Assembly (NCBI GenBank): GCA_964057225.1
Contig: OZ059895.1
Location: 12,338,001 to 12,402,000 of the forward strand
DNA length: 64,000 bases
Source: Auanema rhodensis
Taxonomy: Eukaryota > Animalia > Nematoda
Direction of reading: 5' to 3'
The notes beneath the pieces are model-generated. The model saw only the letters and a list, made by a program, of their open reading frames with translations, did no database searches and was not told the DNA's origin. Shown one piece after another: positions 1 to 64,000 of this stretch. Each line of letters starts with the position of its first letter. The stretch's first letter is position 1. The position numbers and the translations under genes were made by a program.

Positions 1-101
1 GGGATTTAGATGTAACGTGGAAAATTACATAACTAACATGAAATTGGAAAAAAAACAATAACGAGGATAAGTATGTAAATCATTGAATATCAGGTATTTT
101 T

Positions 102-555
102 GCTTACGACCATACCACGTTGAAAGTACGCCATCCCGTCCGATCTGGCAATTCAAGCAACGTTGGGCCTGTCACGGTCAACGTGAAAATACGAACTTTA
201 TTGTGTTAACGTTTTGTTCGTATTTTTTGTATTAACTCCACCCCCTTTAACCATCTGGTGCCTCCCTATAAAAGGGAGAACCAAATGGTTAAAATTTTTA
301 TGTCTCACTAATTTTGTATTGATTTTAGGAATTTCTTGGAAATTCTTAAATCAATCCACTTGTTCAATTTACTGTTGTTGCATTTGTTGAATAAACCTTT
401 CTTCATTTAACTTGTCTTAACGCATAATACCGCACTCATACGAACCGACTCCATACTTGGACTGATACTTGGAGGTAATAGTCCAGTTGTCAAGCGACAG
501 GGCCCGGTTAGTACTTGGATCGGAGACGGCTTGAAAATCCCGGGTGCCGTAAGCT
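102..555 (+). pseudogene. 5S rRNA gene interrupted by a solo LTR after nt 68
   Basis: 5S nt 1-68 at 102-169 and nt 69-119 at 505-555; GGGCC duplicated at 165-169 and 500-504. Confidence 0.95.
170..499 (+). mobile_element. BEL/Pao solo LTR (330 bp) with 5-bp TSD GGGCC
   Basis: TGTC...GACA termini; TATAAA ~267 and AATAAA 390-395; 3' three-quarters near-identical to the LTR at 8940-9277 that ends a BEL/Pao element. Confidence 0.92.
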
Positions 556-965
556 TTTCAAATTTTTTTAACGATCGTACCACGTTGAAAGTACGCCATG
601 CAGCTGATTTTCAATTTTATCTCTTTCGTAACAAATGTTTTTAATTTTCCAGCAGTTTTACTTAGATAGCTCAACCCAAGGCATCAAAATATCTTCAATC
701 TTATTCCTATATCACAGTTATAAACCAGTAGTTTATGAACCTTCATCTTAACTTTACTGTTTCTATCTATTTCCTATTGAAACAAACATTGTTTAAACAC
801 TATACAACTGTATAACCTTTTCTAATTTATTGTTATTAGATCTCATAAGATTTGATATCATCGAGGGATTTAGATGTAACGTAGAAAATTACATAACTAA
901 CATGAAATTGGAAAAAAAACAATAACGAGGATAAGTATGTAAATCATTGAATATCAGATATTTTC

Positions 966-994
966 GCTTACGACCATATCACGTTGAAAGTACG
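966..994 (+). pseudogene. 5S rRNA 5' fragment (nt 1-29) cut by a MULE terminus
   Basis: GCTTACGACCATATCACGTTGAAAGTACG followed by unrelated sequence. Confidence 0.85.
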
Positions 995-3515
995 GCCTTT
1001 TGACTTTGGCACAGAAATACGTTGACACAATCAAGGCACAGCACTTTGGCACAAGTTATATACTTTGACACAGAAGAAATTTTAAATTAATACTTTGGCA
1101 CAGCTATTATATTTTATTTTTTTTGGGACTTTTCTTTTTAATTTCCAAATTAATATATTTTATCTTATTTTCGAGTTTTTCTATATATTTTTCCGAGTTT
1201 TTCAAAATTTTTATAATTCTTCCTGAAACCAAATATTTATTCATGATTCTCTTAAACAAAGCTCTAAAACTTTTTGAATAATTCTGAAATTTTTAAAAGA
1301 CAAATGAAATTTTCAAAAATTAAGATGATTTGGTTTATTTTGAATTTTTTTGAAACAGTCAATTCAAATGACAAATCACAAGAAGAAATTGTGGAACTGA
1401 AAATTTAATGATGAATAAAAATTCATTAAAAAAAATTAAAATTCAACCAACTTAGCAAGTGCTTGTATTTTTCTCGATTTGTTCTGCTTGCTGAAAATAT
1501 GACCTTTTCTTTTACTCAGTTTGCATCCTTGTTGAGGTTCCATCTGATCCGCTATAATCTGTCTCACGGTTATGCTTTCACTTGCATCCGAGAGAGAATT
1601 GATTATTTCGGATTGCATCTCGTTCTCCAAAGAATTCAAAACAGCAATACTGAAAACTATAAGCATTAGTGAAAGTCCTGTAGTTGTGATTCACCTGTGG
1701 ATACAAAGTCTTAAGTTTGTCTTTTTTTAACGCATAGCAGGGATTGACAACTTAATGTTTTTTTCTGAGAATCGAAAAAAATATGACAACAACTGAAACA
1801 AGCCTTCCGTCAATATTTATGAAAAAAACGCACAAATGTTTGTTATCTGAATCTAAAAGGAAAAAATTGTCTACTGATTTGAACACAGTCATCCTAGACA
1901 CAGCTTTAGCGAAGGCTTCACGGTTTGTTTTATGAACTAAAACATATTTCTGAATATTTTTGTCTTACCGAGAAAAACTTACGATCCATGACCCAGTCGG
2001 GAATAGAGGACAAAAAGTCCGGGAAAAAAAATCTGATAATCCAAAACTTTGCAATAGATGAGTTTTTTCAGAAAAGTTCATCCTTTGCCAGGTTGAAAAG
2101 TCTACACCGCATGATGTGGTGAACTTAGACTGCTTACCTATAACAGCATTCACTCGTTCTTTCAACTCTTCTGAATACATGTTTATCAGTCTTAACTGAA
2201 TCAAAAAAAACCTTCATGCATATGCAAAAAATCGTTTAAAAGTTTCTCCGCTGGTTTTTTGGTACAGATTAAAAGTTTTATCTCTGCGTTTTTGCTCTCA
2301 ATTATGTTTGTTGAAACATATTGTATGGGCCATCCAGCCAATAAACGAGAATACATAGAATTGTATTCAAAAAGACTATTGGAGTTCAAAATCAACCTGA
2401 AAAATATTTTTTTTATTATCATTAAGTAAGAATTACCAATTTTTAATGTTTCCTTCAGTTTCCGTTAATAACTTAAACATTTCACGATCATATTCTTCTC
2501 GTTTCAATAGGTTCAATATTCCACTACGAAGAATCTCACCTGTCTGTTTCTGAAACTGTTAACGGTTATTTTTTTTTTAGACCCAAAACACTTTCTTTTT
2601 GAGTAGATTCAAACAATTTTTTTTTAAGATGTTCATAATCAATTAAATTTTTATCCTTCATCAAAGCTGATTTCATATTTGTCAAACGATGAACGGAACA
2701 TCGCAAAAGTTTGGCATCTTTTAAAACGGCTCCCTACATGGTTTATAAATTTTTACAGCTTTAGTGAACTAATACCGTTTGATACACCTGGAACGACTGT
2801 TCACCATCGTGAATGATAGTATTCACAGTTTTGTTAGGGCAGTATTTTTAAAGCTTGCGGTTGATGAAACTGCTCAATTTTTCATGAACTGCTGTTTCCT
2901 TTGATGAGTGTATCATATAGCATAGAAGAATACTGCTATTCTTTCCCGAACTTTTATTTCTGAAAAGATGTTATAGATTATTCAACAAAAATCAACTGAA
3001 CTTGAACGTTTCCGATATACCAAGAACAATGGTAACAAGTTCAGCAGAAGAAAGCTCAAAAGTTGTATCTATCATTAAACGTTTCCAATGCATGGTATAC
3101 TTCCACTTTGATTGCATGTTTGTAAAAAATCATCTAAATGAAAAAGTAATTACGTGAGCATGAGAACTGAAAAAATCTGACTGAAATAAAGAAGTCCATC
3201 TTCTGAATTCATCATCTGAATTTTCTTAACAGCTTCCCTATGGTCTATAACATCAGATAAGTATGGAAAACATTCGTTGAAGCATTTGAAACTATTGGGA
3301 AACCCAACAATAATCGTGAGTTGAACGTCTCCAGATTCTTCTAAAAATGAAAATGAAACAGAACTAGTCAAAAACGTACCTCTAATAATTTCCGGTTCAA
3401 TCTCCTCATTTTTATTAATATTTTGTATATGTCTATCCAATATTGAATGGAAGTTCGTAGCTGACTTCTTACCTATTTTTGTTTTAACATGAGTATCTAC
3501 TCTTCTAGAAATACT
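995..3515 (-). mobile_element. Decayed, truncated Mutator-like (MULE) DNA transposon; only one terminus visible
   Basis: Terminus with about five CTTTGGCACAG-like subterminal repeats (1004-1103). Minus-strand fragments LMIDTTFELS (~3050-3080), IIHDGEQS (~2795-2817), STNIIESKNAEIK (~2280-2317) and a SWIM-like C..F...C.H (~1780-1835) fit a MULE transposase; many stops and frameshifts. Confidence 0.65.
1436..3440 (-). pseudogene. MULE transposase pseudogene fragments
   Basis: Collinear minus-strand ORF pieces (3150-3440, 2201-2422, 1965-2204, 1436-1666) plus DTTF, DGE and TNxxESxN motifs. Confidence 0.55.
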
Positions 3516-3518
3516 CGA

Positions 3519-5205
3519 GACCTATCTCGAGGAGCTTGTCTCCAAGAACTAAATGATTCTATGTGGATTAAAGGACCACAATGGTTAACCCAAACAAAAT
3601 CACTTTGAAGAAATTGAATATGAGCCTATTTGGAATATAACAACCTTGATCGATACCGTTGAACAACAACAAATAACACAAATACCAGTTGAAGATATAT
3701 TTAAATTACGTAGCAACAACTATACCTTACTGAAAACTATAGCTAAATTAAGTAAATTCTTGAGACATTGGATCATAAAAGTTCATCCCACAGCTACAAC
3801 AAGGTTAAATAAGGTAACGCTATTAGATAAAAACTGGCAAACTACAGCTAATGATATTGAGATTATAACCAAATTATTAATAAGTAAAGCACAACAGCAT
3901 GTAACAATAGATCTCCTCACGAAAAAACATGAAGGTTTTGTATTTTTTCTCGATGAAGAAATAATCAGAGTTCGTAGTAGATTGAACAACTCGGAATTAC
4001 CATTTGGAACTCAAAATCCCGTATATCTTCCAAGAGATTCTCCGTAGACAGAACACATAATTATGCATTTACACAGAGAATGCATGCACCAAGGGCGAGA
4101 TTTTGTTCTAACACTCTTGCGTCAAAAATACTTTTTAAGTAGACCATCAAGCATAGTCAGATCAGTTCTCAAAACATGCACAATCTGCAATAGATACAAC
4201 GCTTTGCCGTTTGGAACGTCCTTAATGCCAGCATTGCCTAAGGATAGAGTAATTCTAACAAAACCATTCATGAGTACAGGTTGTGAGTTATTAGGTCCAA
4301 TAACCATAAAGGATGGTAAAAAGATATTTATATGTCTGTTTACTTGTTTAGCTATAAGAGCTATACACCTAGATAGTTTTTGACCAATCAACAAAGGCAT
4401 TCTTAAACGCTTTTGAAAGGTTCATTGGAAGAAGAGGTATTCCAGAAATAATACGAAGTGATAATGGAGGAAACTTCTTATTAAGTGCTAAAGTAATAGA
4501 GTTTTACACAGAAAACCATGAATCAAAAAATGAAAAAACATTAACCAATTATCTTGCCGAAAAGAATATTAAATGGTACTTCAACACACCACAGGCTCCA
4601 TGGAAAGGTGGAACATGGGAAAGACTAGTAGGACTAACAAAGTTAGCACTATACAAAACAATTGGAAATAGATTAATGTCAATTGATGATATACATACAG
4701 TAATTGTAAAAATCGAAACAATTTTGAATACTCGCCCGCTTACACATCCGAACCCATCCAACCTGAACATTTTGCCTATCAGACCTTGTGATTTTTTAAA
4801 CTGTTCCATCAGGTTTACACTTTCTGCAAACGTATCGAATACCCGAATTTATGATAAAACTATCAATAGCAGGACAATACAAACTATAGAGCAAGCCATT
4901 GAAGCAATAGAGTTATCTAACGATATAACTCAATTATTCTGGAAAAAATTCTATTCCGAGTATTTACTTTATCTTAGAGATATTTACAAACACAACAGAA
5001 AACAACCTGCAACGAATGCTAAGAAACCACAAGAAGGAGAAGTTATTATAATACAAAATGATAATTCAAGTAGAGGTAAATGGAAATTAGGACGCATAAT
5101 AGAACTGATAAAAAGTGCAGATGGGGAAGTTAGATCTGCAAAACTAATAACTGGCACTGGTCTTATAACAACTCGTTCATTAAACCACATATATCCACTA
5201 CAAGT
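3519..5205 (+). pseudogene. BEL/Pao pol C-terminus: integrase (HHCC, core) and DUF5641-like domain, disrupted
   Basis: HRECMHQG...CTICNR; SDNGGNF; APWKGGTWERLV; LNTRPL; FWKKFYSEYL...WKLGRI. In-frame stop at 4045-4047 and frameshift near 4375. Confidence 0.9.
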
Positions 5206-7606
5206 GAGAAACGCAGAAGCAGCACCGTTTGCGTCAGAACCTCACTTAATGAGATACAATAAAAAATATCAAGTGAATCTATTTTCAATCACCGGAACGG
5301 TAAAACAAAAAGGAAAGCGGGTTGAAAATGTTGAAAATATTGAACACCTTGAAAACACTCAAGAAAGTGAACAAAATAACGATGTAATACCTCTCGACAT
5401 CTATACACCCAACATGAATATCTTGAACGAAGCAGGAAACGAAAGTGATTCTAATGTTACGAACTTAGAGCAAGCGGAAGATCAAACAAATGAGATAACT
5501 CTGCAAACCGAAAACGAATCCACACCATCAAATCTGAATAGATGGTTCAAAACAAAAACACAAGGTAGTCAAGCAGCGGTAAGAAGTTATTTTAAGAAAA
5601 ATAAAATGAAAACGAATGTTCCAAAAGTAGCTCTTCTTGGAATAATTCCAACGGTTGAGGCTACATGCCAATCCTCTGAATTGCTAACAGCGGAAGCATT
5701 ATATTTCCCTCAATGTAATCCATTAACGACCTTGATAACATTTTTCATACCAATTATACTATTATTTACTATATTAGCAATTTGTAAAAGAGTATTGAAA
5801 GCTTATAAAAATGACCAATATTGGTATAAATTTTTAAATGATAATTGGCAAACGATACTAACCGAAGTTAGAAGTGGAAAACCTGATTCAAAAATTTTAA
5901 CAAGTTCAGACGATGTAGTCGTACAAAAGGAAAACACAGTAACCACGAAGTTTGACAATGTAACTCCAAAATGGAAAAATGATATTCCAGAAACTATTAA
6001 AATTCCAAATTACATGAGAACATCATCATTCACTTCATTACAATTATCCATAGCGCTCATGGTATTATTAATAACAGTGGAATCTTGTTCAAACTCACAT
6101 ATTAAGCATTCAATAAATATAATTTGCATTAATCGAACAAATTGTTATCAAGAATATGATAATGAAATCATTTTCAATAAAGGCATAAGAGACGCTTGCT
6201 TAGAATTCATTTATCAAAATAAATCTATCGGCAAAATAGAAATAACGAAAAAACCAACAGAAAACATTTGCCAGAAAAGTACGCTATATTATACTCGAGA
6301 AAGCACAATTCAATACAAAACTCAATATTCCTGTTATGGAACAGGATCTTGTAATCACACTTGTGAAGCTATAAATCCTATTGGACAATTACAAGAATTT
6401 GATAAAAAAGAAGGACCAACACAAGTTGGTTGTGCTAGGCGATGTGGCTCTCTTTTCTGCGGATGTTGGTCTTTAGAAGACGGTTGCTCATTCTATCAAA
6501 CCAAATTCAAACCAATCAATGAAATAGTTTATGAAATAGTAGAATGTGATTCTTGGGAAATAATTATATCATTAGAGGTAAAGTATGATCTATTTAAACA
6601 CAAAGCCAATATTAATATTCTTTTAAAACCATACGACACTGTTAATTTTCCAAACTTTAATATAAGCTCAATCTCCCATATTGTGCCACCAACCCGATAT
6701 TTGAACACCAAATATGCATTATCAACCATAAACAGTTACTACATGGAACCTCATACTATGAGTGAAGTAGCATGCAAAACCAAATATCAAACTACAAATG
6801 AATTTAACTCTTGTAAAATACTGAAGTTATGTAACTGTAAAATATCAAAAAGGGAAGAGCTAACATGTACCTGTCCATCTGATAATATTTTCAATCAGGC
6901 GAACTTATTACCCATGAACACCAAGAACACCTTAATTACCATGAAAGAAAACAAGTTAACACTTATTCCTCAAACTGATGAATCAACTGTTGTTCTTCAA
7001 CTACAAGGGAATGTGTCGTCTCGTACTTTCCTGTACGACTTTCCTTGTCGACCGGAATTTAAAAAACTTTCCGGGTGTCACAGCTGTAGAAGAACGGCTG
7101 TTGCCGAGTTTATGTGTATATCACAAAAGGATTCTTGGATCACAATGCAATGTAGTGAGAACATATACATGATTGAATGCGCTCCACACATGCCACTTAC
7201 AGCTGTGGAATATTATTCAGAGAATTCTGAAATCTATGAAGAATGCTTTGTAACATGTGCCAATGAAAAACACCGCATGATCATACAAGGAACCTTACAA
7301 TGAGATAGTAAAATTCCAGACGTTGAAAAAACAATCATGAACATTGTGACAAATGCCAACACCTGGAGAAACATTCTAAATGTAGTTAAAACAAACTGGG
7401 CATTATCAATATGCTTACTCCTGATAATTGTTTTTATACCAGTATTATCTTATATAATAGGGGTACAAACAATCATTATAATAATCATAAGCATACAAAA
7501 ACTAATCATTCAGATAATAAAAATTGTGATGATAATTACATCATTAATGAGAAAAATGCTCAGAAATCCTAGACACAGAGCTGAGTCTAGCACAAATAAA
7601 AATTAA
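4676..7606 (+). pseudogene. Integrase C-terminus fused to env: short Gn remnant plus phlebovirus Gc-like class II fusion glycoprotein with C-terminal TM
   Basis: Signal-like LSIALMVLLITVES then Cys-rich ectodomain with CYGTGSC and CGSLFCGCWSLEDGCSFY (fusion-loop-like). Premature TGA at 7301-7303; the 7337-7606 hydrophobic TM ORF is in the same frame. Confidence 0.82.
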
Positions 7607-7737
7607 AACAGTAATCTTACTGTAGTAATAATAAAAAAAAATAAAAAAAACTTTATTAATTAGCTATAAGAACAATTTAAAAACACTTAAAAAAAAAAAA
7701 AAAAAAAACAAAAACACTATATATTTGAAGTTACAAG

Positions 7738-8310
<573 letters not shown>

Positions 8311-8445
8311 CTGCAACAACTACAACTATAAAAAAAATTTTTTTTTGAATCTAAAGAAAACAATAGAAAAATTCAAGGGGGAGGTACAAAAATCTAGTAT
8401 AAATAGAGATAAATTTTACAAATACTTCAGTTGCGGACGATCATT

Positions 8446-8931
8446 ATGACCGAACCTACTTCGGTCAGAATGAACAATAACCTCCTATCAATCATCGATG
8501 ATTTGAAGCTTTCAAATATGGAGCAGCTTCCAAGCGAACCGCTAAAACTGAAGCATATTATTATTCTTGAAGAAAAGAGTCGTCTTCCTGCGTCCAACAT
8601 TGAAGCTGCTCTGGAGCAACTAAACGCAAAGATTGATCAACTCTATTTGCAATCGCAGCTTCTCCTCAACAATACCAACAATCTAGCCAACCTAAAGAAC
8701 CCTAACTCATGCGTATTCTGTGAATCAACTCCTGCCGACGGCCATCGCTCGTTCAACTGTCCAGTATATCCAACTGCCCACCACAGATCACTTAGATGTA
8801 ACCATCTAAGAATCTGTGTGAAATGCTTGGCCCCCGCGCACATGGACGACTGCAACATAACCTGCAGTCGCTGTCAAGGAACAGATCATCATTCTGCTCT
8901 CTGCTCAGCAAACAAAAAAAAAAGACTTTAA
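8446..8931 (+). CDS. BEL 3' accessory ORF: coiled-coil plus Gag-like triple Cys/His knuckle and basic tail
   Basis: Intact ORF with CVFC...H...C, CVKC...H...C, CSRC...HHSALC and KKKRL; upstream TATAAA (~8398) and TTCAG acceptor (8426-8430). Confidence 0.8.
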   Translation: MTEPTSVRMNNNLLSIIDDLKLSNMEQLPSEPLKLKHIIILEEKSRLPASNIEAALEQLNAKIDQLYLQSQLLLNNTNNLANLKNPNSCVFCESTPADGHRSFNCPVYPTAHHRSLRCNHLRICVKCLAPAHMDDCNITCSRCQGTDHHSALCSANKKKRL

Positions 8932-8939
8932 GCGCGGAC

Positions 8940-9277
8940 TGTCACGGTCGACGTGAAAGAATATGTAAGTTTCATACTGATTTTCACTCATTCTTACTTT
9001 GTTTTGCAAAAACATTCTCCTCCCCTTGATCCATCTGGTGCCTCCCTATAAAAGGGAGAACCAGATGGTTAAAACTCATGTCTCACCAATTTTGTATTGA
9101 TTTTAGGATTTTCTAGGAAATTCTAAAATCAATCCACTTGTTCACTTTACTGTTGTTGCATTTGTTGAATAAACCTTTCTTCATTTAACTTGTCTTAACG
9201 CATAATACCGCACTCATACGAACCAACTCCATACTTGGACTGATACTTGGAGGTAAAAGTCCAGTTGTCAAGCGACA
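8940..9277 (+). repeat. BEL/Pao 3' LTR (338 bp)
   Basis: TGTC...GACA; homologous to 170-499; followed by GGGCC and the 5S 3' half. Confidence 0.92.
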
Positions 9278-9333
9278 GGGCCCGGTTAGTACTTGGATCG
9301 GAGACGGCTTGGGAATCCCGGGTGCCGTAAGCT
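9278..9333 (+). pseudogene. 5S rRNA 3' half (nt 64-119) flanking the BEL insertion
   Basis: GGGCCCGGTTAGTACTTGG...GTAAGCT directly after the LTR. Confidence 0.92.
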
Positions 9334-9743
9334 TTTCAAATTTTTTTAACGATCATACCACGTTGAAAGTACGCCATGCAGCTGATTTTCAATTTTATCT
9401 CTTCCATAACAAATGTTTTCAATTTTCCAGCAATTTTACTTAGATAGCTCAACCCAAGGCATCAAAAAATCTTCAATCTTATTTCTATATTACAGTTATA
9501 AACCAGTAGTTCATGAACCTTAATCTTAACTTTACTGTTTCTATCTATTTCCTATTGAAACAAACGTTGTTTAAACACTATACAACTGTGAAACCTTTTT
9601 CAATTTATTGTATTTGGAGCTCATAAGATTTGATATCATCGAGGGATTTAGATGTAACGTGGAAAATTACATAACTAACATGAAATTGGAGAAAAAACAA
9701 TAACGAAGATAAGTATGTAAATCATTGAATATCAGGTATTTTC

Positions 9744-9862
9744 GCTTACGACCATACCACGTTGAAAGTACGCCATCCCGTCCGATCTGGCAAGTCAAGC
9801 AACGTTGGGCCCGGTTAGTACTTGGATCGGAGACGGCTTGGGAATCCCGGGTGCCGTAAGCT
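9744..9862 (+). rRNA. 5S rRNA
   Basis: Full 119 nt nematode-type 5S with C-box and TTTT terminator. Confidence 0.95.
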
Positions 9863-10272
9863 TTTCAAATTTTTTTAACGATCATGCCACGTTGAAGAAA
9901 CGCCATGCAGCTGATTTTCAATTTTATCTCTTCCGTAACAAATATTTTCAATTTTCCAGCAGTTTTACTTAGATAGCTCAACCGAAGGCAGCAAATTATC
10001 TCTAATCTTATTCCTATATTACAGTTATAAACCAGTAGTTTATGAACCTTCATCTTAACTTTACTGTTTCTATCTATTTCCTATTGAAACAAACATTGTT
10101 TAAACACTATACAACTGTATAACCTTTTCTAATTTATTGTATTTAGATCTCATAAGATTTGATATCATCGAGGGATTTAGATGTAACGTAGAAAATTACA
10201 TAACTAACATGAAATTGGAAAAAAAACAATAACGAGGATAAGTATGTAAATCATTGAATATCAGATATTTTT

Positions 10273-10391
10273 GCTTACAACTATACCACGTTGAAAGTAC
10301 GCCATCCTGTCCGATCTGGCAATTCAAGCAACGTTGGGCGCGGTTAGTACTTGGATCGGAGACGGCTTGGGAATCCCGGGTGCCGTAAGCT
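10273..10391 (+). rRNA. 5S rRNA (variant with several substitutions)
   Basis: Full length; differs at several positions, including GGGCG instead of GGGCC. Confidence 0.85.
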
Positions 10392-10814
10392 TTTCAAATT
10401 TTTTTAACGATCATGCCACGTTGAAAAAACGCCATGCAGCTGATTTTCAATTTTATCTCTTCCGTAACAAATGTTTTCAATTTTCCAGCAGTTTTACTTA
10501 GATAGCTCAACCCAAGGCATCAAAATATCTTTAATCTTATTTCTATATTACATTTATAAACCAGTAGTTTATGAACCTTCATCTTAACTTTACTGTTTCT
10601 ATCTCTTTCCTATTGAAACAAACATTGTTTAAACACTATACAACTGTGAAACCATTTTTAATTTATTGTATTTGAAGCTCATAAGATTTGATATCATCGA
10701 GGGATTTAGATGTAACGTAGAAAATTACATAACTAACATGAAATTGAAAAAAAAACAATAACGAGGATAAGTATGTAAATCATTGAATATCAGATATTTT
10801 CGCTTACGACCATA

Positions 10815-12075
10815 AGTAGAGAGCCATGCCGAATTTACTAACCACGCCCCCAAACAGTTGCTAAAAACATACTTTTGAGGGCGTCAGCTGCTAAAAACAT
10901 ACTTTTGGGGGCGTCAGCTGTCAAAATCATATTTTTGGCGTCAGCTGTCAAAAATATACTTTTCCTCCCGAGGCAGGCTCTCGAGCCTGCGCATGGATCA
11001 AAATGCATGATTTTAAATCTTTTTTAAATTTATTTTTTAATGTATTATTTTAAATGAATTTTTATTATTTATATATTTGTTAATTGTATTTGTAAATATT
11101 TTTAAAATTATTTCTTTTTAAATGTATTTTTAATATTTCTATATGTTTTAAATATTATTATTTAATTATTTCTTTTTAAATGTATTTTATATATTTTTAA
11201 AATATTATTAAAATTATCTCCTTTTAAATGTATTTTTAATATTTATACATTTGAATAAATTTTTTAATATATATTGTTTTTGTTTTAATTTATAAAATTT
11301 GAATAAATATAAATCTAATTAATATGTTCACCGTACCTCTTATGGGTTAATCAATGGAACTCATATCGAAGGTTAATTTGATAAGAAGTACTAAATATTT
11401 AAACTAAATTTAATGAAACACTTATCGAAGGTTAATTCGATCAGATATATTTTATATATTTATTTTTTAATTTTATTTGTTTACATTGTTTATAGATTGT
11501 GTTTATTATAGTTTATAATTATTAATTTAATTTTTAAAACGTTTGTTGTTTATCTAGGCGAACCATTTTGTTCACCGTACCTCTTATGGGTAATTCAATG
11601 GAACACATATCGAAAGTTAATTCGATAAGAACGATATGGAATACAAAAGTTAATGGAACACATATCGAAGGTTAATTCGATAAGAACGATATGAAATACA
11701 ACACAAATTGTTCATAAAACTATGATAAATAGCTGTACACCACATGTACCAAGTTGTCTAATATTTTCAAATTACATGAAAGTATAGTTTAAAGAACCTT
11801 TTTTTTTTAATTTTATATTAGTATATTCTAATATACTAACTCAATAAAACACATATCGAAGGTTAATTCGATAGGATTCACAAACAATTGTGTTGTTTCC
11901 AATGGAACACATATCGAAGATTAATTCGATAAGATCGTTAAAACAGGTGCGCTGACCCACACATGTACCACATGGCAAAAGTTTTGTTCATAAAAATATG
12001 ATAAATAGCTGTTCAGCACAAGTACCCATAACGTTGAAGAATACTTATTATGCCAAGGGGTCATGGGTATATACT
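10815..12075 (+). repeat. Maverick left TIR and subterminal repeats
   Basis: 10815-~11445 matches the reverse complement of ~30322-30965, and ~11930-12075 matches ~30190-30325; three ~30-bp direct repeats at 10860-10960. Confidence 0.88.
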
Positions 12076-12574
12076 TTTTAGTATCAAAAATGTTAATGGA
12101 ACACATATCGAATATCAATTCGATAAGATTGGTGAAACAGATACGTTGACCTACAATGAACCAAATGGCAAAGCACTTGTTCATTAAAGTATAACAAATA
12201 GCTGTATAGCATATGCATCAAGATTTCTAATATTCTCAAATTACGTGGAAAGAAGAGTATATAGAAAAAGTTTTAGTGTGTATATTACTAATATTCTGAT
12301 ACCCTAACTCAAAGAACACATATCGAAGATTAATTCGATAAGATTGTTGAAACCGGTACGCTGACCACAACAATACATGCGTATTTATTAACAACGGATT
12401 GGCAACTGCCACTGTTGACAGCTGCAATATGATACAATGTTGAGTGTTGGCAACATTGTTACGTGACAATAAAACAACTGACTGTTCTTGCAATGAAGTG
12501 TAATATAAATGTGTAAAATGAAATATGGATAACTACCTCTCAGAGTTTGAATAATTTTATTCTAACAAGATACA

Positions 12575-15500
12575 ATGGCTGCTAACAGGTTGTGTTTTTT
12601 CCTATCTTTTTTTTTTATTAAAATATTTATTTTCAGTTATAAGCGTGTATGTGAAGAGTTGGGGTTCGATTATGAGGAAATTTATCAACTCAGGTAATTT
12701 AACAATATTTTTAAAATATACATCTTTGTTTTTTTTTAGTAAGCGCATAAAACTTACCGAGAGTGGTGGTGTTGAGCTGTGTGACCCCGCAATAACCACT
12801 TCCAATAGTGGTCCCTCGTCATCAAGGGTTATTGAAGTTATCACCTTGGATGACAGCGATAATGAGTAAGCTATCATATAATGAAAAAGCATGAAATTTT
12901 TTTTTTTTCAGAGAATGGAATCCCGAGATGCCATCAACTAGTGGAGAACAATTAGGAGGCGGTTCATCCTTCAACGATGTTTGTCAAATAAAGGTACGAG
13001 CTTTTAACCTTTTTTTTTTTCACATGTTACAATTCTTTTCACTCTATATCTTTTATTTGATTACATATCTTGAGCAATTTTGAATTCTGCCATCTATTTT
13101 TAAACAAATCATCATACATTTGGTGGCTTTTTGAAAAATAAAATAAAATCTTATCCCAAATCCATGCCATAATATCATTTATTAAATTTTTTTTCATTAA
13201 AATACACTTAAATTTAAATATTTTGATGCTCAAAAACTGACACATTTAAATATTTTGTATTTTTTAAATCATTTCACTCCATCTCTTTTATTTAATTTCA
13301 TATTTTAAACAATTTTAAATTTTTACCACTACTTTATAATTTTTATTTATTAAACTTTTTAATCATTAAATTACACTTAAATTTAAATATTTTGATGCGC
13401 AAAAACAGAAACATTTAAATATTTTGTTTTTTCTAAACCATTTCACTCCATCTATTTTAAACAATTTTATATTTCTACCACTATTTCATAATTTCATTTT
13501 TTAAATTTTTAATCATTAAAAAAAACATTTAAATTTCAATATTGTGATGCTCAAAAACTGAAACATGAAATTGATTTATATTTTCTAAGCCATTTCACTT
13601 CATCTCTTTTATTTAATCACATATCTTGAACAAATTTAAATTTCTATCACTTTTTCATAATTTCGTTTATTAAATTTTTAATCACTAAAAAACATTTAAA
13701 TTTCAATATTGTGATGCTCAAAAACTGAAACATTTAAATATTTTGTATTTTCTAAACCATTTCACTTCATCTCTTTTATTTATATATATTTTAAACAATT
13801 TTATAATTCTACTATTATTTAATTTTTATTTATTAAATTTTTAAACATTAAAAAAAAAATGATGCTCAAAAACTGAAACATTTAAATATTTTGTATTTTT
13901 CTAATCGTTTTGAAACAAACTAAACATATATTTGAAAACATTTCAATTAAATAAAAAATAACGACTATAACAAACAAAGAGACATAATAATTTTAAGCAA
14001 AAGATGAAACAATTCATATATATTCTTAAAACTATTTTTATTTAAACTTTTAAAAATAAAAATAAAAAAAAAACATGTAAACTGTTATAAATGTTGTTTA
14101 TTATAGTGGTCACACCGGCGCATAAAACGCACCGGTCGTTTTACCAACGTGGTCGTTCGATCGCTCACGTTCCCACACTTGGAAAATGTTGATGAACCAA
14201 TGCATGTTATCATGCCGCGGTTATTCAACGAATTCCTTGATCGTTGTCTTGCTGAAAGCGGTGTGCCTGATAAGCAAAAAGCCTTATTTTGTTTATCAAT
14301 TGAGCACCCTTCCTTTGAAAAGGGCTTCATATTTATGGACTTTCGTAGAAGGGAGCATCTGGATGGCGTAGCCATTATGAATGCTATCAGCAAGGTGCAG
14401 CAATCAAAACGAGAGGCTGTGATCAGCCAGGCAATGAATATTGAGATGTATGTGTTTGATGAAAGGCCAGCGCAGCCAAGCCTGATGCCTGGTGAAGGTA
14501 GAGTCGGGTTTTATTTTGACCCCGAACTCGAAATACCTGGAACCATTGCCAACACTGACTCACATTGTCTGGCTAGATCAGCAGTTGTGGGAATGTGGAA
14601 AGCTGACGAGCTGGCCACTGAAGATGGCGATGAGAAGCGAAGGCTGCAAAACCTTCGTCGCAATTACATCTTATTGCCAAATCAGCCACACCATATCAAT
14701 TTATTAAATAGGTGTGGTATTTCTGTAGATTTACCAAATTATAATTTAATTCATTTAAACATTATTGCCAGCTGTAATACAAACTATAAGTTTGTAGTAT
14801 ATGCTAGACCGCCTGGACAGCGTATGTACACTATCCAGAAAATATTTAATGAAGCGGCTAGCAAATTGGTAACACTAGGTTACCGAAATAATCACTATGA
14901 TTGTATTACAGCTGGTAGTCGTTCGAAAATTTTTGATGGTATTATATGTCAACACTGTAAGTTATCTTACAATACAGTGTTGCATAGATGTAAAGCCAAA
15001 TGTAAAAAATGCCACACCTATAATTGTAATGCGATGGGGAATGTGGTTGAGAGTAGCGTGAGGTGTGATAGTTGTAGAGTTTTGTTTAAAACTCAACAAT
15101 GCTTCGATAGGCATTTGCGAAAAGCCTGCCGAAAATTCAAGGTATTTTGTGAAAATTTAAAGTTGTACATAACAAGCTTAAATTCAGACATGTGTGGCGT
15201 GTGATCACTATCACATGGTCCGTGCTGATAGACCACACAATTGCAATGAAAAATTCTGCAAAAAGTGCGGTCAGACAAAGCCTGAAGAGCACTCTTGTTG
15301 TTGGGTTCCACCTAACGACAAGAAGAAGGCTCAGCTAAAAAAGAAGCAAGAAAAGTTCAAGGTTTGTATTTAACATCTTTACAAGTGTAATGCTTACTTG
15401 TTTAAGATTATATTTTATGACTTTGAAACAGTTGTGTTAAAAAACGGCACAAATGTTCATGAATATGCAGATGAACAATGGCCCAATATGGTTGTGTATA

Positions 15501-18339
15501 ACAAATTTTGTGAAAGTTGTATAGATGCCAATTCCTGTGAGAAATGCACAACCAAGGAGGGCCATTTTGGGTACCAACAAGGTAATAGTGAATGGTCTGT
15601 AACAGATCGTTTCCTTGATTGGTTACTCAACTTTTCTGAGAATGATAATGCAATTTTGATTGCGCACAACGGGTCGCGCTTTGACATACATTTCTTGGTG
15701 TCTAGGCTGATAAACCGTGGAATATATCCTGACCCCATTTTAAATGGGACCAAGATTATTAGCATGGTTGTCAAGCCATTAAGAGGTCAAAACATTAACC
15801 ATTTATGTTTTAAAGATAGTTATTTACTAGTGCCTTTACCCTTATCAGCGTTACCCAAGGCATTTGGTGTACCTGATATGAGTAAAGGACAATTTCCATA
15901 CCTCTTTAACCACCCAATAAATTATGGCAAAGTGCTACCATCCTTGCCGCCAAAGCATTACTATTGTACTGCTAGAATGAAAGCCGAAGACCTAGCTTCA
16001 TTCAATGTTTGGTATGAGGAGCGTAATCAAAGTGTGTTTGATTTTGATGAGGAGCTTCTGGAATATTGTAGGACAGATGTCCGTATTTTAACCAACTGTA
16101 TGAAAGTGTACATGAAGTTAGCCACCGCCACCACTGGCTGGAATCCTGTCATACAATGTATGACATTTGCCAGTTTCTCTTTATTCCAGGCAAGTTTTTT
16201 AAAATACAAGCATTTTCAAAACTAGTATATTACAGTTGAAAATGAACCACATTAAAGAGAACCAAGTGGGTATTCTGCCTGAGACTGGTTATTATGCCGG
16301 CCAGAAGCAGAGTATAATTGCCATAAAATACATAAAATGGCTAGAACACGGATTAGGCCGCCCATTAATGCATAAGCTTAATGGTGGTGAATTTGTTGTG
16401 AGAGTAGATGGCCAACGCTATCTACTTGATGCTTATGACAGTGTGGCTAATCACGGCTATGAGGTGAGTAATTTGTAATAAATGTAAAAAATGAAAAATT
16501 TTGTAGTTTAATGGCTGTATTTATCATGGTTGCCCCCAGTGCACCAACAAGACTGCTATTGCACCAGGCAGAAATGGTGAAACAATGGAAGAGGTAACCA
16601 ATACTTTTTTAAATCATTTTAAGCTGAAACATTTAGGTTTATGAAAAAACCATGAAAAGGCTTGAGGCTATTCAAAGCCAGGGCATTAGTGTAACCACTG
16701 TGTGGGAACACGAAATTACTGCTCAAATGTCATCAAATGAGCAAATGGCAAATTTTATGAAGGACACTGAGGTTGTAACTCGATTGGCACCTCGAGATGC
16801 CTTCACCGGCGGCCGAACTCAAACATATAAGCTTCTGGCCCAAGCTTCGGATAGATACTCACTAGAGTATGTGGACTTTTGTTCACTTTATCCATATGTA
16901 ACGGCATTTGATGCCTATTACCCTGTGGGTAATCCTAAAGTGATTACTGAGGGCTTTCAGAGTTTTGAGGCATGCTGCCCATACAAGGACCTTGTGAAAT
17001 GTGACGTGCTTGCACCCACAAATTTGTTGTATCCTGTATTAGGAACACGCATAGGCGGTAAATTAATTTTTACAAACTGCCGCACATGTGCAAACAGAGG
17101 CAAAAATGTAACATGCCCGCACCAAGATGATGAAGACGCTCGAAAGCTGCATCTGACTGTAACGCATGTAGAGCTCGAATGTGCCATACAGCGTGGCTAC
17201 AAAGTGCTTCATGTTTATGAGGTTTGGCACTGGGATGAATGGCAGCAAGGAGGCGTATTCAAGGATTTTGTACAAAAGTACATAAAAATTAAGCAAGAGG
17301 CATCGGGCTGGCCTAAGCCAAATATGACAGAGGCTGAAAAGGTATGTGTCATGAAAAGTATGGCATTAAATAGAATTTTACAGCTAAAATATCTCCAAGA
17401 GCACGAGGAGAACACTGGTGTTGCTCTGGAGAGCAACAAAATTGAAAAGAATGCGGCCATGCGTAGCATTGCCAAACTACAGCTGAATAGGTATGTAAAC
17501 TTTTAAAAATAAAAATTTACAACTTTGTTTATAGTGTATGGGGTAAAATGGGTCAAAGACCGGATAAAGCCCAAACCAAGATTATTGGTGTTGAGGATCC
17601 TGAAATTGGTAGGATCATAACTGATCCTGCAAGGGAACTCACGGGCTTCAAAATTGTGGACGATGTGGCGTACTGTACAACAGTGCCAGAGGACTCACAC
17701 TTGGCACCAGCGCCGTTTACAAATGTAGCCATAGCGGCTTATACAACCGCTCATGCAAGGCTACTATTGTATAAGGCAATGGAAAAAATTGGAAAGAACT
17801 TGGTGTATACAGGTAATTTTATACTTTGTATACAATTTAAACGTACATCATTTAGACACCGATTCTCTAATTTATTTAAAATGCCTCAATCAGCCTGATC
17901 CAATTGAGGATATGAAGGGTGAATGGTTAGGTAAACTAACCTCAGAAATACCCGATGGTTGGTCAATGGTGACCAAATTTGTTTCACCAGCTGCAAACGT
18001 TTATAGTTATGAGCTAGTAAATGCAGCTGGTCAGGTCAAGTATATCACCAAGGCAAAGGGAGTGGTAAGTATAAAAATATATCATTGAGAAACTTTTTAA
18101 AATTACAGACGCTGGACCACACGGCAGCCACCGTGGTAAACTATCAAAGTATGGAGCGATTGGTTCGAGGACTCGTGATGGATGGAGAAAAATTGGTTTT
18201 AAAAACCAAAACAACGTTATTAAAGAGGCAGCTTGGTGCCATATCCACGATGGACATGACAAAGAGTACCAAGGTCGTAATGGATAAACTTTGTTATCTA
18301 GACGATTTTAGTACTTTACCCTATGGTTTTTGTGAATAA
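12575..18339 (+). CDS. Protein-primed family B DNA polymerase (pPolB), 14 exons, ~1,370 aa
   Basis: Approximate exons 12575-12588, 12637-12693, 12740-12865, 12912-12993, 14107-15141, 15188-15361, 15407-16189, 16236-16463, 16507-16593, 16637-17341, 17384-17489, 17535-17812, 17856-18064, 18109-18339. Motifs YDFET, HNGSRFD, YCRTDV, VSR-like FNGCIYHGC, DFCSLYP, KLQLNSVWGK, YTDTDS, KAKG, TLPYG; QLGGG adenain-type site near the N-terminus. Confidence 0.9.
13050..13900. repeat. About five degenerate 150-170 bp AT-rich tandem repeats in pPolB intron 4
   Basis: GATGCTCAAAAACTGAAACATTTAAATATTTTG-like core near 13225, 13394, 13546, 13713 and 13861. Confidence 0.75.
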
Positions 18340-19427
18340 TTTTTAATATATTTGAATTTATAAATTTTATTATTGCGTGTATATTTGTATATGGTTGTAT
18401 TTATAGATTTTTATGTATAGTTGTATTAATAAATTTTATTCTTCTCATCAAATGTTTTAAAGAGTTTATTACATACATTACAAACTGGTATCAATATATG
18501 GAGCACGATTGTTGTCAATTGAAAGAATAGAGTCATATTCTGCATAAACAATAGCATATAAACCCTCTTGCGGCGTTTGTTGACCAAATTCCAATTTCAG
18601 GGCCACATTACCTTGTCGTATAACATCAAATAACTCAGACGAGTGTACAGTCGGTGAAATATCAAATACAAAAAATGTGAAGCCGGTTTTATACATTGCT
18701 GGTGTAATACCATTGGATGAACCTGTACGACCAAGGCCCAAACCTTCCAACATGTCAATATATGCTGTGGCATAGGAAGAACGCCATTCTAAATTATAAG
18801 GGCGGGTAGGTGGCTGCATTATCTATATATCTATCCGCATAATAGCCTGATATGGCAAGTTTGCTCTCTTTAACATCGTTGCTATACATTAGAATATTCT
18901 CAATATATGTTTTTTTATTTATTTATTTATTTATTTATTCGTTCTATATCACAGATTCTTGATAATCAAAAGCTTATTGTGAACGTAGGTATACTGCGAA
19001 AAAGCATCTTACAATATGAACTGGGGAAAGTAAATTAAAAATTACAATCAGAAAAATTAGAAAAAGGATGAAAGTGGTAAATAGTTGTATAATAGAATAG
19101 ACTAGAATACAAGAAATATAACATAACGATATTGAAGCATATGAGATTCTATTACTATTTCTCAGCAGTTTGTGAAAACAAAAACAGATTATGTTCAGCA
19201 AAGTTTGATGAACTGACTCTTTAAATATAGCTGATCAGGTGCGGTGGAACTCAGAAATGAGTCAAGCCCGTTCTAATAGCAAAGAGAAAAACTGTTACTC
19301 ATTGCTACGACTGATGTTGATACAGTATAGATGACAGTAGCAGTCTGGCAGAAAAAAAAAGTAAGAAAAGAACCTTGTATGATAATTGAAAAGAAAACGA
19401 TGATACAGATTAAAAAAAAAATAATGG

Positions 19428-22307
19428 TCACGATAAAATATGAGACAAGATATGTTTCCGGAAAGAATGTTTTGTACGAAGGCTGACTATGGCTTCAGGA
19501 AGAGAGTTCCATAGATTTACAGTTCTGTATTCAATTCCATTCCTTGTTTCTGTCCTCCATAGAGTAGGATGAGCTAGATTCCATTGGTGTCTGCGCAGAG
19601 AATTCAGATTCTTGATAATGAAAAAAGATTGTGAGTTTCCTGTGGCTTCTATTGTTATATGAGCAAAATAGAACAATAGATCAGAAAGAACCCTCCTAGT
19701 TATCAGATCTTCAGTTTTAAGATAAGATAGCTGATCTTTGTAAGTTAGGTCAAGACCGGCTCGGCCAAAGATTGCTTTAAAAAACTTTTTCTGAACTTTT
19801 TCTATTCGTTGTTTGCCTGCAATGTTCTGTGGTGACCAGATAACTGATCCATATTCAAGTATGGGTCGGACGTAACAGCTGAAAAGTTTGAACAATAATT
19901 TAGGACATTTAGAGTAGAAACAACGGAGAATAGTTCGGCATTTGACGGCCGCAATACTACAAATTGAATTAATGTGTTTTTCGAAAGACAAGTTATTTTC
20001 CGTCCAAATACCCAGATCTTTGTATGCAGATACTATAGAGAGAGATGAATCGCCAAAAGTGAAATTAGTAATGTTGTGATAATTAGATGATTTGTTAGAG
20101 ACAATCATTACTTTAGATTTTTCGGTGTTGACTTTCATTTTGTTATCATGACACCATTTGTAAAGAGAATTAAGAGCATTTTGAAGGCTCTCAGGGTTAC
20201 AACTATGAAGTTTTAGATCATCAGCATATAAAATGGGATGAACATCGGATGTGAATAAGGAAGTTATGTCGTTTATGTAAAACAGAAACAGTAGAGGGCC
20301 AAGAACCGTTCCTTGAGGAACCCCACATGTAAGACTAACAGGGTCGGATAGACTTTTGTTGATGAGTACAGAGTAAGAACGGTTTTGGATAAAAGATCCA
20401 AGAAAATTAAGAAGAGACCCACGAATTCCAATAGATTTCAATTTTGCAAAGAGAATGGAGTGATCAATGAGATCGAATGCTTTTGAGAAATCAATAAACG
20501 CAACAAAAACTGTATTTTTATCATCAATAAGTGATCTCCATTTGATATGGCTGGAAACAAGGGCTGTTACAGTGCTGCGTTTAGGAAGAAAAGCGTGCTG
20601 AACATTGGAAATGCTGCCCGAGGATACACCAAAATGAAGAAGGGGAGATCGAATAAGTCGTTCAAAGACTTTAGATAAACTTGGGGTTAGTGAGATTGGA
20701 CGGTAATTAGAAGGATCAGAAGGGTTGCCTTTCTTGAAAACCGGACGTATCCAAGCTGTTTTCCAGTCAGGAGGACAAGAAGAAAAAACAAGGAGGTTAT
20801 GAAAAATAAACGAGAGAGGATTGCAGAGGGTGCCTGCACATTGTTTGAGAAAATAGTACGGAATTCCATCCGGAGAAGTAGATGCGCGCGAAGGAAGGTG
20901 AGAAAGAATGTTGAAAACCTTTTCAGGGGAGATGTCGATGAAGTCAATGACTGATGGAGAGTAATTGAGAAGATGAGAGTAAGTGGAAGATGAAGAGGAT
21001 TTGACAGCAAAGACGGAGGAAAAAATTTCAGCTTTGTCTACGTCAGAGAAAACCAAAGTTTCGTTGATTTGTAGAGTAGGGATATCAGAAGAGTCTTTAC
21101 CAAGTCGTTCGCGACAGAATTGAAAAAATGCTTTTGAATTGTTGGTAGAAGCTATGTTGTTTTCATCAATGGCAGATTTGAGTTTGATGAGTTTATCTAA
21201 GGTGACAGATAGCTTTTTGCGAAGAAGCTCATCCTGAGCGAAAAGAGAGTTGCTTAACCGGTTAACACGATTGTTAAGTTTCTGAATGTCACGATCAAGT
21301 TTTTTTCTTTTCTTTGCCTTTTTGAATGGGACACAGCTTTGAATTATTGATTGGACAATTGCAATAAACTTAGAATAGGAAGTTATAGCGTTTAGACCAC
21401 ATAATTCAGTAGCGAAGTCAATGCCAGCTAAAAGGCTATTTATTTTACCATAATCGGCCGAGAAAAAGTTACGACTAGAAAAAGAGGAAGAGAGAGAGGA
21501 GGGCCTGGAAGTAGCAACTTTGTTGATTTGAGCAAATGTGAGAGGATCCAAAATAATGTTGAAGAAAACCGAGTAATGATCAGATTGGCCAAGAGGGCTA
21601 TTGCGAGAAATGTTCTCTACACAGTGAACACTGTTGGTGATAATGTAATCCAAGATGTTTTTACCTCTGGTTGGGAAAGTAACTAATTGACTGGATGAAG
21701 ACTGTTGAAGAAAGTTGAGAATAGATGAAGTAGAGGGGGAACTGCTTGACGAATGGATGAGATCCCAGTCAATGTGAGGGAAATTAAGATCGCCTGTTAA
21801 GAAAAACCTGCGGTTCGAGATAAGAGTTTGAAATTCGGTTAGAAAAAATAGAAAGTCAGAGTGCTGAGATGATGGAGAACGATAGCAGATTGAGAAAACG
21901 ACGTCAGAAGGTATAATGAGAACATTTAGGTATTGAACAGTTGATTGAGAAGGAGAGCATGAGAGAAGACGACTATTAATGTGTTTTGTAATATAGAGGA
22001 GGACTCCTCCTCCTCGAGAAGTTGATCTGTCATCACGGAAAATACAGTAAGAATCTCTCAAAGGAAGGGAGCTAGAGTTGAAATCAGGAAACAGCCAGGT
22101 CTCAGATATAGCAATAATGTCTGGACAGAGAGTCGAATAAACAATTGGTATTAAGTGTAATTTATTGACAATAGATCGTGCGTTATAACAAGAGACTGTA
22201 ATTTTACTACATGCAGCAGTAGAGATTGTTGATTGGAAATTAACGAAAGGATGTTTGGCTGGGCAGATTGGACGGGGAATTAGGCAAAGTAGATGTATTT
22301 CTAACAA
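19428..22307 (-). CDS. LINE ORF2: APE endonuclease plus reverse transcriptase
   Basis: YNARSI, ISETWL, GDLN, LDYI, SDH; YRPISL, FIDFSKAFD, GVPQGTVLGP, YADD; uninterrupted 959 codons (start codon uncertain). Confidence 0.95.
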   Translation of the reverse strand: MLEIHLLCLIPRPICPAKHPFVNFQSTISTAACSKITVSCYNARSIVNKLHLIPIVYSTLCPDIIAISETWLFPDFNSSSLPLRDSYCIFRDDRSTSRGGGVLLYITKHINSRLLSCSPSQSTVQYLNVLIIPSDVVFSICYRSPSSQHSDFLFFLTEFQTLISNRRFFLTGDLNFPHIDWDLIHSSSSSPSTSSILNFLQQSSSSQLVTFPTRGKNILDYIITNSVHCVENISRNSPLGQSDHYSVFFNIILDPLTFAQINKVATSRPSSLSSSFSSRNFFSADYGKINSLLAGIDFATELCGLNAITSYSKFIAIVQSIIQSCVPFKKAKKRKKLDRDIQKLNNRVNRLSNSLFAQDELLRKKLSVTLDKLIKLKSAIDENNIASTNNSKAFFQFCRERLGKDSSDIPTLQINETLVFSDVDKAEIFSSVFAVKSSSSSTYSHLLNYSPSVIDFIDISPEKVFNILSHLPSRASTSPDGIPYYFLKQCAGTLCNPLSFIFHNLLVFSSCPPDWKTAWIRPVFKKGNPSDPSNYRPISLTPSLSKVFERLIRSPLLHFGVSSGSISNVQHAFLPKRSTVTALVSSHIKWRSLIDDKNTVFVAFIDFSKAFDLIDHSILFAKLKSIGIRGSLLNFLGSFIQNRSYSVLINKSLSDPVSLTCGVPQGTVLGPLLFLFYINDITSLFTSDVHPILYADDLKLHSCNPESLQNALNSLYKWCHDNKMKVNTEKSKVMIVSNKSSNYHNITNFTFGDSSLSIVSAYKDLGIWTENNLSFEKHINSICSIAAVKCRTILRCFYSKCPKLLFKLFSCYVRPILEYGSVIWSPQNIAGKQRIEKVQKKFFKAIFGRAGLDLTYKDQLSYLKTEDLITRRVLSDLLFYFAHITIEATGNSQSFFIIKNLNSLRRHQWNLAHPTLWRTETRNGIEYRTVNLWNSLPEAIVSLRTKHSFRKHILSHILS

Positions 22308-23319
22308 TGTTAGCAGTAGGATCTGGAACAGATTTAGCTCGGCGAGAAGGGTTTTTTCTTCTTCTTTGGCTGCTACATCTTTCTTTGTTTATTGGAGCGG
22401 GCTGTCCCTTAGTTATAGGCCGGCCTCTTCTACCAGATTTAGACGGGGGACTAGAATCAAGGTCATGCGTAAAAATAGGCATGTCAGACATTGGAGCAAT
22501 GCATGAATTGGTAGTTTCAGAGTCCATGCCTGTAGGGGAAACAACATATTTAACACTGGATGTGTCTTTTGGGGCAGTGCCTGTGTTGGTGAGTCTACGA
22601 GGTACTTTTATAAGCTTTAGATCTCGAACAAGAAAAATGAATTCAGTGTCGTCAGAGTTTTTGCTTTTGGCTTCGTCACGAAGCCGTTTTTCTAGTTCCA
22701 CCTCAAAGGGTAGATAATCACGACGAACGAATGTTTTGGATAGTGAGTTGGAAATTTTAGGTTTGTGAGATCTTATAGCTGCTATAACAGTATCTCGAAT
22801 ACTGACCGAAGGACACGTTATGATAAGTGGACCAGGGGACCCTGATTTGAGGGTGCAGCGAGTAACGAATATGTGATTGGAATTGAGTAAAGAAATAAGA
22901 CTAGTATCACTGCAGCTATCAAAAACAAGTTTGAGAAGAGAACGGGCATCGCTAGGCAGATCAGGTGACGTGACTGGAACCCGGAACCAGAGAGCTCTCA
23001 AGGAACGGTGAGCAAATTTAGATTCTTCTAACCTAATTTTATTCACTTCAGTTATAACAGTATTTGAACACGGAAGTGTAGGCAATATGCAAGCACTTTC
23101 GTTACCCATGAAAGCAGTGAACTTATTTTCTAAAGCGTTGAGTCTTGAGTTGAACTCAGTTTCAATTACTTTCAAACGAGATTCATGCAATGCGATACAG
23201 TTTTTGATACTATGCAGGTCGCTTTTGATTTCTAGAGAAAAACTTGAGAAAGTGGAATGAAGAGATTCCGTGAGAGATTTCAGAGAAGCAGTAAGAAACT
23301 CGGGAGTGACTGTAGACAT
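22240..23319 (-). CDS. LINE ORF1 (coiled-coil N-terminus, basic C-terminus), 359 aa
   Basis: First ATG (MSTVTPEF) at 23319; the upstream extension is a low-complexity pyrimidine-rich UTR; overlaps the start of ORF2. Confidence 0.8.
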   Translation of the reverse strand: MSTVTPEFLTASLKSLTESLHSTFSSFSLEIKSDLHSIKNCIALHESRLKVIETEFNSRLNALENKFTAFMGNESACILPTLPCSNTVITEVNKIRLEESKFAHRSLRALWFRVPVTSPDLPSDARSLLKLVFDSCSDTSLISLLNSNHIFVTRCTLKSGSPGPLIITCPSVSIRDTVIAAIRSHKPKISNSLSKTFVRRDYLPFEVELEKRLRDEAKSKNSDDTEFIFLVRDLKLIKVPRRLTNTGTAPKDTSSVKYVVSPTGMDSETTNSCIAPMSDMPIFTHDLDSSPPSKSGRRGRPITKGQPAPINKERCSSQRRRKNPSRRAKSVPDPTANIVRNTSTLPNSPSNLPSQTSFR

Positions 23320-24038
23320 AATGACAGAGCGTAAAAAGTAAGGAAAGAAAAAATAAAGATAAAGGAAATGATAAAAAGAAGAAAAATAAAAAGAAGAAAA
23401 AAAGGAAAAAAGAAGATATAGAGAGGATATGAAAAAGAAAAGAAAGAGAAGAGAGAGAAAAATGAAAGAAAAAAAGAAAAAGGAAATAAATGAATACGGA
23501 AAAAAAGAAAAAGAAAAAAGAAGAAAAAAGTACCTTACTAAAACCAATCCGGCGTAAAACAAGAGCAGACTTCGGTTGCGGCGGGGTTGGAGCAGTAGGG
23601 AGACAACCGACCACGAGGAGTCGAAAATGTAGTGTGAGTCGAAAATGTAGTGTGAGTCGAAAATGTAGTGTGAGTTTTGTAGGCATGATTCACGGTAGAG
23701 TCATACACGCTAACATCACCAATTTTTAAATGATACGAGTGTATCAAACTGGCTGCAAATTGTTGGCATGGTGCAAAAACAAGGTTGTCTGGTACTGGAT
23801 CGCCGTTTGTGGTTACAATTTTGAATTTTACATTCAACCAACACCTTCTCAGATTAAGAAATGATTTGGAATTTTGGGCTATAACAAATTCCCATGGTCC
23901 TTGAGGAAGAAAAGTATTTTTTAAAGGAACTTGTACAGTACGAGTGGATTCAACACCTAATGCCGACGCCGGTATGTCACTATAATTAATATTAGGTAAA
24001 AGTGCTTGTGCTGATTTTGAATCTATCAATTTAGCCAT

Positions 24039-24491
24039 TTAAATACGATACGACCGCTCACGAGTTATGCACAGACGCTTATGAGGTTTTGTGGTTTTGC
24101 GTCGTCGCCGCTTGCCCAAACCGGTAAGATCTCGTATAGCCTGCCGGCCGGCTGTTTTAAGAGTTTGCTTGATATTATCACCCTTGAGCACCCCATCAAC
24201 AATTTCATTGCTAGTTTTTAGCAACTGGCCGCCAAGAGGTGAATTTACAACTGGACTATTGCTTACAGCACTGGATAATGCATTCCTTCCAGCATTGATG
24301 AGATTTTGGGCTATAGGTGATTGAATAATGCGTGGTAAAAACGATGCCAATGTTGCCAGTATACCACCCAGGCCATGACCTCTCTGCATAACACGTTGAA
24401 ACATCATTCCACTAAATGGAGCCCCACCCATTTGTTGATTCAAAAGTGTTGTCCATTGAATTGAGTTCAAGTCTAGAAGGAGGTGTGGCAT
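24039..24491 (-). CDS. Maverick small core/PW-like protein
   Basis: QQMGG and QRGHGLGG adenain-type sites, amphipathic helices, Arg/Lys-rich tail; directly upstream of the capsid gene. Confidence 0.75.
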   Translation of the reverse strand: MPHLLLDLNSIQWTTLLNQQMGGAPFSGMMFQRVMQRGHGLGGILATLASFLPRIIQSPIAQNLINAGRNALSSAVSNSPVVNSPLGGQLLKTSNEIVDGVLKGDNIKQTLKTAGRQAIRDLTGLGKRRRRKTTKPHKRLCITRERSYRI

Positions 24492-24541
24492 ATTGAACCG
24501 CACGTGCGCAATACAAAAGTTACACTAGATCATTTTACTAA

Positions 24542-24997
24542 ATGTATTCGTCTGAAATAGCGTCACTATTGCGATCTGTCCGCATCACTCGAAAACTATT
24601 CCTCGGTGTATTTAGCGCCGATACTCTACCCAAAACACGTCGAAAGAACTTTGCACTTGTTGTAAATACTGACACACACGATAAACCGGGCACACATTGG
24701 CAAGTCATCTTTGTACGTAATGATCAAGTCTACTTTTTCTGTAGCTTGGGTTATAAAATGAACAAGTACATTCGTCATTATCTGGCCAAATATAAAAATG
24801 TAAAAGTTAATACTTGCAAACCACAACGCATAATTGAATACACTTGTGGTGGTTATGCAATATTTGTAATACTAATGTTGTCAGCTGGTAATACATTTGA
24901 AAGCATTTGTTCATTTTTTAAACTATTACAAAACGATGATGTTTTTATTAAAGCGTTTATGCATAAAGTATTCGACTATAAATTATCTAGCATATGA
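24542..24997 (+). CDS. Adenain-like cysteine protease
   Basis: FLGVFSAD, VVNTD...GTHW, Q...TCGGY. Confidence 0.9.
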   Translation: MYSSEIASLLRSVRITRKLFLGVFSADTLPKTRRKNFALVVNTDTHDKPGTHWQVIFVRNDQVYFFCSLGYKMNKYIRHYLAKYKNVKVNTCKPQRIIEYTCGGYAIFVILMLSAGNTFESICSFFKLLQNDDVFIKAFMHKVFDYKLSSI

Positions 24998-25072
24998 TCA
25001 ACTTCACCATTAAAACGTCACCTGCTACATTAGGTGGTCAGTTATGAATATTCCCTGTCACTATGAATTATA

Positions 25073-26675
25073 CAGTACCGGCCAAAAAGATATAGCCTCC
25101 ATTGTTTTCAGATATATCATGAAATTAAGGATATTCAAAAATATTTTTTTAAAAGGGATAATAATAATTTAAAAGTGCTTATCAAATAGCTGCTGGTTAC
25201 TAAGAAATTTAAAAGATTTAATAAACAAGAAGGACATATCTGTACTTTGTTACCTTTTTCGGGATAATGCATGAAAAGAATCATCTCAATTTTTTCAATG
25301 CTTTTCAAATGTTTAGTGTTTTTTTTGCATAGTTTTTGTATTAAAGAAGTTTCAATTCTCAATCTAGATCATGCCACGTACAAGAGGAGCCAAAAATATT
25401 CCTGAAGATGTCCAAAAAAGCATAGTAAATGGGCGTACTATGGGTTTGACTCATCGTCAACTTTCGCAGCAGTTCAACATCAGCAGAAAAGCTGTGACCA
25501 ACATGTTAACAAGATGGAGGGTCAACCAAGGATTTGTTCACAAGAAAAGCACCGGAAGACCAAGAATCACTACTGCAATATGTGATAGGAACATTGTGCG
25601 TATCAGTCGCAATGATCCAAGAAAGACGGCTACACAAGTTCTAGAAGAATTAGAAGGCTTGAACTCAGTAAAACCTTCGTTACGGACTATCAGAAGAAGG
25701 TTAGGACAAGCTGGATTGAATGGACGTAGGCCTGTAAAAAAACCACTAATCTCTGAGAAGAACAGAAGACTGAGAGTACAGTGGGCGAAAGAGCATGTTC
25801 AATGGACAAGAGAACAATGGAATAAAGTTTTATTCTCAGATGAATCAAAGTTCTCGTTGTTTGGATCCGATGGCATACACTGGATACGAAGGCCAATCAA
25901 TCGAAGATTTGATCCAAAATACCAGATACCCACAATCAAGCATGGTGGTGGCTCATGCATTGTGTGGGGCTGTTTTAGCTCTCAAGGAACAGGGCCTCTT
26001 CACCACATAAAGACGATTATGGACCGTCAAGTCTACAAGGATATTCTACAGAACGTCATGTTACCATATGCAAAGGATGCAATTGGTTCAAGCTTCATTT
26101 TTCAAGAAGATAACGATCCAAAACATCGGGCGCAGGAAGTTAGAATGTGGCAGCATGAACAAAATATTGAGCGTTTGGATTGGCCTAGCCAAAGCCCAGA
26201 CCTAAATCCCATTGAACACCTTTGGGAAGAGTTGGCACGTCGGCTTATAGGAAAAACAGCAAGAAACATCAATGAAAAATTTTCTCAATTGCAGGAGGAA
26301 TGGGAAAAAATCCCTATAGATAGAATCAATACACTCCTTGACTCAATGAAAACAAGATGCCAGCGAGTAATAGAAGCGAGAGGGTACGCTACGAAGTATT
26401 AAATTTTGTTCAAGTTGTATGAAATAACTATATTTGTTTATTAATTTTTTCATCATTTTGCGAGTTGGTGCAGTAGTTGCATTTGAAGAAAACAAACGTG
26501 TTAATGAATAAAAGTCTAAAAAACATTTTTTTTTCTTAGTTTACGAGAAAATTCATACCCGAACACTAAAAAGTTGTTATGTTTCGCAAAATTATGAAAA
26601 AGTAATGTCTAATAACAGCAAACAAAAAAAAAATTCAAAAAAGATCAAAAGGCTATATCTTTTTGGCCGGTACTG
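25073..26675 (+). mobile_element. Tc1-family DNA transposon (1603 bp)
   Basis: Perfect 26-bp TIRs CAGTACCGGCCAAAAAGATATAGCCT; TA TSD at 25071-25072 and 26676-26677. Confidence 0.97.
25371..26402 (+). CDS. Tc1-like DD34E transposase, intact and intronless, 343 aa
   Basis: [35 protein letters not shown]. Confidence 0.97.
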
Positions 26676-26860
26676 TATATAAGATACACGTTGGAACAAT
26701 CTGTGCCAACACCCCTGTACAAAAAGATTTTGAAACGTATTTCAGTGCCATTCATTAAAGGAATATCTCTGGGACTAGGCTTTTGTACAACACTAGTCAT
26801 TATTCCACTCATTATATAAAAGTGAGTTGACTGTGTGTGGTTGTTTTTTATTTTCCTCTA

Positions 26861-27325
26861 ATGGAACTTTTATGTAACAAGTATTGTGTTACGTGCAAGG
26901 AAATATTTTCATCAGCCAAGCATTTTAGTGATCACGTATTGAAAAGATATGACGGGATTCAACCCGTATGTAACAGTTATATCAGCAATGCTGACTTTAT
27001 TCAAAAATATGGACATTTGGATGGTGTTCGTAGACGTTTGTGCCCTTATTGTAGTGAAACTTTTGGAACAAGATTCAATTGTCAGCGTCATATTCGGCGT
27101 CTTCATAATAGTAATGGAACGAATGGTAAAGATGGTGATGGAAATGATACCAGCGAACCCTCTGAAAAAACTGAGGAGTTTGTACAGTCAACCGAACCAA
27201 AACGATGCCGCTGCAATAGTAACCGAGAATATTCACAACACGAGCCGCGCATCGAACAAAACGGCGCTGAACTACCTTTTAAACCTTCGAAAATCGTAAT
27301 GTGGTCTTGTATAACTGTTGAATAA
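26861..27325 (+). CDS. Maverick C2H2 zinc-finger protein
   Basis: CVTC...F...H and CPYCSETFGTRFNCQRHIRRLH. Confidence 0.7.
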   Translation: MELLCNKYCVTCKEIFSSAKHFSDHVLKRYDGIQPVCNSYISNADFIQKYGHLDGVRRRLCPYCSETFGTRFNCQRHIRRLHNSNGTNGKDGDGNDTSEPSEKTEEFVQSTEPKRCRCNSNREYSQHEPRIEQNGAELPFKPSKIVMWSCITVE

Positions 27326-27330
27326 AACAT

Positions 27331-28188
27331 TTATTTCACATTTTTAACATGTAATGTAACAACTGTAGAACCATAATTAAATTGCATAGGGCGACCAAAT
27401 TCATCTAAAATTTCAATACGTATAGTATCGAGTGTTTGCTTAGTGATTGGTACATAACGAATAGGATTAAATGTTTTGGCAATCATTTCACCAAATTCAG
27501 TGGGAGGTGGTACAGGTAAACATGCAAGTAAATTAGCTTTCACATTACCGAGAATGGAATATTCTACAATATCACAATATATATACATTGTATTAATGTT
27601 ATTTGAAAAATCAATGGGGCGCCTGACTATCAACGTGTCGTTGATAATTTTATTCTCAAAGCCAAGAAAATATGCGAGAGCATCACCGAGTGTTGCATTC
27701 AATAATAGCCGCTTACTTGTTACAAACTCTATGCGTTGTAGTGTTTTGTTAAACCGAAACGTGGCGTCTGCCAGCATTTCCTTGACAAGTTTAGCCTCAG
27801 CTTGTCGATTATTATATTACTTTTTCACATCTTCATCTTTATCTATCAAACCCTTTATACGTGCTTCTTCCTCAGCTCCAAGAGGTTTAGTGCTGCTAGC
27901 AATAAATTGTTCTTTTCCAGCATTGATTCCGCGTATTATTTCATCACCATTTGCATAGTTACCTTTGGGCAAGTGCAGAATAAACTTTCTGTTGGAAAAA
28001 CGTAGTGTATAAGAAAGATTTTCTTGTACATTTAATATCGAACACGGAAAAATTATGTCTGTCAGCCCAATGCAATATCTGTTATTGCGTAGCCTTAATG
28101 TTTCAGGTAACCTGGTAAGAAACACTGATAAGGTATTACTTTTTTCAGAGTCAACTGATGACGGCAAAGTAATGTAAAAGTCATCCAT
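27331..28188 (-). pseudogene. Maverick minor capsid/penton (PX) with an in-frame stop
   Basis: FYITLPS...NT.S.F.T.LP and MYIYCDIV...RYVP...VTLH; both ORFs are in the same frame, separated by TAA at 27817-27819. Confidence 0.85.
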
Positions 28189-28267
28189 CAGAGACCACCA
28201 CCTGATGCGTGCACACTAGTATAAATGAAATCATTTGCATTATAGGTACATTTACGAGTGGTTGATT

Positions 28268-28744
28268 ATGGTTTTCAGCTTCAAACTACCCAGTCAGACA
28301 ACTGTAATAGGGGCAACGCAATGTGGTAAAACTACCCTTATAAAACGTATATGTGAAAATACTGAAAAGTTTTTCAACGTCCCCATTGATAGAATATTCT
28401 GGTTCAGTCAATGTGGAGCATCGTCAGGTGTTCCATTAAATGATGAGCGTTTAATAGTTATTCAAGGACCACCTGATCCGGATATAATAAAAGAGCAAAA
28501 GGGAGTAAACACCATACTAGTGCTGGATGATTTGATGAATTTTTTCTCATCGAATAAAGCGGCCAAAGAATTACTCAACAACATTTTTACAGTGTGGGCA
28601 CATCACTGGAATTTGGCAGTGTTTAATCTTGTGCAAGCTGCATTTCAGCTCGACAGGACCAGTCGAATTAATAGTACATATATAATACTGATGAAAAGTC
28701 ATTCGGATATATTGAAAAAAAAATGTAGAGCCTGCCGTCAGTAA
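28268..28744 (+). pseudogene. Packaging ATPase (A32/FtsK-like), C-terminally truncated
   Basis: Walker A GATQCGKT, Walker B ILVLDD, HH..L...Q and R.NSTY; similarity ends abruptly ~28715. Confidence 0.88.
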
Positions 28745-28763
28745 CAAGGATTCAGTTGATCCC

Positions 28764-29006
28764 GTGCCTACATCCACATCGGCTGTCACAGACTTGGATG
28801 CTACTATTAATATATTACCTAGAACACCCCGTCATCGTAAGGCTGTTATTCGATATTCACCCTCTCCGCGTCGTACATTCAAATCCAAAACTATAAATAA
28901 AAAGGCAAAACCCGCTGACACTGGTGAATCATATTACACACCTCAGGCGGGAGAAACACAGAATGACAAAGGCCGTAAACGATTCTACATTAGATTATGG
29001 AAGTAA
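28764..29006 (+). other. Probable C-terminal remnant of a deleted Maverick ORF (possibly PZ-like)
   Basis: Ser/Pro/Arg-rich tail ending RLWK between the ATPase deletion junction and the integrase; identity inferred from position only. Confidence 0.35.
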
Positions 29007-29009
29007 TGT

Positions 29010-29937
29010 TTTAGAGAACATTTATTATAATATTAAGCATCCAGCTTCTTATACGTCTGCCTAAAATCTATTATTGGAAGCGCGAAAGCATGGCATCGCA
29101 AAAGCACAAGTTGAAAGTTTTTTGCAAGACTCTGAAACTTTTACACGTCATAAACCAACCAGACTGCATATGCAGACTAAAAAGACTAGAGGCTGTGGTC
29201 GATTCCTAACAATGCAAGCAGATTTGATTGATATGCAAAAATATAAAAAATCAAATGACGGCTATGCTTACATGTTGACCATGATTGATGCTTATACACG
29301 CATGTTATATGTTAGGCCTTTGAAAACTAAAGGTGGTTTAGAGGTTGCTACTGCATTTGAAAATGTATTCAAGGATTTTATACCAATCCAACTAATAACG
29401 GATAACGGTGCAGAGTTTTATAATAGTCATTGTGAAAAACTATTCAAAAAATTTGCCATACTGCATGAATCAACAAGTTCACCACAAAAGGCGGCAATGG
29501 TGGAGCGAGCAAATAGAACTTTAAAAACGCGCATGATGAAATATCTCTATTACAAGAATAATCATCGATGGATTGATATACTAGATGACTTGGTCGAAGG
29601 AATAAACAAATCTTATAATCGGTCGATTAAAATGCGCCCCGTAGATGTTACAGCAAATATATTCGTTGAAGAATATGCACCAGCTGTTCGCAACCGATTT
29701 AAAATTGGTGATAATGTTCGCATAAGCAAGAACAGGCGTACTTTTGAAAAAAGTTACGAGTCTGGAATATTCTATGAGCCTGAACTTGTGTTGGCTACTA
29801 ATAAAAGCAACCAGTACTATATTGAGAAAGTTTTGAAAGAGCGTACACGAAATGGTAAACGCCAAGTATTTGTAAAATGGAGTGGCTAACCCGACAACTT
29901 TAATGAATGGATAGATGCAGAAAATTTAAATGTATAA
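29010..29937 (+). pseudogene. Maverick retroviral-like integrase with C-terminal chromodomain, disrupted
   Basis: QADLIDM, TDNGAEF, VERANRTLK, YYIEKVL...VKWSG*PDNFNEWI; stops ~29062 and 29887; apparent deletion between FEKSYE and GIFYEPEL. Confidence 0.9.
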
Positions 29938-30189
29938 TTTTTCACTGTTGTTGTAAACAATTGTATTAATAATAAATGATTTATTTGATCAATCGTTCAT
30001 ATTGTAAACACATGTTCTAATTTTAAATGAAAATTTATTGTTCAATAAATATATTACAAAACATTTATTCTATTCTTGAACATAGTTATGAAATACATTA
30101 GCTATCAGAACATTTATAAACTATTAGGGCTACAACAACAATTACTTTAAAGTAACATTTTTGATGTTAAAAAGTTTGAAAATATTCGT

Positions 30190-30965
30190 ATATACTCATG
30201 ACCCCTTGGCATAGTAAGTATTCTTTAGCGTTATGGGTACATGTGGTGTTCAGCTATTTATCATAATTTTATGAACATAACTTTTGCCATGTGGTACATG
30301 TGTAGTGCACCTGTTTTAACGATCTTATCGAATTAACCTTCGATATGTGTTTCATTAAATTTAGTTTAAATATTTATTACTTCTTATCGAATTAACCTTC
30401 GATATGAGTTCCACTGATTAACCCATAAGAGGTACGGTGAACATATTGATTACCTTTTAAAAATGTTTAAATAAATAAAAAACAATATATATGAAAAATA
30501 ATTTATTCAGTTTTAAAGATACAATTAAAAAATATATAAATATTAAAATACATTTAAAAAGAAATAATATTAAAAATATATTTAAAAAGAAACAATTAAA
30601 TAATAATATTTACAAATACAATTTAAAATATATATAAATATTAAAAATACATTTAAAAAGAAATAAGTTTAAAAATATTTACAAATACTATTAACAAATA
30701 TATAAATAATAAAAGTTCATTTAAAATAATACATTAAAAAATAATTTTAAAAATGATTTTAAAAAAAATCATGCATTTTGATCCATGCGCAGGCTCGAGA
30801 GCCTGCCTCGGGAGGAAAAGTATATTTTTGACAGCTGACGCCGAAAATATGATTTTGACAGCTGACGCCCCCCAAAAGTATGTTTTTAGCAGCTGACGCC
30901 CTCAAAAGTATGTTTTTAGCAACTGTTTGGGGGCGTGGTTAGTAAATTCGGCATGGCTCTCTACT
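30190..30965 (-). repeat. Maverick right TIR
   Basis: Ends CTCTCTACT; reverse complement of the left terminus. Confidence 0.9.
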
Positions 30966-30978
30966 ATCAGATATTTTC

Positions 30979-31097
30979 GCTTACGACCATACCACGTTGA
31001 AAGTACGCCATCTCGTCCGATCTGGCAAGTCAAGCAACGTTGGGCCCGGTTAGTAATTGGATCGGAGACGGCTTGGGACTCCCGGGTGCCGTAAGCT
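30979..31097 (+). rRNA. 5S rRNA (variant)
   Basis: Full length with a few substitutions. Confidence 0.88.
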
Positions 31098-31908
31098 TTT
31101 CAAATTTTTTTAACGATCATACCACGTTGAAAGAACGCCATGCAGCTGATTTTTAATTTAATCTCTTCCGTAACAAATGTTTTTAATTTTCCAGCAGTTT
31201 TACTTAGATAGCTCAACCCAAGGCATCGAAATATCTTCAATCTTATTTCTATATTACATTTATAAACCAGTAGTTTATGAACCTTCATCTTAACTTTACT
31301 GTTTCTATCTATTTCCTATTGAAACAAACGTTGTTTAAACACTATACAACTGTGAAACCTTTTTTAATTTATTGTATTTGGAGCTCATAAGATTTGATAT
31401 CATCGAGGGATTTAGATGTAACGTAGAAAATTACATAACTAACATGAAATTGGAAAAAAAAACAATAACGAGGATAAGTATGTAAATCATTGAATATTAG
31501 ATATTTTCGCTTACGACCATACCACGTTGAAAGTACGCCATGCAGCTGATTCTCAATTTTATCTCTTCCGTAACAAATGTTTTCAATTTTCCAGCAGTTT
31601 TACTTAGATAGCTCAACCGAAGGCAGCAAATTATCTCTAATCTTATTCCTATATTACATTTATAAACCAGTAGTTTATGAACCTTCATCTTAACTTTACT
31701 GTTTCTATCTATTTCCTATTGAAACAAACATTGTTTAAACACTATACAACTGTGAAACCTTTTTTAATGCATTGTATTTGGAGCTCATAAGATTTGATAT
31801 CATCGAGGGATATAGATGTAACGTAGAAAATTACATAACTAACATGAAATTGGAAAAAAAAACAATAACGAGGATAAGTATGTAAATCATTGAATATTAG
31901 ATATTTTC

Positions 31909-32027
31909 GCTTACGACCATACCACGTTGAAAGTACGCCATCCCGTCCGATCTGGCATGTCAAGCAACGTTGGGCCCGAATAGTACTTGGATCGGAGACG
32001 GCTTGGGAATCCCGGGTGCCGTAAGCT
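31909..32027 (+). rRNA. 5S rRNA (variant)
   Basis: Full length with a few substitutions. Confidence 0.88.
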
Positions 32028-32425
32028 TTTCAAATTTTTTTAACGATCATACCACGTTGAAAGTACGCCATGAAGCTGATTTTCAATTTTATCTCTTCCG
32101 TAACAAATGTTTTTAATCTTCCAGCAGTTTTACTTAGATAGCTCAACCCAAGACATCAAAATATCTTTAATGTTATTTCTATATTACATTTATGAACCAG
32201 TAGTTTATGAACCTTCATCTTAACTTTACTGTTTTTATCTATTTACTATTGAAACAAACATTGTTTAAACACTATACAACTGTGAAACCTTTTTTAATTT
32301 ATTGTATTTGGAGCTCATAAAATTTGATATCATCGAGGGATTTAGATGTAACGTAGAAAATTACATAACTAACATGAAATTGGAAAAAAAAACAATAACG
32401 AGGATAAGTATGTAAGTCATTGAAA

Positions 32426-32544
32426 ACTTACGACCATACCACGTTGAAAGTACGCCATCCCGTCCGATCTGGCAAGTCAAGCAACGTTGGGCCCGGTTAG
32501 TACTTGGATCAGAGACGGCTTGGGAATCCCGGGTGCCGTAAGCT
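32426..32544 (+). rRNA. 5S rRNA (variant, G1A)
   Basis: Full length; upstream 13-bp deletion. Confidence 0.85.
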
Positions 32545-33438
32545 TTTCAAATTTTTTTAACGATCATAGCACGTTGAAAGAACGCCATGCATCTGATTTT
32601 CAATTTTATCTCTTCCGTAACAAATGTTTTTAATTTTCCAGCAGTTTTACTTAGATAGCTCAACCCAAGACATCAAAATATCTTTAATCTTATTTCTATA
32701 TTACATTTATAAACCAGTAGTTTATGAACCTTCATCTTAACTTTACTGTTTCTATCTATTTCCTATTGAAACAAACATTGTTTAAACACTATACAACTGT
32801 GAAACCTTTTTTAATTTATTGTATTTGGAGCTCATAAGATTTGATATCATCGAGGGATTTAGATGTAACGTAGAAAATTACATAACTAACATGAAATTGG
32901 AAAAAAATCAATAACGAGGATAAGTATGTAAGTCATTGAAAACTTACGACCATACCACGTTGAAAGTACGCCATGCAGCTGATTTTCAATTTTATCTCTT
33001 CCGTAACAAATGTTTTCAATTTTCCAGCAGTTTTACTTAGATAGCTCAACCCAAGGCATCAAAATATCTTCAATCTTATTTCTATATTACATTTATAAAC
33101 CAGTAGTTTATGAACCTTCATCTTAACTTTACTGTTTCTATCTATTTCCTATTGAAACAAACGTTGTTTAAACACTATACAACTGTGAAACCTTTTTTAA
33201 TTTATTGTATTTGGAGCTCATAAGATTTGATATCATCGAGGGATTTAGATGTAACGTAGAAAATAACATAACTAACATGAAATTGGAACGTTCCATTTGA
33301 TTGCCCTAGGGTAAAATCAAATTTCGAAAACTTGGATGACTGATTATTGTTGTTTGTTTGATGAGAAAAAAATGGGAAAATGATGCAAAAGTATAAATAA
33401 AATAATTATGATAAAAAAAATGAATTTTCAAACTTGTT

Positions 33439-36400
33439 TTAGATAGTTGTTGGTCCTCCTATCACTGTTGAAGGTCGTTTCTTTCGTTCAACCGATGTGT
33501 TTGGTAAATTGATATGGGCATCAGGTATCTGAGAGCGTGTAAGCCTACTTTTAGGTTTTAAAGGGGGTATCACGCTGTTGTACCTTATTGGTACGTGAAA
33601 CGGTTTTGGAGGAGTAATCGGATTTTTGTCTTCTAAACCGAGTGCCAATTTGAAAGCTGAGCTCCATCTTTTGATTGTAGGTAACTCTTTTTGTCTTTCT
33701 TCGTAGAGCTCTTGTCTTGTTTCTTCTCCAATTTTGTCGACCAATTGTTGGAATTGGTTGTTTTCTTCTTTGTTCGTAGATGTCTTGTCTGCTGTATCTA
33801 GTCCAGATTCCGATTGATAACTTTCTTGTTGTCTTTCCAACGTATCTTCCTGCGGTGTTATTGTTTCTTTAGTTGTTATTATAGGTCGGCTTTGTTCGTA
33901 GAACTCGTCCTCGTTATCGCTGTCCGAATCAGAAATTGGGGGCGTGGCTTGACCGTTGTTCTGAGCGCGCGTATTGACCTGATCGTGCCGGGACCTGTTG
34001 CTATAAATAGCGGATCCCGCGTCATTTCTGCCGTGCTCGCTTTCCTCGATGTTATTGTCATCGGGTGGAAAGTATCTTATATTATTCTTATGAGCCCGTA
34101 TTCTATTCCCGTCGTCATCTGCTAATATGACATTATTTTTATTTATTTCTTTTATGAGGTACGGTCCATCACTGACTGCTTGCAGTTTGTTGGTGGGCTT
34201 TGCCCGTTTGACGAGAGCTGTGTTATCCACGTAGAGTTCTCGTTCTTGTATCTTGTGTGCCTCGTCGTATTTCTTCTTCATCTTCTCATTGTTCCTTGTT
34301 ATCCTTTCGTATATTTTCTCATGTAAATCTCCTGTGGGTTTGAGAGTGGGTGCGGGAGTGTCCAGGTTGTGGTCGATTGGTAGTCGCGCTGCCTGACCAA
34401 AGATACAATCGTAGGGCGGTGTGCGCGTTGTGGCATCAGGTAGCCTGTTGAGTGTGAATACTATCTTAGGAGTATATCATCCCAATTGTCCTGTTCCGTA
34501 TTTACGTACGACGTTAGTGCTTCTTCTAGTGTTCTGTGTAGTCGTTCCACTTGTCCATTTGCATTCTTGTAATATGGCATAGTTGTATGATGCTCGGAAC
34601 CTAGTTGTTCGCACATTGTTTTGAATTCGTGAGAAACAAAATTGGATCCGTTGTCCGTTATGATCCTTTTTGGTGGTCCGAAAACAAAGAACAGGTTTTT
34701 CTTAATTGCTGTTATGATTTCTTCTGATGTTTGTCTTAATAATGGTGTTGCTATTATCCATTTGGAGAACGCGTCCTGTATTGATAAGATATATCTGTTC
34801 CCGTTTTGTGTTCGTGGTAGTGGTCCGAGAATGTCCATGTGAACTCTTTCCCAAGGTTGTGAAACGGTGGGAAAGTTTCTCATGGGTTCCACCGTTGCTT
34901 CATGCGGGTTATTTTTCCTTTTTGCGCACTGAAGACATCTGTTGACGTAGTTGGTGATATCTTCTTGCATTCCTGTCCATGTATAACGGCGTAGAATTGA
35001 GTCATGTGTTTTGTTGATTCCTAGATGAGCTTCTAGTAATGGGTCCTTATGAAACTTATCGATTACTGTAGTAATTGTTAGATCATTGGGTAGAACGGCT
35101 CGAGGTGTTTGGAATGCTGTTTTTGGCTTTGCATAGAGAATATTATTTTGAACTATATATCGATCTGTTAGTTGCCTTCCTGCTGTTTTGTTCTGAATCT
35201 TTTCTTTTGTTTCCATGATCCATTCTGTTTCCTCTTGAATTGTCCGAAGGTCCGTGATAGTTGTAATAGTAGAGATTTGATGCGTGGGAGATTCTTTCGT
35301 TTTCTTCTTTCTTTCCTTCGCTTTGTTGATTTCGTCTTCGAAGTATCTTGATAATGCGTCACAAACGCTATTAAGACGTGGGCGATAGATAATTTCAATA
35401 TCATACTCTTGGAGTACTATTTGAAATTTGGCTAGTCTTCCTATGAGGTCTTTTCTTGTCATAAGGCTAGTTAAGGGTCTATGATCGGTTATGATTTTGA
35501 TCGGTGCTCCTAAGATGTAGGTGCGAAACTGATGAACTGCGAAAATTAGGGCTAAGGCTTCGATCTCAATCGGGGGGTAGTTCCTTTCTGCTTTGTTTAG
35601 TTTACGGCTAGCGAAAGCTATTGGGTGCAGTGGTTCTTGATCATCCGCAGATTGCAATAGAACTGCTCCTACTGCAATTATGCTTCCGTCGCTTTCAACT
35701 ACGTATGGTCGTTTTGCTCTAGGTGCCTGAAGAACCGGTGCTTGACAAAGGGCTTTCTTCAGGTGTTGGAAAGATTTTTCTTCTTTGTCTCCCCATGTGA
35801 AAGCTTTATCCTTTTTTGTGAGGTCGTAGAGAGGTGAGGCAATTCCTGCGGCATTTTTGATGAATCTTCGAAAGTAGTTAACGACGCCCATGAAAGCTCT
35901 GACTCCTGTTGTTGACTTTGGTCTGGGGTAGTCTCTGATGGCTTTAATTTTCTGAGGGTCCGGTTTTATTCCCTCATATCCGACTATAAATCCGAGAAAC
36001 TTGACTTCTCTTTGTCCAAAGGTGCATTTCTTTAGCTTAATTTTGAATCCTAGCTCTATTGCTACTCTCAAAACTTCTTCGATATCTTGAAGATGTTGTG
36101 TGGTTGATTCTGATATAAACAGAAGATCGTCTAGATATACGAAGAGTTTGCAGCGTACATGTTGTTGTAGGTACCGTACTGCGTTTTGGAATGTATGTGG
36201 GGCTCCACAGAGTCCCATGGGCATTCGACAGTATTGATATGTACCACTAGTTGTAGTAAATGCTGTTAAATGTCGATCTTCTTTACGCAGAGGTATTTGG
36301 AAGAATCCTGATACCAAATCAAAGTTAGTGAAGATGCATGCTCCTGCTGCTAGATCGAGAATATCTTGTATGTTTGAAATGACGTATATCTGCTTTAGTG

Positions 36401-36917
36401 TTATGGCATTTAATGCTCGAAAATCCGTAACAAAACGGTATGTTTTGTCCTTCTTTTTGACGAGTATAACGGGACTTGTGGTAATAGAAATTGATGGTTC
36501 TATTATACCTTGTTCGAGCATTTCCTCCACCTGTTTTTCGACTTCTTCTTGTTGAGTTAGAGGGATCCTGTATGTGATTTGAAATGATGGAAATTTTCCT
36601 GGTATGATAGGGATATTATGTTCCACTGGTCCTTTAAAAAGTCCGATATTGCGATCCTCGTTCAAAAAAGCTTCCTTATTTCTAAGTACTATTTTCTTTA
36701 ATTCTTGTCTTTCCAATTGGGTGAAGATGGTGTTTGTTACGTCGAGATCCTTTATGAAGTCGTCTGGAAAGTATGGTAGTTGTTCTTCCCATCTTGCTTC
36801 CGGTGGGACGTATTGTCCTTTTTGTTCTTTGATATCTTTTGGGATAGCGTAAGCAGTTCCGATTCCTTGATTTGTTTTAATTTTGATTGTTTCGGGTGAG
36901 ATATTTGTAGCGAATAT
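33439..36917 (-). pseudogene. Gypsy pol (RT, RNase H, integrase with GPY and long tail); one frameshift
   Basis: YRFVTDFRALN, MPMGL, YLDD, SDGS...GAVL, EIEALA, TDHRPL, DALSR, HHCC, VHMDILGP, TDNGSNF, VERLHRTL. In frame with the upstream ORF after one TAG; 1-nt frameshift ~34468. Confidence 0.93.
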
Positions 36918-39900
36918 CTAAACCCCGTATCCTGTTGGCGTGAAAGTTGTAGGGGCGAAAGTCATTTTTCCTATTCGTTGTGAACTACTTAGAAAAGCTT
37001 GTGCGTATGATGCTGGATCGTCTACTTCCAACGTGAGCGATCTGGTTTCTCCTGGGTAAAACTGTTCAGTTTCCAGGCTTACTACATGAGCTATCGTGTG
37101 GTTCTCGGTCCACGGTGAGTAGTCTTGTGCTAGAGGTACTATTGTATCTCCGACTAGCAATGAATTCTGAAGTGGTCGCAATGATGTATTTATTCCTATT
37201 TTGCTGAGGGCTTCTATAAAGTCTATTCCTAATAAGATAGGTGCTGGGCAGTGGTTGTTGGCAGAAATCAGTATTTTGTGCTCAATCTCTGTTTTTCCAA
37301 TAACAATTGGAAGTCTTGTGTAGCCCAGGAAGGAAAACCGTGATTTGTTTGCTACGATAGCTGTTGTCTTTTCACCAACCATCGTTGCTACCGGTAGTTG
37401 TTGAAATGTGCTTTCCTTCATATATGATATAGAAGCTCCTGTGTCCCATAAAGCAGTAAAGATCTGATTGTGGATGGAGAGAGGTACGAAAGGTAGTCGT
37501 GATCCTCCGATGTAGTTAATCCTTGATTCTTTCATGGCGTATCGTGGTAGATAGGCTAGAAAGTCGTTGTCTGATAGTGGAGCGTCGGGATCGTATCGGG
37601 AGATTCTTGAATAGAATTTGTTTTGTTGAGATTTATTCAGTGGTTGTAATTGCTGAAGTTCGATTTCTTCATTTTTTTGCCTTGGTTCTTCTTCTTCTTC
37701 TTTGAATGTTATTTGATTGATTGGTATCCTTGTGGTACATTCATATATTTTTAATGCCCAGATGGTGGCAGTTATAAGTCCTATTGCGACGAGAATTCCC
37801 CCAATAATGGCTAGTGTCCTTAGTATCCATGCTGTAATTGATTCTCCTACATATTCGAAGAAATTTGTGATTTGTTTTTCTGCGTTGTTTGATATGTTAT
37901 CTGCTAACATTAATGTCGTTCCAACTGTTCCTCCTATAATGCCTATTGGATTTAGATCAGAGAATCCAGACTGTTTGGAGACTGGTTTCAGCTTTCCTGG
38001 CAGAGTGGCTTGTAAGGATGCTAAGCTCGATCCGTAGGAGATAGCCAGTGCCATTGGAAATGTTGACTCCGTGAGGTTTGAAAATATGTTGGAATTGTTG
38101 AACTTAATGTGATCAATTTTTACAGATGTGAGTTCATCCGAAAATGAGAAGTGAGTTACATTCAATGTTGAATTATCTTTCATCCATTGATTGTTTATTT
38201 TGTAGGGATCTGATGTAGCCATATCGCATGCTATGATGTGAGCATATGGTGTCAAATCTCTTGATCCTGGTGTAATGAATAGTTTGCCGTGATGTTCCGT
38301 GTCTACAGGCGTCTCCAGGTAACATTTATCGTCTCGTTTGTGATCCGAATATACATGTGTTATTTGTACAGGGGTGCATGGCATGACGTAGATGAGATGT
38401 TCTCCGACGAATTTGGCTGAAATGTCCTGTCGACGAAGCATAGTGCGAATTCCTATGGTCGGATTAATTTGCAGGATTGCCCACCAGGTAAGTAGCTGTT
38501 TATTTTGCATTCTGCAAACGCTTTTCTTTGTTATTTGGAAAGCTTGTAAGATTTCCTCTTCGAGTTTTGACGTAGAGTATTGGAGGTGAGACCTTGTATC
38601 TTGTTGTCGTAGTTGATCATCGTATTTTTGAATAATATCTGCTCGTGTTTGTAGGAAATTGAGGTGTGCTTGTGATCCTGTGTGAGATTTAATTTCCTCT
38701 ACCGGTTGAGTTGTTGTTGCTCGTTTCGTGGTAATCCGAGTTGTGGGAATTGTCCTAGGAGGTTCTCTGCGAGGTGTGGTAGTGAGAGGACGTGGTGGTG
38801 GAGTTACTGGAGTTGTTGTACTCTGGTAATAATGATATCTCCTTGGTGTGGTTGTGAATTGAGGTAAAGGTGTCCGATAAGTAGTAGTTGTCGGATCAAC
38901 TGTGGTTGCAGGGGTTCTAGTGGTTGTTGTAGTAGTAGTAGTTGTGGTAGTGGTTGTCGTAGGACTAGCACCCGGTGACTCAATGAGCTGAAGATATGTT
39001 TGTTGAAATAATGAGCTGTCTTCTTCCGTGATGGGTCTGGCTGTAGGTAGTGTTTTCGGGAATCCGTAGTTTTGTGCGTGTCCGTTGAAGATGAGAGTAT
39101 AGTTGGGAAAGGTAATCGCTGAAGAGTTTGACTGTCTTGTGAGATCAGCCCATTTCTTGTTTTCTGCTTCTCTTTCCTCTTTTGATATCCGGCTTAGACG
39201 ATTGTTTTGAGCTAGGTAGTCGAGAAATTTTTGTATTTCGTCTATCTGGGTGTAGACCTGTGGGTCTGTACGTGATCTAGGCAGTTTTGTCATTCTGGGT
39301 GGGTAAAGTTGGTATAAGTATTCCTCCAACGATGGAATAGTTTCTCCTGTAGCCAGAGTTGTAGGTGTCTGTGCTATTTCGAGTGCTATTTGTCTTGCTC
39401 GTTCGAGATAGTCGCCTTTGTGGTTTAGTAATCGTGTGGCAAAGTCGCTGATAGTGATTTGCTTGCTGAGTTTTGCCGTAATTTCTGATGGTAATAGATG
39501 TTCAATGGCGATTTCTGTGGAAAGTCGAATCTCGGCTTCTGCGAGTGTGTGTAGGATAACCATGTTGATATCGGTGTAGTTGTGCCATAAGAGTCGATAT
39601 TTTAGTTTTGATGCTTCCAGTTGTAGGAATTTGATGAGCCCTATGTGTACGCTAGATGTTTTGAGGTAGTCTATAAGGTTATAGGTACTATCTAGTCTTT
39701 TACGATTTCGATATGCTTGGTACATTGGTAGTAATCCTGTAGAACTGTCTGTGAGGCGAAGTGATTGATAGATAGTGATGTTGAAGAATCTCGTAGGGTA
39801 CTCCTGTGGTGCTTTTCTCTTTTGACGTCGGGGTTTTAACTCGTTGATGGAAATGTACGTACCCCTGTCAGTTGAATAGATGTTCTTATTCATACATCTT

Positions 39901-42287
39901 GTAGCAATAGGGTCTGGCGTGTCGTCGTTGAGGATGAATGCTCCTTGTATTTCCGAGATTATAACAGTATCATTATTGATTAGTGCTTCGAATTTTCCTA
40001 AAGTTGTGTAATCACAATTTCGATGGTTATTGGGTGGGATCCATGTGATAACTGCGTTTGTGGTGTTGCATACACCTTGTTGTTTAGTGCATCCCTCAGT
40101 GTTGATAAACAAGTCGGAGATTATAGTGTCATCGTGTAGGCTAGTCATCATTCCTCTTTCTAATGTGAATCTTGATTTTGTTGTGCAAGAGGATGACCAG
40201 AACGATTTTGATTGAGTATTGGTAGGCATAGGAGTTTTGAATAGTCCTGGAGCTTCCCGATTGAGGTTGTTATCCGTGTGTCGTCTCTCTTGAATGGCTG
40301 TTTTGCATTCTTGTGGAGTGGCTGGTTCTATTCGGAGTAATGTGAGGTTGTTTTCCCTGATGAAGAATAAGTCGTAGGCGCAAGCTTTATAGATTTCCTT
40401 GGAGCATTTCCATGCTTCCCATTCTTTGTAATTCATATTTTCTGCAAATAGTTCCACTGTTTTTATCTTGACTCCGTCTTTGTGTGCATAGTCTGAGCAG
40501 GTTGTTGGTCGAGGTGGTTCGAGGAAAATACCTCCTCGTTTGCCGATGCAGAGTTGATAGGTGTTGTCTGCCTGACAGGGTATCAAAGATAAAGCGATGA
40601 CGGATAAGAATAGCGGTATGAACGGAAGTGTCTTCCTTGTTTTTCCTGTTTCTTTCTCCACTTTGTTAACGTGAAAACGAACGCTAGGGCTTCTGGTACG
40701 ATCTCTGTACCTGTTATGTTGTCCATGCGAAGTGCTGCAATTTCTTTGTTGGAATCCGCGATCGTGATAGTTTCCGCGGTTGTATCGGTCGTTTCTTCTG
40801 TGCTCATGTCGATCGTTTCCTCTGTTATCATATCGGTCGTTTCTTCTGTTATCGTATCGATCGTTGTATCTATCGTACCGTTGAGGACTACGATAACTGT
40901 TGTATCCTCGTTGGTATCCATTGTTTCTGTTATCTTGTCTGAAGTTGGGACGGTTATTTTGTCGGTCGTCCTGGTATCTTGGTGGGCGGTATCCTCCTCT
41001 TCTTTGATTCCATTGTTCCTGTGGGCGTTGTGGTCTTGATTGATTTCCATAAAACGTTCTTGGTTGGTGTGTTTGTGATTCGTCATGGGTTTTGTCCTGT
41101 TGTGAGGTTCTCATGTGGTTTATGAGACCGTTATTGATCTCTAATTGTTCCACGTTTTTGATCAAGTTGTTGATATGTAGCGACGGATCTTCGTCGGCTT
41201 CTACTGTTTCGGCGATAGTTACAGCTGCATCGAAGGTTATAGGGCTGCGGTTATTGACGTGTGTTCTTAAAGTCTTTCTTAGTCCTCCTAAGAACGAAAC
41301 ACGTAGTATTCTTTCGTCAGCTGTTGAGTCCATGTTGCATGATTCGTAAGCGAGATTTCTGCAACGTTGCGCGAAATTTTGTACCGTTTCGTTTTCTCCT
41401 TGTTTCAAATGGGTGAGTTTCGTAAATGCAGCATCCCTCTTTTCTGGAGGTTGTAATTTCTCCGATAGTAGACGTTTGACGTGGTTCCATCCTTGGCGTA
41501 AGTCTTCTGCTGGTATAGTTCGCAGAGCTTCGGCGGCTCTGTCCGTTCCAAGAAGTAGATAAAGATGGGAAAGTCTCTCGGCAATAGGGACTTGAAGTGC
41601 ATCAAAATATCCTTCTAGTCTTTGCATGTAGAGATTGAATGGTACGGATCCATCATAAAGCGTAGGTTTATGATGGCGAATAGAAACATTGTTGGCTCTC
41701 GCGATAGGAGGATTATCTTGCTCCATCTGATTTGCCATTTGAGGGCGACTTCTCTGCTCTGTAACATTCGAAGTCAAATTTATGTTATTGTCTGACGAAG
41801 AAGAGACAGGAGACAGAGAGTGCCCATGCAAAGATTGATCAGTGGAAGAGGGGGAATTTCTAGGAATAGGAGAAGTGAGGATTTCCGCGTTTTCGGTTTG
41901 AATAGGACGTTGAGGAGAAGTGTGATTTGGAAGATAAGTGTTAGTGCCGGTGTCAATGACTGTTTTTGGAGAGTGAGAAGAGCGTTTGGGCGTGGATTTA
42001 CTAGATGTTGCTTTATTTTTATTCAAACTTATCGCATGCCTAGTAGTTTTGATAGCAGTTGTATAAAGTTTCTTAGCAGTTAGCGGTGTGCCCGGAATGG
42101 GGGGTAATTTCTTTGATTTAGCGTTAGTTTTCGGATGTTTCGCATCTGGTCGAAATGCATCCGGTGGTCCTCTTTTTCTTTGGTTTCTATGCAGTGCTGC
42201 TTCCACTGTCTGGGTATTCTCTGAGCTATTTGTAGTGTTTTGGGTATTATTTCCCGGCGGAGGGTTTTGATTCGCTGTGTCAGCCAT
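36918..42287 (-). CDS. Gag-Env-protease polyprotein (1789 aa)
   Basis: Gag capsid-like region (YDGSVPF..Y...LE; LKQGENETV..F); R/N/D-rich region; internal signal peptide ~40569-40628; Cys-rich glycoprotein; furin-like RRQKR ~39816-39830; Thr-rich mucin region ~38700-38960; TM ~37755-37830; protease LWDTGAS (DTG 37437-37445). Confidence 0.88.
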   Translation of the reverse strand: MADTANQNPPPGNNTQNTTNSSENTQTVEAALHRNQRKRGPPDAFRPDAKHPKTNAKSKKLPPIPGTPLTAKKLYTTAIKTTRHAISLNKNKATSSKSTPKRSSHSPKTVIDTGTNTYLPNHTSPQRPIQTENAEILTSPIPRNSPSSTDQSLHGHSLSPVSSSSDNNINLTSNVTEQRSRPQMANQMEQDNPPIARANNVSIRHHKPTLYDGSVPFNLYMQRLEGYFDALQVPIAERLSHLYLLLGTDRAAEALRTIPAEDLRQGWNHVKRLLSEKLQPPEKRDAAFTKLTHLKQGENETVQNFAQRCRNLAYESCNMDSTADERILRVSFLGGLRKTLRTHVNNRSPITFDAAVTIAETVEADEDPSLHINNLIKNVEQLEINNGLINHMRTSQQDKTHDESQTHQPRTFYGNQSRPQRPQEQWNQRRGGYRPPRYQDDRQNNRPNFRQDNRNNGYQRGYNSYRSPQRYDRYNDRYDNRRNDRYDNRGNDRHEHRRNDRYNRGNYHDRGFQQRNCSTSHGQHNRYRDRTRSPSVRFHVNKVEKETGKTRKTLPFIPLFLSVIALSLIPCQADNTYQLCIGKRGGIFLEPPRPTTCSDYAHKDGVKIKTVELFAENMNYKEWEAWKCSKEIYKACAYDLFFIRENNLTLLRIEPATPQECKTAIQERRHTDNNLNREAPGLFKTPMPTNTQSKSFWSSSCTTKSRFTLERGMMTSLHDDTIISDLFINTEGCTKQQGVCNTTNAVITWIPPNNHRNCDYTTLGKFEALINNDTVIISEIQGAFILNDDTPDPIATRCMNKNIYSTDRGTYISINELKPRRQKRKAPQEYPTRFFNITIYQSLRLTDSSTGLLPMYQAYRNRKRLDSTYNLIDYLKTSSVHIGLIKFLQLEASKLKYRLLWHNYTDINMVILHTLAEAEIRLSTEIAIEHLLPSEITAKLSKQITISDFATRLLNHKGDYLERARQIALEIAQTPTTLATGETIPSLEEYLYQLYPPRMTKLPRSRTDPQVYTQIDEIQKFLDYLAQNNRLSRISKEEREAENKKWADLTRQSNSSAITFPNYTLIFNGHAQNYGFPKTLPTARPITEEDSSLFQQTYLQLIESPGASPTTTTTTTTTTTTTTRTPATTVDPTTTTYRTPLPQFTTTPRRYHYYQSTTTPVTPPPRPLTTTPRREPPRTIPTTRITTKRATTTQPVEEIKSHTGSQAHLNFLQTRADIIQKYDDQLRQQDTRSHLQYSTSKLEEEILQAFQITKKSVCRMQNKQLLTWWAILQINPTIGIRTMLRRQDISAKFVGEHLIYVMPCTPVQITHVYSDHKRDDKCYLETPVDTEHHGKLFITPGSRDLTPYAHIIACDMATSDPYKINNQWMKDNSTLNVTHFSFSDELTSVKIDHIKFNNSNIFSNLTESTFPMALAISYGSSLASLQATLPGKLKPVSKQSGFSDLNPIGIIGGTVGTTLMLADNISNNAEKQITNFFEYVGESITAWILRTLAIIGGILVAIGLITATIWALKIYECTTRIPINQITFKEEEEEPRQKNEEIELQQLQPLNKSQQNKFYSRISRYDPDAPLSDNDFLAYLPRYAMKESRINYIGGSRLPFVPLSIHNQIFTALWDTGASISYMKESTFQQLPVATMVGEKTTAIVANKSRFSFLGYTRLPIVIGKTEIEHKILISANNHCPAPILLGIDFIEALSKIGINTSLRPLQNSLLVGDTIVPLAQDYSPWTENHTIAHVVSLETEQFYPGETRSLTLEVDDPASYAQAFLSSSQRIGKMTFAPTTFTPTGYGV

Positions 42288-43256
42288 TTTTGTTGGTTTC
42301 CTGGAAGGAAATTATTAACCAACGAAGACTGAGCTTATATATACAAACGTAAGAAACAATATGGGGTTGGTATGCGCGACTCCTGTTTCTGTCAGGGGGC
42401 CAGCCTGCAGCGGGTCTCTAGTCGGAGAATAGCCTGGTCAGGTTCATACACGAGTCCGCAACTACGTGTGACCTTAGCAAAGGACCGGGTTCTTATCTCA
42501 CGAAGAGGCATGAGATGCGAGACAGTGGTCTGTGTATTGTGCCTTTTCAGTCATGGACAAGATCAGGTACACAGGCTTCTCGAACTCATTTTTCCAGACT
42601 TCTCGTGCCTAAGCGAACCCGCAGAAGACGTTCCCTTTTAACGTTGCTTCTGCTCCCCTGGGCTCTGCTAGGTGGGACCACTTAACTTCAAAAAAATATT
42701 ACGTTTTGTAATTCTCATATAGGACCGAAAAAAAAGGGTTAATTTCAAATGAATGCGCGTCTTATATCAAAAGTGTACGCCTCCGCACGATGTCCCGAGA
42801 AAGTCTGGTATTGTTTCTCACGGGCTTGAATAAAATAGAATAGTTTATGGTTTATGAGTAGGAAGTTTTACGAAGAGAAAAAAAATAGATGATTCAAGAA
42901 TATGTTTTGGTAGTTTTTTTTTTTTTTTTTTTTTTTTTTGAAAATGTCTTATAAATGATAATGAATAAATGTTTTTAAAGTATTTTATAAATAGATTATG
43001 ACAATAAATGTTTTGATTTGTTTGTTTCAAAAGAGTTTTCATGCATTATATGCTTTTAATATATATGAAATAAAATAAGAAAGAATGAAGTAAAGATAAA
43101 ATTCGGGTAACATTTAGGAGATAAAATTGACAATTTTAGAAATAGAAGTTTGAATATTATATAAAGTTTTGATATGAAGGATAAAAGATTTTGAATACAA
43201 AAAGGATTTCGAAAAGTAGCGGAAATGGTCCATAGAGATCCGTCCGTTATAGACGG

Positions 43257-43274
43257 ATCTCGGTGGAACCTCCA
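43257..43274 (-). promoter_or_regulatory. Primer-binding site complementary to the tRNA-Gln 3' end
   Basis: TGGAGGTTCCACCGAGAT directly abuts the LTR; matches recalled eukaryotic tRNA-Gln ...ATCTCGGTGGAACCT-CCA. Confidence 0.8.
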
Positions 43275-43661
43275 CGTTCCATTTGATCGCCCTAGGGTTC
43301 CGACTAGGGTTTCAGATGGATTTTGTGCAAGGGTTTCATTGTTCAACAAGTAGATAAATTAGCAACCGTTTTATTATATAGAGAAAACTACAATAGGAAA
43401 TGTTATAAACTACAAACAAGTAAAGTTAAAGTCTAAAACTACATGATAGAAGATCTGCCTTAGTGTGTTTTCTACGGGTTTATATAGCAAACTATAGAAT
43501 GTAAAAAGTGAATGAATTTGTATAAAAAGAATTACGTTCCACCTTATTCCGTGGAATCTTTTATAAAAAAAACTTTCGAATTCTAGTTTCTTATTTTATT
43601 TGATTAAACTAAAGTCGGTTGACGTAGTCAACCGCCTTCTCTATAAGTTATGTATGGAACA
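43275..43661 (-). repeat. Gypsy 5' LTR (387 bp; TG...CG)
   Basis: Terminal inverted repeat TGTTCCAT/ATGGAACG; bounded by PBS and 5S spacer; terminal 24 bp repeated at 33289-33312. Confidence 0.82.
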
Positions 43662-43722
43662 CATAACTAACATGAAATTGGAAAAAAAACAATAACGAGG
43701 ATAAGTATGTAAATCATTGAAA

Positions 43723-43841
43723 GCTTACGACCATACCACGTTGAAAGTACGCCATCCCGTCCGATCTGGCAAGTCAAGCAACGTTGGGCCCGGTTAGTAC
43801 TTGGATCGGAGACGGCTTGGGAATCCCGGGTGCCGTAAGCT
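43723..43841 (+). rRNA. 5S rRNA
   Basis: Full-length consensus copy. Confidence 0.95.
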
Positions 43842-44238
43842 TTTCAATTTTTTTTAACGATCATACCACGTTGAGAGTACGCCATGCAGCTGATTTTCAA
43901 TTTTATCTCTTCCGTAACAAATGTTTTCAATTTTCCAGCAGTTTTACTTAGATAGCTCAACCCAAGGCATCAAAATATCTTCAATCTTATTTCTATATTA
44001 CATTTATAAACCAGTAGTTTATGAACCTTCATCTTAACTTTACTGTTTCTATCTATTTCCTATTGAAACAAACGTTGTTTAAACACTATACAACTGTGAA
44101 ACCTTTTTTAATTTATTGTATTTGGAGCTCATAAGATTTGATATCATCGAGGGATTTAGATGTAACGTAGAAAATTACATAACTAACATGAAATTGGAAA
44201 AAAAACAATAACGAGGATAAGTATGTAAATCATTGAAA

Positions 44239-44357
44239 GCTTACGACCATACCACGTTAAAAGTACGTCATCCCGTCCGATCTGGCAAGTCAAGCAACGT
44301 TGGGCCCGGTTAGTACTTGGATCGGAGACGGCTTGGGAATCCCGGGTGCCGTAAGCT
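44239..44357 (+). rRNA. 5S rRNA
   Basis: Full length, two substitutions. Confidence 0.9.
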
Positions 44358-46355
44358 TTTCAATTTTTTTTAACGATCATACCACGTTGAAAGTACGCCA
44401 TGCAGCTGATTTTCAATTTTATCTCTTCCGTAACAAATGTTTTTAATTTTCCAGCAGTTTTACTTAGATAGATCAACCCCAGGCATCAAAATATCTTTAA
44501 TCTTATTTCTATATTACATTTATAAACCAGTAGTTTATGAACCTACATCATAACTTTACTGTTTCTATCTATTTCCTATTTCAACAAATGTTGTTTAAAC
44601 ACTATACAACTGTGAAACCTTTTTTAATTTATTGTATTTGGAGCTCATAAGATTTGATATCATCGAGGGATTTAGATGTAACGTAGAAAATTACATAACT
44701 AACATGAAATTGGAAAAAAAAACAATAACGAGGATAAGTATGTAAATCATTGAATATCAGATATTTTCGCTTACGACCATACCACGTTGAAAGTACGCCA
44801 TGCAGCTGATTTTCAATTTTATCTCTTCCGTAACAAATGTTTTTAATTTTCCAGCAGTTTTACTTAGATAGCTCAACCCAAGGCATCAAAATATCTTCAA
44901 TCTTATTTCTATATTACATTTATAAACCAGTAGTTTATGAACCTTCATCTTAACTTTACTGTTTCTATCTATTTCCTATTAAAACAAATGTTGTTTAAAC
45001 ACTATACAACTGTGAAACCTTTTTTAATTTATTGTATTTGGAGCTCATAAGATTTGATATCATCGAGGGATTTAGATGTAACGTAGAAAATTACATAACT
45101 AACATGAAATTGGAAAAAAAAACAATAACGAGGATAAGTATGTAAATCATTGAATATCAGATATTTTCGCTAACGACCATACCACGTTGAAAGTACGCCA
45201 TGCAGCTGATTTTCAATTTTATCTCTTCCGTAACAAATGTTTTTAATTTTCCAGCAGTTTTACTTAGATAGCTCAACCCAAGGCATCAAAATATCTTTAA
45301 TCTTATTTCTACATTACATTTATGAACCAGTAGTTTATGAACCTTCATCTTAACTTTACTGTTTCTATCTATTTCCTATTGAAACAAATGTTGTTTAAAC
45401 ACTATACAACTGTGAAACCTTTTTTAATTTATTGTATTCGGAGCTCATAAGATTTGATATCATCGAGGGATTTGGATGTAACGTAGAAAATTACATAACT
45501 AACATGAAATTGGAAAAAAAAACAATAACGAGGATAAGTATGTAAATCATTGAATATCAGATATTTTCGCTTACGACCATACCACGTTGAAAGTACGCCA
45601 TGCAGCTCATTTTCAATTTTATCTCTTCCGTAACAAATGTTTTTAATTTTCCAGCAGTTTTACTTAGAAAGCTCAACCGAAGGCAGCAAATTATCTCTAA
45701 TCTTATTCCTATATCACAGTTATAAACCAGTAGTTTATGAACTTTCATCTTAACTTTACTGTTTCTATCTATTTCCTATTGAAACAAACATTGTTTAAAC
45801 ACTATACAACTGTGAAACCTTTTTTAATTTATTGTATTTGGAGCTCATAAGATTTGATATCATCGAGGGATTTAGATGTAACGTAGAAAATTACATAACT
45901 AACATGAAATTGGAAAAAAAAACAATAACGAGGATAAGTATGTAAATCATTGAATATCAGATATTTTCGCTAACGACCATACCACGTTGAAAGTACGCCA
46001 TGCAGCTGATTTTCAATTTTATCTCTTCCGTAACAAATGTTTTTAATTTTCCAGCAGTTTTACTTAGATAGCTCAACCCAAGGCATCAAAATATCTTTAA
46101 TCTTATTTCTACATTACATTTATGAACCAGTAGTTTATGAACCTTCATCTTAACTTTACTGTTTCTATCTATTTCCTATTGAAACAAATGTTGTTTAAAC
46201 ACTATACAACTGTGAAACCTTTTTTAATTTATTGTATTCGGAGCTCATAAGATTTGATATCATCGAGGGATTTGGATGTAACGTAGAAAATTACATAACT
46301 AACATGAAATTGGAAAAAAAAACAATAACGAGGATAAGTATGTAAATCATTGAAA

Positions 46356-46474
46356 GCTTACGACCATACCACGTTGAAAGTACGCCATCCCGTCCGATCT
46401 GGCAAGTCAAGCAACGTTGGGCCCGGTTAGTACTTGGATCGGAGACGGCTTGGGAATCCCGGGTGCCGTAAGCT
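46356..46474 (+). rRNA. 5S rRNA
   Basis: Full-length copy. Confidence 0.95.
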
Positions 46475-47671
46475 TTTCAAATTTTTTTAACGATCATACC
46501 ACGTTGAAAGTAAGCCATGCAGCTGATTCTCAATTTTATCTCTTCCGTAACAAATGTTTTAATTTTCCAGCAGTTTTACTTAGATAGCTCGACCCAAGGC
46601 ATCAAAATATCTTTAATCTTATTTCTATATTACATTTATAAACCAGTAGTTTATGAACCTTCATCTTAACTTTACTGTTTCTATCTATCTCCTATTAAAA
46701 CAAATGTTGTTTAAATACTATAGAACTGTGAAACCTTTTTTAATTTATTGTATTTGGAGCTCATAAGATTTGATATCATCGAGGGATTTAGATGTAACGT
46801 AGAAAATTGCATAACTAACATGAAATTAGAAAAAAAAACAATAACGAAGATAAGTATGTAAATCATTGAATATCAGATATTTTCGCTTACGACCATACCA
46901 CGTTGAAAGTACGCCATGCAGCTGATTCTCAATTTTATCTCTTCCGTAACAAATGTTTTTAATTTTCCAGCAGTTTTACTTAGATAGCTCGACCCAAGGC
47001 ATCAAAATATCTTTAATCTTATTTCTATATTACATTTATAAACCAGTAGTTTATGAACCTTCATCTTAACTTTACTGTTTCTATCTATTTCCTATTAAAA
47101 CAAATGTTGTTTAAATACTATAGAACTGTGAAACCTTTTTTAATTTATTGTATTTGGAGCTCATAAGATTTGATATCATCGAGGGATTTAGATGTAACGT
47201 AGAAAATTGCATAACTAACATGAAATTAGAAAAAAAAACAATAACGAAGATAAGTATGTAAATCATTGAATATCAGATATTTTCGCTTACGACCATACCA
47301 CGTTGAAAGTACGCCATGCAGCTGATTTTCAATTTTATCTCTTCCGTAACAAATGTTTTTAATTTTCCAGCAGTTTTACTTAGATAGCTCAACCCAAGGC
47401 ATCAAAATATCTTCAATCTTATTTCTATATTACATTTATAAACCAGTAGTTTATGAACCTTCATCTTAACTTTACTGTTTCTATCTACTTCCTATTGAAA
47501 CAAACGTTGTTTAAACACTATACAACTGTGAAACCTTTTTTAATTTATTGTATTCGGAGCTCATAAGATTTGATATCATCGAGGGATTTGGATGTAACGT
47601 AGAAAATTACATAACTAACATGAAATTGGAAAAAAAAACAATAACGAGGATAAGTATGTAAATCATTGAAA

Positions 47672-47790
47672 GCTTACGACCATACCACGTTGAAAGTACG
47701 CCATCCCGTCCGATCTGGCAAGTCAAGCAACGTTGGGCCCGGTTAGTACTTGGATCGGAGACGGCTTGGGAATCCCGGGTGCCGTAAGCT
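47672..47790 (+). rRNA. 5S rRNA
   Basis: Full-length copy. Confidence 0.95.
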
Positions 47791-49001
47791 TTTCAAATTT
47801 TTTTAACGATCATACCACGTTGAAAGTACGCCATGCAGCTGATTCTCAATTTTATCTCTTCCGTAACAAATGTTTTTAATTTTCCAGCAGTTTTACTTAG
47901 ATAGCTCGACCCAAGGCATCAAAATATCTTTAATCTTATTTCTATATTACATTTATAAACCAGTAGTTTATGAACCTTCATCTTAACTTTACTGTTTCTA
48001 TCTATTTCCTATTAAAACAAATGTTGTTTAAATACTATAGAACTGTGAAACCTTTTTTAATTTATTGTATTTGGAGCTCATAAGATTTGATATCATCGAG
48101 GGATTTAGATGTAACGTAGAAAATTGCATAACTAACATGAAATTAGAAAAAAAAACAATAACGAAGATAAGTATGTAAATCATTGAATATCAGATATTTT
48201 CGCTTACGACCATACCACGTTGAAAGTACGCCATGCAGCTGATTCTCAATTTTATCTCTTCCGTAACAAATGTTTTTAATTTTACAGCAGTTTTACTTAG
48301 ATAGCTCAACCCAAGACATCAAAATATCTTTAATCTTTTTTCTATATTACATTTATAAACCAGTAGTTTATGAACCTTCATCTTAACTTTACTGTTTCTA
48401 TCTATTTCCTATTGAAACAAACATTGTTTAAACACTATACAACTGTGAAACCTTTTTTAATTTATTGTATTTGGAGCTCATAAGATTTGATATCATCGAG
48501 GGATTTAGATGTAACGTAGAAAATTACATAACTAACATGAAATTGGAAAAAAAAACAATAACGAGGATAAGTATGTAAATCATTGAATATCAGATATTTT
48601 TGCTCACGACCATACTACGTTGAAAGTACGCCATGCAGCTGATTTTCAATTTTATCTCTTCCGTAACAAATGTTTTTAATTTTCCAGCAGTTTTACTTAG
48701 ATAGCTCAACCCAAGGCATTAAAATATCTTTAATCTTATTTCTATATTACATTTATAAACCAGTAGTTTATGAACCTTCATTTTAACTTTACTGTTTCTA
48801 TCTATTTCCTATTAAAACAAATGCTGTTTAAACACTATACAACTGTGAAACCTTTTTTAATTTATTGTATTTGGAGCTCATAAGATTTGATATCATCGAG
48901 GGATTTAGATGTAACGTAGAAAATTACATAACTAACATGAAATTGGAAAAAAAAACAATAACGAAGATAAGTATGTAAATCATTGAATATCAGATATTTT
49001 C

Positions 49002-49120
49002 GCTTACGATCATACCACGTTGAAAGTACGCCATCCCGTCCGATCTGGCAAGTCAAGCAACGTTGGGCCCGGTTAGTACTTGGATCGGAGACGGCTTGGG
49101 AATCCCGGGTGCCGTAAGCT
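49002..49120 (+). rRNA. 5S rRNA (C9T variant)
   Basis: Full-length copy. Confidence 0.93.
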
Positions 49121-50330
49121 TTTCAAATTTTTTTAACGATCATACCACGTTGAAAGTACGCCATGCAGCTGATTCTCAATTTTATCTCTTCCGTAACAAA
49201 TGTTTTTAATTTTACAGCAGTTTTGCTTAGATAGCTCAACCCAAGACATCAAAATATCTTTAATCTTTTTTCTATATTACATTTATAAACCAGTAGTTTA
49301 TGAACCTTCATCTTAACTTTACTGTTTCTATCTATTTCCTATTGAAACAAACATTGTTTAAACACTATACAACTGTGAAACCTTTTTTAATTTATTGTAT
49401 TTGGAGCTCATAAGATTTGATATCATCGAGGGATTTAGATGTAACGTAGAAAATGCATAACTAACATGAAATTAGAAAAAAAAACAATAACGAAGATAAG
49501 TATGTAAATCATTGAATATCAGATATTTTCGCTTACGACCATACCACGTTGAAAGTACGCCATGCAGCTGATTCTCAATTTTATCTCTTCCGTAACAAAT
49601 GTTTTTAATTTTACAGCAGTTTTACTTAGATAGCTCAACCCAAGACATCAAAATATCTTTAATCTTTTTTCTATATTACATTTATAAACCAGTAGTTTAT
49701 GAACCTTCATCTTAACTTTACTGTTTCTATCTATTTCCTATTGAAACAAACATTGTTTAAACACTATACAACTGTGAAACCTTTTTTAATTTATTGTATT
49801 TGGAGCTCATAAGATTTGATATCATCGAGGGATTTAGATGTAACGTAGAAAATTACATAACTAACATGAAATTGGAAAAAAAAACAATAACGAGGATAAG
49901 TATGTAAATCATTGAATATCAGATATTTTTGCTCACGACCATACTACGTTGAAAGTACGCCATGCAGCTGATTTTCAATTTTATCTCTTCCGTAACAAAT
50001 GTTTTTAATTTTCCAGCAGTTTTACTTAGATAGCTCAACCCAAGGCATCAAAATATCTTTAATCTTATTTCTATATTACATTTATAAACCAGTAGTTTAT
50101 GAACCTTCATTTTAACTTTACTGTTTCTATCTATTTCCTATTAAAACAAATGCTGTTTAAACACTATACAACTGTGAAACCTTTTTTAATTTATTGTATT
50201 TGGAGCTCATAAGATTTGATATCATCGAGGGATTTAGATGTAACGTAGAAAATTACATAACTAACATGAAATTGGAAAAAAAAACAATAACGAAGATAAG
50301 TATGTAAATCATTGAATATCAGATATTTTC

Positions 50331-50449
50331 GCTTACGATCATACCACGTTGAAAGTACGCCATCCCGTCCGATCTGGCAAGTCAAGCAACGTTGGGCCCG
50401 GTTAGTACTTGGATCGGAGACGGCTTGGGAATCCCGGGTGCCGTAAGCT
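50331..50449 (+). rRNA. 5S rRNA (C9T variant)
   Basis: Full-length copy. Confidence 0.93.
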
Positions 50450-50861
50450 TTTCAAATTTTTTTAACGATCATACCACGTTGAAAGTACGCCATGCAGCTG
50501 ATTCTCAATTATATCTCTTCCGTAACAAATGTTTTTAATTTTACAGCAGTTTTACTTAGATAGCTCAACCCAAGACATCAAAATATCTTTAATCTTTTTT
50601 CTATATTACATTTATAAACCAGTAAATTATGAACCTTCATCTTAACTTTACTGTTTCTATCTATTTCCTATTGAAACAAACATTGTTTAAACACTATACA
50701 ACTGTGAAACCTTTTTTAATTTATTGTATTTGGAGCTCATAAGATTTGATATCATCGAGGGATTTAGATGTAACGTAGAAAATTACATAACTAACATGAA
50801 ATTGGAAAAAAAAAACAATAACGAGGATAAGTATGTAAATCATTGAATATCAGGTATTTTC

Positions 50862-50980
50862 GCTTACGACCATACCACGTTGAAAGTACGCCATCCCGTC
50901 CGATCTGGCAAGTCAAGCAACGTTGGGCCCGGTTAGTACTTGGATCGGAGACGGCTTGGGAATCCCGGGTGCCGTAAGCT
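50862..50980 (+). rRNA. 5S rRNA
   Basis: Full-length copy with complete upstream flank. Confidence 0.95.
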
Positions 50981-51778
50981 TTTCAAATTTTTTTAACGAT
51001 CATACCACGTTGAAAGTACGCCATGCAGCTCATTTTCAATTTTATCTCTTCCGTAACAAATGTTTTTAATTTTCCAGCAGTTTTACTTAGAAAGCTCAAC
51101 CGAAGGCAGCAAATTATCTCTAATCTTATTCCTATATCACAGTTATAAACCAGTAGTTTATGAACTTTCATCTTAACTTTACTGTTTCTATCTATTTCCT
51201 ATTGAAACAAACATTGTTTAAACACTATACAACTGTGAAACCTTTTTTAATTTATTGTATTTGGAGCTCATAAGATTTGATATCATCGAGGGATTTAGAT
51301 GTAACGTAGAAAATTACATAACTAACATGAAATTGGAAAAAAAAACAATAACGAGGATAAGTATGTAAATCATTGAATATCAGATATTTTCGCTAACGAC
51401 CATACCACGTTGAAAGTACGCCATGCAGCTGATTTTCAATTTTATCTCTTCCGTAACAAATGTTTTTAATTTTCCAGCAGTTTTACTTAGATAGCTCAAC
51501 CCAAGGCATCAAAATATCTTTAATCTTATTTCTACATTACATTTATGAACCAGTAGTTTATGAACCTTCATCTTAACTTTACTGTTTCTATCTATTTCCT
51601 ATTGAAACAAATGTTGTTTAAACACTATACAACTGTGAAACCTTTTTTAATTTATTGTATTCGGAGCTCATAAGATTTGATATCATCGAGGGATTTGGAT
51701 GTAACGTAGAAAATTACATAACTAACATGAAATTGGAAAAAAAAACAATAACGAGGATAAGTATGTAAATCATTGAAA

Positions 51779-51897
51779 GCTTACGACCATACCACGTTGA
51801 AAGTACGCCATCCCGTCCGATCTGGCAAGTCAAGCAACGTTGGGCCCGGTTAGTACTTGGATCGGAGACGGCTTGGGAATCCCGGGTGCCGTAAGCT
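51779..51897 (+). rRNA. 5S rRNA
   Basis: Full-length copy. Confidence 0.95.
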
Positions 51898-53094
51898 TTT
51901 CAAATTTTTTTAACGATCATACCACGTTGAAAGTAAGCCATGCAGCTGATTCTCAATTTTATCTCTTCCGTAACAAATGTTTTAATTTTCCAGCAGTTTT
52001 ACTTAGATAGCTCGACCCAAGGCATCAAAATATCTTTAATCTTATTTCTATATTACATTTATAAACCAGTAGTTTATGAACCTTCATCTTAACTTTACTG
52101 TTTCTATCTATCTCCTATTAAAACAAATGTTGTTTAAATACTATAGAACTGTGAAACCTTTTTTAATTTATTGTATTTGGAGCTCATAAGATTTGATATC
52201 ATCGAGGGATTTAGATGTAACGTAGAAAATTGCATAACTAACATGAAATTAGAAAAAAAAACAATAACGAAGATAAGTATGTAAATCATTGAATATCAGA
52301 TATTTTCGCTTACGACCATACCACGTTGAAAGTACGCCATGCAGCTGATTCTCAATTTTATCTCTTCCGTAACAAATGTTTTTAATTTTCCAGCAGTTTT
52401 ACTTAGATAGCTCGACCCAAGGCATCAAAATATCTTTAATCTTATTTCTATATTACATTTATAAACCAGTAGTTTATGAACCTTCATCTTAACTTTACTG
52501 TTTCTATCTATTTCCTATTAAAACAAATGTTGTTTAAATACTATAGAACTGTGAAACCTTTTTTAATTTATTGTATTTGGAGCTCATAAGATTTGATATC
52601 ATCGAGGGATTTAGATGTAACGTAGAAAATTGCATAACTAACATGAAATTAGAAAAAAAAACAATAACGAAGATAAGTATGTAAATCATTGAATATCAGA
52701 TATTTTCGCTTACGACCATACCACGTTGAAAGTACGCCATGCAGCTGATTTTCAATTTTATCTCTTCCGTAACAAATGTTTTTAATTTTCCAGCAGTTTT
52801 ACTTAGATAGCTCAACCCAAGGCATCAAAATATCTTCAATCTTATTTCTATATTACATTTATAAACCAGTAGTTTATGAACCTTCATCTTAACTTTACTG
52901 TTTCTATCTACTTCCTATTGAAACAAACGTTGTTTAAACACTATACAACTGTGAAACCTTTTTTAATTTATTGTATTCGGAGCTCATAAGATTTGATATC
53001 ATCGAGGGATTTGGATGTAACGTAGAAAATTACATAACTAACATGAAATTGGAAAAAAAAACAATAACGAGGATAAGTATGTAAATCATTGAAA

Positions 53095-53213
53095 GCTTAC
53101 GACCATACCACGTTGAAAGTACGCCATCCCGTCCGATCTGGCAAGTCAAGCAACGTTGGGCCCGGTTAGTACTTGGATCGGAGACGGCTTGGGAATCCCG
53201 GGTGCCGTAAGCT
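53095..53213 (+). rRNA. 5S rRNA
   Basis: Full-length copy. Confidence 0.95.
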
Positions 53214-54424
53214 TTTCAAATTTTTTTAACGATCATACCACGTTGAAAGTACGCCATGCAGCTGATTCTCAATTTTATCTCTTCCGTAACAAATGTTTTT
53301 AATTTTCCAGCAGTTTTACTTAGATAGCTCGACCCAAGGCATCAAAATATCTTTAATCTTATTTCTATATTACATTTATAAACCAGTAGTTTATGAACCT
53401 TCATCTTAACTTTACTGTTTCTATCTATTTCCTATTAAAACAAATGTTGTTTAAATACTATAGAACTGTGAAACCTTTTTTAATTTATTGTATTTGGAGC
53501 TCATAAGATTTGATATCATCGAGGGATTTAGATGTAACGTAGAAAATTGCATAACTAACATGAAATTAGAAAAAAAAACAATAACGAAGATAAGTATGTA
53601 AATCATTGAATATCAGATATTTTCGCTTACGACCATACCACGTTGAAAGTACGCCATGCAGCTGATTCTCAATTTTATCTCTTCCGTAACAAATGTTTTT
53701 AATTTTACAGCAGTTTTACTTAGATAGCTCAACCCAAGACATCAAAATATCTTTAATCTTTTTTCTATATTACATTTATAAACCAGTAGTTTATGAACCT
53801 TCATCTTAACTTTACTGTTTCTATCTATTTCCTATTGAAACAAACATTGTTTAAACACTATACAACTGTGAAACCTTTTTTAATTTATTGTATTTGGAGC
53901 TCATAAGATTTGATATCATCGAGGGATTTAGATGTAACGTAGAAAATTACATAACTAACATGAAATTGGAAAAAAAAACAATAACGAGGATAAGTATGTA
54001 AATCATTGAATATCAGATATTTTTGCTCACGACCATACTACGTTGAAAGTACGCCATGCAGCTGATTTTCAATTTTATCTCTTCCGTAACAAATGTTTTT
54101 AATTTTCCAGCAGTTTTACTTAGATAGCTCAACCCAAGGCATTAAAATATCTTTAATCTTATTTCTATATTACATTTATAAACCAGTAGTTTATGAACCT
54201 TCATTTTAACTTTACTGTTTCTATCTATTTCCTATTAAAACAAATGCTGTTTAAACACTATACAACTGTGAAACCTTTTTTAATTTATTGTATTTGGAGC
54301 TCATAAGATTTGATATCATCGAGGGATTTAGATGTAACGTAGAAAATTACATAACTAACATGAAATTGGAAAAAAAAACAATAACGAAGATAAGTATGTA
54401 AATCATTGAATATCAGATATTTTC

Positions 54425-54543
54425 GCTTACGATCATACCACGTTGAAAGTACGCCATCCCGTCCGATCTGGCAAGTCAAGCAACGTTGGGCCCGGTTAGT
54501 ACTTGGATCGGAGACGGCTTGGGAATCCCGGGTGCCGTAAGCT
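54425..54543 (+). rRNA. 5S rRNA (C9T variant)
   Basis: Full-length copy. Confidence 0.93.
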
Positions 54544-55753
54544 TTTCAAATTTTTTTAACGATCATACCACGTTGAAAGTACGCCATGCAGCTGATTCTC
54601 AATTTTATCTCTTCCGTAACAAATGTTTTTAATTTTACAGCAGTTTTGCTTAGATAGCTCAACCCAAGACATCAAAATATCTTTAATCTTTTTTCTATAT
54701 TACATTTATAAACCAGTAGTTTATGAACCTTCATCTTAACTTTACTGTTTCTATCTATTTCCTATTGAAACAAACATTGTTTAAACACTATACAACTGTG
54801 AAACCTTTTTTAATTTATTGTATTTGGAGCTCATAAGATTTGATATCATCGAGGGATTTAGATGTAACGTAGAAAATGCATAACTAACATGAAATTAGAA
54901 AAAAAAACAATAACGAAGATAAGTATGTAAATCATTGAATATCAGATATTTTCGCTTACGACCATACCACGTTGAAAGTACGCCATGCAGCTGATTCTCA
55001 ATTTTATCTCTTCCGTAACAAATGTTTTTAATTTTACAGCAGTTTTACTTAGATAGCTCAACCCAAGACATCAAAATATCTTTAATCTTTTTTCTATATT
55101 ACATTTATAAACCAGTAGTTTATGAACCTTCATCTTAACTTTACTGTTTCTATCTATTTCCTATTGAAACAAACATTGTTTAAACACTATACAACTGTGA
55201 AACCTTTTTTAATTTATTGTATTTGGAGCTCATAAGATTTGATATCATCGAGGGATTTAGATGTAACGTAGAAAATTACATAACTAACATGAAATTGGAA
55301 AAAAAAACAATAACGAGGATAAGTATGTAAATCATTGAATATCAGATATTTTTGCTCACGACCATACTACGTTGAAAGTACGCCATGCAGCTGATTTTCA
55401 ATTTTATCTCTTCCGTAACAAATGTTTTTAATTTTCCAGCAGTTTTACTTAGATAGCTCAACCCAAGGCATCAAAATATCTTTAATCTTATTTCTATATT
55501 ACATTTATAAACCAGTAGTTTATGAACCTTCATTTTAACTTTACTGTTTCTATCTATTTCCTATTAAAACAAATGCTGTTTAAACACTATACAACTGTGA
55601 AACCTTTTTTAATTTATTGTATTTGGAGCTCATAAGATTTGATATCATCGAGGGATTTAGATGTAACGTAGAAAATTACATAACTAACATGAAATTGGAA
55701 AAAAAAACAATAACGAAGATAAGTATGTAAATCATTGAATATCAGATATTTTC

Positions 55754-55872
55754 GCTTACGATCATACCACGTTGAAAGTACGCCATCCCGTCCGATCTGG
55801 CAAGTCAAGCAACGTTGGGCCCGGTTAGTACTTGGATCGGAGACGGCTTGGGAATCCCGGGTGCCGTAAGCT
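55754..55872 (+). rRNA. 5S rRNA (C9T variant)
   Basis: Full-length copy. Confidence 0.93.
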
Positions 55873-56671
55873 TTTCAAATTTTTTTAACGATCATACCAC
55901 GTTGAAAGTACGCCATGCAGCTGATTCTCAATTATATCTCTTCCGTAACAAATGTTTTTAATTTTACAGCAGTTTTACTTAGATAGCTCAACCCAAGACA
56001 TCAAAATATCTTTAATCTTTTTTCTATATTACATTTATAAACCAGTAAATTATGAACCTTCATCTTAACTTTACTGTTTCTATCTATTTCCTATTGAAAC
56101 AAACATTGTTTAAACACTATACAACTGTGAAACCTTTTTTAATTTATTGTATTTGGAGCTCATAAGATTTGATATCATCGAGGGATTTAGATGTAACGTA
56201 GAAAATTACATAACTAACATGAAATTGGAAAAAAAAAACAATAACGAGGATAAGTATGTAAATCATTGAATATCAGATATTTTTGCTCACGACCATACTA
56301 CGTTGAAAGTACGCCATGCAGCCGATTTTCAATTTTATCTCTTCCGTAACAAATGTTTTTAATTTTCCAGCAGTTTTACTTAGATAGCTCAACTCAAGGC
56401 ATCAAAATATCTTCAATCTTATTTCTATATTACATTTATAAACCAGTAGTTTATGAACTTTCATCTTAACTTTACTGTTTCTATCTATTTCCTATTGAAA
56501 CAAACATTGTTTAAACACTATAAAACTGTGAAACCTTTTTTAATTTATTGTATTTGGAGCTCATAAGATTTGATATCATCGAGGGATTTAGATGTAACGT
56601 AGAAAATTACATAACTAACATGAAATTGGAAAAAAAAACAATAACGAGGATAAGTATGTAAATCATTGAAA

Positions 56672-56790
56672 GCTTACGACCATACCACGTTGAAAGTACG
56701 CCATCCCGTCCGATCTGGCAAGTCAAGCAACGTTGGGCCCGGTTAGTACTTGGATCGGAGACGGCATCGGAATCCCGGGTGCCGTAAGCT
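56672..56790 (+). rRNA. 5S rRNA (variant GGCATCGG)
   Basis: Full length, two substitutions near the C-box end. Confidence 0.88.
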
Positions 56791-57188
56791 TTTCAAATTT
56801 TTTTACCGATCATGCCACGTTGAAAGAACGCCATGCAGCTGATTTTCAATTTTATCTCTTCCGTAACAAATGTTTTTAATTTTCCAGCAGTTTTACTCAG
56901 ATAGCTCAACCCAAGGCATCAAAATATCTTCAATCTTATTTCTATACTACATTTATAAACCAGTAGTTTATGAACCTTCATCTTAAGTTTACTGTTTCTA
57001 TCTATTTCCTATTGAAACAAACATTGTTTAAACACTATAAAACTGTGAAACCTTTTTTAATTTATTGTATTTGGAGCTCATAAGATTTGATATTATCGAG
57101 GGATTTAGATGTAACGTAGAAAATTACATAACTAACATGAAATTGGAAAAAAAAACAATAACGAGGATAAGTATGTAAATCATTGAAA

Positions 57189-57307
57189 GCTTACGACCAT
57201 ACCACGTTGAAAGTACGCCATCCCGTCCGATCTGGCAAGTCAAGCAACGTTGGGCCCGGTTAGTACTTGGATCGGAGACGGCTTGGGAATCCCGGGTGCC
57301 GTAAGCT
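57189..57307 (+). rRNA. 5S rRNA
   Basis: Full-length copy. Confidence 0.95.
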
Positions 57308-58105
57308 TTTCAAATTTTTTTAACGATCATACCACGTTGAAAGTACGCCATGCAGCTGATTCTCAATTTTATCTCTTCCGTAACAAATGTTTTTAATTTT
57401 ACAGCAGTTTTACTTAGATAGCTCAACCCAAGGCATCAAAATATCTTCAATCTTTTTTCTATATTACATTTATAAACCAGTAAATTATGAACCTTCATCT
57501 TAACTTTACTGTTTCTATCTATTTCCTATTGAAACAAACATTGTTTAAACACTATACAACTGTGAAACCTTTTTTAATTTATTGTATTTGGAGCTCATAA
57601 GATTTGATATCATCGAGGGATTTAGATGTAACGTAGAAAATTGCATAACTAACATGAAATTAGAAAAAAAAACAATAACGAAGATAAGTATGCAAATCAT
57701 TGAATATCAGATATTTTCGCTTACGACCATACCACGTTGAAAGTACGCCATGCAGCTGATTTTCAATTTTATCTCTTCCGTAACAAATGTTTTTAATTTT
57801 CCAGCAGTTTTACTTAGATAGCTCAACCCAAGGCATCAAAATATCTTTAATCTTATTTCTACATTACATTTATGAACCAGTAGTTTATGAACCTTCATCT
57901 TAACTTTACTGTTTCTATCTATTTCCTATTGAAACAAATGTTGTTTAAACACTATACAACTGTGAAACCTTTTTTAATTTATTGTATTCGGAGCTCATAA
58001 GATTTGATATCATCGAGGGATTTGGATGTAACGTAGAAAATTACATAACTAACATGAAATTGGAAAAAAAAACAATAACGAGGATAAGTATGTAAATCAT
58101 TGAAA

Positions 58106-58224
58106 GCTTACGACCATACCACGTTGAAAGTACGCCATCCCGTCCGATCTGGCAAGTCAAGCAACGTTGGGCCCGGTTAGTACTTGGATCGGAGACGGCT
58201 TGGGAATCCCGGGTGCCGTAAGCT
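58106..58224 (+). rRNA. 5S rRNA
   Basis: Full-length copy. Confidence 0.95.
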
Positions 58225-59022
58225 TTTCAAATTTTTTTAACGATCATACCACGTTGAAAGTAAGCCATGCAGCTGATTCTCAATTTTATCTCTTCCGTAA
58301 CAAATGTTTTTAATTTTCCAGCAGTTTTACTTAGATAGCTCGACCCAAGGCATCAAAATATCTTTAATCTTATTTCTATATTACATTTATAAACCAGTAG
58401 TTTATGAACCTTCATCTTAACTTTACTGTTTCTATCTATCTCCTATTAAAACAAATGTTGTTTAAATACTATAGAACTGTGAAACCTTTTTTAATTTATT
58501 GTATTTGGAGCTCATAAGATTTGATATCATCGAGGGATTTAGATGTAACGTAGAAAATTGCATAACTAACATGAAATTAGAAAAAAAAACAATAACGAAG
58601 ATAAGTATGTAAATCATTGAATATCAGATATTTTCGCTTACGACCATACCACGTTGAAAGTACGCCATGCAGCTGATTTTCAATTTTATCTCTTCCGTAA
58701 CAAATGTTTTTAATTTTCCAGCAGTTTTACTTAGATAGCTCAACCCAAGGCATCAAAATATCTTCAATCTTATTTCTATATTACATTTATAAACCAGTAG
58801 TTTATGAACCTTCATCTTAACTTTACTGTTTCTATCTACTTCCTATTGAAACAAACGTTGTTTAAACACTATACAACTGTGAAACCTTTTTTAATTTATT
58901 GTATTCGGAGCTCATAAGATTTGATATCATCGAGGGATTTGGATGTAACGTAGAAAATTACATAACTAACATGAAATTGGAAAAAAAAACAATAACGAGG
59001 ATAAGTATGTAAATCATTGAAA

Positions 59023-59141
59023 GCTTACGACCATACCACGTTGAAAGTACGCCATCCCGTCCGATCTGGCAAGTCAAGCAACGTTGGGCCCGGTTAGTAC
59101 TTGGATCGGAGACGGCTTGGGAATCCCGGGTGCCGTAAGCT
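59023..59141 (+). rRNA. 5S rRNA
   Basis: Full-length copy. Confidence 0.95.
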
Positions 59142-59940
59142 TTTCAAATTTTTTTAACGATCATACCACGTTGAAAGTACGCCATGCAGCTGATTCTCAA
59201 TTTTATCTCTTCCGTAACAAATGTTTTTAATTTTCCAGCAGTTTTACTTAGATAGCTCGACCCAAGGCATCAAAATATCTTTAATCTTATTTCTATATTA
59301 CATTTATAAACCAGTAGTTTATGAACCTTCATCTTAACTTTACTGTTTCTATCTATTTCCTATTAAAACAAATGTTGTTTAAATACTATAGAACTGTGAA
59401 ACCTTTTTTAATTTATTGTATTTGGAGCTCATAAGATTTGATATCATCGAGGGATTTAGATGTAACGTAGAAAATTGCATAACTAACATGAAATTAGAAA
59501 AAAAAACAATAACGAAGATAAGTATGTAAATCATTGAATATCAGATATTTTCGCTTACGACCATACCACGTTGAAAGTACGCCATGCAGCTGATTTTCAA
59601 TTTTATCTCTTCCGTAACAAATGTTTTTAATTTTCCAGCAGTTTTACTTAGATAGCTCAACCCAAGGCATCAAAATATCTTCAATCTTATTTCTATATTA
59701 CATTTATAAACCAGTAGTTTATGAACCTTCATCTTAACTTTACTGTTTCTATCTACTTCCTATTGAAACAAACGTTGTTTAAACACTATACAACTGTGAA
59801 ACCTTTTTTAATTTATTGTATTTGGAGCTCATAAGATTTGATATCATCGAGGGATTTAGATGTAACGTAGAAAATTACATAACTAACATGAAATTGGAAA
59901 AAAAAAACAATAACGAGGATAAGTATGTAAATCATTGAAA

Positions 59941-60059
59941 GCTTACGACCATACCACGTTGAAAGTACGCCATCCCGTCCGATCTGGCAAGTCAAGCAAC
60001 GTTGGGCCCGGTTAGTACTTGGATCGGAGACGGCTTGGGAATCCCGGGTGCCGTAAGCT
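59941..60059 (+). rRNA. 5S rRNA
   Basis: Full-length copy. Confidence 0.95.
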
Positions 60060-60870
60060 TTTCAAATTTTTTTAACGATCATACCACGTTGAAAGTACGC
60101 CATGCAGCTGATTCTCAATTTTATCTCTTCCGTAACAAATGTTTTTAATTTTACAGCAGTTTTACTTAGATAGCTCAACCCAAGACATCAAAATATCTTT
60201 AATCTTTTTTCTATATTACATTTATAAACCAGTAGTTTATGAACCTTCATCTTAACTTTGCTGTTTCTATCTATTTCCTATTGAAACAAACATTGTTTAA
60301 ACACTATACAACTGTGAAACCTTTTTTAATTTATTGTATTTGGAGCTCATAAGATTTGATATCATCGAGGGATTTAGATGTAACGTAGAAAATTACATAA
60401 CTAACATGAAATTGGAAAAAAAAACAATAACGAGGATAAGTATGTAAATCATTGAATATCAGATATTTTTGCTCACGACCATACTACGTTGAAAGTACGC
60501 CATGCAGCTGATTTTCAATTTTATCTCTTCCGTAACAAATGTTTTTAATTTTCCAGCAGTTTTACTTAGATAGCTCAACCCAAGGCATTAAAATATCTTT
60601 AATCTTATTTCTATATTACATTTATAAACCAGTAGTTTATGAACCTTCATTTTAACTTTACTGTTTCTATCTATTTCCTATTAAAACAAATGCTGTTTAA
60701 ACACTATACAACTGTGAAACCTTTTTTAATTTATTGTATTTGGAGCTCATAAGATTTGATATCATCGAGGGATTTAGATGTAACGTAGAAAATTACATAA
60801 CTAACATGAAATTGGAAAAAAAAACAATAACGAAGATAAGTATGTAAATCATTGAATATCAGATATTTTC

Positions 60871-60989
60871 GCTTACGATCATACCACGTTGAAAGTACGC
60901 CATCCCGTCCGATCTGGCAAGTCAAGCAACGTTGGGCCCGGTTAGTACTTGGATCGGAGACGGCTTGGGAATCCCGGGTGCCGTAAGCT
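60871..60989 (+). rRNA. 5S rRNA (C9T variant)
   Basis: Full-length copy. Confidence 0.93.
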
Positions 60990-62599
60990 TTTCAAATTTT
61001 TTTAACGATCATACCACGTTGAAAGTACGCCATGCAGCTGATTCTCAATTTTATCTCTTCCGTAACAAATGTTTTTAATTTTACAGCAGTTTTGCTTAGA
61101 TAGCTCAACCCAAGACATATAAATATCTTTAATCTTTTTTCTATATTACATTTATAAACCAGTAGTTTATGAACCTTCATCTTAACTTTACTGTTTCTAT
61201 CTATTTCCTATTGAAACAAACATTGTTTAAACACTATACAACTGTGAAACCTTTTTTAATTTATTGTATTTGGAGCTCATAAGATTTGATATCATCGAGG
61301 GATTTAGATGTAACGTAGAAAATTGCATAACTAACATGAAATTAGAAAAAAAAACAATAACGAAGATAAGTATGTAAATCATTGAATATCAGATATTTTC
61401 GCTTACGACCATACCACGTTGAAAGTACGCCATGCAGCTGATTCTCAATTTTATCTCTTCCGTAACAAATGTTTTTAATTTTACAGCAGTTTTACTTAGA
61501 TAGCTCAACCCAAGACATCAAAATATCTTTAATCTTTTTTCTATATTACATTTATAAACCAGTAGTTTATGAACCTTCATCTTAACTTTACTGTTTCTAT
61601 CTATTTCCTATTGAAACAAACATTGTTTAAACACTATACAACTGTGAAACCTTTTTTAATTTATTGTATTTGGAGCTCATAAGATTTGATATCATCGAGG
61701 GATTTAGATGTAACGTAGAAAATTACATAACTAACATGAAATTGAAAAAAAAACAATAACGAGGATAAGTATGTAAATCATTGAATATCAGATATTTTTG
61801 CTCACGACCATACTACGTTGAAAGTACGCCATGCAGCTGATTTTCAATTTTATCTCTTCCGTAACAAATGTTTTTAATTTTCCAGCAGTTTTACTTAGAT
61901 AGCTCAACCCAAGGCATCAAAATATCTTTAATCTTATTTCTATATTACATTTATAAACCAGTAGTTTATGAACCTTCATTTTAACTTTACTGTTTCTATC
62001 TATTTCCTATTAAAACAAATGCTGTTTAAACACTATACAACTGTGAAACCTTTTTTAATTTATTGTATTTGGAGCTCATAAGATTTGATATCATCGAGGG
62101 ATTTAGATGTAACGTAGAAAATTACATAACTAACATGAAATTGGAAAAAAAAACAATAACGAAGATAAGTATGTAAATCATTGAATATCAGATATTTTCG
62201 CTAACGACCATACCACGTTGAAAGTACGCCATGCAGCTGATTTTCAATTTTATCTCTTCCGTAACAAATGTTTTTAATTTTACAGCAGTTTTACTTAGAT
62301 AGCTCAACCCAAGGCATCAAAATATCTTTAATCTTATTTCTATATTACATTTATAAACCAGTAGTTTATGAACCTTCATTTTAACTTTACTGTTTCTATC
62401 TATTTCCTATTAAAACAAATGCTGTTTAAACACTATACAACTGTGAAACCTTTTTTAATTTATTGTATTTGGAGCTCATAAGATTTGATATCATCGAGGG
62501 ATTTAGATGTAACGTAGAAAATTACATAACTAACATGAAATTGGAAAAAAAAACAATAACGAAGATAAGTATGTAAATCATTGAATATCAGATATTTTC

Positions 62600-62718
62600 G
62601 CTTACGATCATACCACGTTGAAAGTACGCCATCCCGTCCGATCTGGCAAGTCAAGCAACGTTGGGCCCGGTTAGTACTTGGATCGGAGACGGCTTGGGAA
62701 TCCCGGGTGCCGTAAGCT
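62600..62718 (+). rRNA. 5S rRNA (C9T variant)
   Basis: Full-length copy. Confidence 0.93.
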
Positions 62719-63517
62719 TTTCAAATTTTTTTAACGATCATACCACGTTGAAAGTACGCACATGCAGCTGATTCTCAATTATATCTCTTCCGTAACAAAT
62801 GTTTTTAATTTTACAGCAGTTTTACTTAGATAGCTCAACCCAAGACATCAAAATATCTTTAATCTTTTTTCTATATTACATTTATAAACCAGTAAATTAT
62901 GAACCTTCATCTTAACTTTACTGTTTCTATCTATTTCCTATTGAAACAAACATTGTTTAAACACTATACAACTGTGAAACCTTTTTTAATTTATTGTATT
63001 TGGAGCTCATAAGATTTGATATCATCGAGGGATTTAGATGTAACGTAGAAAATTACATAACTAACATGAAATTGGAAAAAAAAACAATAACGAGGATAAG
63101 TATGTAAATCATTGAATATCAGATATTTTTGCTCACGACCATACTACGTTGAAAGTACGCCATGCAGCCGATTTTCAATTTTATCTCTTCCGTAACAAAT
63201 GTTTTTAATTTTCCAGCAGTTTTACTTAGATAGCTCAACCCAAGGCATCAAAATATCTTCAATCTTATTTCTATATTACATTTATAAACCAGTAGTTTAT
63301 GAACTTTCATCTTAACTTTACTGTTTCTATCTATTTCCTATTGAAACAAACATTGTTTAAACACTATAAAACTGTGAAACCTTTTTTAATTTATTGTATT
63401 TGGAGCTCATAAGATTTGATATCATCGAGGGATTTAGATGTAACGTAGAAAATTACATAACTAACATGAAATTGGAAAAAAAAACAATAACGAGGATAAG
63501 TATGTAAATCATTGAAA

Positions 63518-63636
63518 GCTTACGACCATACCACGTTGAAAGTACGCCATCCCGTCCGATCTGGCAAGTCAAGCAACGTTGGGCCCGGTTAGTACTTGGA
63601 TCGGAGACGGCATCGGAATCCCGGGTGCCGTAAGCT
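63518..63636 (+). rRNA. 5S rRNA (variant GGCATCGG)
   Basis: Full length; same variant as 56672. Confidence 0.88.
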
Positions 63637-64000
63637 TTTCAAATTTTTTTACCGATCATGCCACGTTGAAAGAACGCCATGCAGCTGATTTTCAATTTTA
63701 TCTCTTCCGTAACAAATGTTTTTAATTTTCCAGCAGTTTTACTCAGATAGCTCAACCCAAGGCATCAAAATATCTTCAATCTTATTTCTATACTACATTT
63801 ATAAACCAGTAGTTTATGAACCTTCATCTTAAGTTTACTGTTTCTATCTATTTCCTATTGAAACAAACATTGTTTAAACACTATACAACTGTGAAACCTT
63901 TTTTAATTTATTGTATTTGGAGCTCATAAGATTTGATATCATCGAGGGATTTAGATGTAACGTAGAAAATTACATAACTAACATGAAATTGAAAAAAAAA

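What the first reader, a model, noticed from the sequence alone, without database searches (positions are those of the whole stretch)
165..9282. Candidate 5S-rDNA site-specific, enveloped BEL/Pao retrotransposon family
Seen: two LTRs of one family (170-499 and 8940-9277) abut the same 5S nucleotide in the same orientation (GGGCC, nt 64-68, inside the Pol III internal control region). The solo LTR has a perfect GGGCC TSD. The two LTRs are near-identical over their 3' ~250 bp but essentially unalignable over U3 nt ~20-80. Inference: these are two LTR variants that inserted independently at one base, not one insertion copied by array recombination. Known: nucleotide-precise rDNA targeting is typical of non-LTR elements (R1/R2), and Pol III-directed targeting of Ty3; I know of no such case for BEL/Pao.
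Basis: partly seen in the sequence, partly recalled or inferred. Interest (0 to 1): 0.88.

Follow-up and report, generated by a model that had tools for sequence, protein, structure and literature searches.

The report
Retrovirus-like LTRs inside 5S genes
Two consecutive 5S rRNA genes in a decaying 5S array are interrupted at exactly the same base by two different versions of the LTR of a nematode-type enveloped BEL/Pao element, which may mean site-specific integration but could also come from one insertion copied within the array.

Summary
A 330-bp solo LTR (170-499) splits a 5S gene after nt 68 and has a perfect 5-bp duplication, GGGCC. A 338-bp LTR (8940-9277) meets 5S nt 64 at an identical right junction, in the same orientation, in the next array unit. 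The LTRs are 95% identical over the first 19 nt, 41% over about 65 nt of U3, then 90% and 97%.

The coding remnant is a BEL/Pao integrase fused to a phlebovirus-Gc-like envelope. This is the known nematode Atlas/Cer13 kind, so the envelope is not new.

The second copy is not a simple 3' end:
- the 5' LTR, most of gag, PR, RT and RNase H are missing;
- a gag nucleocapsid fragment, not env, abuts the LTR;
- the left junction is lost.

The flanks share no private variants. Against that, the two units are neighbours, the array duplicates blocks, and n=2.

No other copy of the family exists in the searchable collections, so specificity across the whole family is untested. I give about 0.45 to two independent integrations (a strong preference for this site) and about 0.4 to one integration plus unit duplication and LTR exchange. 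No LTR element with targeting of one exact position in a gene turned up in the papers I read.

The parts
102..169 (+). 5S rRNA gene of array unit A, nt 1-68 (left half). Its last 5 nt (165-169, GGGCC) are the left copy of the target-site duplication.
   Evidence: Rfam partial match; sequence read; unit map
170..499 (+). Solo LTR, 330 bp, TG...CA. It carries a TATA-like box and an AATAAA signal on the + strand.
500..555 (+). 5S gene of unit A, nt 64-119 (right half). 500-504 (GGGCC) is the right copy of the duplication.
966..994 (+). Stub of the 5S gene of the next unit (unit B), nt 1 to about 29. The gene breaks off here.
995..3524 (.). Unidentified DNA that replaces 5S nt ~30-68 and the 5' part of the element. 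It has four ACTTTGGCACA-like repeats at its left end, a chain of short minus-strand ORFs, no Pfam family and no repeat elsewhere in the window.
3525..7606 (+). Remnant of the polyprotein gene, given as one broken gene. It holds the linker before integrase, the integrase (zinc-binding, core and DUF5641 domains, about 4050-5200) and the envelope (Gc-like class II fusion domain 6086-6991). It matches residues 1233-2544 of a 2589-residue relative. The breaks are a 5' truncation of about 1230 codons, 2 frame changes and 2 in-frame stops.
7738..8310 (-). Three-exon small gene model on the opposite strand (exons 8310-8209, 7972-7808, 7764-7738; GTAAG...TTGCAG introns; 97 codons in phase). Its first intron holds the (ATAA)n array 7989-8193. 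It has no family and its relation to the element is unknown.
8431..8931 (+). Gag fragment: a 166-codon open frame ending 8 nt before the LTR. Its three Cys/His knuckles (about 8701-8925) match the nucleocapsid region (residues ~385-490) of relatives' polyproteins.
   Evidence: three knuckles as a belpaovirus hallmark: bioRxiv 10.64898/2026.03.22.711591
8940..9277 (+). Second LTR, 338 bp. It belongs to the same family as 170-499 but has a different U3 segment.
9278..9333 (+). 5S gene of unit B, nt 64-119, starting with GGGCC. The right junction is identical to that of the solo LTR.

Best explanation
A family of enveloped BEL/Pao elements (the nematode Atlas/Cer13-like belpaovirus kind) integrated twice into this 5S array, as two LTR variants. 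Both integrations are at the same position (after 5S nt 68, duplicating nt 64-68) and in the same orientation.

One copy later collapsed to a solo LTR by LTR-LTR recombination. The other was rearranged and truncated.

This reading implies that the family's integrase strongly prefers this site. The simplest mechanism (inferred) is direct sequence preference for the GC-rich palindrome GGGCCC. In this AT-rich DNA that hexamer occurs only at this 5S position and is offered in many copies. Insertions into a redundant gene array are also tolerated. Tethering to a factor bound to the 5S internal control region is the alternative mechanism, and is also inferred.

Shown: the anatomy, the junctions, the TSD, the element type and the LTR differences. 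Inferred: that the two integrations were independent, and any mechanism.
For: - The right junctions and orientation are identical, and the solo LTR has a perfect 5-bp TSD.
- The U3 segment of about 65 columns is only 41% identical, while the termini and R/U5 are 95-97% identical. Divergence falls from U3 to U5, as between lineages that diverged while active, not as uniform decay in place.
- The 465-bp host flanks downstream of the two LTRs differ by 5.4%. They are not each other's nearest neighbours among 25 units and share no private variant.
- GGGCCC occurs 25 times in the 64 kb, always at this 5S site.
- The LTR belongs to a belpaovirus. A nucleocapsid fragment abuts it, and the integrase-env remnant lies upstream on the same strand.
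Against: - There are only two cases, and they sit in consecutive units. If insertions hit the ~27 full genes of the window at random, adjacency would be uncommon (roughly 2 in 27, my estimate).
- The array demonstrably copies multi-unit blocks: 4.5 kb at 99.85% identity.
- The left junction of the second copy is lost, so its TSD cannot be checked.
- Divergence of the alignable LTR part (5.4%) equals that of the flanks (5.4%), as expected if both were copied together.
- The heterogeneity between LTR segments 86-185 and 186-340 is only marginal (Fisher p = 0.065).
- No LTR retrotransposon with a fixed position inside a gene is reported in the papers read, so the prior is low.
- No further copy could be examined.
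Confidence: 0.45

Rival explanations
1. One integration into a 5S gene, spread within the array. The interrupted unit was duplicated next to itself by unequal exchange. One copy became (or already was) a solo LTR. In the other copy the LTR was partly replaced by exchange or gene conversion with a different variant of the family from elsewhere. The crossover inside the LTR gave a foreign U3 joined to a resident R/U5 and brought in the rearranged internal DNA on the left. No site preference is needed.
For: - The two interrupted units are consecutive.
- Block duplication is active in this array.
- An identical junction and orientation follow automatically.
- LTR similarity rises towards the 3' end that touches the shared flank (97.4% over the last 155 nt).
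- The left side of the second copy is a patchwork: a 5S stub, unidentified DNA, a truncated pol-env and a gag fragment.
- Overall LTR divergence and flank divergence are equal.
Against: - The flanks are not sister sequences and share no private variants, although conversion among units could have erased that signal.
- The scenario needs several steps: duplication, exchange with another variant, then rearrangement.
- The conserved 19-nt LTR terminus upstream of the variable block fits subfamily variation better than a random crossover.
Confidence: 0.4
2. The LTR family is not the LTR of the integrase-env remnant. The LTRs would then belong to another element, for example a short non-autonomous one that carries only a gag-like piece. 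The pol-env fragment would be an unrelated neighbour in a transposon graveyard.
For: - There is no 5' LTR, primer-binding site or clear polypurine tract to tie the LTR to the pol-env remnant.
- 1.3 kb of unrelated-looking DNA separates env from the gag fragment. It contains an A-rich tract, a microsatellite and an opposite-strand gene model.
- The array holds several other elements.
Against: - The open frame that abuts the LTR has the three-knuckle nucleocapsid typical of belpaoviruses. It matches the gag region of the same relatives that match the pol-env remnant.
- All pieces are on the same strand.
- The 5-bp duplication and TG...CA ends fit an integrase-made insertion.
Confidence: 0.1
3. 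Assembly artefact: a mis-joined or wrongly expanded tandem array created the second junction.
For: Tandem 5S arrays with nested repeats are hard to assemble, and the left side of the second copy is a patchwork.
Against: The two LTRs and their flanks differ in sequence, so neither is a copy made by the assembler. The junction with 5S is clean to the base.
Confidence: 0.05

Closest known systems
Atlas virus clade / Cer13-like endogenous belpaoviruses (BEL/Pao) of nematodes
   Same: - An integrase with a DUF5641 tail, fused in frame to a phlebovirus-like Gc class II fusion envelope.
- A nucleocapsid with three Cys/His knuckles.
- The best solved-structure match is the A. ceylanicum endogenous Gc (7a4a, E 1.7e-24).
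- The nearest proteins come from Auanema, Ancylostoma, Oesophagostomum and Heligmosomoides.
   Different: - It is only about 32% identical to the nearest relative, so it is a separate family.
- The copy here is a broken, rearranged remnant.
- No insertion-site preference is mentioned for that clade in the two papers read: 'target site' and 'rDNA' have zero occurrences.
Mutsu (non-LTR) and Dada-5S (DNA transposon), the known 5S-gene-specific elements
   Same: They insert at a fixed position inside the multicopy 5S gene, so the cost of insertion is buffered by gene redundancy (PMC3706591, PMC8869645, PMC10946416).
   Different: They use an endonuclease or a transposase of other classes. Here the insertion has LTR ends and a 5-bp duplication made by a retroviral-type integrase. 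Specificity here rests on two cases only.
R1/R2 of 28S rDNA
   Same: Same nucleotide and same orientation in units of a tandem rRNA gene array, with inserted units clustered.
   Different: R1/R2 are non-LTR elements that use target-primed reverse transcription, and their specificity is documented over hundreds of copies and species (my knowledge).
Ty3 (and Ty1, DGLT-A, TRE5-A): Pol III-directed integration
   Same: An LTR element whose integrase is guided to Pol III genes.
   Different: Those elements insert next to the gene (at or upstream of the start site, or at a distance) through bound transcription factors, not inside the gene (for the general point; Ty3 details from my knowledge). Here the site is +68, inside the gene.
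Cassandra / Ajax (TRIMs with 5S-derived sequence inside their LTRs)
   Same: Physical linkage of LTR and 5S sequence (PMC10886601).
   Different: Here the 5S halves are ordinary array units with their spacers on both sides and a target duplication. The LTR sits in the gene; the gene does not sit in the LTR.

Membership tests
BEL/Pao (Belpaoviridae) LTR retrotransposon | Integrase with zinc-binding and core domains followed by the BEL/Pao-typical C-terminal DUF5641 domain | tested here: met
   Pfam Integrase_H2C2, rve (partial) and DUF5641. Relatives found with it carry Peptidase_A17 + RVT_1 + DUF5641.
BEL/Pao (Belpaoviridae) LTR retrotransposon | Pao-type protease (Peptidase_A17) and RT/RNase H upstream of the integrase | tested here: inconclusive
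   That part of the element is absent from the window. tblastn with nine full-length relatives finds nothing upstream of 3525.
BEL/Pao (Belpaoviridae) LTR retrotransposon | Nucleocapsid with three Cys/His zinc knuckles | tested here: met
   There are three knuckles in the frame that abuts the second LTR, homologous to the gag region of relatives. The hallmark is stated in the paper read.
BEL/Pao (Belpaoviridae) LTR retrotransposon | LTRs with TG...CA ends and a short (4-6 bp) target duplication | tested here: met
   Solo LTR 170-499 has TG...CA ends and a 5-bp GGGCC duplication. The 4-6 bp range is from my knowledge.
Atlas-virus-like clade | Phlebovirus-like Gc (class II) envelope encoded in the same polyprotein as Pol | tested here: met
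   Phlebovirus_G2 at E 3e-47, in the same open frame as DUF5641. PDB 7a4a is the top hit.
Atlas-virus-like clade | Intact Gag-Pol-Env polyprotein with identical LTRs | tested here: not met
   This copy is a remnant: 5' truncation, 2 frame changes, 2 in-frame stops, no 5' LTR. That concerns the state of this copy, not its kinship.
Site-specific elements of multicopy RNA genes (behaviour like R2, Mutsu, Dada-5S) | Copies from independent events share one nucleotide position and orientation in the target gene | tested here: inconclusive
   Both LTRs in the window (2 of 2) are at 5S nt 64-68 in the same orientation. Independence is suggested by U3 and the flanks, but the units are adjacent and block duplication exists.
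Site-specific elements of multicopy RNA genes (behaviour like R2, Mutsu, Dada-5S) | Few or no copies outside the target | not testable with these tools
   The source genome and the family are absent from the collections.
Ty3-like Pol III start-site targeting | Insertion within a few bases of the Pol III transcription start | tested here: not met
   The insertion is after nt 68 of the gene.

The most novel reading that the evidence does not exclude
This belpaovirus family is a true 5S-rDNA specialist: most of its copies genome-wide sit after 5S nt 68 in one orientation. It would be the first LTR/integrase-type retroelement with R2- or Mutsu-like targeting of a fixed nucleotide inside a multicopy RNA gene.
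Probability: 0.3. Interest if true: 0.85.

Novelty: new variant of a known kind. Interest (0 to 1): 0.55.

Why it matters
In the papers read, strict insertion at one position inside a multicopy RNA gene is reported only for non-LTR retrotransposons and Dada DNA transposons. Retroviral-type integrases are known for regional or factor-tethered preferences, not for a fixed nucleotide.

If this family really aims at 5S nt 64-68, it would show that an integrase can evolve that precision. It would also give a natural example of the 'safe harbour' strategy in a retrovirus-like, enveloped element.

If instead one insertion was copied by the array, the locus is an ordinary transposon graveyard. It would then hold a new but broken member of a known nematode endogenous-virus clade.

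Tried and rejected
Searches for other copies or for the host, all without result:
1. Exact look-ups of the window's longest element ORF and of a Tc1 transposase: not on record.
2. Word-based protein searches. The longest ORF gave only two weak hits, the named one from a cnidarian. The gag fragment gave none. A LINE ORF used to place the host gave at best 34% identity.
3. An exhaustive HMMER search. The nearest relatives are only about 32% identical, and all named ones are rhabditid nematodes. 'Nematode host' is therefore an inference, and no same-family copy is available.
4. One metagenome scan with a pattern from the host 5S gene (upstream of the site, so blind to occupancy). It returned one unrelated, uninterrupted 5S gene.

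Ideas rejected:
5. 5S sequence carried inside the LTR (Cassandra/Ajax type). The halves are array units with spacers and a duplication.
6. 5S RNA as the reverse-transcription primer. The flank is sense-strand 5S on both sides of a solo LTR.
7. Ty3-like start-site targeting. The site is +68.
8. 995-3524 as degenerate gag-PR-RT. There is no tblastn or Pfam signal on either strand.
9. Shared private flank variants as proof of one event. None were found.

Left without a family: the small opposite-strand gene model was searched exon by exon in Pfam and matched nothing. The joined model was not searched.

Not looked up or typed: phlebovirus sequences and the named nematode endogenous viruses (Atlas, Cer13). 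Likeness to them rests on the named hits that came back.
Full report
WHAT THE WINDOW IS. The 64 kb are a 5S rDNA array of about 30% G+C. Rfam finds 25 5S genes on the + strand. The array is made of 529-bp full units and roughly 400-bp units in which 5S nt 34 to spacer position 134 are deleted. It is invaded by several mobile elements:
- a Maverick/Polinton-like element with long inverted ends, about 10.9-30.9 kb, carrying a LINE and a Tc1-like transposon;
- a Gypsy-like element on the minus strand, about 33.3-43.7 kb;
- the element of the finding at the left end.

THE OBSERVATION. It holds in every particular. The 5S gene that starts at 102 runs to nt 68 (169). Next comes a 330-bp TG...CA LTR (170-499). 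The gene then resumes at nt 64 (500), so GGGCC is duplicated. Without the LTR and one GGGCC, the sequence is the intact gene seen at 9744-9862.

The second LTR (8940-9277, 338 bp) is followed by 5S nt 64 onward. The junction is identical to the base and the orientation is the same. No third LTR copy is in the window.

Identity between the two LTRs by segment is 95% (first 19 nt), 41% (next ~65 columns), 90% (next 100) and 97.4% (last 155). The two variable stretches align barely better than shuffled sequence.

WHAT THE ELEMENT IS. The coding remnant on the + strand has an integrase (zinc-binding, core and DUF5641 domains). In the same open frame it has a Phlebovirus_G2 fusion domain at E 3e-47. 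The best solved structure is 7a4a, the Gc of an endogenous virus of the hookworm Ancylostoma ceylanicum. Phenuivirus Gc proteins follow.

An exhaustive search found 4531 relatives. The nearest are only about 32% identical. All named ones come from rhabditid nematodes: Auanema, Ancylostoma, Oesophagostomum and Heligmosomoides. This is the published Atlas/Cer13-like belpaovirus kind, with a single Gag-Pol-Env polyprotein, a GN-GC envelope and three zinc knuckles in NC. The envelope is therefore not new. The host is probably a nematode, which is an inference. None of the window's transposon proteins has a close relative in the collections.

STATE OF THE COPY. Homology to a 2589-residue relative covers only its residues 1233-2544, at window 3525-7453. 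The 5' LTR, most of gag, the protease, RT and RNase H are absent. Within the remnant I count 2 frame changes and 2 in-frame stops. I do not give their places.

To the left of the remnant lies 2.5 kb of unidentified DNA (995-3524). It abuts a 5S stub that ends at about nt 29.

To the right of env come an A-rich tract, an (ATAA)n array and an intact-looking three-exon gene model on the opposite strand.

After these comes a 166-codon open frame that ends 8 nt before the second LTR. Its three Cys/His knuckles match the nucleocapsid part (residues ~385-490) of more than twenty relatives. So the second LTR is preceded by a gag piece, not by env and a polypurine tract. The copy is rearranged or internally deleted, or the family carries an extra NC-like frame. 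The left junction of this copy is lost, so only its right junction can be compared.

ONE EVENT OR TWO. Evidence for two events:
- The U3 block is replaced while the terminal 19 nt and R/U5 are kept. Divergence falls from U3 to U5, as between lineages that diverged while active.
- The 465-bp host flanks differ by 5.4% (the array median is 4.1%). They are not nearest neighbours and share no private variant.

Evidence for one event:
- The two units are consecutive.
- The array copies 4.5-kb blocks at 99.85% identity.
- Overall LTR divergence equals flank divergence.
- An exchange within the LTR between a resident solo LTR and another variant would give a foreign U3, a resident R/U5, the same right junction and a patchwork on the left. 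That is what is seen.
- The statistical contrast between LTR segments is only marginal (p = 0.065).

I cannot separate the two readings with two copies. I put independent integration at about 0.45 and the single-event history at about 0.4.

HOW TARGETING COULD WORK (inferred). The hexamer GGGCCC occurs 25 times in the window, always at this 5S position. In AT-rich DNA, a moderate integrase preference for this GC-rich palindrome would be enough, given the many copies of the gene and the harmlessness of hitting a redundant array. Tethering to a protein bound to the internal control region is the alternative. By Xenopus numbering (my knowledge, not tested here), the site lies between box A and the intermediate element. 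An inserted gene would be split between promoter elements and should be dead.

COMPARISON WITH WHAT IS KNOWN. Fixed-position insertion in 5S genes is described for Mutsu (non-LTR) and Dada-5S (DNA transposon). Reviews and primary papers state that such strictness was seen only in non-LTR elements, and later in Dada. LTR elements are guided near targets, not into a fixed base. Cassandra and Ajax carry 5S sequence inside their LTRs, which is the reverse arrangement from this one. A 5S-specific belpaovirus would therefore be new, but the case is unproven.

STEPS LEFT OUT. I did not fetch the DNA around the relatives' genes, and I did not scan public collections with the element's own LTR. The joined three-exon model was not searched; its exons were searched singly by reference.

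2. In my reasoning I once named the position of an in-frame stop.
3. Some of their ends coincide with breaks.
This report gives only the outer bounds of the broken gene and counts of breaks.

Noticed in passing
window 7738-8310 (minus strand): This is an intact-looking three-exon gene model (34 + 55 + 8 codons, in phase). Its introns are GTAAG...TTGCAG, 236 nt (holding the (ATAA)n array) and 43 nt. It encodes a small acidic protein with two CxxC...H motifs. It lies antisense between env and the gag fragment and matches no Pfam family.
   Followed up: partly
window 33289-43660 (minus strand): A Gypsy-like element. Its 1789-residue frame carries a gag domain, then a herpesvirus-gB/Monjiviricetes-type fusion glycoprotein domain, then the protease, which is an unusual order. 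A separate RT-RNaseH-integrase frame follows. Only a 25-nt terminal direct repeat was found.
   Followed up: partly
window ~10870-30900: A Maverick/Polinton-like element: split protein-primed DNA polymerase B, an rve integrase, and inverted ends in four segments of 112-156 nt at 91-98%. It sits in the 5S array with a nested LINE (19428-22307, minus) and an intact-looking Tc1-like transposase (25371-26402).
   Followed up: partly
window 43.7-64 kb (e.g. 44769-45167, 45169-45567): About half of the array units are ~400-bp deletion variants in which 5S nt 1-33 is joined to spacer position 135. The deletion lies between a 29-nt motif of the gene (nt 5-33) and its copy in the spacer. These units are pseudogenes.
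   Followed up: partly
window 46356-50904 vs 51779-56326: A 4.5-kb multi-unit block is duplicated at 99.85% identity, which indicates higher-order repeat structure and recent block duplication in the array.
   Followed up: yes
window 995-3524: Unidentified 2.5-kb DNA between a 5S stub and the truncated element. It has four ACTTTGGCACA-like repeats in its first 110 nt and a chain of short minus-strand open frames. It has no family and no other copy in the window. It may be a fragment of a DNA transposon.
   Followed up: partly
window 186-226: The variable U3 segment of the solo LTR contains an 11-nt inverted repeat (186-196 / 216-226) that is absent from the other LTR.
   Followed up: no
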